A model generated the notes under the pieces. That model was given only the letters and a program-made list of their open reading frames with translations. It did not search any database and was not told the origin of the DNA. Positions 1-52,392 of a stretch of 52,392 nt of DNA are shown here, in pieces. Made by a program: the position numbers and the translations under genes. The DNA comes from a virus. Within the stretch, counting starts at the first letter, position 1, and every line of letters begins with the position of its first letter. The DNA lies in IMG/VR virus record IMGVR_UViG_3300045988_103014, positions 141,780-194,171 of that record; one strand, given 5' to 3'.

Positions 1-2464
1 ACCCATCGTTGCCAGCTTCATAGGAAGGGTGGAATATCGCCCAGGTCACACCATCGGTAATTTCCTTTTGGTCTAATCCGTCTACCGCCCATAATCTATA
101 TCGTTCTTTATAATAATCTGCCTTTGTTCCAGAAGAGTCATAAAGAATTTTTGTTGCACCTTCAATACCACAATAATCTTTATTAGCTCTATAAGGGATA
201 GGTAGATAACAAGTTAATTTTACTGCGTTTAATACTTTTGTACCTGCAGCAACTGTGGGGTCTGCAGTTACTTGCGCTTGTAATATTGCCGCATGCGGAA
301 CACTAGCACCACCAACATAACGAATGTAAAAACACTTGTCTGCATTGATTGTTGGCGCTGTACTTAATTTATTACCAAACTCATCACAAAAATATAATCT
401 GTCCTTATCGGCATCATTTAAGTGATACCAAGAAATGTTAACTCCATTATTCCAGAAGTTAGGAACCTTCTCATTATTAAAATCAAACATTGAGAGATTG
501 ACTTTAATAACTTGGTTGTCCTGTCCGGTAATACCGACATTATCTGACTCAAAACTCATTCGGAATGTAAAATCAGTGCCATTAGTACCCATAGGCCCGA
601 AAGTCATTTCTTGAGATGCTTCATATGCAACATTATTTTTAATTACATAACAATATACAGTATTATTAGTTGCGCTCTCTTGGTAATAATCTTTGATACG
701 GAATTTTTGTTCACAGCTCCAATCAGATACCGTACCTGGGTCTTGTGCGATTGCAGCACTTTTACCACTCAATCTTTTAATGTAAGCAAAACCATTCTCA
801 ACCCAATATGAAGTTGCGGCATCCGTGCTCTTATACTCCTTACCATCTTCAGGTGGGTAAATCATTGAGTTGGTTAAAGGAATCTTCCAAACGATAGATT
901 CTGCACCATCCAATGTCTGTTCACCAGTTACTAAAGATTTGTAAGTAGCTCTCATTACACGCATCTTAGTAGCTTCATTTGAGTTTTGGATTTGATTAGA
1001 AAGATTATAAAGTAAATAGTTTCCTTTATATCCCTTCTCATCTACAAGAATTTGCAAACCGTTAATAAGGTCTGCGGTCATCTTATCAAAAACAGGAACC
1101 TCGCTCTTAAATTCAATAGGTTCACTTGCATAAATCTTTCTTTGACTTTGAATATCAAACTCATATTGGTCTAATAGTTTTTTCTCATCACTATCATCAC
1201 CCTTGCCCTCGGCGTTAATAACCAAAAGCTTATAGTCAATATTCATATCTTCATCAAGCTGGTTAGTTATCCATTGTCTTGAAGGCACTTCAATAATTGC
1301 TTTATACTGTTGAGAATACTCAGTTGTATCTGGGTCTACTTCAAGAGTAAGTTTATTGCGTCCCTCCTCAATCTCAAACCACAAAGGTCCAGCCAACTCA
1401 TCCACTTCATCTTGGACTTTAAGTTGATATTTATACCAATGAATTTCTGCATTCTCTGGAATTTCATCTTCAGCATCTACAGAATAAATACCTTCATTGG
1501 TTGCGCGAATCCAGCGCAATTTCAAAGTCTTATGATTTTCTTGAGTCAAATTATTTAAGTTATAAGTTGGCTCATTTAAACAATAGATTAAAACTGCATC
1601 ATCATCAAATTTAGTAATATCATATCCAAAACCAACTTGTACATTTTGAACAAAGATATTGTCCATTAAGGTATTGCCCGTTACCGAATCCTTAGTGGGT
1701 GCGGCCTCTCCGGTTGAAGTTCCAAAGTTCGCGTCCTGGTAGAACACTAATTCCAGGTTAGTAATTTGACCTTTAATAAATGAAACATCAAATGTTTTAG
1801 ATTGAGAATAAAAACTCTCAAAATTATATGGATTACCATACATATCATCTGAGTCTAATACAAACTGTGCAACTTTAACAGAGTCTTCTGCATTTACACT
1901 TGCTTTATCAATATAAGAAACAAACAAACACAAACCAAAATTACCACTATTAACCTTTAATTTTTTTAGCCACGTTTTGAATTCTGCCTGAATTCCTAAT
2001 CGTTCAAAACCTTTTCCGTTCTGTACAGTGGCTTTCCAAATTGTTTTCCTATTAGGAACGTCTAGGGATTCACCATTTTTTGTAATCGTATTTTTAGAGT
2101 TGGCCAACAAAGACGCTGTGCTGGTGAAATTACACAAATCTCCTGTGATGTTAATAAAACTATCAAGAGGAGAGATATATGTAAGACTTTCACCTGGACT
2201 AACATGTTTGCCAACAATTAGTTTTTGGTTTCCATAATCGCCATTAGGTATGGTTACATAAACCGAATCTTCTTCCTTGAATGTAACATCTTTTGAATAA
2301 GCACTAAAAGTTGTCGCACCATCAGTAACTTCGTATTCACCATTCTCGGCATTTGATGCATCGACAATCGTACAAATAATTGTTTTGTCGAACTCTAAAT
2401 CAGACAAACGCTTGCTTACAAGTACGTCCACAGATTGCATCAAAATCTCTGAATAATCTACCAT
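1..2464 (-). CDS. tail tip / distal tail structural protein, 5' part only (gene continues past window start)
   Basis: Minus-strand ATG at 2464-2462 preceded by GAAAGGAGG (2471-2479, 6-nt spacing). No complete ORF is listed for this frame, so it stays open to position 1. It lies immediately downstream of the tape-measure gene; product starts MVDYSEILMQSVDVLVSKRL... and is beta-rich. Confidence 0.5.
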   Translation of the reverse strand, partial: MVDYSEILMQSVDVLVSKRLSDLEFDKTIICTIVDASNAENGEYEVTDGATTFSAYSKDVTFKEEDSVYVTIPNGDYGNQKLIVGKHVSPGESLTYISPLDSFINITGDLCNFTSTASLLANSKNTITKNGESLDVPNRKTIWKATVQNGKGFERLGIQAEFKTWLKKLKVNSGNFGLCLFVSYIDKASVNAEDSVKVAQFVLDSDDMYGNPYNFESFYSQSKTFDVSFIKGQITNLELVFYQDANFGTSTGEAAPTKDSVTGNTLMDNIFVQNVQVGFGYDITKFDDDAVLIYCLNEPTYNLNNLTQENHKTLKLRWIRATNEGIYSVDAEDEIPENAEIHWYKYQLKVQDEVDELAGPLWFEIEEGRNKLTLEVDPDTTEYSQQYKAIIEVPSRQWITNQLDEDMNIDYKLLVINAEGKGDDSDEKKLLDQYEFDIQSQRKIYASEPIEFKSEVPVFDKMTADLINGLQILVDEKGYKGNYLLYNLSNQIQNSNEATKMRVMRATYKSLVTGEQTLDGAESIVWKIPLTNSMIYPPEDGKEYKSTDAATSYWVENGFAYIKRLSGKSAAIAQDPGTVSDWSCEQKFRIKDYYQESATNNTVYCYVIKNNVAYEASQEMTFGPMGTNGTDFTFRMSFESDNVGITGQDNQVIKVNLSMFDFNNEKVPNFWNNGVNISWYHLNDADKDRLYFCDEFGNKLSTAPTINADKCFYIRYVGGASVPHAAILQAQVTADPTVAAGTKVLNAVKLTCYLPIPYRANKDYCGIEGATKILYDSSGTKADYYKERYRLWAVDGLDQKEITDGVTWAIFHPSYEAGNDG

Positions 2465-2540
2465 AATTGGCCTCCTTTCACTCCATAATCTCTACATAAA
2501 TTTGAAAAACAAATAAGATTTATTGGTTATATTTGACCAA

Positions 2541-2576
2541 TAAAAAAAAGGGGAGTAGGATTAAATCCTACTCCCT
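2541..2576 (-). terminator. rho-independent terminator downstream of tape measure gene
   Basis: On the minus strand: GGGAGTAGGA-TTTAA-TCCTACTCCC followed by T8; 6 nt after the TMP stop. Confidence 0.7.
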
Positions 2577-2581
2577 CATAT

Positions 2582-5500
2582 TTATCTAACGCGGTTTGCG
2601 TATTGAGAAGCTGTGTTAATAAGGTTATTGAATGCCAACTCGATTTCGCTATGGTCTGTAGCGTCAGGGAAGTCTGCGTTAATTTCAATGTTCTGTACGA
2701 TTTCAGGTGTGCCTCCACGACCAATCATAGGTTGCATCATGGAATCCATCATTGCGCTTGCGTACTTCGCATTAAAATCAATTCTATCAGACATCTCACG
2801 AACCATGTCAATGGCTTGTAAGAAATTCTCTGTATCTTTTGCATTTAAGACAATCTCTTTAGAGTGTAATAATGCTAAACGTCCTGACTTATCACCCCAA
2901 TCACCAGTGTATCCACCAGTGTCGAATGAGCCATAGTAGAACTGTTTCAACTGTGCTCTCTTACTAGCCCATGCCTTATAAATGTCTCCATTCTCAGCAT
3001 GTGCGTTAATATAAGCCTGCGCACCAGAAACTCCCTTAGCAGCCAGTCTTTGTTGTCTGGTTGAACCAGTACCCCATCCAGAAGCACTAGAACCATCCAT
3101 CCAAATTGCTGCGGCAACTCCTTCGACTTTATCAGCATTATTAGCGCCTCCTCCGGAACCGCCACCATCGCCGGAACCAGAGCCGCCTCCATTTCCGCCG
3201 CCTCCGCCAGAGCCGCCATCTCCTGAGCCTCCGCCAGGATTGTAATTACTTACAGCGCTCATTGCATCAGCCATCTCTCGCTTCATTTCATTAAATGACT
3301 CGATTAACTCTTTATTCTTAGCAATAGCATCATCGATTGCAGAACCCCATTCTGCCTCCCAGTTAGCAATAGCTGAAAGTGTTTCAGAGAATGTGTCTTC
3401 CATCTGCTGGCCCATATCAACAACTGATTCAGCTGCCTTTTCTGAGTCATGAACATTGCGGTCAGTGTCTTCCTCCATCTTATCTGCAAATTCATCAACT
3501 GAAGTACCAGCTAATTCCATCGCAGTCTCAACATCAGTTTGCCACTCACTATATGCCGCAGATAAATCCAATAACATTTCTCCAGAAGCAACGGTCCATG
3601 CATTTTGAGCCTCTTCTAAAGAGCCGAAACCAGTTAAGATTGCGTAATTAGTTTCTTCAAACTTATCTACGTAATTCTCATCATCAGAAATCTTATACCC
3701 AGTCAAGTCATGGTATTTCTGCCAATCATTTTCATATAACTCACGATTGTTGTCAAGAGCCCCACCTAATTGTGAGTAATAGAAATCCATCTTTTGGTCA
3801 TAATATGCTTGTGTGCGGTCAACCGCTTCACGCCACTCTTCGTAACTATTGAAATCACTTTCTTTAATTGCGGCGAGTGCTTCTGCACATTCTGCCTGAG
3901 TTTGGATAATCTGTTCTTGCAACTGTTTAATGTAGTCTCCGTTCAATACCTGCATTTCATGAAGTTTATCTTCATAATTCTGCTCGGCATTTGCTACATC
4001 ATCATCGTTAGCAGTATATACATAACTATAGTTACCATCTTCACCACGAACCATACCCACAGAACTTTTTGCGTTTTGAGCTTCCTCTAGTGCAATCTGA
4101 GCCTGCTTCAACTCGAATTTTTTCTGTAATACTTCTAAGTCATACTCGCTTAGTTTAGTACCATCTTCTTCGATTTGGTTGATTTCTTCAAGAAGGTCTC
4201 TATACTCTTCTTTTGCGGCGATATTATCAGTATCATCAATACTATTGTTAATATCACGAGTTAATTTACTCAACTGATAAATCTGCTCGTAATCTTCAAG
4301 ATACTGACTATCAAGGTCAGATGCTCTATCATAAGCCTCTTGAAGTTCATCTAAGCTGCCATAAAGTCCAGCAATCTTATCTGAAAACTCTTCAATAATA
4401 TTATCAACTGCTTGCGCATATCTATCCGCAGAAGCCTGTAAAGCCTCTTCCCAACTTGACATAAATGCTTCTTTAGCACTTTGAAGTTCATCTTCCATTT
4501 TGTCAAGTAACTGCTGTCTCTCCTTGAGAGCCTGGTCACTCCAACCAGAAGTGTCTTCATTCTTAAGCTGGTCATATGAAGCCTGTAAAGCTTCCATCTT
4601 AGCCTTATTAGCTTTTAATAAGTCTTGTGACTGACTCACTACTGACTTATTCATCTTGTCGATAAGGTCATTAGAAACTCCTAAGAATTTCTTACCTACA
4701 ATATCAACAATATTTTGATAACTTTGAGTAATACTCTTAAGATGTTCAATCTTTGCAAGACCTCTATCCATCTTTTCAAGATATTCTTCAAACTCATCAT
4801 TTACTTGCGCCCATGCATTTTCACGCATCTCACGCAATTTTTCATTCGCATCTGCTAAACCATCAACATATTCTTCAAGTTTTGCAAGACCTTCTTCAGT
4901 TAGTCCGCCCTCTTGAAGCTCTTCTAATGAAACATCTCCATTTAAGAATCCTTCAAGACCACCATCATAACCACTTAATGATAAGATATCCTCAATACCT
5001 TTCTTATACTGGTCAATCTCATCTAAAGTCTTACCGGTCTGAATACCAATGTTTGCGATAGCCTCAGCAGCATGGAAATCTTTATCTTCAAGTTCTTCTA
5101 ACAAAAACTCTAAATGTTTAATATCACGCTCATCTACATCAAGCTTGATTTGTACAACATAATCAATTTTTTCTAATTTTGCATCAAAAATAGCATCTTT
5201 ACGCTCTTGGATTTCATTCTGAATTTCTGTTAATTTATCTTGGTCTTCCTCATACTCTTGAATGAGTTTTTGAATTTCTTCGTTACTCTTTTCAAGATTG
5301 TCATTTAACATATCTACATATCCAGAATAGTATTCTCCATCAGCATTTGTTCTATTAGACCACTCTTTATCTAACTTTTCCTGCTGTTCTGCGCTTAATT
5401 GATTATATTCATCAACACCTAGATTGTAAGTATCATATGCCTTCTGATTCTTCATTAAAGCGTCATAATTAGTAATAACGCCATCTTTACCAAATTCTGC

Positions 5501-8500
5501 ACCTAATTTAGCCAAAGCACTTTTTTCTTTCTTTAAATTACTTTCAACCTGGTCAGCATATTCTTCATTTTTTCTAATTAACGCTTCTTGAGCTGCGATT
5601 TCATCATCAATTAGCTTTAGCTTTTTAGCACCGAATGCTCTATCTTTGGCTTTAGATACTTTTTCAAGGGCTTTAGTTAACTCTTCTAATTGTTGAGTTA
5701 CTACATGATAACGCTCAGGCTCGTCACTCTTTTTGTGACTTTCTTTCTTTGGGTCTTTTGGAGTTTTATCTCCGCCGCCGCCACCGCCAGCGCCACCACT
5801 AGTTGTAGAAGATTTGCTTGGTCTAGGAGGAGGAGCAGGAGCAAACGCAGTGGTAATTCCACCCTCACCCTCAGTACCCTCGATTTCATACTGAGGAACA
5901 ACTCCATCTACAGAAGTAACACCAGCATCGTATGTACGAGTAATCTTCTTAATTAAATTAACTTCTTGGTTTTTCCATTCACCATTCTCGCCAGGTACCT
6001 GAACAGTTGCCGTACCATTAGATACAACAGCTTCTTCGGTAATTGTCTGAGGAACTTCAACTGTTTGTGGAATGTAAGTAGTCTTTACATTGGCACTAAC
6101 ATGTAAACCTGCTAATGCAGTTTCAATTTGCTCCTTAGTCATATTACCAGCAGCAATCATCTCATTAAATGAAGCAATTAAATTACTCTGGTCTACACCA
6201 GGAGACTCAATAGCCTCTGCCATATTAGCTTTTAGGTATTCCCATTGAGCTTCAAATGAGGCTAAGTCTTCACCCTCAAGATTAACCTTGATGGTTTTAA
6301 TCATCTCTTCAGCAGCTGCAGATTGCAAACGCTGAATAGCATCAACATCTCCATCTAATGCTTTTTTAAGGTCTTCAGAATTTAATGTAGCTTCAGCAAA
6401 ATCATCAGAGAGAGTAGACATATCCATACCAAGGATATCTGCCAAATCTTCTTTAAGAGCATCCATGGTTTTTGACCACTCGGCGGTGCCCTTATTAGAA
6501 GCGTTTAAAGATTTTTTATAGTCTGCTAAATTCTTATTTAAATTCAACAAACCTCTATCCAAACGAGTATTTGCTACCGCAGCTTTCTTCGCAGCAGCTG
6601 CAGCTTGTTCTTCAGACATACCTGCGGCTTTGAACTCTTCTTTTAAACGACTTGCATATGAAGAAACTTCTTTGGCATCTAAATTATATTGCTTTGAAAG
6701 TTCTCCAATTTCAATCTCTAATTCTAAGGCTGATTGTGCCGCCTTAATTTGAGAAGAATCACCAGTTAATAAAGCCTTTGAGTAATTCTCAGCTGCTTTT
6801 GCACAGTTATCATACTGCTCAGCCATTTTAACTAATGCGTCGCCATACTCAATAGTATCTAGACCAGTATTGCCATCCTTACCAGCCGCTCTAATACGCT
6901 GTAATTCATCTAAACTTTGTGCTTGTTGAGCTAAAACGGTTAACTGTTTATCATATGCCTCATCAGAGATTTCATCTTTCATTGCCAACAATTCATCCAG
7001 ATTGGCAGCTGTTGATGCCAACATCTCTTTGAATTGAGCATCCATTTCATCAAGTTGTTCACCCTGGAACTCACCAATACGCTGGTACATTTCTCTTAAT
7101 TGAGCCGTACCTTCAGCCACCAAATCTTCCTGACCACTCTCTGCTTTAGTAATCATATCCTGAATAATTTCATCAGTATATCCTAAAGTTTCAAGCATAT
7201 CTTGAGTGGCGCCATTTGCATTAAGTAAGTTTTGAGCAGTACCTGTATCTGAACCACTTTTATTCTTCCAATCAGCGCTTACCCACTGACCAGTTTCATC
7301 ATCTTCATGACCCCAATTAGCCTTCTTAAAGCCTTCTTGTGCGGCTTTACGAGCCTCAAGCTCTTTCTGTTGTTCACGAATATTTTCACGAGTTTCCTCT
7401 CTCATGGCTTCAGCGTCGCCAATAAACATTCTTGAACCATCAGCTTGTAATATGAAGAATCGTTCCCATTCATTATTGTAATCAACTAATTTCTGGTAAT
7501 CTTCATCTTTAATAACTTGACCAAAATCAAGGTCATTTAAAATTGCGGTAATTTCATTTAAATCAGTCTTAAGTGTAGTGTAATCAGGAGTTGCTCCAGC
7601 TGCCGTACGCATTTCTGCCGCAAACTCTTTCCACTCTTTTGAAGTTAAATCAATATCCCCGCCAAATTGTTGTAAAACCTTATCTGCTTGATTAAGAGCG
7701 TCCCAAGAACTCCAATCAATATCCATCAAAGCCTGCATTGCAGCTTGCTTATCATCTGCATCTACATTCTCTAACATCGAATTTAAACCTAAAACAAAAT
7801 CCTCACCAGCCTGTTCACCAACTGGACCAAGGTTTAAATCATTAACAGTATTTTCTAAGGCTTGAGCTGTTTTTAATGACAGTCCATTTGCAATTGACTC
7901 ACTTAAAGACTCTGGAATATGAACATCTTGCCAAGCTCCAGAAGTAGAGTTAAACTCTTCTACAAAAGCCTCTTTCATAGCCTGAGCAGATTCGTATCCC
8001 ATGGCTCTGGCTTCATCATCTGTTAAAATTCCATCGCCATCTCCAATATTAGCCGCTAAATAACTATCAGCTTGATTTGCGTCAATAGTATTTCCAGCAG
8101 TCACACCAAGTTCAGATGCTATTGCATCAAACTCTTTCTTATTGGAATATTCCATATCTCCGCCCAAGAAATCTGCCAATGCTTGGTCTGCAGCATTACT
8201 AGAAGTCTCTAAACGATTAAAAGTTTCTATTAACTTATCAGTTTGTTGACCCAGTGCTTCCGCCGCCTCAGCTGCTGCTAATTGCATTGCAATTTGCTCT
8301 CGAGTTACTTCTGCAGTTTGTTTTTTACCTTCTTCGTCTATGTATTCATACTCAACATTACCACCTTTTTTATAGTTGGTAACTTTATATCCATTTAACT
8401 GGTCGAGACCCATCTGTTGAGCATAAGCTTGCATTGCTTGTTTATTTTCTTTACTTCCAATACCAAACAAGTCATCATTTTTAGTCATTTTGAAATACTT

Positions 8501-11500
8501 GTCGTAAGCATCTTCATATAAATCTTCTTGTAATTTTCCACCTACATTAGCAACTTTATCTTGGGTCTCTTCATCTGCCTGAGTGAAATTCTCATTCTCA
8601 GACATTGTAATTTCAGCCGCCATACGAGCCGCATTAGACAACTGCTCTTCAGCTGAAATGGTTTCTCTAACTATATCTTTAACGGATTCGATATAAGCTT
8701 TATTTGCAGTATCAAAACCTAATTCTTCTAACTTAGCTGCATCAAAGGCTTCATCGCCCATTTGTCTATATAAATCTGTTAAGTCGTTAATTCGAGACTC
8801 TTCTACTGCATTATCAATACCATTACTAATACCCGCAGTTAAAGCTCCGCCAATAGCTCCTATGATAGCGCCTGGAATTGCTCCAATACCTAAGAAAGTA
8901 GCTCCTGCTCCAGCGCCCGCAGCAGCACCAACTCCAATAGCTGCACCCATTGACATATCATCACTGCGCACTAAATTGGTTGCATTTGATTTTGCAGACA
9001 ACTGTCTTGCTCTAGCATCAGCCATTAAACTTGAAGCTTCTGCAGCATTAACTCTCTCACTCTCCTGGTCTTTAATGCGTTCCATTGCTTCATCGGAAAC
9101 CTTTAATTCTCCGTTCACCCAATCATAGTCTTCACCACGCTTAAGTCCATTGGTTTGATTGATTAAGTCTAAAGCGGCTTGATTGGCTTGTTTCAATGCT
9201 TCACGGTATTCTTTAGTGCCTTTTGTTAATTGGTCTAATGCGTCTCTCGCAGTTTTATATTTCTCCATGGCTTGTACCATAGATTCATAATGAGCTTTAG
9301 CCTCATCGTAAGCTTCAGCAAGACCCTTAGCAGCATTTGCAGCATTCTCTGCGGCAATAGCATCAGCATTATATGCATTTGAAATTGCTTTTGCAATAGT
9401 TACTACAACTGCAATAATAGCGGCTAAAGCGGCCATTGCGGCAACTAATAATAAAGTAACTGCAAGTAAAGGCCAGCTGGCTGCTAATTCAGCTAATTTC
9501 GCAGCTACTTTTGCCCAGATACCAGCAGTTTCACCTTTGTCTGCAATCGACTTTAATCCAGTTGCTAAAGTGCTAGCGCCTTTTATTAGTAAGTTCTTTG
9601 ACTCTGCGGCATTATCTGCTTCAATAGCTAAAGCCAAATCCTTATTCATTGATGCTAACGCTCTAACGCCCATTATCAAAGCAGGAATTCCCATTAACAA
9701 AGATTGAGTAATCTGTTTGAATTTCTCCATAGGTTTCATATCTTTATTTCCTAGGGATTCTAATGCAGAACCCAAAGAACTAATACCCATGGTAATTTGA
9801 GAAATGCCTGAAAATGCTCGGACAATTGTTTGACCAGTGGTTCCCATTGAGTCAGCAGCGTTTTTAGCGGCCTCTGCCTTTGCTTTAAATTCTTCAATCG
9901 CAGCACTAGCAGCATCAATGGCAGAATCCATATCCATACCAGCAGAAGTTAATTCAGCGACTTTTTGTCTAAATCCATCAAGTTCTTGAGTAGTCCAGCC
10001 AAACTTCTCTCCAAGTTCACCCGCTACATTGTCGATATCAATGAAAGTACGGTCAGCAAATTCTCCGTTTTGAGCCAATTCTTTAACCTTAGCATTAAAA
10101 GCATTTACATCTTTTGTGCTAGCTCCAATTGCTGAACCAAGAGCCTTAACAGTTGATGAATGTCGGCTAAAACCAGCATCGGTTAAATTCTTATGAATTT
10201 TTTTCAACCCATCTGCGTATGCTTTAACATTTTTACCAGAACCAAATTCTCTATCTAACTGCTCTAATTCACGTTTTGCTCTTGTTGCTGCTGTTTCCAT
10301 AGCCTGAATCTCTGCTAACGCTTTACGAGATGCACCAGACGACTTACCACTACGCTGAGCCTTGTTAACCATACTCTGTCGAGAATCTTGTAAATTATCA
10401 GACTTTTCATCTTTTAATTTAGCCATCTCTTCTACTTGCTTGCGGTAAGTGTTAACGATGTCTAATCTATGCTGCAATTCAGCAACATCTTCTGCACTAA
10501 TATCTTTTGCAATTCCGTATAAAACTTTTTGTAACTCATTTTGAGTTTTTAAAGAGTTGATTTTAGCATCACCAAGTTCAGTGCCGGAGTTAGCCTGAAT
10601 CTTCATAGCCTCTTCATAAGCATTTTCTCTTAAAACTGCTTGTTGCTCTTTAAATTTTTGAGTTTGTCGCTCAATATTGAAAATCATATTATCAATACTT
10701 TTTGCAACGGAATCACCATATAATTTATTGATTAGTAAAACTACTCCAGGAAGAATTCCTCGTAGTCCACCTAATGAGTCAATAACACCATCAACACCAG
10801 TTAATATTTTTTCAAATCCATTTAAAACAGAGATAAAAAACTTATCATCTAGTAATGATGAATAAATTCCTTCAGCAGCCGCTCTAACTCTGTCTCTAGC
10901 TGCCTCCCAAGATTCAGCATAAATATCTGCCTGCTCTTGTAATGCACCAGATGAGTTTTGTGCTACTTTTAAATTATCTTGGAAATCAGTTTGCCAAGAA
11001 TCCATTAACGCAATAAGTTGGTTATACTGACGTACACCCGCAACAGTTTGAGCTAAAGCTACCTGTTGGTCTTTTGCCAATGAACCCCATTTAGCACCCA
11101 TCTCATCCAAAATGACATCCATGTCTTTCAAATCTCCATTGGCATCTTTAATACTAATACCAACAGACTGTAATGCTTTTGAATATTTATTTAGGTCAGT
11201 ACCGTCATCAAGAGTTTCTCCCAAATTCAAACCTTGAATACGAGCAAAAATAGTCTTAAACGCAGTACCAACAACATCTTCACTTTGACGAGTCTTTGCT
11301 ACGACTGTTGCTAATGCAGTTGTCGCATAATCATAGCTTAAACCAATCTGCTGACCAATAGCAGCAAATTTTTCAAGACCACCGGCAATTTCAGCTGAAC
11401 TTGATGCAGTAGCCGCACCTAATGCAGTAATAACATCTGCGTATGACTCTAAATTAGCCTTTTCTCCAGCAAAGTTATTCCAAATTGCTGTCATATAAGA

Positions 11501-12226
11501 AGACACTTCTGTTTCAGAATCTTTTGTAACATTAGCCATTTTAATAACGGCATCAGTACGTTCTTTCACAGCTGCATCATCAAGACCTTGCTGATAGAAA
11601 ATCAAAGCAGCATCAGTATATGCTGTTGTAGTTGTGCTAAGAGCCTTTGCAGACTTATTAGCCTGGTCTGCGAATTTAGCCATCTGTTCAGTGGTCTGCC
11701 CAGTTACGATTCTAATATTATTTAAAGACTCATTCAAATCTTTAGCATATCCATAAGCAGATTGTAATGTACCCATGAAACCATGCAAAATACTTGAAGA
11801 AATTTGCCATCTTGCCGTATTTGCTAAAGTGGTTTTGAATTCATCTAATAATTTATTAGTTCTCTTTAACGGAGCTTCGGCTGTCATAATAGATTGACTT
11901 AATTTTAAGAAAGCTTGCTGGCCCTGTGGACCCAACTTTTCTAATTGCTGACGATAATCTTTAAGGTCTTTGTTAGAACGCTTAAAAGCATCATTAAGCT
12001 TACTTAAATCAATCGACCCGGTCGCAGTGGTTGCCCCTTGTAACGCAACTTTTAAATCTGCTGCGGCACTACGAGCCTGGACCAAATCTTTGGTTAAACT
12101 TAATTCACCGCTCTGCCCACTACCAGTAATCAAGCTGTCTAAGGCCTTCTGCAAATCTTGAATTTGCGCTTTCGCCTTACCAGTGTCAGCAGTAAACGCC
12201 AAACTGACATTTAACTGTTTAGCCAT
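2582..12226 (-). CDS. tail tape measure protein (about 3214 aa)
   Basis: Giant ORF, overwhelmingly coiled-coil composition (A/E/K/L/Q). Hydrophobic/Gly-zipper segments (WPLLAVTLLLVAAMAALAAIIAVVV; GAAIGVGAAAGAGAGATFLGIGAIPGAIIGAIGG) and Gly-rich low-complexity stretches. Sits between chaperone-like genes and the tail-tip gene. The track start at 12247 is GTG; a better start is ATG 12226 with AAAGGAG 10 nt upstream (MAKQLNVSLAF...). Confidence 0.65.
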   Translation of the reverse strand: MAKQLNVSLAFTADTGKAKAQIQDLQKALDSLITGSGQSGELSLTKDLVQARSAAADLKVALQGATTATGSIDLSKLNDAFKRSNKDLKDYRQQLEKLGPQGQQAFLKLSQSIMTAEAPLKRTNKLLDEFKTTLANTARWQISSSILHGFMGTLQSAYGYAKDLNESLNNIRIVTGQTTEQMAKFADQANKSAKALSTTTTAYTDAALIFYQQGLDDAAVKERTDAVIKMANVTKDSETEVSSYMTAIWNNFAGEKANLESYADVITALGAATASSSAEIAGGLEKFAAIGQQIGLSYDYATTALATVVAKTRQSEDVVGTAFKTIFARIQGLNLGETLDDGTDLNKYSKALQSVGISIKDANGDLKDMDVILDEMGAKWGSLAKDQQVALAQTVAGVRQYNQLIALMDSWQTDFQDNLKVAQNSSGALQEQADIYAESWEAARDRVRAAAEGIYSSLLDDKFFISVLNGFEKILTGVDGVIDSLGGLRGILPGVVLLINKLYGDSVAKSIDNMIFNIERQTQKFKEQQAVLRENAYEEAMKIQANSGTELGDAKINSLKTQNELQKVLYGIAKDISAEDVAELQHRLDIVNTYRKQVEEMAKLKDEKSDNLQDSRQSMVNKAQRSGKSSGASRKALAEIQAMETAATRAKRELEQLDREFGSGKNVKAYADGLKKIHKNLTDAGFSRHSSTVKALGSAIGASTKDVNAFNAKVKELAQNGEFADRTFIDIDNVAGELGEKFGWTTQELDGFRQKVAELTSAGMDMDSAIDAASAAIEEFKAKAEAAKNAADSMGTTGQTIVRAFSGISQITMGISSLGSALESLGNKDMKPMEKFKQITQSLLMGIPALIMGVRALASMNKDLALAIEADNAAESKNLLIKGASTLATGLKSIADKGETAGIWAKVAAKLAELAASWPLLAVTLLLVAAMAALAAIIAVVVTIAKAISNAYNADAIAAENAANAAKGLAEAYDEAKAHYESMVQAMEKYKTARDALDQLTKGTKEYREALKQANQAALDLINQTNGLKRGEDYDWVNGELKVSDEAMERIKDQESERVNAAEASSLMADARARQLSAKSNATNLVRSDDMSMGAAIGVGAAAGAGAGATFLGIGAIPGAIIGAIGGALTAGISNGIDNAVEESRINDLTDLYRQMGDEAFDAAKLEELGFDTANKAYIESVKDIVRETISAEEQLSNAARMAAEITMSENENFTQADEETQDKVANVGGKLQEDLYEDAYDKYFKMTKNDDLFGIGSKENKQAMQAYAQQMGLDQLNGYKVTNYKKGGNVEYEYIDEEGKKQTAEVTREQIAMQLAAAEAAEALGQQTDKLIETFNRLETSSNAADQALADFLGGDMEYSNKKEFDAIASELGVTAGNTIDANQADSYLAANIGDGDGILTDDEARAMGYESAQAMKEAFVEEFNSTSGAWQDVHIPESLSESIANGLSLKTAQALENTVNDLNLGPVGEQAGEDFVLGLNSMLENVDADDKQAAMQALMDIDWSSWDALNQADKVLQQFGGDIDLTSKEWKEFAAEMRTAAGATPDYTTLKTDLNEITAILNDLDFGQVIKDEDYQKLVDYNNEWERFFILQADGSRMFIGDAEAMREETRENIREQQKELEARKAAQEGFKKANWGHEDDETGQWVSADWKNKSGSDTGTAQNLLNANGATQDMLETLGYTDEIIQDMITKAESGQEDLVAEGTAQLREMYQRIGEFQGEQLDEMDAQFKEMLASTAANLDELLAMKDEISDEAYDKQLTVLAQQAQSLDELQRIRAAGKDGNTGLDTIEYGDALVKMAEQYDNCAKAAENYSKALLTGDSSQIKAAQSALELEIEIGELSKQYNLDAKEVSSYASRLKEEFKAAGMSEEQAAAAAKKAAVANTRLDRGLLNLNKNLADYKKSLNASNKGTAEWSKTMDALKEDLADILGMDMSTLSDDFAEATLNSEDLKKALDGDVDAIQRLQSAAAEEMIKTIKVNLEGEDLASFEAQWEYLKANMAEAIESPGVDQSNLIASFNEMIAAGNMTKEQIETALAGLHVSANVKTTYIPQTVEVPQTITEEAVVSNGTATVQVPGENGEWKNQEVNLIKKITRTYDAGVTSVDGVVPQYEIEGTEGEGGITTAFAPAPPPRPSKSSTTSGGAGGGGGGDKTPKDPKKESHKKSDEPERYHVVTQQLEELTKALEKVSKAKDRAFGAKKLKLIDDEIAAQEALIRKNEEYADQVESNLKKEKSALAKLGAEFGKDGVITNYDALMKNQKAYDTYNLGVDEYNQLSAEQQEKLDKEWSNRTNADGEYYSGYVDMLNDNLEKSNEEIQKLIQEYEEDQDKLTEIQNEIQERKDAIFDAKLEKIDYVVQIKLDVDERDIKHLEFLLEELEDKDFHAAEAIANIGIQTGKTLDEIDQYKKGIEDILSLSGYDGGLEGFLNGDVSLEELQEGGLTEEGLAKLEEYVDGLADANEKLREMRENAWAQVNDEFEEYLEKMDRGLAKIEHLKSITQSYQNIVDIVGKKFLGVSNDLIDKMNKSVVSQSQDLLKANKAKMEALQASYDQLKNEDTSGWSDQALKERQQLLDKMEDELQSAKEAFMSSWEEALQASADRYAQAVDNIIEEFSDKIAGLYGSLDELQEAYDRASDLDSQYLEDYEQIYQLSKLTRDINNSIDDTDNIAAKEEYRDLLEEINQIEEDGTKLSEYDLEVLQKKFELKQAQIALEEAQNAKSSVGMVRGEDGNYSYVYTANDDDVANAEQNYEDKLHEMQVLNGDYIKQLQEQIIQTQAECAEALAAIKESDFNSYEEWREAVDRTQAYYDQKMDFYYSQLGGALDNNRELYENDWQKYHDLTGYKISDDENYVDKFEETNYAILTGFGSLEEAQNAWTVASGEMLLDLSAAYSEWQTDVETAMELAGTSVDEFADKMEEDTDRNVHDSEKAAESVVDMGQQMEDTFSETLSAIANWEAEWGSAIDDAIAKNKELIESFNEMKREMADAMSAVSNYNPGGGSGDGGSGGGGGNGGGSGSGDGGGSGGGANNADKVEGVAAAIWMDGSSASGWGTGSTRQQRLAAKGVSGAQAYINAHAENGDIYKAWASKRAQLKQFYYGSFDTGGYTGDWGDKSGRLALLHSKEIVLNAKDTENFLQAIDMVREMSDRIDFNAKYASAMMDSMMQPMIGRGGTPEIVQNIEINADFPDATDHSEIELAFNNLINTASQYANRVR

Positions 12227-12261
12227 ATGTACATACTCCTTTCTCACTTTTTTTTATTTGC

Positions 12262-12300
12262 AAATAAAAAAAGGGCGGATAGAGCAATACTCTATCCGCC
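12262..12300 (-). terminator. rho-independent terminator between chaperone-like gene and tape measure gene
   Basis: GGCGGATAGAG-loop-CTCTATCCGCC followed by a T7 run on the minus strand; flanked by an AT-only palindrome TTTTTTTATTTGCAAATAAAAAAA. Confidence 0.6.
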
Positions 12301-12347
12301 ATTACTCCTATATATTTTTGAAAGTTAATATAGAAGCATAAATTTAA

Positions 12348-12878
12348 TTAGCCCAACTTGGTCAGAACCTCTTTTAAGAACTCAACGTTCTCAGCATTGC
12401 CGAGCTGCTGCTGTAAAGCAGTAACATCCATGTTGAGATTATCATACTGAGCCGCAATGCTTTCGATAATTCCATATGCAGAATTACGATATCCATAATA
12501 AGCTTTTGCACATTCCTGCACTCCATCAACAATGGTTTTATATTCCACCTTAGGAATTTGAGCAATAATTGTATTAAATACATCATTACTCTCTAAAATA
12601 TCATACAGCTTAATAATATCTTCTTTCTGCTTGTCTGTAAAAGAAATGTTCGTATATGCAAATACTATTTCAAGAGAAGTAAATACATCTAACTTAACTG
12701 GATTAGGAAAATTGTTGGAGTCAGCCGCACCACTAATGACATCACCAATTAAAATGAGTTTTTCATTAACTGGCAAATACTGCTTAATCTCAATCTCCTG
12801 GTCTCCAATCATAATAGTCTTTACATCTGAATTTACTTTCAGTCCCATTTTTGCAAATGTAGGTTTTACTGTAGCCAT
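12348..12878 (-). CDS. tail assembly chaperone-like protein (gene immediately upstream of tape measure)
   Basis: ORF 12348..12899 in track; the preferred start is ATG 12878 (MATVKPTF...) with GGAGG 6 nt upstream. Assignment rests on position only. Confidence 0.35.
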   Translation of the reverse strand: MATVKPTFAKMGLKVNSDVKTIMIGDQEIEIKQYLPVNEKLILIGDVISGAADSNNFPNPVKLDVFTSLEIVFAYTNISFTDKQKEDIIKLYDILESNDVFNTIIAQIPKVEYKTIVDGVQECAKAYYGYRNSAYGIIESIAAQYDNLNMDVTALQQQLGNAENVEFLKEVLTKLG

Positions 12879-12935
12879 AAATAGCCTCCTTTTTCTCACT
12901 ATATATTTATATTATACCACATTTTCTCAGAAAAA

Positions 12936-14144
12936 TCAAGCTCTCGCTTTCATTAACTGATAACGTCTTTGCATAGTTCTAAACTCTGGAGTCATAGAAG
13001 TAACTCCTGGATTAAATTTTAGCATAAACATATTATCTTCCATCCACTGAGATGCTGTCATAAAACCATGTTCTGTGTAGTATAATTGATTTCGATTTAA
13101 GTTAGTCATAACTATAGCTTGAGATAAACTATAATTAGCCAATGCTTCAAGGTCTTTTGAATTTTGTTCACTAGGTTCTTTAAACCAAGGATTTGGAGTT
13201 ACCAAATTATACAAATCTTCCAATCGTCCACAACAAAAACCCGTTTCTCCAAGAGAGATAGAGTTTCTCGCAGACCTTGTTAAGATTGCCTGTGAATTCA
13301 TACCAGACTTAACCTGAGCGTTTAATATTGACGCTTCTTTTAATGCATCATATAAAGGATTGGATAATTGAATAGTAAAATTACCACCATTCAACTTTTC
13401 AATTTTTGCGAACAACTCCCCAACAGAACTGGCATGTAAGGTTACGCCTCCTTTACTACCCTGTCGATTCACTCTAAAAGAAAGAGCTCCTTGCTTAAAA
13501 GACCCACTACTTTTAGAAAACGTCATAACGTCCTCGATTAGCTGCTGACCTAACTCATCTACAAAATTACCTGTTTGTAGAGCGCGCCATCCTTCATTTT
13601 TATTTAAAGCTTCAACCATCAATTGCTCGGCATAGTCAGCTTTTAAATTAGTATATGCTTTATTATCAGCACCACTTTGTTTCTTTAAACGCAAAGCCAA
13701 TCCATCAAGAATTCGACTAGAGACTCCTTCGCTTAAATCCATTTTAGCCAAAACTGATGCAGTCTCAGTCAAAATTGCATCAATTTCTTCTAATTTTTGA
13801 GATTTGTCAATTAAACCCAAAGCTTGTCGTCTAGTAGGGTTAGCTTCTTGGTTTGCCCATAAACCAGTATTTAATAACTGAATAATACGAGCATATAAAT
13901 CATTGGTAATCTCTTCTTCCATTCCCTCAACTTGAGGTAAACGCTCATTCGCTCGAGATAAAAACTCATTGACACTTTGATACTTTAAAGATGCTGAACG
14001 CTCTAAATCTTTTAAGTTATTTAATTGAATTCTAAACATTTCAGCTTCAGTGGGAATCTCTACACTATTCAAGTCTTCATAGTCGCCATAAAAATATTTT
14101 CTATTTCGTGCGGCTTTTATTAAACCCTTAAATAAATCATTCAT
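12936..14144 (-). CDS. hypothetical tail-associated protein (402 aa)
   Basis: Complete ORF between the major-tail and chaperone-like genes; no recognisable motif. Confidence 0.3.
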   Translation of the reverse strand: MNDLFKGLIKAARNRKYFYGDYEDLNSVEIPTEAEMFRIQLNNLKDLERSASLKYQSVNEFLSRANERLPQVEGMEEEITNDLYARIIQLLNTGLWANQEANPTRRQALGLIDKSQKLEEIDAILTETASVLAKMDLSEGVSSRILDGLALRLKKQSGADNKAYTNLKADYAEQLMVEALNKNEGWRALQTGNFVDELGQQLIEDVMTFSKSSGSFKQGALSFRVNRQGSKGGVTLHASSVGELFAKIEKLNGGNFTIQLSNPLYDALKEASILNAQVKSGMNSQAILTRSARNSISLGETGFCCGRLEDLYNLVTPNPWFKEPSEQNSKDLEALANYSLSQAIVMTNLNRNQLYYTEHGFMTASQWMEDNMFMLKFNPGVTSMTPEFRTMQRRYQLMKARA

Positions 14145-14161
14145 ATATTCTCACCCCTAAA

Positions 14162-14197
14162 CAAAAAAAATGGGGAGAGGATTAAATCCTCTCCCCT
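14162..14197 (-). terminator. rho-independent terminator after major tail protein gene
   Basis: GGGGAGAGGA-TTTAA-TCCTCTCCCC + T8 on the minus strand. Near-duplicate of the 2541-2576 terminator (same loop). Confidence 0.75.
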
Positions 14198-14220
14198 TAA
14201 GGTTTGTCTTTATAGTCCGA

Positions 14221-15213
14221 TTAACCGAACAAAGCATCATCAGATGCGTTGTGAACAGTCTGAGTACGGAACAAGTCTTGTGAACCAGCCTCTTCAATAA
14301 TCTGAATAGCTGCAAGAACTTTCTTACTATGGTCAAATCTTGTGTAATCAGGGAACGCATCCATTGTGAAAGTGAATGTTGAAGGGTCTCCTGAAGAAGC
14401 CATAGTGAATGTGAAGTTAGACTGAATCTTGCAGTTAGGAATGATGAACTCTGCAGGCATATCTACACCGTTCTGGTCACGGAATAAAGTAGAAGCCTCA
14501 AGGTAGTAGTTACCACCGAACTTATCTGCAGTGATTTCAATCTGCTGTGCGTTTGACTTACGCTCAGTGTAGTAATCAACGATTACAGAGTCGAAGTTGT
14601 TCTTGCTGAAGAAAGTAGCAAGATTGTAATTGTCAGTCTCATCCTCTGGAGTGTTGTAGTTATCATGCATCTTAACGGTGATAATGTAAGCTCCGTCAGT
14701 TGCAGAAATTTCCTCATGTACAGGAATGAATGGCTCAGAAATGATTTCGCCGTCCTTACAGAACATAACGTAAGCAAAATCCTCACCAGCGTCAGCAGGA
14801 AGATAAGGCTTATTAGAAAGCTTAATCTTGTAAACTGCATCAGCAGCTGCATCTGCAGTACCCTCTACATCTACATCTCCCTTATCAATAGTCTCTGTAA
14901 TATGCTGCTTAATAGTCTTGCCAGCTGTAGCTTCGATAAGACCAGCACCAGATAGAATCATGAAACCTTCTGCGGAAATAAGAGCGTCTTCCATAGTGAA
15001 AGTTACAGTACGCTCACCTTCCCAAGCAACCAAACGTGCGTTACCGCGACCACCCTGTGCATAAACAGTAGTAGCTGCACCTTCCATACTTGAAGTCTTC
15101 AATGTATCGAAATAGATAACTGGCTCGTTCTTGTAGAAGACTTTGTTACCAATCTTAGTTGCTGCTTTAGCCTTAAGAACTACGTCACAAATCTCACGAA
15201 CACCAAATTTCAT
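14221..15213 (-). CDS. major tail (tube) protein candidate
   Basis: 330-aa beta-rich ORF directly upstream (in the transcription sense) of chaperone/TMP genes. It is followed by a strong rho-independent terminator (14162-14197), as expected for an abundant structural protein. Confidence 0.45.
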   Translation of the reverse strand: MKFGVREICDVVLKAKAATKIGNKVFYKNEPVIYFDTLKTSSMEGAATTVYAQGGRGNARLVAWEGERTVTFTMEDALISAEGFMILSGAGLIEATAGKTIKQHITETIDKGDVDVEGTADAAADAVYKIKLSNKPYLPADAGEDFAYVMFCKDGEIISEPFIPVHEEISATDGAYIITVKMHDNYNTPEDETDNYNLATFFSKNNFDSVIVDYYTERKSNAQQIEITADKFGGNYYLEASTLFRDQNGVDMPAEFIIPNCKIQSNFTFTMASSGDPSTFTFTMDAFPDYTRFDHSKKVLAAIQIIEEAGSQDLFRTQTVHNASDDALFG

Positions 15214-15236
15214 GGTATATATCCTCCTTGTTAAAT

Positions 15237-15962
15237 TTATTGATGGATATTCTTCATCCAGTTGTCGGGTTGATTCTCCGGCTTGCCTCCTGCGAGACGT
15301 GAACGGATATCAATATCCCAATTTATGTATAAAGTATATCTTTCCATTAAATCATATAACTGAAACATTGTGGTTTTAAGTAATTCAGTTATAGGAATAT
15401 GAAGACCTATGGTTAGAATTGAAAGATATTGACTAAATACACTAACATTTAGTTCGCCCTTTTGGGCTGCGACTCTTTGACGACCTCGCATCAATTTTTC
15501 TGCGATTTCCTGCGCTTTTTTATTCGCAGGGTTGAAAGCTTGTTGATTCATTGGACCAGTCTTGGCACAAAAAATCATTTTTAACGCTTCTTGCAAAGCC
15601 TCAAAATTATCCTCATCTATCATGTGTGAGGCGCCTTCTTCATTAACCACAATTGACTTCGGGGTTATCATGACTTGATAATTTGGCAAAATAAGTTTTA
15701 ACACTTGTTTAACTGCATTCTTTTTATCTACAGTTTCTTTGTCAGTCATCACTGTCATAAATATCTGAAAATTATTAACTTGTTCTAGAACACTTTCGTC
15801 CTGAATAAACATAGTCTTACTTAAACAAAGAGTCTGTACTCCTACAAAAAAATCTTCTTCTCCAATAAAGGATATCTCAGAAATCGTAGGTTGATGGACT
15901 ACTAATTGACACTCGGGAACTGGAATGTCAGTTCCCGCCATTAAAGCCAATCTATTATCCAT
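15237..15962 (-). CDS. neck / tail-completion protein (hypothetical, 241 aa)
   Basis: Complete ORF in the head-tail joining block; overlaps the next gene by 8 nt (translational coupling). Confidence 0.3.
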   Translation of the reverse strand: MDNRLALMAGTDIPVPECQLVVHQPTISEISFIGEEDFFVGVQTLCLSKTMFIQDESVLEQVNNFQIFMTVMTDKETVDKKNAVKQVLKLILPNYQVMITPKSIVVNEEGASHMIDEDNFEALQEALKMIFCAKTGPMNQQAFNPANKKAQEIAEKLMRGRQRVAAQKGELNVSVFSQYLSILTIGLHIPITELLKTTMFQLYDLMERYTLYINWDIDIRSRLAGGKPENQPDNWMKNIHQ

Positions 15963-16551
15963 TAGTATCTAAACCCAACGTCTTAGCAAATTCTTCTAAG
16001 AATTTCTCTTCATCTGCTGGGTTTTCAAATCCTTTTTTATCATCTTCTCCATGAGTAGCCGCATACAAAAGATTGATTCCACCATACTCTGGGTTAATAC
16101 GAATAATTCGTCCAGCAATAAATTCTAAAGTTCCAATACCAGATAATCTTGCATTATTTAACATTGTATCAATTTCACCAGCAATTCGATATGGTCGTAA
16201 CTGGTTATTCGCAATATGCCATTGGTCATAATGGCAAACAATGTCAATAGAAATTGAATTATCTCGAAACTCTGGATTAGAAGTGGGTACAAAGTTGTCA
16301 AATTGAATAATAATATAATTTAATACCTTATCATCAATTTTAATCTTTGGAGCCGTTCTAATATGGAATTCTGTTAGAAGTCTCACTGTCTCTTCTTCAG
16401 TAAGATTATCAGCGCTCATAGGGTCTTTATTAGTCCTAAATAGCAATCTCTTTAAACGGTCATTTGATAAAAACATATCTTCGATTGTTGATATATCTTT
16501 ATCAACGCTCAAAAAGCTAGATTTAGGAGCCTTGTATCTTTCTATCTTCAT
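15955..16551 (-). CDS. neck / head-tail joining protein (hypothetical, 198 aa)
   Basis: Complete ORF, operon context only. Confidence 0.3.
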   Translation of the reverse strand: MKIERYKAPKSSFLSVDKDISTIEDMFLSNDRLKRLLFRTNKDPMSADNLTEEETVRLLTEFHIRTAPKIKIDDKVLNYIIIQFDNFVPTSNPEFRDNSISIDIVCHYDQWHIANNQLRPYRIAGEIDTMLNNARLSGIGTLEFIAGRIIRINPEYGGINLLYAATHGEDDKKGFENPADEEKFLEEFAKTLGLDTNG

Positions 16552-16571
16552 AACTCCATACTCCTTTTACT

Positions 16572-17687
16572 CTAATACAATGTTTCAACAACAATGGTTT
16601 TTTCTACGTCACCGCATTTCAAAACGAATTGACCGCTATAGAATTTATCCCATTTAAGTTGAATTTCTGTGTCTGTTTGCGAAATAATTTGAATAGGACA
16701 ATTTTTGCCCACAATCTTCCAAGAGCCTGGCACTGAGCAAGTATAAGTATGTGTAACTTTTGGTTTAATAAAACTTTCACCAATAATTACAATAGTCTTT
16801 TCTTCTTCCTCTTTCTTTAATGCCTCTTCCTGTTCAATTCTTTCAACTATTTCTTTATATTCTGGAATTTCACCAACATCATCCACATCTTCGTTAATGT
16901 AATATTCTTCAGCCACAAGTTCAATTACTCCTGGCATACTTATCCAGTTAACGGTATTAACTCTCCAACAGACAACAGGAGCTCCGTCTGAAAAACCTTG
17001 CAAATAAAATTTTGAATAGCGTCTAAAATATTTTAATGCAGATTCACTTTCTGGAATTAAGATACTTAACGAATAGTTTGGTAAATCAATGCTTTCTCCG
17101 TTTTTAGTAACAGAGTTGATTTTTGTTTCAACAGGACCTCGAACAGCCGCATAAGTAGTGTTAATTTCATTCGTCTCAGTATCCATCCACTTGATAGTAT
17201 GTGAACACTTACGAATGTCTCCTCTAAAGTATGCTAATTCTGTAAGGTCTTGTAAGTAAATAAGCCAATAGGTATTAGTACCAACCCACTTGAACACATG
17301 TCCAGGAGCTAGTCCATAATCCCAATTACAAGATACAACTTTATCGTCATAATCTTGTTTTAATTTATTGGGGTTGATAAGTGCGCGACATGGCAACTCA
17401 TCAGCCTCTCGACAAACGTCTTGGATGTCAGCACCTTGATATGAAAATCTTAATGCTCTATCTAAAGAACGTTTCTTATCATATATCATTCTTTCTTGTT
17501 GTGCATGACCGCCACCATTATTCAATAATTCTGACTGATGGTAAACACCTTCTAATGAAGTATTTACCGAGTCATGAGGTGGGTCTTTCGGGTCATGTAC
17601 AGTTGGACCTGGATAGAATACACCCAAACGTCTAGCCATTAAATTTAATGAGGGGTTACGCTTAGAATTCTTACCATCATTCGGCAT
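16572..17687 (-). CDS. hypothetical virion protein (371 aa)
   Basis: Complete ORF between capsid and tail blocks; RBS AGGAATTAACTTCAATG-like context; no motif recognised. Confidence 0.3.
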   Translation of the reverse strand: MPNDGKNSKRNPSLNLMARRLGVFYPGPTVHDPKDPPHDSVNTSLEGVYHQSELLNNGGGHAQQERMIYDKKRSLDRALRFSYQGADIQDVCREADELPCRALINPNKLKQDYDDKVVSCNWDYGLAPGHVFKWVGTNTYWLIYLQDLTELAYFRGDIRKCSHTIKWMDTETNEINTTYAAVRGPVETKINSVTKNGESIDLPNYSLSILIPESESALKYFRRYSKFYLQGFSDGAPVVCWRVNTVNWISMPGVIELVAEEYYINEDVDDVGEIPEYKEIVERIEQEEALKKEEEEKTIVIIGESFIKPKVTHTYTCSVPGSWKIVGKNCPIQIISQTDTEIQLKWDKFYSGQFVLKCGDVEKTIVVETLY

Positions 17688-17985
17688 TGAAGTTAATTCC
17701 TCTCAAAAGACTTATGCATTCAAACACTGTCTTTCGGTAAAATTCAAAATCTACATCTTCTTTACGTAAGCCCTCTAATTTGCTTAGTAGCTGTATAAAA
17801 GAAGGGCCTGTGAAAATCTCATCAAGCCCGATAATCTCCAATTTAACGGTATCTAGTTGTTTAGTCCAGTCTTCTTCATGTTCACGCATTGGAATAAGTT
17901 TCCATAATTGGTTGGTTAAGCGTTGAACATTCTTAATGCAATCTTCTTTACTGATTTCAATTCCGTACTTATTAGTAACGCCCAT
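17677..17985 (-). CDS. head-tail connector component (hypothetical, 102 aa)
   Basis: Small ORF overlapping both neighbours (coupled translation) in the neck block. Confidence 0.3.
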   Translation of the reverse strand: MGVTNKYGIEISKEDCIKNVQRLTNQLWKLIPMREHEEDWTKQLDTVKLEIIGLDEIFTGPSFIQLLSKLEGLRKEDVDFEFYRKTVFECISLLRGINFNAE

Positions 17986-18769
17986 CTAAGGCACTCTTTT
18001 CTCGAAGGGAACTCCAATTTGATGCGATAGTTCCATCTTCGTTTCTCTTGCGGCGTTTGTACAAACGCTGCATATGGAAAGCTTCTCTACGAGCCTCCTC
18101 AAGTAAACTGAGTAATTTCGCAAGGTGATTAGCCTGCGAAGTCATTTTGAAATCAGCTCCCGTATATTTCATACGAGTTACTTCAATTGAGGCTACTTGA
18201 CGCTGAACCCAACCTTGTTTCATTAAAAGCGCAAGTATATTGATTTCCTCAGAAGTTAAAGTAGATGCGAATGAAGACCTCTCAACTAAGACATCAGGTG
18301 CGGTCATTTCTCCATCTTCTGGCAACTCCGCCCATAGGACAGCCAAGATAAAATCACCTGGGCGCGCATCTGCTTCGTTAATAACACGAGTTTTAATATC
18401 ATAATCTACAAGATTACAACGAGGGAATTCAAACCCATCAATCGCGTCAATCAACAAATTCTGCAAATCCTTAATAGTGTCCTCTGGTGTGAGTTCCATG
18501 TACATATCATCAGTAATTTTTCCAAGAAAGCGATTATATATGACTGAAAACTGTGTTCCAGTGTAACCAACCTCTTCCTCTTCATCAGAACCATCTGGAG
18601 TATTATCTTCACCATTCCCGTCTTCTTCTGGTTGATGTTCAGGGTCAGGAGTTTGAACTCCTTCCCCAGAACCTTCATCTTCTCCAGCTGCCGGACCCGG
18701 CATTGTATTGGTTTCTTCTTCTTCAGAGGTGTCAGGTGTTACGCTATCTAGTTCATCTAAATCAGCCAT
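17972..18769 (-). CDS. head-tail adaptor-like protein with extremely acidic N-terminus
   Basis: 265 aa; the N-terminal ~70 residues are D/E/G-rich (MADLDELDSVTPDTSEEEE...); positioned after the capsid gene. Confidence 0.3.
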   Translation of the reverse strand: MADLDELDSVTPDTSEEEETNTMPGPAAGEDEGSGEGVQTPDPEHQPEEDGNGEDNTPDGSDEEEEVGYTGTQFSVIYNRFLGKITDDMYMELTPEDTIKDLQNLLIDAIDGFEFPRCNLVDYDIKTRVINEADARPGDFILAVLWAELPEDGEMTAPDVLVERSSFASTLTSEEINILALLMKQGWVQRQVASIEVTRMKYTGADFKMTSQANHLAKLLSLLEEARREAFHMQRLYKRRKRNEDGTIASNWSSLREKSALDGRY

Positions 18770-18789
18770 TGCCTAACCTCCTTATTAAA

Positions 18790-19401
18790 TTACTCTGCGT
18801 CCTTAGTACCTTCCTCTGCGTGAGTTTCTGCAACCTTAGTGATTGTGTACTTAGACTCAGTTCTACGTGCAGGCTGTGCTGCAGTCTTTGCAGGCTGTAC
18901 TCTACGACCTGTTGTTGCCGCAGGTTTAGCTGCAGGTGCTTCCTCTGCCTTCTCCTCTTCAATGTGACGAAGAGCTGCATCTACATCGAATCCTGTCTTA
19001 TCCTTAAGAGCCTTTCTCTTGTTCATATCAGTTAATGGTAACTGTACTGCAAGTGCCTTGATTAAATCCTGTACTCCAAGTGGAGCAAAATCAAGTGCAT
19101 CTAAGAAAGCGTCATAAGAACCAGTTGTAAGCAAATCTGCTACATCTTTCTCTGACATATTATATTCAACTTCACGGTTTACACCTAAACCTGTAGTAGC
19201 TTCTTCTTCTACAATCTGTAAGAAATTCTCAAGAAGTTCGCGGCCACCCTCCTGATAAGTCAACTTCTCTAACTCACCAAATGGAACCTGCTTCATCTCA
19301 CCAGGTGCGAATTCTCTACGAAGGTTTGTTTCTGGAATTCTATATACTACAACGCTTGAACTTCTGTTCTTAACGTTTAATTTAGATTCTTGTGTTAACA
19401 T
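18790..19401 (-). CDS. hypothetical head protein (203 aa)
   Basis: First gene after the capsid terminator; Ala/Pro/Lys-rich C-terminal tail. Confidence 0.3.
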   Translation of the reverse strand: MLTQESKLNVKNRSSSVVVYRIPETNLRREFAPGEMKQVPFGELEKLTYQEGGRELLENFLQIVEEEATTGLGVNREVEYNMSEKDVADLLTTGSYDAFLDALDFAPLGVQDLIKALAVQLPLTDMNKRKALKDKTGFDVDAALRHIEEEKAEEAPAAKPAATTGRRVQPAKTAAQPARRTESKYTITKVAETHAEEGTKDAE

Positions 19402-19429
19402 AGTCTTTAATCTCCTTTTCCTCGACTGA

Positions 19430-19474
19430 AATAAAAAATAGGGGGAGAAGGGAAGCCTTCTCCCTTCTCCCCCT
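19430..19474 (-). terminator. rho-independent terminator after capsid gene
   Basis: 13-bp stem GGGGGAGAAGGGA/TCCCTTCTCCCCC with a 7-nt loop, followed by a U-rich tail on the minus strand. Confidence 0.75.
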
Positions 19475-19502
19475 CGATAGTTCTATATACTATTTATAGG
19501 AA

Positions 19503-20612
19503 TTACATCTGTCCTGAAAGACGTCCGTCATAAGTAGCAACCTTACCAGTTACTCCATCAAAATTCCAAGTACCCATCTTACCAAGTAGAGCAGTGTCTA
19601 CATAAGAACAGATGTTGTTAGCAAGGATAGCTGTTACACCAACCTTCTTGTATACCTGGATTTCACGAGAACGGTCATAGTTGGTGTACTCATCAACGAT
19701 TGTGCCACCCTCGAACGCAATCTTTACAGGCTTTCCATCAGCACCAGTAGGAATTACCCAAGCATAACCAGGGTCAATTACCTTGCGGCTGTTAGTCTCA
19801 TCTTCGAAGCCCTGCTCAAGGATGATAACCTTAGTTCCCTTGTAGTTAGCAAGACGACCTGTATTCCAAAGCTCTGTCTTCATAGCCTCAGTGTATCTCC
19901 AAGCTTCGCTAGGAATCATACGAACTGCGAACTCATAAGTACAGTAGATAGTTGGAGTACCATAAGCAGCTGCGATGTTGATAAGTCTATCCATAGCAGC
20001 CTCATCGAAACCAGCAACAGCAACCTTGTTTGCAGGTGGTAACTGGTTAATAGATGCCTTTAATGCTGCAGCAACTTCCTTGTAGATTAACTCGTCCATA
20101 CCATCCATGATAATCTTAGTAACTTCTGCGAAGTCTACACGACCATCAAGGAACTCTTCGAAGCCAATCTGAGCTGCTCCACCGATAGCGCTAGTACGAA
20201 CTTCGAAGCTCTCGCTCTCAGCTGGTCCAAGCTTGAATACCTCATAGATACCTGCTAAACCAACACGAGTGATGAACTGCTTAGCTCTTGCGCGTGTCTG
20301 AAGTGGACGTCTAAATACAGCCTTATCGCCCTGTGCGAATGTCTTTGTCTCAGCGAACTGGTCGTACTGCTGAGAAACCTTCTTAGGAAGAACCTCATCC
20401 AAAGTCTCCTCAATCATAGAGAAGATAAGGTTCTTGTTCTCTCTATATAGAGAATATGTGCCAGCCAATTCATTCATTTCCTGGCGTAATGTTTCGTTAA
20501 GTGCTTCGTATGAAAGCTGCTTATCTCCAAAAGAGTAAGCAACAGGAGCTGAAGGGTCAGCCTTAGCAACTTGCTTCATAAGAGCAACTAAATTTGTTCT
20601 ATCTAATGCCAT
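19503..20612 (-). CDS. major capsid protein candidate (369 aa)
   Basis: Size and position (after portal and morphogenesis genes) fit. It is followed by the strongest terminator in the window, a 13-bp GC stem at 19430-19474. Confidence 0.45.
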   Translation of the reverse strand: MALDRTNLVALMKQVAKADPSAPVAYSFGDKQLSYEALNETLRQEMNELAGTYSLYRENKNLIFSMIEETLDEVLPKKVSQQYDQFAETKTFAQGDKAVFRRPLQTRARAKQFITRVGLAGIYEVFKLGPAESESFEVRTSAIGGAAQIGFEEFLDGRVDFAEVTKIIMDGMDELIYKEVAAALKASINQLPPANKVAVAGFDEAAMDRLINIAAAYGTPTIYCTYEFAVRMIPSEAWRYTEAMKTELWNTGRLANYKGTKVIILEQGFEDETNSRKVIDPGYAWVIPTGADGKPVKIAFEGGTIVDEYTNYDRSREIQVYKKVGVTAILANNICSYVDTALLGKMGTWNFDGVTGKVATYDGRLSGQM

Positions 20613-20629
20613 TACTCTTCTCTCCTTTC

Positions 20630-21553
20630 TTACGCAATTCTCATAACCTTAACGCCCTTTTGGCCGTCAGGCATTGTGTATACTTTAACAACCTGCCACT
20701 TCATAGCATCAACGTCTCCGCTCTTAGCAAGGATACCCTTTGCATTAGGAGCAAGAATGTCACCAACTACAAGAGCAGTCTCAGCAACAGTATTAGTTGT
20801 AAAAATGTCACCAACGTTAGTCTTGATTACACGAGGAACCATTGCAGTACCCTGAGGCATCTTCTTCTCACGTGCAATACCAAGCTTCTTCCATGGGTCA
20901 TTTGTAAATCCGATTTCGTAGATGTCTTCAACATCCTTAGTTACATCGTCGTAAGCATAAGTAACTGTAATCTTAGTCTTAGTCTCACCAGTAACAGGGT
21001 CGATTTCATACTCGCTACCCTTATAAGTGAACTTATTTTCAGTAATAATGCAAGCATCACCTGCAATATCAATTACCTTGTGTCCTGGCTCAGCAGTAAA
21101 GGTTCTCTCAACTGTAAAACCAGTGTTACCGTCAGAATCCTTACCATTTAAGTAAAGACCATTGTGATACTCCTGCTCAGGAATCTCATAGTCATATGGA
21201 CTATAGATACGAGCCTGGTAATCGTCCTTAATCATTGCGAATTCGCAATCCCACTGCTTACTTCCATCTGGATGGTTTCTATATAACTTGATTTCATTGT
21301 AAACCATCATCCACTCGCCTGCGCCAGTGAAGTCTACAACACCGATGCCATTATCATTAGCTGCATAGTTATACTTAACGAACTGACCCTGCTCAAGAAT
21401 GTTGATATCAGCAGCTGCTGGTAACTGAGCATAAATCTGTCCGGTTCTCTGAGCTGAAAGGTGGTTAGGTTCAACCTGACCATATCCGAACTCAACATAT
21501 GAAGCCTGTGACTTAATAGGCAAACGAGCGTCTAAAAAATCCTTAAACATCAT
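20630..21553 (-). CDS. capsid-associated protein (decoration/scaffold-like, 307 aa)
   Basis: Complete beta-rich ORF between the morphogenesis gene and the capsid gene. Confidence 0.3.
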   Translation of the reverse strand: MMFKDFLDARLPIKSQASYVEFGYGQVEPNHLSAQRTGQIYAQLPAAADINILEQGQFVKYNYAANDNGIGVVDFTGAGEWMMVYNEIKLYRNHPDGSKQWDCEFAMIKDDYQARIYSPYDYEIPEQEYHNGLYLNGKDSDGNTGFTVERTFTAEPGHKVIDIAGDACIITENKFTYKGSEYEIDPVTGETKTKITVTYAYDDVTKDVEDIYEIGFTNDPWKKLGIAREKKMPQGTAMVPRVIKTNVGDIFTTNTVAETALVVGDILAPNAKGILAKSGDVDAMKWQVVKVYTMPDGQKGVKVMRIA

Positions 21554-21573
21554 AGTTTATGTATCCTCCTTAA

Positions 21574-23205
21574 TTAGTTTAATGTTTTAGCAACATCAAG
21601 AGCGGCCTTAACCCAAGCTGGAGTTGATGAATCATCTAGTAAAGCGTCTCCCCCAAGATTATAAACATGAGGTGCGTTATCTTTATTATCGTCATCAAGG
21701 TTAAAACTTACCTTGTTGCGTACACAAATGATAGAAAGCTTAGCTTCGATATCATCTAAAGAATAAGTATCAATGTTATCAATAACATCTTTCTTATCCT
21801 CGTCAGAAAGCATGCAGAATGAATCAATCATAGCCTGCTTTTCCTTTTTATCTGAATCAGCTTTGAACTGCTTAAGAGGTTCAACCTCAGCCTTCAACTG
21901 CTCATTCTCAGATACTAAAGCATTATATTTAGTTTCTAATTCAGAGAATTTAGAAGCTAATTCTACATACTCAGGAATTTCTTCCAATGAATATTTCTTT
22001 TTCTTCTTATCCTCTTCATCATCTTTGCCCTCTTCATCTGACTTTTCGCCATCTTTCTTACCGTCAGCTGGCTTCTCGTCATCTTTAGGAGCATCTTTCT
22101 TATCATCGGGATTTTCTCCCTCTGATTTATCTTCATTTTCAGGCTTATCAGATTTATCATCCTTGCCCTTTTCTTCGTCCTCTTTATTCTTTTTGTATTC
22201 AGTCTCAAATGCTTCAACTTCTTCCAAAGAGAACTGTGGCTCTGAAGCTGGCTTATAAGTCTTAGTCACTTCTTCAAGCTCACCAATTGTAGTAAACCCT
22301 TCTGTTTCGCTAAGAGAGAAAACTAACTTGAAATACTTCATGTCTGTGCGGTTCTGAAGAACTGCAAACTTCTGTCCACCCTCTTCAAAAACGCCTTCAA
22401 TTCTGTAAACAGAACACCAGCCGTTCTCACCATCTGGGTATGTCTTCTCAATATAGCTGTAAAGGGCACTCCACAAAGCGTCGCCAATTTCTACTGCGTA
22501 TCTAGTAAACACTTGTGTTCCTCCTTCACTTAATAAAAATTCTTTCAATTCTTTCATCATTGATAACATTTCATTTTGGAAACCATCGCTGAATGAGAAT
22601 TGAACTGGAGTAATATTTGAGCCTTCAAAGCATGGCTCACATTCTTCGCCCAAAATACAAAGTTTTGATATTACTGCTTCATTGATAATGAAGAATTTAG
22701 GTTTTCCATTCTCATCTTTTGCCCAAGTTGCATCCAATGTATTTTCATCAAGTTCCATTGACTGATTATTTCCCTTATCAATGATACGTTGAGCCTCTGG
22801 ATACTGACCGGTCCAGATGTAACCTTCGGTAACAAGATACTCTCTTTCTACCGAATCATCATCATAGAATTTCTGAAACCAACACTTTGCATTCATATCT
22901 ACGAAACCATAAGGTCTTGTAGCATCCTCAATTTCAAAGTTACCATTTGAAAGCTTAATAGTTCTGTTATGCTCTTCAAAGTCCTTTGAGACTTCGTTGT
23001 AGTAACCTACAATCGGACTGCCAGGTAAAGAGTTCGCCATTTCGCGAGCGACATCCTTCGTAATAATACTTCTATTACGATTAGGCTTATCGCTCACGTA
23101 ACAAACTTTAATCTGACATTTTGAAATCAGAGGATTCATAGGTTGGACGTTAATGAACTCGCAAACCTGTCCTTGAACAGGAATACTTTTATGCTTCATA
23201 GTCAA
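21574..23205 (-). CDS. head morphogenesis / scaffold-like protein
   Basis: Globular N-terminal ~330 aa, then a K/D/E-rich low-complexity linker (KDDKSDKPENEDKSEGENPDDKKD...EEDKKKKK), then a C-terminal coiled coil (LKAEVEPLKQFKADSDKKEKQ). Follows the portal gene. Confidence 0.35.
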   Translation of the reverse strand: MTMKHKSIPVQGQVCEFINVQPMNPLISKCQIKVCYVSDKPNRNRSIITKDVAREMANSLPGSPIVGYYNEVSKDFEEHNRTIKLSNGNFEIEDATRPYGFVDMNAKCWFQKFYDDDSVEREYLVTEGYIWTGQYPEAQRIIDKGNNQSMELDENTLDATWAKDENGKPKFFIINEAVISKLCILGEECEPCFEGSNITPVQFSFSDGFQNEMLSMMKELKEFLLSEGGTQVFTRYAVEIGDALWSALYSYIEKTYPDGENGWCSVYRIEGVFEEGGQKFAVLQNRTDMKYFKLVFSLSETEGFTTIGELEEVTKTYKPASEPQFSLEEVEAFETEYKKNKEDEEKGKDDKSDKPENEDKSEGENPDDKKDAPKDDEKPADGKKDGEKSDEEGKDDEEDKKKKKYSLEEIPEYVELASKFSELETKYNALVSENEQLKAEVEPLKQFKADSDKKEKQAMIDSFCMLSDEDKKDVIDNIDTYSLDDIEAKLSIICVRNKVSFNLDDDNKDNAPHVYNLGGDALLDDSSTPAWVKAALDVAKTLN

Positions 23206-23210
23206 CCTCC

Positions 23211-24848
23211 TTAACTCATTGATTCCTTGTTTTGGATTGTTTTTTCGCTTTTCTGGTCATCGCTCTTCTCAGGACGGCCCGCAGCCTTTTCCTCAGTCTT
23301 TACGACTTTACCAGTAGCACTTCCCTCTGATTTATCTTGAGAATTAGAATTACCAGATTGTTCTTTTGTGCCCTTTCCAGACAACTGCTGCAATCCATCT
23401 GCATTCATAACTGAACTCTGCATTGGAGGAACCATAATCTCGCTCAAATGTAAAATATTATTCTCAAAATGAGCTGCATGAATAATTGAACTCTGTGAAT
23501 GTCCCATAGCAATCTGTGGCAACATCTTTGAGTAACCAATCTGCACTTGCTCTTTATACATTTTAGAAAGTTCACGGTAATTATACTGTGTTGTTTCTAA
23601 CATATACAAGCGGAAGTTATATTTCCTTTTCTGAGTTCCTTTTACCTGAGCTAATCTGTCAAAGAACATATGGAACTGGAAAAGTAAATTTCGTATAGAA
23701 GACTCATCTGCTAGAATTGACTTCTCTAGAGATAAGTTACCGTCTGTATTAAATAAGTTCTGTGAAATACCAAAGTTATTAAATACAGTACGCTCCATTT
23801 TCGCAAGGTCATCACTTGTTGTAGTAGTATTCTTATCAGACATATCTTCTACATCAATATCTGCGAAAGTAGTTAATACGTCGACACCAATAGCACGCTT
23901 TAACATTTCAACTGCGTTGTTATGAATATCACGAGCTTCATCAACGTCAAAAATCAAATCACCATTCTTATCCAATGGCAACTTCTGGATAACTATTTTT
24001 AGTAATTGCTGCATTTGCTTCTTGCGGTCAAGTTCTTGAGCAGCATCCAAGTCTAAAATAGCTGGAATTGCATTCGCAAACAAAGGTGCGTCATTTCCAT
24101 ATAAATTAAACTTAATAGCATTGCCTGGCTCAAGTAAATACCAGCCACCCTGTCTATCAGAAGGGTCATCTGATGGTAATTTACCTTGCTTGAATAACAA
24201 ATATCCTTTTGCAAATTCAGGCGGGAACATTTTCAGCACTCTCATTCGATAATTAACATCTTTGAAGTTTTCATCAAAGAATTTCATATTGAATTCAATC
24301 GCTGGAACATTACCAACAAAAAATCTTGAACGGCAATAGTTAATTGGTAATTGCTGTAGAATGGCGCCGTCGCCACCCTCAACCAAGTAACCATAATATG
24401 CCCCGTGCTTAATCACCTCAAGGGCGATGTCGCCGCAAAGTTTCTTAATATGAGTGTTATCAAGATATGCCAAAACTTTGTCATAATCTTTTAGTACCTT
24501 TTCTTCCTTAACACTTTCATCATGAATCTCAGGAATTACGTACCAATCATATCTATAAAGGAATGCAAAGTAATTACAAACTCTGGAATAAATACCACTT
24601 GTTTTGTAAAAATAGTCTGAAATCTCTCTTAACTTAGGAATATCGTTCTTATATAAAGCATCAAGAACAACAGCTTTGCTAATATTATTTCTGCTTGCCT
24701 TTTTAATAGCACCCAGGTCTAATACTGCGTCATCTAAAGTTTTAGTGCCAATCTTCATTTTACCATAGTCGATTGGACCTTCATAGCTTTGACGACGGTC
24801 AACAATGCTGAAACCCTTAGAACGAATTTCCTCCTGTCTATCTCTCAA
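23211..24848 (-). CDS. portal protein candidate (545 aa)
   Basis: Size and position immediately downstream of the large terminase (with one small inserted gene); charged C-terminal tail. Confidence 0.5.
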   Translation of the reverse strand: MRDRQEEIRSKGFSIVDRRQSYEGPIDYGKMKIGTKTLDDAVLDLGAIKKASRNNISKAVVLDALYKNDIPKLREISDYFYKTSGIYSRVCNYFAFLYRYDWYVIPEIHDESVKEEKVLKDYDKVLAYLDNTHIKKLCGDIALEVIKHGAYYGYLVEGGDGAILQQLPINYCRSRFFVGNVPAIEFNMKFFDENFKDVNYRMRVLKMFPPEFAKGYLLFKQGKLPSDDPSDRQGGWYLLEPGNAIKFNLYGNDAPLFANAIPAILDLDAAQELDRKKQMQQLLKIVIQKLPLDKNGDLIFDVDEARDIHNNAVEMLKRAIGVDVLTTFADIDVEDMSDKNTTTTSDDLAKMERTVFNNFGISQNLFNTDGNLSLEKSILADESSIRNLLFQFHMFFDRLAQVKGTQKRKYNFRLYMLETTQYNYRELSKMYKEQVQIGYSKMLPQIAMGHSQSSIIHAAHFENNILHLSEIMVPPMQSSVMNADGLQQLSGKGTKEQSGNSNSQDKSEGSATGKVVKTEEKAAGRPEKSDDQKSEKTIQNKESMS

Positions 24849-24862
24849 AACTCCACACCTCC

Positions 24863-25219
24863 TTAATATCCTGCTTTTCGCATAATATAGTCATAAGAAA
24901 TTAAATTCTCTTCGGTGTATGGAATTTCAATCAAAGTAAAATCATGCAAGGCGCAAAATCTTCGTTTCTGATTATCATTGTATTGTTGCTGATAGAAACC
25001 TCTTTTGCCACCAAATTTAGAACTTGGTTCATAGTGTTGTTTACCTTGATATTCAATAATAAAATCAATTTGACCATCATCATCGAATACAACAAAATCA
25101 AAACGAAGGGGTCTGCCGCCAGTACTTGACAATCCTGGGAACGAATATTCCATCTGGAACTTCAATCCAGCTTCCTTTAAAATTTCTTCAATCTTAATCT
25201 CGCCACGTGACGCGCGCAT
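24863..25219 (-). CDS. small endonuclease-like protein (restriction-endonuclease-fold / DUF559-like), possible homing endonuclease
   Basis: 118 aa inserted between the terminase and portal genes. Motif LRFDFVVFDDDGQIDFIIEYQGKQHY resembles PD-(D/E)XK-type small endonucleases. Confidence 0.3.
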   Translation of the reverse strand: MRASRGEIKIEEILKEAGLKFQMEYSFPGLSSTGGRPLRFDFVVFDDDGQIDFIIEYQGKQHYEPSSKFGGKRGFYQQQYNDNQKRRFCALHDFTLIEIPYTEENLISYDYIMRKAGY

Positions 25220-25234
25220 ACAACCCCTCCTTTC

Positions 25235-27010
25235 TTAGTTCATAAAACACCAGTCTTTGGCATTGAATTTCTTTTTACGTTTCTTTCCGTCTTCTTCTTG
25301 TTTAATGTAATAAAGACCATACTCGAAGGCAGAGAATTTATCTTTTCTAATTCCCTTATTAGCCTGTTTTAAGATGATATTAACACCTTCATTTTCTTCA
25401 CGAAGGTTCATCATCTCCTCTTTCAATATGGAAGTTAAGGTAAATGGTTTAAGATATTCTGCCCTTTCTTCAGGCTTCATATTCTGTCCAACCTTTGTTC
25501 CTAACAATTTTACCTTAGCCACACGCTCATCAATCAAGAATTTAACTTTACCAGAAGATAACTGCGTCTGTGCATTTGCATGTGCTTCCGTGTTAATCGG
25601 AGCATTTGCTTTGATAATGTAAATTGCGTTCTGTTCGCAATTACTTGTTTGATATTTTTTATAGTAACCCTCGTCATCATTATACACACCAAAGTCCGCA
25701 TAAATCTCACTTGTATCAGGGTCAACCTGCTGTTTAACCATGTAATCCATAAGTCCGATACCGAGACCATTACCATCGATTACCAGTCTACGAGCATTAT
25801 ATTTATAATATAATTTCTTCAACTTAATTGCCTGGTCTTCAAAATGTTCATCTGCCATTGTATAAATGTTAATCAATTGCTTTAATGAAACACCTTGTGG
25901 CTGTGGAGTAACCTTAAATACACAAACTACAGTATCACAACCCTTACGACCAACGTCGCAAGAAAGGATATAATAGCTTTGTTTTCCAGCTCTTCCAGAA
26001 GCCTCATACTCAGGCTGCTTTAAAATTCTATTCTTTTCAAAAGTTTCTACACTAAAGAATGCATCTTCTACTGTACCAGACCACTTTGACTCATACTCTC
26101 TATCAAACGCAGTTTCATTGAAAGTACCGTCCATCTTAAGGTCTTTAACAAAGTTCTTATCCAACAGCTTAACTAAAACTGGAATACGATAAGTACCGCC
26201 CATTACAATAGATTTTTCAGGTTTAACAATTTGCCATACTAATAGCTGAATTAACTTATCATAAGGATAAGTATTCTTAAATCCAGCAGTTGTAATATAA
26301 AGCTGAGATTTATTCAACTGTTCTTCTGGGTGAGTAGAACCATCCATACACATACGAGAAATGTTCATGGTAGGAATAATAACTGTTGAAAGAATATCAC
26401 CATCTACACCTACGCACTCCTCGATTACACCTGCGTGACGACGCTTACCACGGGAACTCTCTCGAGCCGCAATGTTATCAAAATATGAACCATTCTTAAA
26501 TACATATTTACAATAATCTTTACCTTCCAATGTTTTACCTCGTCCCCAGTCAATCTCATTTTTAAACGCCGGAATTAGTGAACAAATTTCCTGTACCTTT
26601 TCCTTCATAATACCCGCAGCCTGTTCCTTACCACCTGATGTAACGAACAACTTACACTTAGGATAAAGTACACATCTAATCATCAAAACCATCATAGACA
26701 AGAAAGATTTTGAATACGCACGAGGGAACACCGCATACATATATTGATGTCGCATCGCCGCACGCAAGAAAACTCTTTGATAAAAGTAAAACTTAAAATT
26801 CTGAGGATTGCCGCAAGTCAACAAAAAGTCAACAAACAAATCGGGATACTCCCTCCACAAGGCAATATAATTCCTTGCATCAGGGAGTATCGCACGAATT
26901 CTATCTTCAGAAATATCAATTTTACTATAACGGCTTTCTTGACCAGTAAATCTTGAAATATCAATTCTTCGACTTTTCTTAGAAAGGTCAATTAGTTCTT
27001 CTAAAGCCAT
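25235..27010 (-). CDS. terminase large subunit
   Basis: 591 aa. N-terminal P-loop-like segment (FPRAYSKSF), a Walker-B-like hydrophobic run ending in acidic residues, and a C-terminal RNase-H-like segment (LVIDGNGLGIGLMDYM). Start overlaps the stop of the upstream gene at 27010. Confidence 0.6.
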   Translation of the reverse strand: MALEELIDLSKKSRRIDISRFTGQESRYSKIDISEDRIRAILPDARNYIALWREYPDLFVDFLLTCGNPQNFKFYFYQRVFLRAAMRHQYMYAVFPRAYSKSFLSMMVLMIRCVLYPKCKLFVTSGGKEQAAGIMKEKVQEICSLIPAFKNEIDWGRGKTLEGKDYCKYVFKNGSYFDNIAARESSRGKRRHAGVIEECVGVDGDILSTVIIPTMNISRMCMDGSTHPEEQLNKSQLYITTAGFKNTYPYDKLIQLLVWQIVKPEKSIVMGGTYRIPVLVKLLDKNFVKDLKMDGTFNETAFDREYESKWSGTVEDAFFSVETFEKNRILKQPEYEASGRAGKQSYYILSCDVGRKGCDTVVCVFKVTPQPQGVSLKQLINIYTMADEHFEDQAIKLKKLYYKYNARRLVIDGNGLGIGLMDYMVKQQVDPDTSEIYADFGVYNDDEGYYKKYQTSNCEQNAIYIIKANAPINTEAHANAQTQLSSGKVKFLIDERVAKVKLLGTKVGQNMKPEERAEYLKPFTLTSILKEEMMNLREENEGVNIILKQANKGIRKDKFSAFEYGLYYIKQEEDGKKRKKKFNAKDWCFMN

Positions 27011-28227
27011 TATTGACCCTCCTCTCCCTTTCTAATCTGAGCTAAAAGTTCTTCATCAGAAAGTTCTTCTTCTTCGAGGAATTCACTATACTCTTCAAAA
27101 TCTTCATCTTTTAATTCACTGATTGATTCATAATCTAATTCTTCTTCATCATTATCTTCATCCTCTTCTTTAGCTTCCTCAATAGCCATCTGCTTAACAG
27201 CATTCTCAATCAAGTTACCTAAATTCATTTCTTCTACTACAAGAGAATGAGTATAATTCTTCAAATCCAATAGAGTCTCATCAACTCTATCTTTTGGACC
27301 GTCGGTATAAAATCTTGGAATAAATCCATCTTTTTCACAGATAGTAACTAACTCGGCAATCGAATCAAGATACTCACCTGTTTCAGCCTTATTCTGAGCC
27401 GCAGTAAATTTACCGGACTTCATAAGACCATCATACATCTTTATCATTTTCTGTGCGCCATCTACATCACCTATATCCAATAACTGATTAGCCTTCATAG
27501 AGGTCTTACATACTAATTTCAATGTATCTTCATGTCCAGCACCTTGAATTTCATAAGACTCTTCCATCTCTTGATAAAGCTGTTCAAGTTTAATCCATTC
27601 TTCTGGCTTATATGCTTTACCCCATTTTAGAAGCAACATTCTGCGCTCTTCATCAGTTAAATCAATAACCAAGTCTGATTCATCAACACCAGACTGTTGT
27701 GCAAAATAATCTTCTTGTGGGAAGCCGCCACCTGTTGTCGCAGGTCCTGGAATATATTCCGGCTCTTGGTAACCACCCTCCGGAATAATAATTCGTTGTT
27801 CTTCAACCGCAGCCATAATTTCCGTTGCACTATATCCTTGCGCTTTCATGGCTTGCTCTGTTTTCAAATTTCGCAATTCTTGTAATCGTTCTGTATCTGC
27901 CCATCTACAATCTGTATAAGGTTTTAATTTCATTTTAGATAAATAACGACCAAGAATTGTCATACCAGTTAGCTTACTTCTATCTTTACCATATTTCTCA
28001 AGTAAAGTGTACCAAGCTTCTGGAACCCAAGGCACGTCACATTCCTGAAGAATCCATAAGAATGACTCAGGATTGAAGTTATCTACGTGCATAGTAATGC
28101 ATTTCTTACAAGTATCTAATTTTCCGTTCGGATACTTCTCAAGATTGTTCGTTCCGTAGAATTCGTCGGCGCGCATGGTCTTTTTACATTTCTTGCAGAA
28201 TATCTGCTCTTGGTCTGTAACTGCCAT
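27010..28227 (-). CDS. terminase small subunit candidate with N-terminal zinc ribbon
   Basis: 405 aa. CKKCKK...CKKC zinc-ribbon at the N-terminus, a very acidic C-terminus, and translational coupling to the large terminase gene. Confidence 0.3.
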   Translation of the reverse strand: MAVTDQEQIFCKKCKKTMRADEFYGTNNLEKYPNGKLDTCKKCITMHVDNFNPESFLWILQECDVPWVPEAWYTLLEKYGKDRSKLTGMTILGRYLSKMKLKPYTDCRWADTERLQELRNLKTEQAMKAQGYSATEIMAAVEEQRIIIPEGGYQEPEYIPGPATTGGGFPQEDYFAQQSGVDESDLVIDLTDEERRMLLLKWGKAYKPEEWIKLEQLYQEMEESYEIQGAGHEDTLKLVCKTSMKANQLLDIGDVDGAQKMIKMYDGLMKSGKFTAAQNKAETGEYLDSIAELVTICEKDGFIPRFYTDGPKDRVDETLLDLKNYTHSLVVEEMNLGNLIENAVKQMAIEEAKEEDEDNDEEELDYESISELKDEDFEEYSEFLEEEELSDEELLAQIRKGEEGQ

Positions 28228-28270
28228 AATACTCCTCCTTTATTCAATCATAAGTTTAAGCGCCCTCAGA

Positions 28271-29329
28271 TTAGGCCTTTTTGCCCTTTGAGTTTCGACA
28301 ACATTTACAAATACTGTAAAAGCCATCTTTACTTGTCTTATTCTTGCTAAAGTACTTATTATGCGCCAATTTAATTTCGCCGCAACGACTGCACTTTTTA
28401 TATTTACCTTTTTCTACATTCAAATAATGCCAATCAAGCAAATCATCTTCTGCTTTAGAAGCTATTAAACCAGGAATTTTATTTCTCCAAAGACTTGAAA
28501 TATATTCCAAGCTATGAGTTGTTCCAAATTCTTCTTTTAATGCTTGTTGGATATCAACATTTTGCATTCCATCAATTTTATATAAAACAATTTTTTCATA
28601 CATAGGGAATTCTTTTAATGCTCTATCGCACACATCATCAAAAGACTCCATTAAATAATATAAATCAGAATCAAAACGCCCGTAAGCATCTTGTCTAAGT
28701 TTTGAATAATTACATAAAATCGCGGAGCAAACACGCGTGTCACAAAGTGAAATTCCCTTTGGAACTACATAACCTTCTGCGTCAAATGAATAATCATCTT
28801 CTAACTTAGTAGGGAAATTACTTCGTGTAATTTTGTTAAAGCGGATTGGTTTACGATACGCATCTTTTACTACATATTGGTCTTTTCGTAAATCAATAAT
28901 TGCTTTCTTAATAATATAGGCATCTCGCCCTGTTGCTGTTTTTAGTTTTTGTTCCCACCATTGGATAGCTTCTCGAATCTGCTTCAAAAATGGAATTTCT
29001 TCTAAATCCTTCTTTGTAATCTGTACCTTTGGTTGAAATATTGTCTGTTTATTATCACTAATTAAGTTATAAATACCATCTTCGCCATTTTCCAATTTAG
29101 AAATGAGGCCCTCCAACGATGTCTCTCGCTTTTGGACTGTTACTGCGTGGTTCTCACTTAATGCCTTAATCTTCTTTTCTTTGCGTTCTTGTTTTTCTAT
29201 TCCTCGAATTAAATAGTCGCCTAAAATCTCTAAATAACTATCAGTTACGTCTGGGTTCTCTTCAAGAATTTTCTTGACGAGCTCATTTCTTGCCTGTGGG
29301 TCCTCTAAAGTGTAATCTAATTTTATCAC
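28271..29329 (-). CDS. first gene of leftward operon; putative DNA-binding/regulatory protein with C-terminal CxxC...CxxC zinc ribbon
   Basis: 352 aa; C-terminal CSRCGEIKLAHNKYFSKNKTSKDGFYSICKCC. RBS GGAGGTG upstream of the ATG at 29329; transcribed from the minus promoter at ~29349-29377. Confidence 0.25.
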   Translation of the reverse strand: MIKLDYTLEDPQARNELVKKILEENPDVTDSYLEILGDYLIRGIEKQERKEKKIKALSENHAVTVQKRETSLEGLISKLENGEDGIYNLISDNKQTIFQPKVQITKKDLEEIPFLKQIREAIQWWEQKLKTATGRDAYIIKKAIIDLRKDQYVVKDAYRKPIRFNKITRSNFPTKLEDDYSFDAEGYVVPKGISLCDTRVCSAILCNYSKLRQDAYGRFDSDLYYLMESFDDVCDRALKEFPMYEKIVLYKIDGMQNVDIQQALKEEFGTTHSLEYISSLWRNKIPGLIASKAEDDLLDWHYLNVEKGKYKKCSRCGEIKLAHNKYFSKNKTSKDGFYSICKCCRNSKGKKA

Positions 29330-29348
29330 TATTAAGCACCTCCATCTT

Positions 29349-29377
29349 AACTATATTATACCAGAAATTTTGGGCAA
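29349..29377 (-). promoter_or_regulatory. leftward promoter of structural/packaging operon
   Basis: On the minus strand: TTGACT - 17 nt - TGgTATAAT (extended -10). Its -35 faces the plus-strand -35 across GTCAAA-TTT-TTTGAC. Confidence 0.55.
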
Positions 29378-29387
29378 AGTCAAATTT

Positions 29388-29417
29388 TTTGACAAACCTT
29401 AAAAATTTTGATATAAT
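29388..29417 (+). promoter_or_regulatory. rightward promoter of the 29465-34201 operon
   Basis: TTGACA - 18 nt - TGaTATAAT. Near-identical copy at 48568-48596. Confidence 0.6.
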
Positions 29418-29464
29418 ATAGGTAAATAAAAGGAAAGAAAAAGTAGATAAAAAGGGGTGGCACT

Positions 29465-29701
29465 ATGTCGATTATAATTCAAATTATTATTATGGTTTTT
29501 TGGTTCACTATGGCAGGAATAGTGTTCTTCTCAAATAGTGATGTGTTGGCAGACGCAGAACCTAAAGACCGCAACATTGCTCTACTTATAATGATTATTT
29601 TTGCACCAGTATTAGCATTAAATAATGTTATAGAAGATATATTAGATATAATATTAGGAATAGATAATGACGACGATGATAAGAGAGGAGGCTTCTTCTA
29701 A
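29465..29701 (+). CDS. small membrane protein (2 TM helices, acidic C-terminus)
   Basis: First gene of the rightward operon; hydrophobic IIMVFWFTMAGIVFF and LLIMIIFAPVLAL segments. Its stop overlaps the next ATG (TAATG). Confidence 0.5.
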   Translation: MSIIIQIIIMVFWFTMAGIVFFSNSDVLADAEPKDRNIALLIMIIFAPVLALNNVIEDILDIILGIDNDDDDKRGGFF

Positions 29702-30087
29702 TGTTTAGCAACAGACCTATTGTTGTATCAGCTGTTGGATTTGCTCGAATGGAATATAGTAGTGAATTTGAAAAAATGATGAAATCACAAGGCTATACAA
29801 ACCCATTTGTATTGCAGCGTCACGCAGCAAAGAGACTCTTTAAAGAGATAGATACTAAATCAGAACCGCAAGTACCTAAAAATGTTAAAACACTTCCGGT
29901 TGATGAATGGATATTAAAGCGAGATGAATATATTGCTCGCAAAGTATTTGAAGAATTTGGATGGGAGGAAGTACAATGGGATATCAGAACTAATCATCTT
30001 GAACACCTACTGGATGAATTAAAACCATGTGAAGACCCTATTGGTCAGTGTTCATTGTTCTGTAAATTTTTCCCTTGTGATAAATAA
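29701..30087 (+). CDS. hypothetical protein (128 aa)
   Basis: Translationally coupled to both neighbours. Confidence 0.45.
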   Translation: MFSNRPIVVSAVGFARMEYSSEFEKMMKSQGYTNPFVLQRHAAKRLFKEIDTKSEPQVPKNVKTLPVDEWILKRDEYIARKVFEEFGWEEVQWDIRTNHLEHLLDELKPCEDPIGQCSLFCKFFPCDK

Positions 30088-30888
30088 ATGAGACCAGAGG
30101 ATATTAAAGTACCAATGATATTAAAAGATATTAAAGAATTTACTGCTCAATGGAAAGCTTGTATGAAAGACTATATTGAGCGAATGGAAAAGAAGCCTGG
30201 GCTTGCAATCATTCAAGTCGGCGACGTTGAGGCCTCAAACCGATACGTCCGCAACAAGATTAAAGACTGTGAAGAAGTTGGAATTAAAACTCAATTATTC
30301 AAATTTCCTGAAGACATTTCAGACGTGGCTTTAATCTCACAGTTAAATATGATTGAGGAGAATGATGATTTTACAGGAGTATTTATTCAACTACCCCTGC
30401 CACAACACCTGCAAGGTATTGAAAAACTAATTGACCCCGCAAAAGATGTTGATGGTTTTACTCCAGATTCTGGATATACACCTTGCACACCTCTTGGTAT
30501 AGTCAAGTATTTAGACTATTGTGGTTTTAACTTGGACGGTAAAAATGTTCTTGTTATTGGCCGCAGTGATATCGTAGGTAAGCCAATGGCTCGTCTACTA
30601 TTAGATAGAAATGCAACAGTGACAGTTGCTCATAGCCATACAAAAAATCTTGACGCATTTATTTACACAGCAGATTTAATTGTATGTGCAGTTGGAAAAG
30701 CAAACTTTTTAAGCTGTGAAACAATCTATGTACCAGTTATTGATGTTGGCATCAATTTTGATGAAAATGGTAAATTAGTTGGTGATTGTTATAAAACTGA
30801 AAATCGAGATGTTACGCCGGTTCCCGGCGGTGTTGGACTACTCACCCGCTGTGCATTGCTTCACAATTTAGTAACTGGTATTTCATAA
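30088..30888 (+). CDS. folD: bifunctional 5,10-methylene-tetrahydrofolate dehydrogenase / cyclohydrolase (FolD) homologue
   Basis: 266 aa, collinear with bacterial FolD. Conserved YVRNKxKxCEEVG (catalytic Lys region), LPLPxHL, DVDGF, PCTPxGI, VIGRSxIVGKPMAxLL, ATVTxxHSxTKNL, DVGIN and PVPGGVG segments. Confidence 0.85.
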   Translation: MRPEDIKVPMILKDIKEFTAQWKACMKDYIERMEKKPGLAIIQVGDVEASNRYVRNKIKDCEEVGIKTQLFKFPEDISDVALISQLNMIEENDDFTGVFIQLPLPQHLQGIEKLIDPAKDVDGFTPDSGYTPCTPLGIVKYLDYCGFNLDGKNVLVIGRSDIVGKPMARLLLDRNATVTVAHSHTKNLDAFIYTADLIVCAVGKANFLSCETIYVPVIDVGINFDENGKLVGDCYKTENRDVTPVPGGVGLLTRCALLHNLVTGIS

Positions 30889-30904
30889 TAAGGAGGAATA
30901 GAAA

Positions 30905-31165
30905 ATGTTAAGACCAGAAAACGCAACTAGAAAGATTGACTCTCTTGGAAGAGTAACACTTCCTAAGGGAATGAGAGATAGAATGTTTATTGCCGACACA
31001 GATGAACTTGAGTTCTTTACAATGATGGCTGATGGAAGAGAATATATCTGTATGGCAAAAGTTAGCTCGGTAGACCCTAAGTATCTTGCAGCTCGCTCAG
31101 TACTTGAAGAGATGGGGGTTGAAATTCCGGAGAAGCTGGAAGCCGCATGTAATGGAGGTGAATAA
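30905..31165 (+). CDS. AbrB/MazE/SpoVT-type swapped-hairpin DNA-binding protein
   Basis: N-terminus RKIDSLGRVTLPKGMRDRMFIADTDELEFF matches the AbrB N-domain signature (VDELGRVVIPxELR...). RBS AAGGAGG. Confidence 0.65.
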   Translation: MLRPENATRKIDSLGRVTLPKGMRDRMFIADTDELEFFTMMADGREYICMAKVSSVDPKYLAARSVLEEMGVEIPEKLEAACNGGE

Positions 31166-31494
31166 TGGTACAAATGGATTCATTTACAATTAACCATTCA
31201 TGTGATACATGTATTCACTCAGAGGTTTGTCAGTATAAAACATATTTTAATGATATCGCCAGTCAGATTGAGGGAAAAGTTGATAATGTGTGTATGCCAG
31301 AAATTTTCAAAGTAAATATGGAATGCACAGCATGGGCAATGAAGTATTCAGTCCTTGCAAAAGATTGGGATGCTAAAGGTATCTTAACCACTACTGGACT
31401 ATATACTGGAGATAGTTTATATACTGTAAACCCAGTGACAACACTATGCGACACAAGTAAAGGAGAACCTAAACCACATGAGAAGAATTTATAA
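31165..31494 (+). CDS. hypothetical Cys-rich protein (109 aa)
   Basis: Coupled start (TAATG); multiple Cys/His residues. Confidence 0.4.
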   Translation: MVQMDSFTINHSCDTCIHSEVCQYKTYFNDIASQIEGKVDNVCMPEIFKVNMECTAWAMKYSVLAKDWDAKGILTTTGLYTGDSLYTVNPVTTLCDTSKGEPKPHEKNL

Positions 31495-31903
31495 ATATCA
31501 GTTGATGGAAGCAGAATGCATCACTGCAAGAATTGAAAAATTTTTACATCTTGATTATCAAGATGGTATTCCTACCGTATGGGCTATTATGAATGACGAC
31601 TATCCTGAAGTTACTTATAAAATTGTGGTTCAGGGAACTGGTTGGGATATGCCTAATGACTTAGATGAGTCAACCTATATTGGAACTCTCCAAGCAGGAT
31701 TTTTTGTATGGCATTATTTTGCAGTACCAGACCGCAGAGTCCGTGAATATCAAAAAGTTTATAATGATTATTCAAAAGACATCTATGATAATTTCAAAGA
31801 TAAAGATTTTGAAATTGATATGGAACAGGCAATTCAGTACAATGAAGCATTTCAGAATGTGCTTCGTCAGATTATAGAAAAGTCGCCCGTAGCAATGCAC
31901 TAA
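31478..31903 (+). CDS. hypothetical protein (141 aa)
   Basis: Complete ORF in the operon; no motif assigned. Confidence 0.4.
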   Translation: MRRIYKYQLMEAECITARIEKFLHLDYQDGIPTVWAIMNDDYPEVTYKIVVQGTGWDMPNDLDESTYIGTLQAGFFVWHYFAVPDRRVREYQKVYNDYSKDIYDNFKDKDFEIDMEQAIQYNEAFQNVLRQIIEKSPVAMH

Positions 31904-32196
31904 TGGACATTGCAATTATCTGTTCTCCAGGATTGGAGAATATTGAACTGATTGATGACACCATTATGAAGTGGATGTCAGATAATGATATTTGGTTGGT
32001 AGGTGTAGTTTGTGGTAAACCCACTTCCGCGGGCGCAAAGTGGGCAAGCCGCAGAGGCGCACCAATAAAGTATTCTGGTGTTTGGGAGGCAGATTTTATA
32101 TTTGCCTTCGACACCGGAGTTGACTATTCAGTAAAAAATTTCGTTTCGCAAATGAAGAATAGGGGTAAGCATGGTAGATATATACAAGTTAGTTGA
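31903..32196 (+). CDS. degenerate SLOG/DprA-like Rossmann-fold protein (paralogue of 32828..33172)
   Basis: VGVVCGKPTSAGAKWASRRGAPIKYSGVWE aligns with IVCGGARGADSLGEKWGIANGVPIKYFFPKWE of the downstream paralogue. Confidence 0.4.
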   Translation: MDIAIICSPGLENIELIDDTIMKWMSDNDIWLVGVVCGKPTSAGAKWASRRGAPIKYSGVWEADFIFAFDTGVDYSVKNFVSQMKNRGKHGRYIQVS

Positions 32197-32419
32197 GCCG
32201 CAATATGGCGATATGATTATTGTTGAAGTCGACATGAGTGATGATTCGTGGCTAGATATCGAGACTGTTCAAAAGATACATCAACATATCCAACGACAGT
32301 TCCCTTTTAATTCCGTTATCACAGTCCCTAATTATTTCTCATTAGATTTATATTCAAAAGAAGAGGCTATCAAATATTTGGAAGACCTTCTTCAAAAGAT
32401 TAGAGAGGAGAAGTTATAA
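32171..32419 (+). CDS. hypothetical protein (82 aa)
   Basis: Complete ORF with RBS AGGGGTAAG. Confidence 0.35.
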   Translation: MVDIYKLVEPQYGDMIIVEVDMSDDSWLDIETVQKIHQHIQRQFPFNSVITVPNYFSLDLYSKEEAIKYLEDLLQKIREEKL

Positions 32420-32640
32420 TGCAGGTTACAGAAAAGAAATACAACCAGACTACTACTTTTGGTAAGCTGAAGCCAGGTGACACATTCAAATATGCAAATA
32501 CAGTTTGGATGAAAACCGAGAATGTAAGTAATATGCAGACAAAGATTAACGCAGTTGTTTTGACTACTGGAACTTTTGACCAGTATTTCAAAGACACAGA
32601 TACTGTTGGTGTAATCACAGGTAGCTTTGTGGAGGGTTAA
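32419..32640 (+). CDS. hypothetical protein (73 aa)
   Basis: Coupled start (TAATG). Confidence 0.35.
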   Translation: MQVTEKKYNQTTTFGKLKPGDTFKYANTVWMKTENVSNMQTKINAVVLTTGTFDQYFKDTDTVGVITGSFVEG

Positions 32641-32643
32641 TTT

Positions 32644-32919
32644 ATGGAACCGGTGTCAGTAATACGAAAAACAGAATATCAAGTTGGCGATTTTAATCGA
32701 GAGTCTATTATTCATAACTTTTATTGCGGACATTGTCAGGCAAAAGTTGAAAAGTATCACAAGTATTGCTGGCACTGTGGTTACATGTTGCCAGATAACT
32801 TTGTAAAGAAATTAGGGGGCGATACTTGTGAGATACATAATAGCGGGGAGCCGCAATTTCTCGGATTACTCACTTATGGACGCGACGCTCAAATCATTGA
32901 ACATATCGAGCAACGATGA
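32644..32919 (+). CDS. zinc-ribbon protein (CGHC...CWHCG)
   Basis: Four-Cys motif. The 3' 92 nt overlap the next gene in another frame; the true C-terminus is uncertain. Confidence 0.4.
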   Translation: MEPVSVIRKTEYQVGDFNRESIIHNFYCGHCQAKVEKYHKYCWHCGYMLPDNFVKKLGGDTCEIHNSGEPQFLGLLTYGRDAQIIEHIEQR

Positions 32920-33172
32920 AATAGTTTGTGGAGGAGCCCGTGGTGCGGATTCACTTGGTGAAAAATGGGGTATAGCAAATGGAGTCCCTATAAAATATTT
33001 TTTCCCGAAATGGGAAGAATTTGGCAAAGCCGCAGGACACATCCGAAATGCTGAAATGGCTGAGTACGGCGACTTCTTGGTCGCGTTCTGGGATGGGCAG
33101 AGTCGGGGAACCGCAAACATGATACAAGCAATGAAAAGGAAGAAGAAGCATGGAAAAGTCGTCCGTTATTAA
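32828..33172 (+). CDS. SLOG-superfamily (DprA/LOG-like; DUF2493-like) protein
   Basis: GTG start with GGGGG Shine-Dalgarno. Motif IIAGSRNF...VCGGARGADSLGEKWG typical of the Rossmannoid SLOG/DprA nucleotide-binding fold. Confidence 0.55.
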   Translation: MRYIIAGSRNFSDYSLMDATLKSLNISSNDEIVCGGARGADSLGEKWGIANGVPIKYFFPKWEEFGKAAGHIRNAEMAEYGDFLVAFWDGQSRGTANMIQAMKRKKKHGKVVRY

Positions 33173-33461
33173 ATTTATTGAAGGCATGACAAAAGGACAC
33201 GAAGCCGCAATGGATGAAGTGTTCGCGCATGGTTATTGCTACTGGTTTGCCAAAATCCTCGAACTTCGGTTTGATGGCGAAATGTGGTATTTGCCAGTAG
33301 AAAACCATTGGGTTACCAAAATTGGTGACCACTTTTTTGATGTTAATGGAGAATATGAGGTTGGAGATGGTATCATAGGTACCTGGCACGGAGTCGCGCA
33401 AGAAGACCCTCTATTGGCAGAACGATTGAGAAGAGATTGTATTCTAAAAGAGGAGGTATAG
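33150..33461 (+). CDS. hypothetical protein (103 aa)
   Basis: Complete ORF; overlaps the upstream gene by 23 nt. Confidence 0.35.
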   Translation: MEKSSVIKFIEGMTKGHEAAMDEVFAHGYCYWFAKILELRFDGEMWYLPVENHWVTKIGDHFFDVNGEYEVGDGIIGTWHGVAQEDPLLAERLRRDCILKEEV

Positions 33462-33465
33462 TGAA

Positions 33466-34101
33466 ATGATTTATACCAGTTATTTCGCGCAAATGCGCAA
33501 TTTTCCCGTAAACTTCATACCAATAGCAATCTGCGGCGGCATACCAAAATGGTACAATGGTTTATGGTATAAGAAGGTCGCACCAAAGTGGGCTTTCTTT
33601 TCGCAATGGAAACAAACGCATGATGATGAATATTATGTAGAACATTTTAATAGAGAAGTATTGCAACCGCACGAGCCGCAAAGATTTTTGAACGAGATTC
33701 AGCTTTTGGTTCCAGAAGAGATTAGAGCTGGTATGGCAGAACCAGTTTGGCAAAGTAAGAATGTTCATGTCGTGTTGCTTTGCTATGAAAAGCGAGGTGA
33801 TTTCTGCCACCGACATTTAGTTAGTAAATGGGTCAACGACTGGGCGGGCAAAGACCTTATCCAGGAGTGGATTCCAGAAGCAGTGGAAGAAAGGGTTATC
33901 ACTGAAGATGAGTATCAGAAAGCAAAACAGTCCTTTGCCAATGGCGGCGAAGATGGCACAATTGAGCAAAGCGAACGAGATACGGAAATACCAGAAGACA
34001 GTGCAAGCACAGATTGCGGCGGTCACCAAGTCGATTCTCACAGCGACGAAACTGGGGGAGTTTTCGACGGGAGCATTGGATTTGTTGCCGGAGACAATTA
34101 A
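33466..34101 (+). CDS. DUF488 family protein with acidic C-terminal extension
   Basis: MIYTSYFAQMRNFP...PIAICGGIPKWYNG...VAPK...VVLLCYEKRGDFCHRHLVSKWV matches the DUF488 pattern (IYTSYFA ... LLCYEK...CHRRLVAEWL). The C-terminal ~85 aa are low-complexity and overlapped by a +1-frame ORF. Confidence 0.65.
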   Translation: MIYTSYFAQMRNFPVNFIPIAICGGIPKWYNGLWYKKVAPKWAFFSQWKQTHDDEYYVEHFNREVLQPHEPQRFLNEIQLLVPEEIRAGMAEPVWQSKNVHVVLLCYEKRGDFCHRHLVSKWVNDWAGKDLIQEWIPEAVEERVITEDEYQKAKQSFANGGEDGTIEQSERDTEIPEDSASTDCGGHQVDSHSDETGGVFDGSIGFVAGDN

Positions 34102-34201
34102 ACATTTAGAAGCACATGGGTATACTGTGAGTGAAAGAAATAAAGGTGCTGGTGATTACGAGATTAGTTGGCGTGAACAATATAAGGTTAATCCATCGTA
34201 A
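33908..34201 (+). CDS. overlapping +1-frame ORF (97 aa); helix-rich, uncertain
   Basis: Protein-like sequence (…LPETIKHLEAHGYTVSERNKGAGDYEISWREQYKVNPS) that extends 100 nt beyond the DUF488 ORF. No convincing RBS. Confidence 0.25.
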   Translation: MSIRKQNSPLPMAAKMAQLSKANEIRKYQKTVQAQIAAVTKSILTATKLGEFSTGALDLLPETIKHLEAHGYTVSERNKGAGDYEISWREQYKVNPS

Positions 34202-34588
34202 TCCGAAATCGAAATACGACTTGGTGGGAATTTTGCCCAGGTCATAATGATTTTCATTTTGAAAAAAATTTTTTTCCCGAAATACTACCCCCTAACAACC
34301 AGGACAATAGCTTTCGGAGTCAGCTGATAAAAATACTGTAAGTACGGCACATACACAGAGCCTTGGCGGCGCGTTGTCGATTGCGATGCGCCGTGTTTAT
34401 CAATAGAAAGGCACTACAACAATTTTGTGCGCAACACTAACACACAACACAAGCACAAAGCTTTCCTAAAAGTCTTTGTGCAATTTGCACAAACACACAC
34501 AACAATCTTTGTACATTATTACTATAGACAACACACAAGAGCTATGGTATACTTTAATTACAGTAAAGGAAAGAGAGAGGTAACAAAG

Positions 34589-34831
34589 ATGATTAAGATA
34601 GAATGTTATGAAGCAAAGACAGCACAGTGTGGTAGCGACTACTTCAATGGTGGTAGAGGTTGCGCTATGGAGTACAAGGTAGAGCACTTCTACACAGAAG
34701 AGGAAGCACAGAGGGCTTGTGCTACAGAGAGAGCAAAGGTTGCTAAAGAGATGGCTTGGTGTGATTGGTGGGTAAAGAAGTACATCACTGATGAGCACTA
34801 CACAGTAGCAAGGGTAGTAGTTACAGTGTAG
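34589..34831 (+). CDS. hypothetical small protein (80 aa)
   Basis: GAGAGAGG 8 nt upstream of the ATG; own promoter (TAGACA-17-TATACT at ~34525-34553); flanked by CA-rich tracts. Confidence 0.5.
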   Translation: MIKIECYEAKTAQCGSDYFNGGRGCAMEYKVEHFYTEEEAQRACATERAKVAKEMAWCDWWVKKYITDEHYTVARVVVTV

Positions 34832-34857
34832 GGTAAAAGGCTTAGGCACAAAGCCTA

Positions 34858-34960
34858 AGCACACACAACAACAAACACACAACACTAACAATACATACAA
34901 CAACAAAGACACACACAACACAAAGAGATAGTCAAACACACACATCAACAATACACAAAG
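34858..34960 (+). repeat. CA-only low-complexity tract (~100 nt of A and C)
   Basis: ACACACAACAACAAACACACAACACTAACAATACATACAACAACAAAGACACACACAACACAAAG... after hairpin GGCTTAGGC-ACAAA-GCCTAAGC. Similar shorter tracts at 34431-34460, 34489-34540 and 35285-35310. Confidence 0.6.
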
Positions 34961-34990
34961 ACTTATTGTTGTAATGTTATAACAAAGGTA

Positions 34991-35019
34991 TTGACAAGGT
35001 CTTCACAGTGTGTTATAAT
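34991..35019 (+). promoter_or_regulatory. promoter for 35057 gene
   Basis: TTGACA-17-TATAAT after a CA-rich tract. Confidence 0.5.
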
Positions 35020-35056
35020 AAGTATGTATTAAGAGAAAGGAAGAGAGGGATTAACA

Positions 35057-35284
35057 ATGTACAAGACAGAGGTAGCAACAAAGAAGATGTATGGTTATGT
35101 GCATTTGTCTATGGAGAACACACCTTCTAATGCTGTAGAGTTAGCAGCAGCGTGGGGGTTGTATAGTAGAAGAAGATGGCGAGAGACTTATTGGATAAAA
35201 GGTGACGACATAACCTTTAGGTTTAAGAGAAGCACCTTCAAGGAATGGTTAGAGATTGTGAAGAGTGTCACAGAGGACAAGTAA
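35057..35284 (+). CDS. hypothetical small protein (75 aa)
   Basis: Own promoter at 34991-35019 (TTGACA-17-TATAAT); RBS AAGAGAGGG. Confidence 0.5.
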   Translation: MYKTEVATKKMYGYVHLSMENTPSNAVELAAAWGLYSRRRWRETYWIKGDDITFRFKRSTFKEWLEIVKSVTEDK

Positions 35285-35465
35285 TACACACAGCATCATG
35301 ATACACACAAGGTATGTCATGGTGCTGTTTTTGTCGTGGACGAGCCTAGTTGGCGTAGGGAGGGAGGCACGCAGAAAAGCTTGCAAAGAGTTGTACAATA
35401 AAAGGCTTGACAAACTTCCTATAAATGTGTTATAATAAACACAGTAAGAAAGGAAGTGTTAAGTA

Positions 35466-35630
35466 ATGATAGAAGTACAAAGAAAAGGTTACTATGTTAT
35501 ACAAGAGAGAAAGACACACTATGTTATTACAACAGTTGAAGGAACAGTGTTTGAGAGAACAGTTACACAGACACAGTTAAGAGCAATAATGAAAGAGATA
35601 AAAATTCGTAGTGTAAAAATTAAGAAATAA
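35466..35630 (+). CDS. hypothetical small protein (54 aa)
   Basis: Own promoter at ~35407-35436; RBS AAAGGAAG; absent from the >=60-aa ORF track. Confidence 0.35.
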   Translation: MIEVQRKGYYVIQERKTHYVITTVEGTVFERTVTQTQLRAIMKEIKIRSVKIKK

Positions 35631-35634
35631 ACTA

Positions 35635-35663
35635 TTGACAAATTGTAAAAAAAATGGTATTAT
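35635..35663 (+). promoter_or_regulatory. promoter for 35705 gene
   Basis: TTGACA-17-TGgTATTAT. Confidence 0.5.
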
Positions 35664-35704
35664 AATTATAGAAAGAGAAAAGAAATTTAAGTGAGGTGCT
35701 TGCC

Positions 35705-36010
35705 ATGATGAAAGAATACCAAGTAACATTACTCGACAAGGAAGGTCACTACAAGCCTGTTAGCACCATTGTAAGGATGGAAGAGACAACAGACAAAAAA
35801 GCGATTCTAAGAGAAGGTCAAAGAAAGATAATGATAAAACGTTATTGGACAATGAGTGACTTGAAGCGCTACGGATACACCACAGCAAAGGTACGAGAGT
35901 ACGACAAGGAGAAGATAGCCCAGGAGAATGCGGCGAGATACGAGGCGATTAAGGAAGCCAAGTACGCAAGTGGAGAATGGAAGCGTCCAAAAGGTAAGAA
36001 GGGAGAGTAA
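35705..36010 (+). CDS. hypothetical basic protein (101 aa)
   Basis: Track ORF 35696..36010 begins at GTG; ATG 35705 lies 8 nt after AGTGAGG. Own promoter at 35635-35663. Confidence 0.5.
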   Translation: MMKEYQVTLLDKEGHYKPVSTIVRMEETTDKKAILREGQRKIMIKRYWTMSDLKRYGYTTAKVREYDKEKIAQENAARYEAIKEAKYASGEWKRPKGKKGE

Positions 36011-36069
36011 TCTCCCTTTGAAAAAATCCATTCGCACGCGCGCCGGCGACTGTGGCGCGCGTTATTTTC

Positions 36070-36151
36070 AGCTATTGGCAGTCTGCACAAAAATCTCCGG
36101 CGAATTTTGTGCAAAATTACCTGTTGACATTATCCCGAAATGGTGCTATAA
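36070..36151 (+). promoter_or_regulatory. operator-promoter module 1 (drives Pnk-like kinase gene)
   Basis: TGCACAAA (36084) - 14 nt - TTTTGTGCA (36105), then TTGACA 36124, spacer with ATCCCGAAAT, TATAAT 36146. Confidence 0.55.
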
Positions 36152-36183
36152 TAATTATAGTAAATGAGAGAGAGGTAATGACT

Positions 36184-36615
36184 ATGAGTACAATGTTCGT
36201 AACAATCGGAATGCCTGGATGTGGTAAGAGCACTTGGGCACAGACTAAAAACGCAAGAGTGATTTCATCTGACGCAATTCGCGAAGAGATGTTCGGAGAT
36301 GAAGCAATTCAGGGCGACCCTCGCAAGGTATTCGCAGAGGTTTACAAGAGACTTGCACAGGCTCTCATTGATGATGTGGATGTAATCTTTGACGCAACCA
36401 ACCTCGACTACAAGAGAGCAAAAGCAATCGAAATGTGCTACGAAATGGATTGCGAATGTGTTGCCGTTTACTTTGATGTAGACGCACAGACTTGCATTGA
36501 GAGACAGAACATGCGTTCTCGCAAAGTTCCTGCGTCAGTTATTCGCAGAATGTCTCATCAGTTAGTTGTTCCTTACCTCGAAGAGGGTTGGACACGAATT
36601 GAAAAAGTTTCGTAA
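36184..36615 (+). CDS. polynucleotide 5'-kinase (T4 Pnk kinase-domain homologue, P-loop NTPase)
   Basis: MSTMFVTIGMPGCGKSTWA... (Walker A), DATNLDYKR and VPASVIRRM segments align with the T4 Pnk kinase domain (LTIGCPGSGKSTWA ... ISDTNLNPERR ... VPIDVLRSM). The second ATG, 8 nt after GAGAGG, is the start. Confidence 0.8.
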   Translation: MSTMFVTIGMPGCGKSTWAQTKNARVISSDAIREEMFGDEAIQGDPRKVFAEVYKRLAQALIDDVDVIFDATNLDYKRAKAIEMCYEMDCECVAVYFDVDAQTCIERQNMRSRKVPASVIRRMSHQLVVPYLEEGWTRIEKVS

Positions 36616-36622
36616 AAGGGGG

Positions 36623-36651
36623 TTGACAAACACCCCTTTCGGTGCTATAAT
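36623..36651 (+). promoter_or_regulatory. hairpin-embedded promoter for 36684 gene
   Basis: TTGACA lies in the loop of GGGGG...CCCC; 17-nt spacer; TATAAT. Positions were confirmed by the TTG-start ORF in the track. Confidence 0.6.
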
Positions 36652-36683
36652 TAACTTATCAAATGAAAGAGAGGAAATGAAAA

Positions 36684-37022
36684 ATGTTTACAATAATTGC
36701 TTTAATAATCGCAATGATAATGAATGGAGTACCAACAGAGAACCTCAATGAAGTCAAGGTGTACAGTGACACAATGTGCGTTGTTGATGTAAACTACGCA
36801 GAGGACATTGTAACAATCGCAGACTTTAATGGATTTGAATTTCAGTTCGAGGGTTGTGAGGATTGGCTTGAGGGGGACCTTTGCTCTGTGACAATGTGCG
36901 ACAATGGAACAGAAAAAATCTTTGATGATGTAATCCTTGGCACAAGATACAGTGGTTGGGTTGAACAATGGGGTTTTGACATCGAAAGCAATGAGTATTT
37001 ATACTATTTTGATTTTGATTAA
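36684..37022 (+). CDS. hypothetical protein with N-terminal hydrophobic segment (112 aa)
   Basis: MFTIIALIIAMIMNG... signal/TM-like N-terminus; own hairpin-embedded promoter at 36623-36651. Confidence 0.45.
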   Translation: MFTIIALIIAMIMNGVPTENLNEVKVYSDTMCVVDVNYAEDIVTIADFNGFEFQFEGCEDWLEGDLCSVTMCDNGTEKIFDDVILGTRYSGWVEQWGFDIESNEYLYYFDFD

Positions 37023-37040
37023 AAAATTCAAAAAAAGGGG

Positions 37041-37069
37041 TTGACAAGTTCAACCCCATCTGTTATAAT
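37041..37069 (+). promoter_or_regulatory. hairpin-embedded promoter for 2H phosphoesterase gene
   Basis: GGGGTTGACAAGTTCAACCCC (8-bp stem) - TATAAT. Confidence 0.55.
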
Positions 37070-37099
37070 TAAATCATCAAAGAGAGAGAGGTAGATAAA

Positions 37100-37474
37100 A
37101 TGATTTACACCGCATTATTTATTAACGAAGAAGATAGAAGAACATCAAGACTTGATAAGACAATCGAGTTTCAGCACATCACACATCAGTTCAGACCAAA
37201 GACAGTAGATGAACGCTTATTCGGTCAGCAAGCAACTCTCAAGGTTGTTGGCTATGGTATCAACGAAGAGAATGAGGGCTACCTTGTAGAAATCGTTGAG
37301 GCTTCCGAGGAATTGAGAGAGGCTTTTGCAAGTGTTGAAGTACCTCACATCACAATCGGCATTTCCAACAGTGGCAAGGCTGTCAATACAAGATACCTTG
37401 AGTTTGAGGAAATTGAGCCTTTTGAAATCGTGGCAACTTACGGAGGTTTCTGCGGCGACCACGTAAAATTCTAA
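37100..37474 (+). CDS. 2H phosphoesterase superfamily protein (LigT / cyclic phosphodiesterase / Acb1-like), compact 124 aa
   Basis: Two H-x-T-x motifs (FQHITHQF near residue 26; VPHITIGIS near residue 82). N-terminal MIYTALFI resembles the LigT beta1 strand (RLFIAI). A VVGYGINEENEGYLVEIVEASEELREAF stretch separates the two motifs as in 2H enzymes. Confidence 0.5.
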   Translation: MIYTALFINEEDRRTSRLDKTIEFQHITHQFRPKTVDERLFGQQATLKVVGYGINEENEGYLVEIVEASEELREAFASVEVPHITIGISNSGKAVNTRYLEFEEIEPFEIVATYGGFCGDHVKF

Positions 37475-37493
37475 AAAAAGTTTCAAAAAGGGG

Positions 37494-37522
37494 TTGACAA
37501 ATGCCCCTTTTGGAGCTATAAT
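37494..37522 (+). promoter_or_regulatory. hairpin-embedded promoter for 37557 gene
   Basis: AAAAGGGGTTGACAAATGCCCCTTTT; 17-nt spacer; TATAAT. Confidence 0.55.
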
Positions 37523-37556
37523 AATTATAGAAAGAAACGAAAGAGAGGTAATTACA

Positions 37557-37736
37557 ATGAACGAAATGAGAGAGAACTTACTTGATAGAATGATTAGAAT
37601 TTACGGATTTGAACACGAGGTAGTAATCGAGTTCGCAAGAATGTGCGAGAGCGACGCATACACCGACAAAGACCTTGAGGTGCTTGTGAAGTGCCACGAG
37701 GAAAACCCAGTTGGGTTTGATGAGGACGAGGAGTAA
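37557..37736 (+). CDS. small acidic protein (59 aa)
   Basis: MNEMRENLLDRMIRIYGFEHEVVIEFARMCESDAYTDKDLEVLVKCHEENPVGFDEDEE; own promoter at 37494-37522. Confidence 0.45.
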   Translation: MNEMRENLLDRMIRIYGFEHEVVIEFARMCESDAYTDKDLEVLVKCHEENPVGFDEDEE

Positions 37737-37815
37737 TCCTTGTCCTTTTCATTTGGCGGCGCGCTTTCGGCCCTGGCGCGCCGAATTTATATTATACCAT
37801 ACCACCCGGGATTTT

Positions 37816-37910
37816 GTCAAGAGAAAATTTGCACAAATTTTTGGCGTTCAATTTCCCGAAATTTGTGCACATTTACCTATTGACAAATGGCTCAAGCTTT
37901 GCTATACTAT
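37816..37910 (+). promoter_or_regulatory. operator-promoter module 2 (drives a ~110-nt non-coding leader)
   Basis: GTCAAGAG ... TGCACAAAT (37830) - 22 nt incl. TTTCCCGAA - ATTTGTGCA (37861) ... CCTATTGACA (-35 37880) - 17 - TATACT. Confidence 0.55.
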
Positions 37911-37916
37911 AATTAC

Positions 37917-38030
37917 AGAAAGGGGAAGTGAGGCTTGACCGTTAAGCGTGTGCAGTTGGTATTTGACTTGACAAAGTCGGGTGCTGATTAGCGAGGGTTC
38001 AACGGAACCTCGAACCCTTTGAAAAAAAAT
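37917..38030 (+). ncRNA. candidate non-coding transcript from operator-promoter module 2
   Basis: No ORF or RBS for ~110 nt; ends in hairpin AGGGTTC...GAACCCT followed by an A-run and the next promoter. Confidence 0.25.
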
Positions 38031-38040
38031 AAAAAAAGTG

Positions 38041-38069
38041 TTGACAAAGGTTGTCAGCTATGCTATAAT
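38041..38069 (+). promoter_or_regulatory. promoter for 38100 gene
   Basis: TTGACA-17-TATAAT preceded by an A-tract. Confidence 0.55.
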
Positions 38070-38099
38070 TAAATCATCAAAGAGAGAGAGGTACACAAA

Positions 38100-38552
38100 A
38101 TGTATAGAATTGATAGAATGAGAAGAGATTACGAAAAGTTTACAGGTGCAGAGGGATACGCAATCGGTTTCCACATTGGCGAAGATGTTTACTGTGCAAT
38201 GCTTGACAGAATACCAAGAAGATTTACAAGAGTACAGAAAGAATGTTCTTCTTGTGGTGGTGGCTACGGACTTTACATCAATGTAAAGAATAAGAAAGCA
38301 AAAGCCGAACTGATGAAGAAAGCCGTTAAGGTTGGAACACTTGCAGACCTTGAGGGAGATTATAACAGAGGTGTAATGTTTGAAAAACTCGTTTACGAAA
38401 TGAATGGACAGACATTCAGAGGTAAAGACTCCGTAAGATTTACAGAGGGTGGCGACATTGTAATTGACGGAAAGGAAATTCAAGTCAAGTATGAACACGC
38501 AAGAATTTGTTATGATAGCACATTAAAAAAATTGAAAAAAGGGGTTGCATAA
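38100..38552 (+). CDS. hypothetical protein with CSSCGGG motif (150 aa)
   Basis: Own promoter at 38041-38069; RBS GAGAGAGAGG. Confidence 0.45.
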   Translation: MYRIDRMRRDYEKFTGAEGYAIGFHIGEDVYCAMLDRIPRRFTRVQKECSSCGGGYGLYINVKNKKAKAELMKKAVKVGTLADLEGDYNRGVMFEKLVYEMNGQTFRGKDSVRFTEGGDIVIDGKEIQVKYEHARICYDSTLKKLKKGVA

Positions 38553-38573
38553 TTGCTCCCCTTGTGCTATAAT
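38545..38573 (+). promoter_or_regulatory. hairpin-embedded promoter for 38605 gene
   Basis: GGGGTTGCATAATTGCTCCCC; TGcTATAAT. Confidence 0.5.
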
Positions 38574-38604
38574 AAGTATAGAAAATGAGAGAGAGGTAAT
38601 GATA

Positions 38605-38772
38605 ATGGCATTTGTAGAAATTTCCAAAAGAACAAAGAAAGAGCAGAAAGCCTACTACGCAAGTATGCGAAATGTGAACGGGTTCAACACCGGCACACGC
38701 ACAATGAAAACACCAAAAAATCCTACTCGTGCAATGCAGAAAGATGCTTGGCGAAAAGGTAAAGAAATTTAG
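38605..38772 (+). CDS. small basic protein (55 aa)
   Basis: MAFVEISKRTKKEQKAYYASMRNVNGFNTGTRTMKTPKNPTRAMQKDAWRKGKEI; ATG 8 nt after GAGAGG. Confidence 0.4.
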   Translation: MAFVEISKRTKKEQKAYYASMRNVNGFNTGTRTMKTPKNPTRAMQKDAWRKGKEI

Positions 38773-38781
38773 AAAAAAGTG

Positions 38782-38810
38782 TTGACAAACACCTCAAGCT
38801 GTGGTATTAT
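38782..38810 (+). promoter_or_regulatory. promoter for HAD phosphatase gene
   Basis: TTGACA-17-TGgTATTAT. Confidence 0.55.
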
Positions 38811-38837
38811 AATTATAGAAAGAGAGGTAAACAGATT

Positions 38838-39269
38838 ATGATGAAAGCAATTAACTTTGACATGGACGGAACATTAGCAAACTTCTACGGAGTAGAAAAT
38901 TGGTTGGAATACTTAATGGCAGAAGATGTAACACCTTACGAGGTAGCAAGACCACTCCTCAATCTTCAGGCACTTGCAAGAGTTCTCAACAGATTGCAGA
39001 GAGAGGGTTGGGAAATCAACATCATTTCTTGGTTAAGTAGAAACGGAAGTGATGACTACAACGCAAGAGTGACAGAAACCAAAAAGGCTTGGTTAGAAAA
39101 ACACCTTGCAAGTGTTCACTTCGACAACATCACAATAGTAAAGTACGGAACACCTAAACACACTTTAGGAAACGGAATACTTTTTGATGATGAAGAGCCA
39201 AACAGAAACGCTTGGGGCGTTGGTGCTTACGATGTGCAGAACATCATCGAAATTCTGAAAAATCTCTAA
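38838..39269 (+). CDS. HAD-family polynucleotide 3'-phosphatase (T4 Pnk phosphatase-domain homologue)
   Basis: INFDMDGTLA (HAD motif I DxDGT), ISWLSRNGS, and ILFDDEEPNRNAW (motif IV DD) are collinear with the T4 Pnk phosphatase domain (VIFDVDGTLA ... VVSGR ... LAIDDRTQVVEMW). Confidence 0.7.
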   Translation: MMKAINFDMDGTLANFYGVENWLEYLMAEDVTPYEVARPLLNLQALARVLNRLQREGWEINIISWLSRNGSDDYNARVTETKKAWLEKHLASVHFDNITIVKYGTPKHTLGNGILFDDEEPNRNAWGVGAYDVQNIIEILKNL

Positions 39270-39276
39270 AAAGGGG

Positions 39277-39305
39277 TTGACAAAACCCCTTGCAAGGGGT
39301 ATAAT
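39277..39305 (+). promoter_or_regulatory. hairpin-embedded promoter for 39326 gene
   Basis: GGGGTTGACAAAACCCC, then an alternative hairpin CCCCTTGCAAGGGG overlapping the spacer; TATAAT. Confidence 0.5.
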
Positions 39306-39325
39306 TAAACCATGAAAGAGAGGTA

Positions 39326-39517
39326 ATGAAAATGAAAACAGTTATTATTGAATACGCAACAATTAGTCCAGCAGTTCTTGCTAACAAGGTAGAGAAGGCT
39401 TTCTCTTGCTTGTGTAACTGGAAGGACATTGATGAGGACTACTTTGAGTTTACAGTCATTGGTGTTTGTGCTTGTGACATGGATGAACTTGAGGATGTGC
39501 TTGCAGAGTATGTGTAA
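39326..39517 (+). CDS. hypothetical small acidic protein (63 aa)
   Basis: Own promoter at 39277-39305; Cys-containing. Confidence 0.4.
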   Translation: MKMKTVIIEYATISPAVLANKVEKAFSCLCNWKDIDEDYFEFTVIGVCACDMDELEDVLAEYV

Positions 39518-39607
39518 ACTCTGCAAGCATTTTTTTGCCCAAGTTTGGGCGCCGCGCGCACGAACGATGCGCGCGGAATTTTCATTATACCATACCCCAC
39601 AGCTTTT

Positions 39608-39700
39608 GTCAAGAGAAAAGTTGCACAAATTTTCAATCGGTGCTATTCCCGAAATTTGTGCATTTTGCCAGTAGACAAAGCTCTGTTGGAGTGTTATAAT
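39608..39700 (+). promoter_or_regulatory. operator-promoter module 3
   Basis: GTCAAGAG ... TGCACAAAT (39622) - 22 nt incl. TTCCCGAA - ATTTGTGCA (39653), then TAGACA-17-TATAAT. Confidence 0.55.
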
Positions 39701-39731
39701 GATTATAGTAAATGAGAGAGAGGTAATGAGT

Positions 39732-39845
39732 ATGACAGTATTTTATTTATTCGATGAGTATGGAGTTTGTTGTGGCACTACTACTGACGAGGACTATGCG
39801 TCAGCGTGGGCAGATGCGAACGAGGGCTATTATTGTTGCGATTAG
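39732..39845 (+). CDS. tiny acidic Cys-rich peptide (37 aa)
   Basis: MTVFYLFDEYGVCCGTTTDEDYASAWADANEGYYCCD; ATG 8 nt after GAGAGG; operator-type promoter upstream. Confidence 0.3.
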   Translation: MTVFYLFDEYGVCCGTTTDEDYASAWADANEGYYCCD

Positions 39846-39848
39846 CCC

Positions 39849-39878
39849 TTGACATCATTCCAAAAGTGTGCTATACTA
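39849..39878 (+). promoter_or_regulatory. promoter for acidic-protein gene 39903
   Basis: TTGACA-18-TATACT. Confidence 0.5.
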
Positions 39879-39902
39879 ATAATAGAAAGAGAGGTAATTG
39901 CT

Positions 39903-40139
39903 ATGGTAGAAGTTTGGGCAATCAATAAGGTAACTGAAGAGGAACTATTCCTTGGATACTGCGACACTGAAGAGGACGCACAAGAGGACATTGACAACAA
40001 CATTGAGTGGGATGACCTCGACAATCCAGACGATTGGAGATTTGAAATCCGTCCAGCAGAGGACTATGAAGAGCCTTGCGACATTGATGATGATTGCGGC
40101 TTTGACCCTTACTGCGGTTGCTACACCTACGATTGTTAG
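39903..40139 (+). CDS. very acidic small protein (78 aa) - DNA-mimic / anti-restriction candidate
   Basis: MVEVWAINKVTEEELFLGYCDTEEDAQEDIDNNIEWDDLDNPDDWRFEIRPAEDYEEPCDIDDDCGFDPYCGCYTYDC; roughly 35% D/E; own promoter at 39849-39878. Confidence 0.45.
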   Translation: MVEVWAINKVTEEELFLGYCDTEEDAQEDIDNNIEWDDLDNPDDWRFEIRPAEDYEEPCDIDDDCGFDPYCGCYTYDC

Positions 40140-40168
40140 GTGTAGCTGAAAAAAATTTCAAAAAGGGG

Positions 40169-40198
40169 TTGACAAGTTCCCCACAGTGTGCTATACTT
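40169..40198 (+). promoter_or_regulatory. hairpin-embedded promoter for NDT-like gene
   Basis: GGGGTTGACAAGTTCCCC; TATACT. Confidence 0.5.
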
Positions 40199-40227
40199 AA
40201 TGTATCAAATGAAGAGAGGTAATGTGT

Positions 40228-40629
40228 ATGAAGATTTATTTGGCAAGTCCATTTTTTAATCAGTTAGAAAGAGCAAATGTTGTAAAGGTCGCAGAGAGAT
40301 TGCGTGCCGAGGGTCACGAGGTCTATGTTCCAATGGAACACGAGATTGAAAATGCGTGGGATTTACCTAACAATGAATGGTCACGCAGAGTATTCAAAGA
40401 CGATGTTGACGCAATTCGCAAGGCTGACAAGGTTGTTGCAATCACTTATGGAATGACTGATGACGCAGGAACTTCGTGGGAGATTGGCTTTGCTTACGGC
40501 ATTGACAAAACTGTTGAGGTTATTTCTGTAAATCAGACAACTTATTCTTTAATGGTTTATCAGAGTTGTGCAGAGGTTTCAGACCTTGACGGAAACCCAT
40601 TAAGAAAAAAAGAAATTTTACAAAGTTAG
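40228..40629 (+). CDS. nucleoside 2-deoxyribosyltransferase-fold protein (NDT / Rcl-DNPH1-like)
   Basis: MKIYLASPFF (compare IYFGAGWF) and DDAGTSWEIGFAYGIDKTV (compare EDVGLGMELGYALSQGKYV) are the two signature segments of the Nuc_deoxyrib_tr fold. Confidence 0.6.
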   Translation: MKIYLASPFFNQLERANVVKVAERLRAEGHEVYVPMEHEIENAWDLPNNEWSRRVFKDDVDAIRKADKVVAITYGMTDDAGTSWEIGFAYGIDKTVEVISVNQTTYSLMVYQSCAEVSDLDGNPLRKKEILQS

Positions 40630-40632
40630 GGG

Positions 40633-40661
40633 TTGACAAAACCCCACTAATGGGGTATAAT
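40633..40661 (+). promoter_or_regulatory. hairpin-embedded promoter for 40693 gene
   Basis: GGGGTTGACAAAACCCC plus an alternative CCCCACTAATGGGG; TATAAT. Confidence 0.5.
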
Positions 40662-40692
40662 AATTATAGAAAATGAAAGAGAGGTATTTACT

Positions 40693-40893
40693 ATGAGAAT
40701 TGATGTTGAAATGACTTGCCCATTCTGTGGGGCTGAACACAGTGTTGAGGTTAATCTTGCTGGCTTTGAGGCTTGGCAGAATGGCGAACTCATTCAGAGA
40801 GCAATGCCAGACCTCTCGGCAACTGAAAGAGAGCAGTTAATCTCTCAAATCTGCCCGAAGTGTCAGGCAGAGGTCTTTGGCGAAGATGAATAA
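40693..40893 (+). CDS. zinc-ribbon protein (CPFCG...CPKCQ)
   Basis: 66 aa with two CxxC pairs. Confidence 0.45.
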   Translation: MRIDVEMTCPFCGAEHSVEVNLAGFEAWQNGELIQRAMPDLSATEREQLISQICPKCQAEVFGEDE

Positions 40894-40921
40894 TCTTCCC
40901 AAAGATTTTTCAAAAAAAGTC

Positions 40922-40950
40922 TTGACAACCGACTGAAAACGTTGTATAAT
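40922..40950 (+). promoter_or_regulatory. promoter for 40976 gene
   Basis: TTGACA-17-TATAAT. Confidence 0.5.
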
Positions 40951-40975
40951 GATTATAGAAAGTGAGGTAAGGATT

Positions 40976-41152
40976 ATGTTGATGTTTTTATTAGGTATGT
41001 TGATAATGTATTTAATTGTTGGAGTTATCCTTGTGATAGAGGGATTTTCTTCAGATTGGCTTCAGTGGTTGTTTGGTTGGTGGTTTGTATTGCCAATTAT
41101 GTTTTGCCACTGGGTTAAGAAAAAAATTAAGAATTTTTCAAAAAAGTGTTGA
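40976..41152 (+). CDS. small membrane protein (58 aa, 2 TM)
   Basis: MLMFLLGMLIMYLIVGVILVIEGF...WWFVLPIMFCHWVKKKIK; ATG after AGTGAGGTAAGG. Confidence 0.4.
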   Translation: MLMFLLGMLIMYLIVGVILVIEGFSSDWLQWLFGWWFVLPIMFCHWVKKKIKNFSKKC

Positions 41153-41177
41153 CAAACTCTTCGGAGTATGTTAATAT
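41149..41177 (+). promoter_or_regulatory. promoter driving non-coding region 41185-41290
   Basis: TTGACA-17-TAATAT; no RBS-bearing ORF downstream. Confidence 0.4.
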
Positions 41178-41184
41178 ATAATTG

Positions 41185-41292
41185 TCAAGAGGAAGTGTTT
41201 AAAACCACTTAAAACGTATCCGTAGGGCAACAAGTAGCGAAGAATGAGAATCAGTAGCGATAGTAAAAACCCTTTCGATTTTCTCAAAAACC
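41185..41292 (+). ncRNA. candidate short non-coding transcript / leader
   Basis: Downstream of the TTGACA-17-TAATAT promoter; only a 33-codon ORF without RBS. Confidence 0.2.
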
Positions 41293-41321
41293 TCTTGACA
41301 AGCCGAAAGGCAAGTGCTATA
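41293..41321 (+). promoter_or_regulatory. promoter driving candidate ncRNA 41328-41519
   Basis: TTGACA-17-TATAAT; the transcript ends at the GNRA-loop terminator. Confidence 0.45.
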
Positions 41322-41327
41322 ATAAGT

Positions 41328-41519
41328 ACATAAGGTTGAGGTAGTTAATGTGTGAGCCCAAGGGAGCAAGAACCGAAACGCTACCGACAAAGACAACCTA
41401 GCGCACGGGCACTCAGGTGTGCGCTATACAAGTGTGAACCAAAACCACAGTTCCGTTTGCAAGTTTGTGGACTAGCCTAGAGTGTAATGGAACAAGAGCC
41501 GAAAGGCTCTATTTTTTTT
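41328..41519 (+). ncRNA. candidate ~190-nt non-coding RNA
   Basis: Consensus promoter at 41293-41321, no RBS-bearing ORF, internal stem GCGCACGGGCACTCAGGTGTGCGC, and termination at the GNRA-loop hairpin + T8. Confidence 0.35.
41495..41519 (+). terminator. terminator ending a non-coding transcript
   Basis: AGAGCC-GAAA-GGCTCT (GNRA loop) followed by T8. Confidence 0.6.
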
Positions 41520-41564
41520 GTCCATTTGAGCCTGCCGCGCCCGATGGTTGCGGCCGGTATTTTT

Positions 41565-41648
41565 GTCAATAGGTAGTCTGCACAAATTTTGCCACCAAAC
41601 TTTGTGCATTTTGTACAGTTGACATTTTCCCGTATCTATGGTATTATA
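41565..41648 (+). promoter_or_regulatory. operator-promoter module 4 (drives DEDDh exonuclease 1)
   Basis: GTCAATAGG ... TGCACAAAT (41579) - 13 - TTTGTGCA (41601), then TTGACA (41619, confirmed by track) - TTTTCCCGTATCTATGG - TATTAT. Confidence 0.6.
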
Positions 41649-41679
41649 ATTATAACAAATGAGAGAGAGGTAATGAATT

Positions 41680-42342
41680 ATGAACAAGATTATGTATTGT
41701 ACTTTAGACACAGAAACAGTTGGTGGCGCAAGCAATCCAACAGGCACATACAATTATGGTGGAAAAATCCACGACAGAAACGGAAATGTTTTCGCAAGTT
41801 TTTCGCTTTTGGTTTCAAGTCACTATGAGGACATCAAGAACGATGACTATGCAAAAAAGAATTTTCCACTCTATGAGAGATACATCAACGAGGGAAAAGT
41901 CACAGTAGTTCCAACAGAGGAAATGGCACTTGACATTATCCGTCAGTTGTGCAGAGCCTACAATGTAAAGTATTTAATGGCTTACAATTCAGGCTTTGAC
42001 TTTGTAAAAACTAATTGCGCCGAGTTGCTTGACGAGTTCGAGTTCATTGACATTTACTTAATGGCATTACAGACAATTACTCACATCAAGAAGTATGCGA
42101 AGTTCTGCCGAGAGAATGGCTTTGTTTCAAGAAGTGGTAAGACTTGCGCAACTTCTGCCGAGAGTATGTTTGCATACCTCACAGACAATGCAGACTACAA
42201 AGAAGAACACACTGCCTTTGAAGATGCTTGCATTGAAATGGAAATCTTCCTTGCTTGCTTACGCACTCACAAGAAATTCACAAAGAATGTTCATCAGTGG
42301 GATTGCCGAGAGGGAAAAATTTTTCCAAAATGGGTTGACTAA
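41680..42342 (+). CDS. DEDDh 3'-5' exonuclease (DnaQ/oligoribonuclease-like), paralogue 1
   Basis: Exo I LDTETVG, Exo II YNSGFDF, Exo III HTAFEDACIEMEIF. Start is the second ATG, 10 nt after GAGAGG. Confidence 0.65.
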   Translation: MNKIMYCTLDTETVGGASNPTGTYNYGGKIHDRNGNVFASFSLLVSSHYEDIKNDDYAKKNFPLYERYINEGKVTVVPTEEMALDIIRQLCRAYNVKYLMAYNSGFDFVKTNCAELLDEFEFIDIYLMALQTITHIKKYAKFCRENGFVSRSGKTCATSAESMFAYLTDNADYKEEHTAFEDACIEMEIFLACLRTHKKFTKNVHQWDCREGKIFPKWVD

Positions 42343-42363
42343 TCGGTCAACCCATGGTATAAT
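42335..42363 (+). promoter_or_regulatory. promoter for 42388 gene (-35 inside hairpin GGGTTGAC..GTCAACCC)
   Basis: TTGACT-17-TGgTATAAT. Confidence 0.5.
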
Positions 42364-42387
42364 AATTATAGAAAGTGAGGGAAGCCA

Positions 42388-42624
42388 ATGCAAAAAGAAA
42401 TGAAAGAAGTTAAGTGTCCCAAGTGCGGAGCCGAGGACGTGGAGTTCATTGACCAAAACCACCACGAATTGATGTGGGAAAGTCATACGGGTTATGAGGA
42501 CGGAATTTACGATTGCCGACATTGTCGCATTCGGTTTGGTATTTGGACAGATTTTGAAATCAAAATCACAAATGTAAAAGTCGATTGGGTCGAAGAATAC
42601 GAAGAGGAAGAGGACGAGGAATAA
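42388..42624 (+). CDS. zinc-ribbon protein with acidic tail
   Basis: CPKCG...CRHCR plus an EEYEEEEDEE C-terminus. Confidence 0.45.
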   Translation: MQKEMKEVKCPKCGAEDVEFIDQNHHELMWESHTGYEDGIYDCRHCRIRFGIWTDFEIKITNVKVDWVEEYEEEEDEE

Positions 42625-42700
42625 AATTCTCGTCCTTTTTCAGCGCCGCGCCGGCGAACGTCCGGCGCGGTGTTTATTATACCACATCGGCTCAGCATTT

Positions 42701-42795
42701 GTCAAGAGGAAAATTGCACAAATTTTCAAATAATTTTTTTTCCCAATTTGTACAATCTGCCTATTGATTTTTATTAAAAAATTTGGTATTATAAT
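42701..42795 (+). promoter_or_regulatory. operator-promoter module 5 (degenerate right arm)
   Basis: GTCAAGAGG ... TGCACAAAT (42715) ... TTTTTCCCAATTTGTACA ... CCTATTGATT (-35) - 17 - TGgTATTAT. Confidence 0.45.
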
Positions 42796-42864
42796 AGTGT
42801 CAAAAGGAAAGGGAATAAAAAAACCGAGAGGAAAAAAAATTCCAAAAAAAAATGAAAAACCTAT

Positions 42865-42892
42865 TGACAAAATAAAAAAAATTTGTTATAAT
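42865..42892 (+). promoter_or_regulatory. middle promoter of triple stack upstream of wHTH A1
   Basis: TTGACA-16-TATAAT in A-tract DNA. Confidence 0.5.
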
Positions 42893-42961
42893 AATTATAC
42901 AAGGTAAGGAAAGAATTAAAAAGCAAAAGCCAATCGGCAATAAAAAAAATAAAAAAAGTGC

Positions 42962-42990
42962 TTGACATTCTTCAAAACCTATGTTATAAT
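42962..42990 (+). promoter_or_regulatory. proximal promoter of wHTH A1
   Basis: TTGACA-17-TATAAT. Confidence 0.55.
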
Positions 42991-43033
42991 AACAATGTAA
43001 ACAAAGTAAACCAACTCAAATCAAGAAAGGTAA

Positions 43034-43438
43034 ATGGTGGTAATTATGGAAAAGATGACTAATGTTAAGGCAATCGAGTATGTTCTTGCAAACGCAACTC
43101 TCCCTACTGATGTAAAGGAGAAGTTAGAGAAGATGAAGGCACAGTTTGTGAAGAAGAACTCTGCCGACAGAAAGCCTACTGCAAATCAGGTTGAGAACGC
43201 AGAGTTTAAGGTGGCAATCCTTGACTACCTTGCAACTGTTGAGTCTGCGACTATCTCCGACTTAATGAAGTCCGTTCCTGCTCTTGCAGAACTCTCAAAT
43301 CAGAGAGTATCGGCAATCGTTAGACAGTTAAAGGACTCTGGCGAGGTTGTTAGAGAGGAAATCAAGAGAAAGGCTTACTTCTCTCTTGCCGAGGACTCTG
43401 CCGACCTTGACGAGTCCGAGGACTCTGACGAGGAGTAA
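43034..43438 (+). CDS. winged-helix DNA-binding protein, paralogue A1 of a triplicated family
   Basis: TISDLMKSVPALAELSNQRVSAIVRQLKDSGEVVREEIKRKAYF reads as helix-turn-helix plus wing; acidic C-tail. About 70% identical to 44536..44928 and 48749..49132. The true start may be the ATG at 43046. Confidence 0.55.
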   Translation: MVVIMEKMTNVKAIEYVLANATLPTDVKEKLEKMKAQFVKKNSADRKPTANQVENAEFKVAILDYLATVESATISDLMKSVPALAELSNQRVSAIVRQLKDSGEVVREEIKRKAYFSLAEDSADLDESEDSDEE

Positions 43439-43467
43439 AAAAAATCGTCAAGGGGTGTAAAAACCCC

Positions 43468-43496
43468 TTGACAACTTCTCTAAATCGTGCTATACT
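43468..43496 (+). promoter_or_regulatory. promoter for paralogue B1 (its -35 follows a terminator-like hairpin)
   Basis: AAGGGGTGTAAAAACCCCTTGACA; TATACT. Confidence 0.5.
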
Positions 43497-43521
43497 ATAA
43501 TCAAGAAAGGGGGAAAGCCCA

Positions 43522-43893
43522 ATGACAAACGAAGAAAGAATTGAACAGTTGATGAAAAGTCTTGATTGTAGTCGAGAAGAAGCAATCCAAGTAATCGCAG
43601 ACGATGAAGCCATTGACAAGGGCGAAAAGTTGTTTGAACTCTCTGCCGAACAGAAAAAGGCGAGCAAAGACGCACGAAACACAGGTGCGAAAAAGCCGAC
43701 CGTTTACAAGTTCGATACTTCCAAGAGAAAGAAAGCCGAGAATGTGGGCAAACGCACATTGATTGATACAATCAAAGCAAGCCTTGATGAAATCGGTGTC
43801 GAGGGAATGGAAGTCACGAACCCCGAACGAGAGTTGAACTTCTCCGTTGATGGTGTCAAGTACAAAATCGTGTTGAGTTGCCCGAGAAAGTAG
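43522..43893 (+). CDS. hypothetical protein, paralogue B1 (pairs with 49230..49640)
   Basis: Shares KKPTVYKFDT and the C-terminal beta-rich region with paralogue B2. Confidence 0.45.
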   Translation: MTNEERIEQLMKSLDCSREEAIQVIADDEAIDKGEKLFELSAEQKKASKDARNTGAKKPTVYKFDTSKRKKAENVGKRTLIDTIKASLDEIGVEGMEVTNPERELNFSVDGVKYKIVLSCPRK

Positions 43894-43900
43894 GGCAACT

Positions 43901-44002
43901 TGCACAAATAAAATTCTCTGTTTTGCACAAAGTTCCAGCCGGAATTTTGTGCAATTTTTTTTATCCAAAAGGCTTGACAAAAGCGGCGACCTGTGCTATA
44001 AT
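43901..44002 (+). promoter_or_regulatory. operator-promoter module 6 (two left half-sites)
   Basis: TGCACAAAT (43901) + TGCACAAAG (43924) - 12 nt - TTTTGTGCA (43945), then TTGACA-16-TATAAT. The transcript immediately enters a GC hairpin. Confidence 0.5.
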
Positions 44003-44062
44003 GGCGCGCCGCTGTCGGCAGCAGCGGCGTGAATTTCCAGTATACCACACTCTCAGCAATTT

Positions 44063-44156
44063 GTCAAGCAAAAACTCCAGGGCAATCTGCACAAATCTTT
44101 TTCCCGAAATTTGTGCAACATTGCCTATTGCATTTTGGGGGTGGGTGTGCTATACT
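44063..44156 (+). promoter_or_regulatory. operator-promoter module 7
   Basis: GTCAAG ... TGCACAAAT (44088) - CTTTTTCCCGAA - ATTTGTGCA (44109) ... CCTATTGCAT (-35) - 17 - TATACT. Confidence 0.5.
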
Positions 44157-44324
44157 TATAATTGTCAAGGGGAGGTGGCAACGTCCGATACGAACACTGA
44201 AAAAAAATTGACAAAACCCCTTGACAAACCTCTCTCAATAGTGTATAATGATTATACAAGGTAGGGATAACAAATGAGATTGAAACCCACTTAAAATAAG
44301 TCAAAAAAAACTATTGACAAATAA

Positions 44325-44353
44325 ATAAAAAAGTGTTATAATAAATATATAAA
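44325..44353 (+). promoter_or_regulatory. distal promoter upstream of wHTH A2
   Basis: TTGACA-17-TATAAT. Confidence 0.5.
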
Positions 44354-44465
44354 GAAAAGGAAAGCGTCTTAAAAGTCGGTGTGGAAAACTCCTATGGCAT
44401 TAAAACTCGCGAGGTGTTAAGAGAAAACCCATTGCAGACAATTTCAAAAAAAATTAAAAAAAACA

Positions 44466-44494
44466 CTTGACAATTAAATAAAGAAATGTTATAA
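44466..44494 (+). promoter_or_regulatory. proximal promoter of wHTH A2
   Basis: TTGACA-17-TATAAT. Confidence 0.55.
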
Positions 44495-44535
44495 TAATAA
44501 TGTAAACAAAACAAATCACATTCAAAGAAAGGTAA

Positions 44536-44928
44536 ATGGTGGTAAACATGGAAAAGATGACAAACGTAAAGGCAATTGATTTCGTACTTGGCAACTGTGA
44601 GGTTCCTGCTGATGTAAAGGAAAAGTTGGAGAAGATGAAGGCTCAGTTCATCAAGAAGTCTAGTGCGGAGCGTAAGCCTACCGCAAATCAGACTGAGAAC
44701 GCAAGCCTCAAGGTGGCTATCCTCGACGCAATGGAAGAGGGTAAGGGTTACACCATCACCGACTTGATGAAGGTTGTGCCTGAACTTGCAGACCTCTCTA
44801 ATCAGAGGGTAAGTGCAATCGTTCGTCAGATGAAGGACGAGGGTACTGTAACTCGTGAGGAGATTAAGCGTAAGGCTTACTTCACAAAGGCAACTGACGA
44901 GGTTGCCGACCTTGAGGACGAGGAGTAA
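44536..44928 (+). CDS. winged-helix DNA-binding protein, paralogue A2
   Basis: Same architecture as A1; preceded by two tandem consensus promoters in AT-rich DNA. Confidence 0.55.
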   Translation: MVVNMEKMTNVKAIDFVLGNCEVPADVKEKLEKMKAQFIKKSSAERKPTANQTENASLKVAILDAMEEGKGYTITDLMKVVPELADLSNQRVSAIVRQMKDEGTVTREEIKRKAYFTKATDEVADLEDEE

Positions 44929-45026
44929 TCCTCGCCCCCTTGGGGGTAACTGAATAACGGATAAACTAGGGCGGTTTGAGCAAAGGCTTGAACCGCCCGC
45001 TTACGTTCGACGCGGGCGGTGTTTTC

Positions 45027-45109
45027 GTCAATAGGCAGTTTCAACAAATTTTCGGCGTAAAATTTGTGCAATTTTACCTATTGCAATTTTCCCGTAATCG
45101 TGGTATTAT
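45027..45109 (+). promoter_or_regulatory. operator-promoter module 8
   Basis: GTCAATAGGCAG - TTCAACAAAT (degenerate left) - 13 - TTTGTGCA (45063) ... CCTATTGCAA (-35) - TTTTCCCGTAATCGTGG - TATTAT. Confidence 0.5.
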
Positions 45110-45415
45110 AATAATGTCAAGAGGGGATGGTAACTCGGTAACAAGTCCTTAAAAAATTTTCACAAGAGTTGAAAAAACCTCTTGACAACCTCTCTCAAAG
45201 GTGCTATAATGAGAGAGTAGAAAGGAAATAAGAAATGGCACAGATAGTAATTTGTTGTGGTGGACAACCCACAGAAAAAGATAAGCGAGAGATTTACAAC
45301 TTGCTTGAGTTCAAAAAAAGATTAAAAAAAATAAAAAAGGTATTGACAAACCTACAAAGTAGTGTTATAATAAATACATAAAGAACAGAAAACAAATCAC
45401 AGAAAGAGAGAGGTA

Positions 45416-45991
45416 ATGAGTATGAATTACAGAGAAATGCAGACAATCGCAAAGGTTAATGAAGTAGTAAAGATGATTGAGGCTCTTGGTCTTAACGGAG
45501 AGTTCACAAAGAAACAGTTTGACAAGGTTCGTGCAAACGGCTCTACAAGTCTTGATTGGATGAGAGAACAGGGTATGAGAGCAAACGGACAGTTCGGTTG
45601 CAAGCCTTGGCGTAAAGAAACTTTCAGACCTATCGCAAAGTTGGTTCGTCAGGAGTATTTCACAATCACTCTCAAAGAGCCTATCGAAAAGAGAGTTGTT
45701 GTCACTGCCGACGGCAAAGAAATTCCTAATGTCAAGGCTGATGACATTCGTTGGAACTCTACCGCAAAGGCACTTCTTGAGCAGATTTTCCCTGGCTTTA
45801 GAATTGACTATGTAACAACAAATGAAATCGAGGTTTGCCGTAACTATTACGAAATCGACTATGATGTAGTAAGAGAAATGGTAGATTGGTGCGAGAGTAA
45901 GAATGCACTTGTTGCCGACTACTACGGCGAGAAACTTGCAAAAGCAAGAGCCGAGGTTGCAAGACTTGAAAGAATTGTGAGTGCTTTCTAA
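45416..45991 (+). CDS. hypothetical protein (191 aa)
   Basis: Own promoter (~45343-45371); RBS GAGAGAGG. Confidence 0.45.
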   Translation: MSMNYREMQTIAKVNEVVKMIEALGLNGEFTKKQFDKVRANGSTSLDWMREQGMRANGQFGCKPWRKETFRPIAKLVRQEYFTITLKEPIEKRVVVTADGKEIPNVKADDIRWNSTAKALLEQIFPGFRIDYVTTNEIEVCRNYYEIDYDVVREMVDWCESKNALVADYYGEKLAKARAEVARLERIVSAF

Positions 45992-46068
45992 AAGAAAAGA
46001 GGTGGGGGAGCAATCCCCCTACCTCTCTCAATAAATTTTCGCAGCTACAAAAATTTTTCCAAAAGGTA

Positions 46069-46097
46069 TTGACAAACTATAAATTTAATGTTATAAT
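46069..46097 (+). promoter_or_regulatory. promoter for HExxH gene
   Basis: TTGACA-17-TATAAT (position confirmed via the TTG-start ORF in the track). Confidence 0.55.
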
Positions 46098-46122
46098 AAT
46101 TATAGAAAGTGAGGAAAGAACT

Positions 46123-46608
46123 ATGGGACTTAAAGGAATTAAAACAATAAACAGAACATTAAATAAGTTTCTCGCACCTTTTGAGTGTACTGCAAGAATG
46201 GGAACTGAATTTTGTTATTTATACAGTAAGAGTTTGATTTTGTATTCGTTTGTAATGCCCGACCTCGAAATTGAACACGATTTCCAAGCAAGCATTGACC
46301 GACTTAATCCAACAGTAAAAATGGATAGTTTCCTTTGGGGTTTGCTTCACGAACTCGGACACCACGAAACAATGGACGAAATCGAGGACGAAGAATACGA
46401 GTATTGCCAACAGGTAAAAGAGCAAATCAACAACCAAGAGGTAGACGCAGTTGAATACTACGACCTCATTGATGAACGACTTGCGACAGAGTGGGCTGTG
46501 AGATACGCAGACGCCCACGCACTCGAACTCAAAAAGTGGTGGGAAGAAGAAATGCAACCTGCGATAATGCACTTTTACAAAATCAACAATGTAGAAATCG
46601 AGGGGTAA
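46123..46608 (+). CDS. HExxH-motif protein (putative small zinc metallopeptidase, ImmA/IrrE-like?)
   Basis: LLHELGHHETMDE contains HELGH followed by H and E, then an acidic run. Track ORF starts at TTG (= -35 box); ATG 46123 after AGTGAGGAAAG. Confidence 0.35.
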   Translation: MGLKGIKTINRTLNKFLAPFECTARMGTEFCYLYSKSLILYSFVMPDLEIEHDFQASIDRLNPTVKMDSFLWGLLHELGHHETMDEIEDEEYEYCQQVKEQINNQEVDAVEYYDLIDERLATEWAVRYADAHALELKKWWEEEMQPAIMHFYKINNVEIEG

Positions 46609-46664
46609 CACCCTCGGTTTTTTAATTTGAGCCGCGCGCCAGTGAACGTGGCGCGTGGTGTTTT

Positions 46665-46747
46665 GTCAAGAGTAATACTGCACAAATTTTTCGTGCAAAA
46701 TTTGTGCAAAATGACCACTTGACTTTTTTCCCGTAATCGGCTATAAT
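46665..46747 (+). promoter_or_regulatory. operator-promoter module 9
   Basis: GTCAAGAG ... TGCACAAAT (46679) - 13 - TTTGTGCA (46701), then TTGACT - TTTTTCCCGTAATCGGC - TATAAT. Confidence 0.55.
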
Positions 46748-46778
46748 GATTATAGTAAATGAAAGAGAGGTGGACACA

Positions 46779-46946
46779 ATGGACGCATTCAAGAGGGAAA
46801 CTGTTGTGGGTTGCACTGTTTGGGACATCAACGCAAAGTGTGTTCATAATAAAAACAGAGCAAAGGACTATCGAAAGGTTGTTCGGTCGGCTCGCAGAAA
46901 AAATCGAGAAAATTTGAAAAAAATGCTTGACAACCTGACCGAATAG
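46779..46946 (+). CDS. small basic protein (55 aa)
   Basis: MDAFKRETVVGCTVWDINAKCVHNKNRAKDYRKVVRSARRKNRENLKKMLDNLTE; operator-type promoter upstream. Confidence 0.4.
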   Translation: MDAFKRETVVGCTVWDINAKCVHNKNRAKDYRKVVRSARRKNRENLKKMLDNLTE

Positions 46947-46955
46947 AGTTATAAT
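46927..46955 (+). promoter_or_regulatory. promoter for membrane-protein gene 46987
   Basis: TTGACA-17-TATAAT; the -35 lies within the last codons of the upstream gene. Confidence 0.5.
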
Positions 46956-46986
46956 AATTATAGAAAATGAAAGAGAGGTATTGCCT

Positions 46987-47466
46987 ATGAATACAACATT
47001 ACTTATTACTTTTATCGTTTTATCTATCGTCAATGTAATCTTACAGACAGTAAAGTCTATCGTGACTATCAAGTGTGGTAAGATTTCAGCAAGTGTGGTA
47101 AATGCCGTTGCTTTCGGTCTTTACACTATCGTTACAGTTTACACAATGTGCGACTTGCCTTTAATGATTAAGGCTTTAGTAGTTGCCCTTTGTAACCTTG
47201 TCGGTGTTTTCATTGTAAAGTGTATCGAAGAAAAGACACGCAAAGACAAGTTGTGGAAAGTTGAACTCACAGTAAGAGCAGATAGAACAAATGTTCTTGC
47301 AAGAGAGTTAGAGGAACTCGCAATTCCTTACAACTACATTCCTAATGTTGGCAAGTACACAGTATTTAATATTTACTGTGCGACACAGAAAGAAAGTGCC
47401 TTTGTTAAGGAATTGACAACTCGCCACAAGGCAAAATACTTTGTCACAGAGAGCAAAGCCCTTTAA
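46987..47466 (+). CDS. membrane protein (3 N-terminal TM helices + cytosolic C-domain)
   Basis: MNTTLLITFIVLSIVNVILQ..., AVAFGLYTIVTVYTM, ALVVALCNLVGVFIV hydrophobic segments; could be a holin-like or superinfection-exclusion protein. Confidence 0.45.
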   Translation: MNTTLLITFIVLSIVNVILQTVKSIVTIKCGKISASVVNAVAFGLYTIVTVYTMCDLPLMIKALVVALCNLVGVFIVKCIEEKTRKDKLWKVELTVRADRTNVLARELEELAIPYNYIPNVGKYTVFNIYCATQKESAFVKELTTRHKAKYFVTESKAL

Positions 47467-47518
47467 TGGGCTTGCCCTCGCAAGGGCGGAGCTGCCGCAA
47501 AATTTTTTCAAAAAAGTA

Positions 47519-47547
47519 TTGACAACCCCAGGGTTTTGGTGTATAAT
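47519..47547 (+). promoter_or_regulatory. promoter for DEDDh exonuclease paralogue 2
   Basis: TTGACA-17-TATAAT. Confidence 0.5.
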
Positions 47548-47579
47548 TAACTTATCAAATGAAAGAGAGGTTTTAAGAT

Positions 47580-48230
47580 TTGGATTTTGGAATAATGATT
47601 GATACAGAAACTACAAACGGTTTTGATGACCCTATGTTTTATGACTGTGGGTGGCAAGTGATAGACACTCTTGGCAATGTTTACAGAGAACGCTCGTTCG
47701 TAAATGCCGACATTTTTTGTGGGGAAAAGGACTTGATGAAAGAAGCCTTTTTTGCCGACAAAATTCCTCAGTATTGGGAAGAAATCAAAGACGGCTCGCG
47801 AATGTTGGCAAGTACAAACGGAATACGCAAGGCACTTGCCGAAGATGTGCGAATGTTTGGTTGCTCGTTCATTTGTGCCCACAATGCACGATTTGACTAC
47901 AAGGCACTTGCGAAAACGCAAAGATACATCACAAAGTCAAAATACAGATACTTTGTTCCTTTTGGTCTTGTGTGGTGGGATACCTTGAAAATGGCTCGTC
48001 AAGTCTTGGGAAATGATGAACAGTACCGAGAGTTTTGCGAACTCAACGACTACATTTGCAAAAATGGACAGTTGAGAATGACAGCCGAAATCGTTTACAG
48101 ATTTATTTCTGACAATAACGATTTTGTCGAGGAACACACCGGCTTGGCTGATGTGGACATTGAAAGACAGATTTTGGCTTATTGTCTTGCAAAAATGCCA
48201 GACCTTGACCGAGAACTGTGGGGAAACTAA
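47580..48230 (+). CDS. DEDDh 3'-5' exonuclease, paralogue 2
   Basis: IDTETTNG (Exo I), HNARFDY (Exo II), HTGLADVDIERQIL (Exo III). TTG start 9 nt after GAGAGG is supported by alignment with paralogue 1. Confidence 0.6.
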   Translation: MDFGIMIDTETTNGFDDPMFYDCGWQVIDTLGNVYRERSFVNADIFCGEKDLMKEAFFADKIPQYWEEIKDGSRMLASTNGIRKALAEDVRMFGCSFICAHNARFDYKALAKTQRYITKSKYRYFVPFGLVWWDTLKMARQVLGNDEQYREFCELNDYICKNGQLRMTAEIVYRFISDNNDFVEEHTGLADVDIERQILAYCLAKMPDLDRELWGN

Positions 48231-48246
48231 CCCCCACAGTTTTTTG
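48216..48246 (+). terminator. terminator after DEDDh exonuclease paralogue 2
   Basis: CTGTGGGG-AAACTAA-CCCCACAG + T6; the stop codon lies in the loop. Confidence 0.6.
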
Positions 48247-48288
48247 TGCATTTTGCCTATTGACAAATAAATTTCCATGTGATAAAAT
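48241..48288 (+). promoter_or_regulatory. operator-promoter module 10 (right half-site only), transcript enters GC hairpin
   Basis: TTTTGTGCA (48241) ... CCTATTGACA (-35 48260) - 17 - TAAAAT. Confidence 0.4.
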
Positions 48289-48347
48289 GGCGCCGCGCCG
48301 ACGGTAGAGAGGCGCGGTAATTATTATACCACATCACCCCACAAAAA

Positions 48348-48433
48348 GTCAATAGGAAAATTGCACAAATTTTAACCCCATTTTTTATCCCAAAATTGTT
48401 ACTTTTGCCTATTGACACAAAAAGTCAATAGGC
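48348..48433 (+). promoter_or_regulatory. operator module 11 with perfect 10-bp outer palindrome
   Basis: GTCAATAGG ... TGCACAAAT (48362) ... GCCTATTGAC-ACAAAAA-GTCAATAGGC (48407-48433). Confidence 0.45.
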
Positions 48434-48505
48434 AATCTGCACAAAGATTTTCTGTTCAGTTTGTGCAATTCGCACATTGATTTTTTGTAAAAAATTTGGT
48501 ATTAT
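48434..48505 (+). promoter_or_regulatory. operator-promoter module 12 (distal promoter of wHTH A3 stack)
   Basis: TGCACAAAG (48438) - 13 - TTTGTGCA (48460), then TTGATT-17-TGgTATTAT. Confidence 0.5.
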
Positions 48506-48567
48506 TATTATACAAGGTAAGGGAAAGACCTTAAAAAAACTTTTCCAAAAAAATTAAAAAAAAACTG

Positions 48568-48596
48568 TTGACAAACCTTAAAAATTTTGTTATAAT
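48568..48596 (+). promoter_or_regulatory. middle promoter upstream of wHTH A3 (near-identical to 29388 promoter)
   Basis: TTGACAAACCTTAAAAATTTTGtTATAAT, versus ...TTTTGaTATAAT at 29388. Confidence 0.5.
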
Positions 48597-48675
48597 AATT
48601 ATAGAAAGTAAAGGAAAGGGAATTTCAAAAAGCCATTCGGCAAACAAAAAAAATAAAAAAAGTTGAAAAAAACCC

Positions 48676-48704
48676 TTGACAACTTTCAAAGTAAATGTTA
48701 TAAT
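48676..48704 (+). promoter_or_regulatory. proximal promoter of wHTH A3
   Basis: TTGACA-17-TATAAT. Confidence 0.55.
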
Positions 48705-48748
48705 AAGTATGTAAGGTAAACAAAAACAAATCACTCAAAGAAAGGTAA

Positions 48749-49132
48749 ATGGTGGTAATTATGGAAAAAATGACTAATGTAAAGGCTCTTGATGTTGTTC
48801 TTAATGGTGGCGAAATCACTGCCGAGGTTCGTGAGAAACTTCAGAAAATGCGTGAGCAGTTTGTGAAGAAAAATTCTGCCGAGAGAAAGCCTACGGCAAA
48901 TCAGACCGAGAATGCCTCTCTCAAGGTTGCCATTGTGAACGCAATGGAAATCGGTCGCAAGTACACTATTACGGACTTGATGAAAGCCGTACCTGAACTT
49001 GCCGACCTCTCAAATCAGAGAGTGTCTGCCATTGTCCGTCAGATGAAAGACGAGGGAACGGTTGTTCGTACCGAGGAAAAGCGTAAGGCTTATTTCGAGG
49101 TTGCCGTTACTGACGAGGGTGAGGACGAGTAA
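48749..49132 (+). CDS. winged-helix DNA-binding protein, paralogue A3
   Basis: ITDLMKAVPELADLSNQRVSAIVRQMKDEGTVVRTEEKRKAYF; three stacked promoters upstream. Confidence 0.55.
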   Translation: MVVIMEKMTNVKALDVVLNGGEITAEVREKLQKMREQFVKKNSAERKPTANQTENASLKVAIVNAMEIGRKYTITDLMKAVPELADLSNQRVSAIVRQMKDEGTVVRTEEKRKAYFEVAVTDEGEDE

Positions 49133-49174
49133 TCGTCCTTTGCCCCAAAGGGCAAAAAAAGTTTCAAAAAAGGC

Positions 49175-49203
49175 TTGACAAATGCTTTCGGCTTTGGTAT
49201 AAT
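49175..49203 (+). promoter_or_regulatory. promoter for paralogue B2
   Basis: TTGACA-17-TGgTATAAT. Confidence 0.5.
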
Positions 49204-49229
49204 GATTATAGAAAGTGAGGGAAATGCTT

Positions 49230-49640
49230 ATGACAGACTACATTAAAGAGGTTATGGAAATCACAGGCTACACACAAGCCAAAGCCGAAAAGTATTATCA
49301 GTCGGTTTACAAGGACTTGTCCGAGGACGGCGAGGTATCAGCCGAAGATGTAATCGAGGTTATCCGAATTGAAAAAAAGGTTAAGGACAACGGCGTAAAG
49401 ACTGTTGCGAGAGCCGACAAGCCGAAAAAGGCACCAACTGTCTACAAATTTGACACCGAAAAGACCAAAAAACGTCCAAAGGACGAGGAAAAAGTGCAAA
49501 TTGTAGAAAAAATTGCCGAATTTATGGCAGAAATTAGCGAAAATGCTGAAATTTCCAACCCTGGACAGACAATTTCGTTCAAAATCGGCGAAAATTCGTA
49601 CAGTTTGACCTTAACCAAGCACAGAACACCGAAAAAATAG
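49230..49640 (+). CDS. hypothetical protein, paralogue B2
   Basis: KAPTVYKFDTEKTKK shared with B1; ATG 8 nt after AGTGAGGG. Confidence 0.45.
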   Translation: MTDYIKEVMEITGYTQAKAEKYYQSVYKDLSEDGEVSAEDVIEVIRIEKKVKDNGVKTVARADKPKKAPTVYKFDTEKTKKRPKDEEKVQIVEKIAEFMAEISENAEISNPGQTISFKIGENSYSLTLTKHRTPKK

Positions 49641-49647
49641 TGCAATT

Positions 49648-49746
49648 TGCACAAAAAACCGGTGTCAAGGGGCAAAACCGACAAGGTTTGCCCCATTTTT
49701 TTGTGCATTTTTACTATTGACAAAGGGGGTCGGTCTGTGGTATAAT
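49648..49746 (+). promoter_or_regulatory. operator-promoter module 13 (terminator hairpin between half-sites)
   Basis: GTGCAATTTGCACAAAA (49642-49657; palindrome) ... terminator ... TTTGTGCA (49700), then TTGACA-18-TATAAT. The transcript enters hairpin GGGCCGGCCGC...GCGGCCGG. Confidence 0.5.
49669..49702 (+). terminator. terminator after paralogue B2, embedded between operator half-sites
   Basis: GGGGCAAA-ACCGACAAGG-TTTGCCCC + T7. Confidence 0.6.
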
Positions 49747-49782
49747 GGGCCGGCCGCTGACGCAAGCTGCGGCCGGAATTTC

Positions 49783-49867
49783 GTCAATAGGCAACATTCA
49801 CAAATTTTTCTCTCAAAATTTGTGCAATTTGACGGGTTGACTTTTTTCCCAAAATGGTGTATTATAG
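49783..49867 (+). promoter_or_regulatory. operator-promoter module 14
   Basis: GTCAATAGG ... TTCACAAAT - 15 - AATTTGTGCA (49820), then TTGACT - TTTTTCCCAAAATGGTGT - TATTAT. Confidence 0.5.
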
Positions 49868-49887
49868 TTACATAAGAAAGAGAGGTA

Positions 49888-50166
49888 ATGAGTATGAAAT
49901 ACACAATTAGTAGAGATTGCACTTTTGGTTGGGATTTTACTGTCTATGATACAGAAACTATGACACGCACTAGGAACTCAGGTTGTGGGGACTATGGCTC
50001 AACACAGTCAACAGAAATGACCGAAGAAGAAATGCGACAGTTTATCAACAACAGAGAACTTTCGGAACTGAAAAATTTTCACTATGAAATAAAAAGACTT
50101 AAACAAAGGTATGATGAAAAATTTGAAGAAATTGAAAAATTCAAAAAAGCCCTTGACAACCGTTAA
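49888..50166 (+). CDS. hypothetical protein (92 aa)
   Basis: Operator-type promoter upstream; coiled-coil C-terminus. The -35 of the next promoter lies in its last codons. Confidence 0.45.
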   Translation: MSMKYTISRDCTFGWDFTVYDTETMTRTRNSGCGDYGSTQSTEMTEEEMRQFINNRELSELKNFHYEIKRLKQRYDEKFEEIEKFKKALDNR

Positions 50167-50181
50167 GGACTGATGTATAAT
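50153..50181 (+). promoter_or_regulatory. promoter for 50201 gene
   Basis: TTGACA-17-TATAAT. Confidence 0.5.
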
Positions 50182-50200
50182 AGTAATAGAAAGAGAGGTA

Positions 50201-50488
50201 ATGAGTATGGAAAAAGAAATTACACTTGTAGTCAGCAAAAAGAAAAAAGTGTTCGTACATCAGTTTGATACAGTGACCGAGGCTTATCGCTTCTATCTTA
50301 AAAAGTATTCCACTCTTGGCGATTGGTGGTATTATCTCACTTGTGCCCACAAGTTACTTTCTTCTGTGAGTAATGAAGAAATTATGGAGTGCGTTTTCCG
50401 TAACTGTTTCACAAATGCGTGTATCGTTGAGAGTTACGAACGCAGACAGAGAAACGCAAAAATTATCAAATTCCCCTTGACAACTTAG
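50201..50488 (+). CDS. hypothetical protein (95 aa)
   Basis: Own promoter at 50153-50181; the -35 of the next promoter lies inside its 3' end. Confidence 0.45.
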   Translation: MSMEKEITLVVSKKKKVFVHQFDTVTEAYRFYLKKYSTLGDWWYYLTCAHKLLSSVSNEEIMECVFRNCFTNACIVESYERRQRNAKIIKFPLTT

Positions 50489-50505
50489 TCGAGGGGTGGT
50501 ATAAT
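50477..50505 (+). promoter_or_regulatory. promoter for 50531 gene
   Basis: TTGACA-17-TGgTATAAT. Confidence 0.5.
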
Positions 50506-50530
50506 AAATACAGAAAGTGAGGTTGATACT

Positions 50531-50758
50531 ATGAACGATACAATGAAAATAATAATGATGAACATGCTCGGCGGTGCGGACAGTTTGGTTCGTGAGTATG
50601 GAGATGAAGAGGTTCTTGAGCCTTGGTTAATGTGTGGCGTTCCCGATGGTGCGACAGTAGAGGACTTGGCAGAAATTGCTGATGACCTCGACGGGTTCAT
50701 CGACATCATGGAGTGCTTTGTGCGTCGGCTCAAGCAGATTAAGGAAAGCGAGGGGTAA
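50531..50758 (+). CDS. small acidic protein (75 aa)
   Basis: D/E-rich; its stop codon lies in the loop of the T17 terminator. Confidence 0.45.
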   Translation: MNDTMKIIMMNMLGGADSLVREYGDEEVLEPWLMCGVPDGATVEDLAEIADDLDGFIDIMECFVRRLKQIKESEG

Positions 50759-50785
50759 AACCCTCGTATTTTTTTTTTTTTTTTT
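50748..50785 (+). terminator. terminator with 17-T homopolymer
   Basis: CGAGGG-GTAAAA-CCCTCG followed by TA + T17. Confidence 0.65.
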
Positions 50786-50796
50786 GCAAAAAACAC

Positions 50797-50825
50797 TTGA
50801 CAAGTGCGGCCAGCTATGGTATAAT
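50797..50825 (+). promoter_or_regulatory. strong promoter reading into GC-rich island
   Basis: TTGACA-17-TGgTATAAT immediately after the T17 terminator. No RBS or ORF follows for ~270 nt. Confidence 0.5.
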
Positions 50826-50831
50826 AAAAGT

Positions 50832-51110
50832 GAGCTAGAACGGGCCGCGGACGAAGGAGCAGGCCCGAATTTCCGCCCGCACACCCCATATGCAAATTTC
50901 TCCGTACTTCTAGCATATGCCGCATATGCGCACATTTTTCCCGAAAACCTAGGTCGGCCCGCCGCCGGGCGCATGCACTCGCCGGTCCGGAATTGCCGAA
51001 AGCCTTAACTAATTTCTGGGCCCGCGGGACCGGGCCGCCGCATATGCGAGAATTCCTAGAATTCTCACGAGCATGGCTCTAGCCGAGCCACGCTCCAGTT
51101 AATGCCATTG
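50832..51110 (+). other. GC-rich (~60% GC) palindrome-dense island, transcribed from strong promoter; candidate structured RNA, ori or packaging site
   Basis: Sharp composition break against the AT-rich surroundings. Four copies of GCATATGC-type palindromes, GAGAATTCCTAGAATTCTC, CCCGCGGG and GGGCCCGCGGGACCGGGCC. No RBS-bearing ORF. Confidence 0.3.
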
Positions 51111-51158
51111 TCAATATTTAGGATGCACAATGCTTCTGACGTGTTGTTGTCAGCAAAC

Positions 51159-51250
51159 TTGACAATGATATAAAATTTTGCTATAATATAATTGGGGGGA
51201 GCAAAATTAAAGAACGGTAATTTGATTTTCTAAAAAAAATATGGTACAAT
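51159..51250 (+). promoter_or_regulatory. two tandem promoters for 51284 gene
   Basis: TTGACA-18-TATAAT (51159-51188) and TTGATT-17-TGgTACAAT (51222-51250). A degenerate GTCAATA/TGCACAAT operator lies upstream. Confidence 0.45.
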
Positions 51251-51283
51251 ATATATAGATAAAATGAAAAGGAGATATGTCAA

Positions 51284-51751
51284 ATGGTTAACCAGAACGA
51301 TATTTTGAAGGCGCTCCAGGAGGGCCAGGACGCTGGCACAATCGCCCAGCAGATGACTGATGCACTGAACGCCGCAATCGCACAGAAGAAGAAGATTGAT
51401 GCTGATAAGGCGAAGACTGAGCAGGAGAAGAAGATGCAGGCTGCCCGCAAGGAGCAGATTATGCAGGACATCCTGAACTCTATCTTTGACTTCATTGACG
51501 AGTTTTATCCTGACTTTGCAGTTCCAGCAGAGCTTGAGGAGCAGATGACTGCTGCCGCAGTAATCGAGTCTATGGACAAGGCCGCTGCCGAGGTAAAGGA
51601 ACTCGTGGCGCAGATGAAGGAGTTCGAGGCTATGCTGAAGAACTCAGATAAGCCAAAAGTAAAGGCAAATGAAACAGCAAACACTGTTCGTAAGCCTGCG
51701 GCTCCAGATAAGATTATTCTGGACTTCTTGCGCTCACAGGGCTTGGCATAA
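51284..51751 (+). CDS. hypothetical helical protein with GC-richer, host-like codon usage (155 aa)
   Basis: Classical AAAGGAG RBS rather than the cassette leader. Two tandem promoters upstream and two terminators downstream. Third-position G/C usage is clearly higher than in the rest of the window. Confidence 0.5.
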   Translation: MVNQNDILKALQEGQDAGTIAQQMTDALNAAIAQKKKIDADKAKTEQEKKMQAARKEQIMQDILNSIFDFIDEFYPDFAVPAELEEQMTAAAVIESMDKAAAEVKELVAQMKEFEAMLKNSDKPKVKANETANTVRKPAAPDKIILDFLRSQGLA

Positions 51752-51780
51752 GCATAAGGCTTCTAAGAACGAACATAAGG

Positions 51781-51812
51781 AACCCCGGCAAATACTCGCT
51801 GGGGTTCTTTTG
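51781..51812 (+). terminator. terminator after 51284 gene
   Basis: AACCCCGGC-loop-GCTGGGGTT + CTTTTG. Confidence 0.55.
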
Positions 51813-51848
51813 CGTCCTAAAAATTAAATCAGAGCAGGCAAAATGATA

Positions 51849-51885
51849 AGGCTTCTCCTCTGTCGAGGGAAGCCTGTTTTTCTTT
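51849..51885 (+). terminator. second (possibly bidirectional) terminator
   Basis: AGGCTTCTCC/GAGGGAAGCCT stem + GTTTTTCTTT; an A-run upstream could serve the minus strand. Confidence 0.45.
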
Positions 51886-51998
51886 ATATTTAATTAGGAT
51901 AGCGATGACGATGACGGTGAAATGGACCGCATGTTCCAGGCGAGCCGGGCGCACGCATATCTCACCATTTCTCACATTTCATCGCAATTTTTACCCTT

Positions 51999-52392
51999 TT
52001 ATCTCTTTCCAGAAGTCACAGAAGTTGGAGTCGCAATCGGTTTAACCTCCAAACTCCACATTCCAACAGCCAAAGCAATAGGGTCCCAGTCATCTGCGAC
52101 ATAATGTAGAAACTCATCTGCGGTCGTCGGTGTAAAACCTTCACTCTGCTCTGAATGTGTACACTTATGAGAAGCCTGCGGCTTCTCTGTTTTCTGTGGC
52201 TTTGGCTTTGGCTTATCAACTGCCTTTGAGCGCGAAGCGCTCAAATAATCAAACGGATTATCATATTCCGTTACACCACCATCGGGACTAATATGCCCCA
52301 TAACCACCATATTTTTAACTAATATACTCTCATACTTACCCGGTTTAACCAGAGCATAAACAATATTTCTTTTAACCTGAGACAACTTATCA
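51999..52392 (-). CDS. hypothetical protein, possibly N-terminally truncated by window end
   Basis: Minus-strand ORF 51999..52385 with an M near the window edge; Pro/Lys-rich linker (KPKPKPQKTEKPQ). Confidence 0.3.
   Translation of the reverse strand, partial: DKLSQVKRNIVYALVKPGKYESILVKNMVVMGHISPDGGVTEYDNPFDYLSASRSKAVDKPKPKPQKTEKPQASHKCTHSEQSEGFTPTTADEFLHYVADDWDPIALAVGMWSLEVKPIATPTSVTSGKR

Follow-up and report, generated by a model that had tools for sequence, protein, structure and literature searches.

A GC-rich, ORF-free island 5′ of a conserved early phage gene: an apparent derivative of the phage's own repeated cassettes and a candidate control region

The GC-rich island found in the 52,392-nt stretch of phage DNA analysed here (the window) appears, as judged from sequence, to be a pair of tandem, promoter-less derivatives of an intergenic cassette that this phage carries in repeated copies. 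Because the island is kept more faithfully than the neighbouring genes and stands before one early gene, which encodes a 155-aa protein, it most likely controls that gene, and we tentatively read it—at somewhat less than an even chance—as a cassette-derived, cis-acting control region or 5′ leader. The phage is one of a clade of gut phages of which no member has been cultured. Its 3221-aa tape measure protein marks it as a long-tailed siphovirus, its portal is closest to those of phAss-1, large Enterococcus siphophages and Brevibacillus phage Sundance, and it is probably a large siphovirus of Clostridia. From 5′ to 3′, the parts of the locus are as follows:

50748..50785, + strand: intrinsic terminator of the upstream 75-aa gene (hairpin 50748-50767, T17 50769-50785; −13.6 kcal/mol)
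50748-50767, + strand: sequence of the terminator hairpin, GCGAGGGG-TAAAAC-CCCTCGT
50797..50825, + strand: P1, consensus sigma-A-type promoter, TTGACA-17-TGGTATAAT, with a TG-extended TATAAT
50837..50958, + strand: unit A (122 nt), a single-locus, promoter-less and apparently specialised member of the cassette family; covariance model CM R1, 105.6 bits
50841..50867, + strand: hairpin H1, CGGGCC / GGCCCG with GGACG in the loop; −14.6 kcal/mol
50868-50874, + strand: AATTTCC directly after H1
50887..50913, + strand: invariant core box (27 nt), CATATGCAAATTT-CTCCG-TACTTCTAG
50913..50948 region, + strand: two further CATATG boxes, GCATATGC-C-GCATATGC, forming a local 7-bp hairpin
after these boxes, + strand: CACA-TTTTTCCCGAAAAC, with TTTTTCCCGAAAAC at 50935-50948; this is the promoter spacer in canonical cassettes
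50955..51109, + strand: unit B, a second, looser cassette-like unit
50955-50971, + strand: GC hairpin of unit B, CGGCCCGCCGCCGGGCG
51018-51036, + strand: GC hairpin of unit B, GGGCCCGCGGGACCGGGCC
51021-51028: palindrome-type motif CCCGCGGG
51041, + strand: fourth CATATG, in unit B
51048-51066, + strand: unit B hairpin GAGAATTC-CTA-GAATTCTC
51069-51095, + strand: last unit B hairpin
within 51110..51153, + strand: cassette remnant GTCAATATTTAGGATGCACAAT (canonical counterpart GTCAATAGGCA..TGCACAAATTT)
within 51110..51153, + strand: conserved box CTGACGTGTTGTTGTCAG, 5′ of P2
51159-51187, + strand: P2, consensus promoter
51222-51250, + strand: P3 promoter, TTGATT-17-TGGTACAAT
51284..51751, + strand: conserved 155-aa early gene, with the RBS AAAGGAG at 51268-51274

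The terminator, the extended −10 promoter and the GC-rich island without an ORF that the original prediction had described are all in place, down to the degenerate operator GTCAATA..TGCACAAT at the end of the island (51110-51131). The window contains 34 perfect TTGACA..TATAAT sites, P1 among them. The island itself (50832-51110) has 58.8% GC, against 38.8% for the whole window, and extends for about 280 nt without an ORF; no ORF led by a Shine–Dalgarno (SD) sequence was found in it, only mechanical ones that cross the terminator and promoter or run antisense. Longer ORFs through unit A were rejected, as their frames differ among variants and stops occur in the window. The + strand of the island is C-rich (GC skew −0.10 to −0.14), and the flank at 51100-51283 has only 20-30% GC. 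The island sits at the end of the early gene block.

Six-base palindromes number 14 in the 279 nt of the island, where its base composition alone would predict 4.5 and the window averages 3.0 (sd 2.1); the cluster is the densest in the window, and its count is reached at only 0.2% of window positions. The word CATATG occurs four times, where the rest of the window would predict 0.06 (Poisson P ~5e-7), as CATATGC or CATATG at 50887, 50913, 50922 and 51040-51041, with irregular spacings of 27, 9 and 118 nt. Most relatives repeat both enrichments. Four copies of GCATATGC had been predicted, but only three exist (50913, 50922 and 51040), the count of four holding for CATATGC/CATATG, which is also present at 50887. 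Similarly, the view that restriction-like palindromes are unusual here stands as far as their enrichment goes, but the enriched words (CATATG, GAATTC) differ from those that the genome avoids—GATC (0 in 52 kb) and ATTAAT (0)—and that the island lacks as well.

Kinship with the phage's own cassettes emerged from CM R1, a covariance model built from 26 unit-A variants. Within the window, this model matches a canonical cassette at 49746-49866 (36 bits, E ~1e-7), further canonical cassettes at 44005, 44989 and 34363 (22.6, 20.8 and 17.2 bits, respectively) and, more weakly, sites at 37757, 39552 and 36036, all on the + strand. A canonical cassette comprises a GC hairpin, AATTTC, an operator-like dyad TGCACAAATTT..AAATTTGTGCA and a sigma-A promoter with a TTTCCCGAAA spacer (e.g., TTGACT-17-TATTAT at 49837-49865 and a perfect P1 at 49717-49746). 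Unit A and the cassettes have in common the order hairpin, AATTTC, (T)GCA(C)AAATTT and TTTCCCGAAA—the last a motif with 12 copies in the window against 1.7 expected—and the GACG/GGAACG loop motif common to canonical cassette hairpins is kept in unit A variants. Cassette and H1 hairpins alike have folding energies of −14.6 to −21.8 kcal/mol and are followed by AAUUUC, GUUUUC or AAUUUUC; because their U-tracts are short, the terminator scan makes no call at them. Unit A has neither a −35 nor a −10 inside and carries instead its own invariant boxes, CATATGCAAAWTT-N5-TACTTCTAG, plus the CATATG boxes, and the island is therefore better described as a probable cassette derivative than as a full cassette.

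Conservation in relatives sets the island apart from its surroundings. About 11 (at least 10) independent contigs, drawn from metagenomes of several projects, carry it with 100% identity; among the 11 contigs, the sole variable part is the T-tract of the upstream terminator, which is 10-20 long in different assemblies. In all related loci examined (31 distinct variants), a diverged homologue of the island immediately precedes the homologue of the 155-aa gene. Specifically, a strong CM R1 match (66-124 bits) occurs exactly once per locus in 25 loci from relatives (twice in locus L023), together with several cassette matches of 20-36 bits, and this strong match precedes the 155-aa gene homologue in all loci whose contigs include downstream sequence. 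Between phages, unit A is 70-83% identical at the nucleotide level while the adjacent gene is 60-66% identical in nucleotides and 47-54% in amino acids, and the gene 5′ of the island is not orthologous between relatives. The core box, which occurs once in the window, has a fixed length and invariant columns across 26 variants, its five central nucleotides being free to vary. In locus L014, where both P1 and P2 lack their −10 and the first half of unit B is deleted, unit A persists with a single substitution; in the shortest variants (L035 type), it adjoins the −35 element of the promoter that follows. When the island and the unit-A consensus were compared by BLASTN with 50,697 phage records, no match appeared, and none came from an exact 30-mer search in IMG/VR or from the flanking proteins used there as single queries.

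The hairpin H1 is conserved in structure. Across 26 sequences, double changes are seen in five of its nine pairs, and its covariation score of 0.172 compares with 0.055 when shuffled (0 of 500 shuffles as high; slid controls ≤0.084), with a few G-U pairs on the + strand; such compensatory changes imply selection. A search of all column pairs revealed no second covarying helix, and neither the variable 5-mer nor the H1 loop was found to pair with other columns; a riboswitch-like leader fold of several helices is thus not supported. RNAalifold applied to eight full islands placed its three covarying pairs within the unit B hairpin at 51048-51066, where compensatory changes are also evident in L015 (ATGATTTC-CCA-GAAATCAT). 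A 14-bp long-range helix in unit B was rejected, being not conserved in relatives and having its 5′ arm deleted in L014.

How such a control region might work can be sketched from the cassettes. In the canonical form, the GC hairpin and short U-tract would act as a terminator or attenuator for transcription arriving from upstream. Unit A appears to have lost the promoter hexamers and to have replaced the dyad by CATATG boxes and its unique, invariant 27-nt box; H1, which resembles a terminator, an attenuator or a protein-recognised hairpin, may attenuate upstream read-through, and the CATATG, core and TCCCGAAA boxes are candidate sites for the binding of a regulator, whether from the phage or from the host. 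In variants that have P1, a leader of ~450 nt would run through P2 and P3 into the gene without meeting a terminator—none is predicted between the island and the 155-aa gene—and would represent a third, separately regulated transcript class of a gene that looks very strongly expressed. P2 and P3 themselves form an AT-rich tandem promoter region (51159..51250) with a conserved G6/SD-like tract between them, and the same arrangement recurs in relatives. The island may act at the level of DNA or of leader RNA. The protein that would be so controlled is acidic (pI 4.8) and all-helical; its AlphaFold model contains long helices only (pLDDT 69.6, pTM 0.36), Foldseek against the PDB gave no match with E<1, no Pfam or PHROG family was assigned, and tblastn against 50,697 phage records gave no match.

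Cassette homology, a single locus, linkage to the gene, conservation above that of the gene and the covariation of H1 support the control-region reading. On the other side, no regulator was identified among the neighbouring proteins, in which no DNA- or RNA-binding domain is recognisable except in an RHH protein three genes off in relatives. In the window, unit A lies 200-330 bp 5′ of P2 and P3, a long distance for a simple operator, and the fixed length and strict nucleotide invariance of the 27-nt box exceed the needs of most operators. A consensus promoter stands directly 5′ of unit A in 16 of the 29 distinct variants; its absence from the other 13 counts against the part of the model that invokes a leader RNA. 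In several distant relatives, moreover, minus-strand promoters are aimed back into the island, an arrangement not expected from a simple leader.

Lambda nut (boxA/boxB) and HK022 put, the promoter-proximal antitermination RNA sites, share some of this layout, i.e., a conserved hairpin and loop motif, then a short linear box, just 3′ of early promoters, and every small gene here has its own terminator. In contrast to those systems, no N-like protein was identified and there is no sequence or structural match; with only two terminators after the downstream gene, processive antitermination would have no obvious purpose at this locus.

The PeSLs (promoter-early stem-loops) are mobile regulatory cassettes of T4-type phages that mediate recombination or mini-circle formation and have been proposed as recombination junctions between exchangeable modules (Arbiol et al., 2010, PMC2839356; Comeau et al., 2014, PMC4122927). 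Like them, the cassettes described here are small, intergenic units in which a near-perfect sigma-70-type promoter is joined to a GC-rich stem-loop (a terminator or attenuator in PeSLs, a predicted one in our phage), occur in many copies on one strand of a variable early region before small ORFan genes, and are placed at boundaries where the gene content of relatives differs. Unlike them, they belong to a large siphovirus of probable Clostridia rather than to T4-type myoviruses, have no sequence relationship to PeSLs, and possess in addition an operator-like dyad and a promoter spacer with a conserved motif; the PeSL papers describe nothing like the island, a derivative that lacks a promoter, occupies one locus and has invariant boxes of its own. 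Since the phage is a siphovirus and not a T4-type myovirus, we regard the cassettes as an apparent analogue of PeSLs and not as members.

Seen this way, PeSL-like composite cassettes would not be limited to T4-type phages of Gram-negatives and would also organise the early region in large, uncultured Firmicutes siphophages of the gut, here with an operator-like dyad as an extra part. The island further suggests that exaptation can turn a cassette of this kind into an element that is single-copy and whose conservation exceeds that of any neighbouring gene. Unit A and the acidic 155-aa protein together may provide a defined handle on early gene control or host takeover, and annotators can mark the locus with the covariance model or with the simple pattern CATATGCAAAWTT-N5-TACTTCTAG.

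Other readings compete with a control region of the 155-aa gene. It is possible, though we would put it well under an even chance, that unit A, with its hairpin and invariant 27-nt box, is a new clade-specific element of large gut siphophages, exapted from a cassette, whose role is that of a stable RNA (a regulator or a decoy), of an origin or of an entry/packaging signal; a single-copy, conserved non-coding element would also fit an origin or a packaging signal. Of the more specific proposals, a stand-alone, stable ncRNA made from P1—a protein sponge, antisense regulator or anti-defence decoy whose functional part would be the conserved single-stranded boxes, with H1 as a 5′ stabiliser—is unlikely. 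It would account for a perfect extended −10 promoter that is not followed by an ORF, for a GC-rich island within an AT-rich genome and for a covarying H1 with a few + strand G-U pairs. STAB-SD and 5′ stem-loops are known 5′ mRNA stabilisers in Gram-positives, and the transcript start in relatives is an SD-like GGTGGGG tract followed by a hairpin; the convergent promoters of distant relatives would also yield overlapping sense and antisense RNAs. However, such an RNA has no terminator on its 3′ side, its folding energies are unremarkable (MFE z-scores −1.7 and −1.3), no more than one helix of unit A covaries, and no complementary target is enriched in the window, where those of TACTTCTAGC are at chance level.

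Known RNA families do not come to its aid. None of the 4227 models of Rfam 15, scanned at gathering and E-value thresholds, reached its gathering threshold in the window, the island or the loci of six relatives; the scores in the island and relatives (15-35 bits, against gathering thresholds of 45-440) are chance-level partial matches at most and never fall on unit A, and a tRNA/tmRNA scan found none. The Infernal/Rfam scan that had been proposed as a check thus assigns the island to no known RNA family. Of the structured ncRNA originally put forward, the promoter, the lack of a terminator before the next gene and one covarying hairpin per unit stand in its favour, whereas the z-scores, the missing Rfam family and second helix, and a promoter absent from 13 of 29 variants do not. 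A resemblance to a Cas12a repeat (AATTTCT..TAG), which raised the idea of an RNA anti-CRISPR, was rejected, the required stem being absent.

We consider improbable a transcription-activated origin, in which a promoter-driven GC-rich R-loop or primer would lie beside an AT-rich unwinding region and the CATATG and core boxes would be initiator or methylation sites. The lactococcal phage c2 ori, the R-loop origins oriF and oriG of T4, the primary origin of T7 and ColE1 (RNA II) offer analogies in their strong promoter, non-coding structured transcript, adjoining AT-rich stretch and single locus; the island likewise occupies one highly conserved locus per genome, repeats a palindromic hexamer, adjoins the AT-rich flank noted above and has promoters aimed into it from one or both sides. 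In contrast to these origins, the transcript strand is C-rich, which makes an R-loop from P1 unfavourable. No DnaA boxes were found within 700 nt of the island and no tandem repeats or regular iterons inside it, and no replication or initiator genes were recognised in the window or the next 10 kb; given also the irregular spacing of the CATATG boxes, the iteron-bearing origin suggested at the outset is not supported. Loci L019, L022 and L023, moreover, have no promoter aimed at the island, and its AT-rich part is wholly explained by two promoters and the RBS.

We are equally sceptical that the island consists of decayed, functionless cassette copies left after the loss of small genes and conserved as a recombination junction between modules. 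Its homology to the cassettes would be expected of such remnants, and an upstream gene that differs among relatives next to a downstream gene that is conserved does place it at a module boundary; an abrupt change of GATC content at unit A in L046, L052 and L054 and the deletions around unit A in L014 point the same way. However, the boxes specific to unit A occur in no other cassette of the genome and therefore could not be preserved by recombination between cassettes. The 27-nt box is invariant in 26 variants while the flanks fall to 47-54% amino acid identity, and the compensatory changes in H1 speak for selection.

A signal for DNA packaging, a genome terminus or staged entry (pac/cos, a terminal-repeat boundary or a T5-like injection stop) is very unlikely. 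The region that closes the early gene block is indeed palindrome-dense, ORF-free and single-copy, six contigs start or stop at the T-tract just 5′ of P1, and three tandem strong promoters ahead of a small acidic first gene recall the left end of T7, where A1, A2 and A3 precede gene 0.3 across a few hundred non-coding bases. Yet the non-coding spacers here, unlike those of T7, are conserved, GC-rich and hairpin-rich, and no similarity to Ocr is detectable in the 155-aa protein. Packaging sites usually adjoin the terminase genes, but the terminase gene here (25235-27010) lies 24 kb from the island, the contig breaks coincide with a variable T10-20 homopolymer that is a sufficient explanation alone, and longer contigs, including one of 193.9 kb, continue straight across the site.

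To a translated leader peptide, read from the core box as seven codons, ATG CAA AWT xxx xxx TAC TTC TAG (MQ[IN][SF]xYF), we give next to no weight. All 26 variants keep its length and its start and stop codons unchanged, and the L035 group has synonymous TTT/TTC and TCA/TCG changes. But ACACCCC stands upstream in place of the strong SD of all real genes here, the wobble positions of CAA, TAC, TTC and the stop are the same in every variant, codon 3 encodes either Ile or Asn, and codon 5 is free; lacking an SD and wobble variation, the mini-ORF was rejected. It recalls short stalling leader peptides.

That the island is foreign, host-derived DNA or an assembly or cloning artefact is scarcely credible: its GC content and restriction-site-like palindromes are unlike the surroundings, but it is identical in about 11 independent contigs from several projects, holds the same position in 31 variants, is kin to the phage's own cassettes, contains none of the genome-avoided words and matches no phage isolate, and its matches in "bacterial" genome collections are small MAG contigs carrying the same phage locus, so that horizontal acquisition, mundane host DNA and an assembly artefact, all raised originally, fall together on the sequence data. 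Nor is there support for a compositionally foreign downstream gene, as it had been called: its high GC (GC1 0.58-0.65) is common to the whole protein family, in genomes of similar GC.

The source virus of the window is a large siphovirus, with genes for a portal, a terminase-like protein, a phage sigma factor and a tape measure protein (2582-12247, minus strand, 3221 aa) whose length would imply an extremely long tail. The nearest portals are those of a human-gut record (54%), phAss-1 (36%) and 134-142 kb Enterococcus siphophages (~29%). The phAss-1 group, long-tailed and probable Clostridia phages (PMC10607447), has tape measures of comparable size (3149-3209 aa), but phAss-1 shows in-frame TAG recoding and none is evident in the window. 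Late genes extend along the minus strand as far as 29.3 kb, and 29.4-51.75 kb is a plus-strand early block of small genes, mostly of unknown function, with some nucleotide-metabolism enzymes. Those at 29701-34100 and 36052-36612 (FolD, nucleoside 2-deoxyribosyltransferase, an NT5C-type nucleotidase, an AAA_33 kinase, DUF488-N3a and a YAcAr/SLOG protein) hint that the phage remodels the nucleotide pool or modifies DNA bases. Of the 34 perfect TTGACA-N(14-19)-TATAAT sites in the window, 31 fall in this block, against 0.14 expected, and the island under study (50832-51110) lies between its final two genes, which encode 75 and 155 aa. GATC is absent from the window (~185 expected) and from 20 kb of the related contig L001, and other words are rare in the window (observed/expected: ATTAAT 0/43, ACTAGT 1/17, TAGCTA 1/17, ATCGAT 2/17); such avoidance is also seen in L001, L019, L022, L023, L026, L028, L031 and L032. 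Together, the absent GATC and rare palindromic words read as a strong restriction-avoidance signature.

The island's features listed in the original prediction were all found in place, with one miscount: GCATATGC, given as occurring four times, occurs three times, and the fourfold word is CATATG(C) (50887, 50914, 50923 and 51041). GC content is 58.8% versus 38.8% for the window, and there are 14 six-base palindromes where 279 nt hold a mean of 3.0 (sd 2.1) and the island's own composition predicts 4.5, a density matched by only 0.2% of window positions. CATATG alone occurs four times against 0.06 expected from the remainder of the window, and no ORF led by a Shine-Dalgarno (SD) sequence is present. 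No Rfam family was matched by the island, and whole-island folds were no better than shuffles (z = -1.7, -1.3).

The island is a genuine non-coding element, conserved and specific to the phage. Its flanking protein pair is present on ~20 contigs from several projects, and the entire 525-nt intergenic region is identical in 11 of them apart from the T-tract; the sequence is not an assembly or cloning artefact. Horizontal acquisition, also proposed, is excluded because the island shows homology to the cassettes of this phage itself, keeps its position in relatives and contains none of the genome's avoided words (e.g., GATC, ATTAAT, ACTAGT); CATATG and GAATTC, the palindromes in which it is rich, are not avoided elsewhere. 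Nor does the composition of the downstream gene, earlier called foreign, point to import, its higher GC being a trait of its family.

Homologues of the 155-aa protein (44-69% identity) were preceded in every fetched neighbourhood by a 500-630 nt gap that holds a recognisable island copy and no called gene, except for one minus-strand ORF in L014. A pattern built from the best-conserved block, CATATGCAAAWTT-N5-TACTTCTAG, matched 19 loci in IMG/VR (contigs of 28-402 kb, many 160-197 kb) and six in the genome collection. The latter are MAG contigs labelled Bacteroidales, Acutalibacteraceae, Clostridia and Mollicutes, which are probably binned phage DNA because they carry the same phage context. 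In all, 31 distinct variants of unit A, the first ~120 nt (50837-50958), were recovered, and a gene product starting like the 155-aa protein follows wherever downstream sequence is present. When the window is compared with seven relatives, nucleotide identity is 70-83% in unit A and 60-66% in the adjacent 155-aa gene (47-54% aa), and the gene upstream is not orthologous (23-32% in forced alignments). Palindrome enrichment and two to four CATATG boxes recur in most relatives. Unit number differs, with three units in L019, L022 and L023 and unit A alone in the L035 type. The natural variant L014 (2429-3463) keeps unit A intact with one substitution and carries several deletions. They have taken the end of the 75-aa gene together with its terminator and the -10 element of the promoter at 50797-50825 (P1), the first half of unit B, the P2 -10 element and, inside the 155-aa gene, a stretch whose loss leaves 119 aa.

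Elements of the island and its downstream promoters
50841-50867: H1, GC hairpin of unit A, stem 6-9 bp
After H1: box AWTTTCC, second element of unit A
50887-50913: invariant fixed-length box CATATGCAAAWTT-N5-TACTTCTAG
After the invariant box: second CATATG, usually present in unit A
50935-50948: motif (T/A)n-TCCCGAAA
50955-51109: unit B, a looser second unit
51110-51131: cassette remnant GTCAATA..TGCACAAT, at the end of unit B
51159-51187: P2, a real promoter, after the remnant
51222-51250: P3, between P2 and the 155-aa gene

Across 26 variants, five of nine H1 pairs have changed on both sides (e.g., CGGCCCGAG/CTCGGGCCG, CGGGCCGGG/CCCGGCCCG, CGGCGCGAG/CTCGCGCCG), with a covariation score of 0.172 versus 0.055 in shuffles (0/500 as high) and at most 0.084 for slid partners, while the loop keeps a GACG/GGAACG motif. 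No other helix emerged among all column pairs of unit A. RNAalifold on eight full-length islands added one hairpin only (51048-51066), which has compensatory changes (window GAGAATTC/GAATTCTC, L015 ATGATTTC/GAAATCAT). Between P2 and P3 (51188-51221), a conserved G5-6 run lies in the first transcribed bases (ATAATTGGGGGGAGC), SD-like yet without an ORF; it recurs in L019, L022, L023, L026 and L028, in some followed by a small terminator-like hairpin, and could act as a STAB-SD-like 5' stabiliser or represent a tiny transcript.

The island is an exapted, single-locus derivative of a composite promoter/terminator cassette, a kind of element already known. In the window the cassette motif TTTTCCCGAAA is found 12 times (1.7 expected), usually as the spacer of a promoter (TTGACtt-TTTTCCCGAAA-TGgTATAAT) or within an operator-like dyad immediately 5' of such a promoter. 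The recurring cassette of ~120 nt comprises, in order, a GC hairpin (-18 to -22 kcal/mol), AATTTC/GTTTTC, GTCAATAGGCA, the dyad TGCACAAATTT..AAATTTGTGCA, promoter, RBS and gene, and the dyad hints at a repressor shared by the early genes. The hairpin is often placed immediately behind another plus-strand consensus promoter and, in three cases, behind a convergent minus-strand one.

Repeated early-region cassettes, promoter spacer TTTCCCGAAA
36030-36150
37750-37900
39545-39700
43974-44150
44989-45110
46628-46760
49717-49870

Three perfect minus-strand promoters inside the early block (37791-37820, 39584-39612, 42676-42705) each point directly at a GC hairpin and, past it, read antisense into the upstream gene's 3' end; at 43974-44070, promoters of both strands converge on a single hairpin. 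A covariance model built from unit-A variants only scored 105.6 bits on unit A and also matched canonical cassettes at 49746-49866 (36 bits, E ~1e-7), 44005, 44989 and 34363, with weaker cassette matches, all on the plus strand. Among relatives, 25 loci each gave a single strong match (66-124 bits; two in L023) plus several at cassette level (20-36 bits). Because the model finds canonical cassettes and gives one strong match per relative locus, unit A is a specialised member, confined to a single locus, of this phage's cassette family, in which the promoter hexamers have been lost and CATATG boxes stand where the dyad was.

Comparable elements are the promoter-early stem-loops (PeSLs) of T4-type phages, which cluster upstream of ORFans in hyperplastic regions (PMC2839356; PMC4122927). 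By analogy, the canonical cassettes would work like PeSLs, and the early-region cassette can be regarded as a PeSL analogue in a Firmicutes siphophage. They are not members of that family, however, given the different virus type and host phylum, the lack of any sequence relationship, and the extra dyad and spacer motif here; a derivative such as the island is absent from PeSL descriptions (PMC2839356; PMC4122927).

As to function, we tentatively infer, at a little short of an even chance, that the island is the cis-regulatory region of the 155-aa gene. This reading fits an island that is linked to that gene, descends from a terminator-operator-promoter cassette and sits right before the gene's promoters (next to one of them in the shortest variants), with no terminator found between P1 and the gene. 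The island would act on DNA, through putative regulator-binding boxes and an attenuating hairpin, and where P1 exists would also serve as a long leader. Against it, no regulator was identified, just 16 of 29 variants have P1, and minus-strand promoters read into the island in some relatives. The 155-aa protein, predicted to be acidic (pI 4.8) and all-helical, has no family or structural match. Functionally, the island recalls nut/put sites and transcribed origins by analogy, and its promoter set the T7 A1-A3 array.

A stand-alone stable RNA is the least unlikely alternative to cis-regulation. A transcription-activated origin is less probable: neither DnaA boxes nor iterons nor replication genes were found nearby, and the transcript strand is C-rich. 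On a par with it is cassette debris without function, left at a recombination junction, which the unit-specific invariant boxes and the compensatory changes contradict. A signal for packaging, a genome terminus or DNA entry is improbable; the homopolymer can account for the contig breaks. A translated leader peptide is very improbable, since the 7-codon mini-ORF MQ[IN][SF]xYF lacks an SD and shows no wobble variation at four codons expected to be free; a protein-coding island was likewise rejected, its longer frames differing between variants. Foreign DNA or an artefact is scarcely credible.

The T-tract (50769-50785), the tail of the 75-aa gene's terminator, varies from 10 to 20 T across assemblies of the otherwise identical region (L002-L013), and six short contigs start or stop within it, which could be a homopolymer assembly break or true length heterogeneity. 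In L035-type relatives, about 10 kb of early region to one side of unit A has no GATC, and the sites cluster (10-13 in ~1.3 kb) in a stretch that takes in unit A, the 155-aa homologue and the gene after it (L046 10763-12076; L052 931-2644; L054 30-1253; L043 3208-4385). This module looks as if it had been exchanged between phages differing in GATC avoidance. Each phage also has a GC octamer of its own, repeated several times in its island (CCGACCGG/CCGGTCGG in L036 and L031, CCGATCGG in L040, GCCCGC as the repeated word in the window), the word differing while the repetition is kept.
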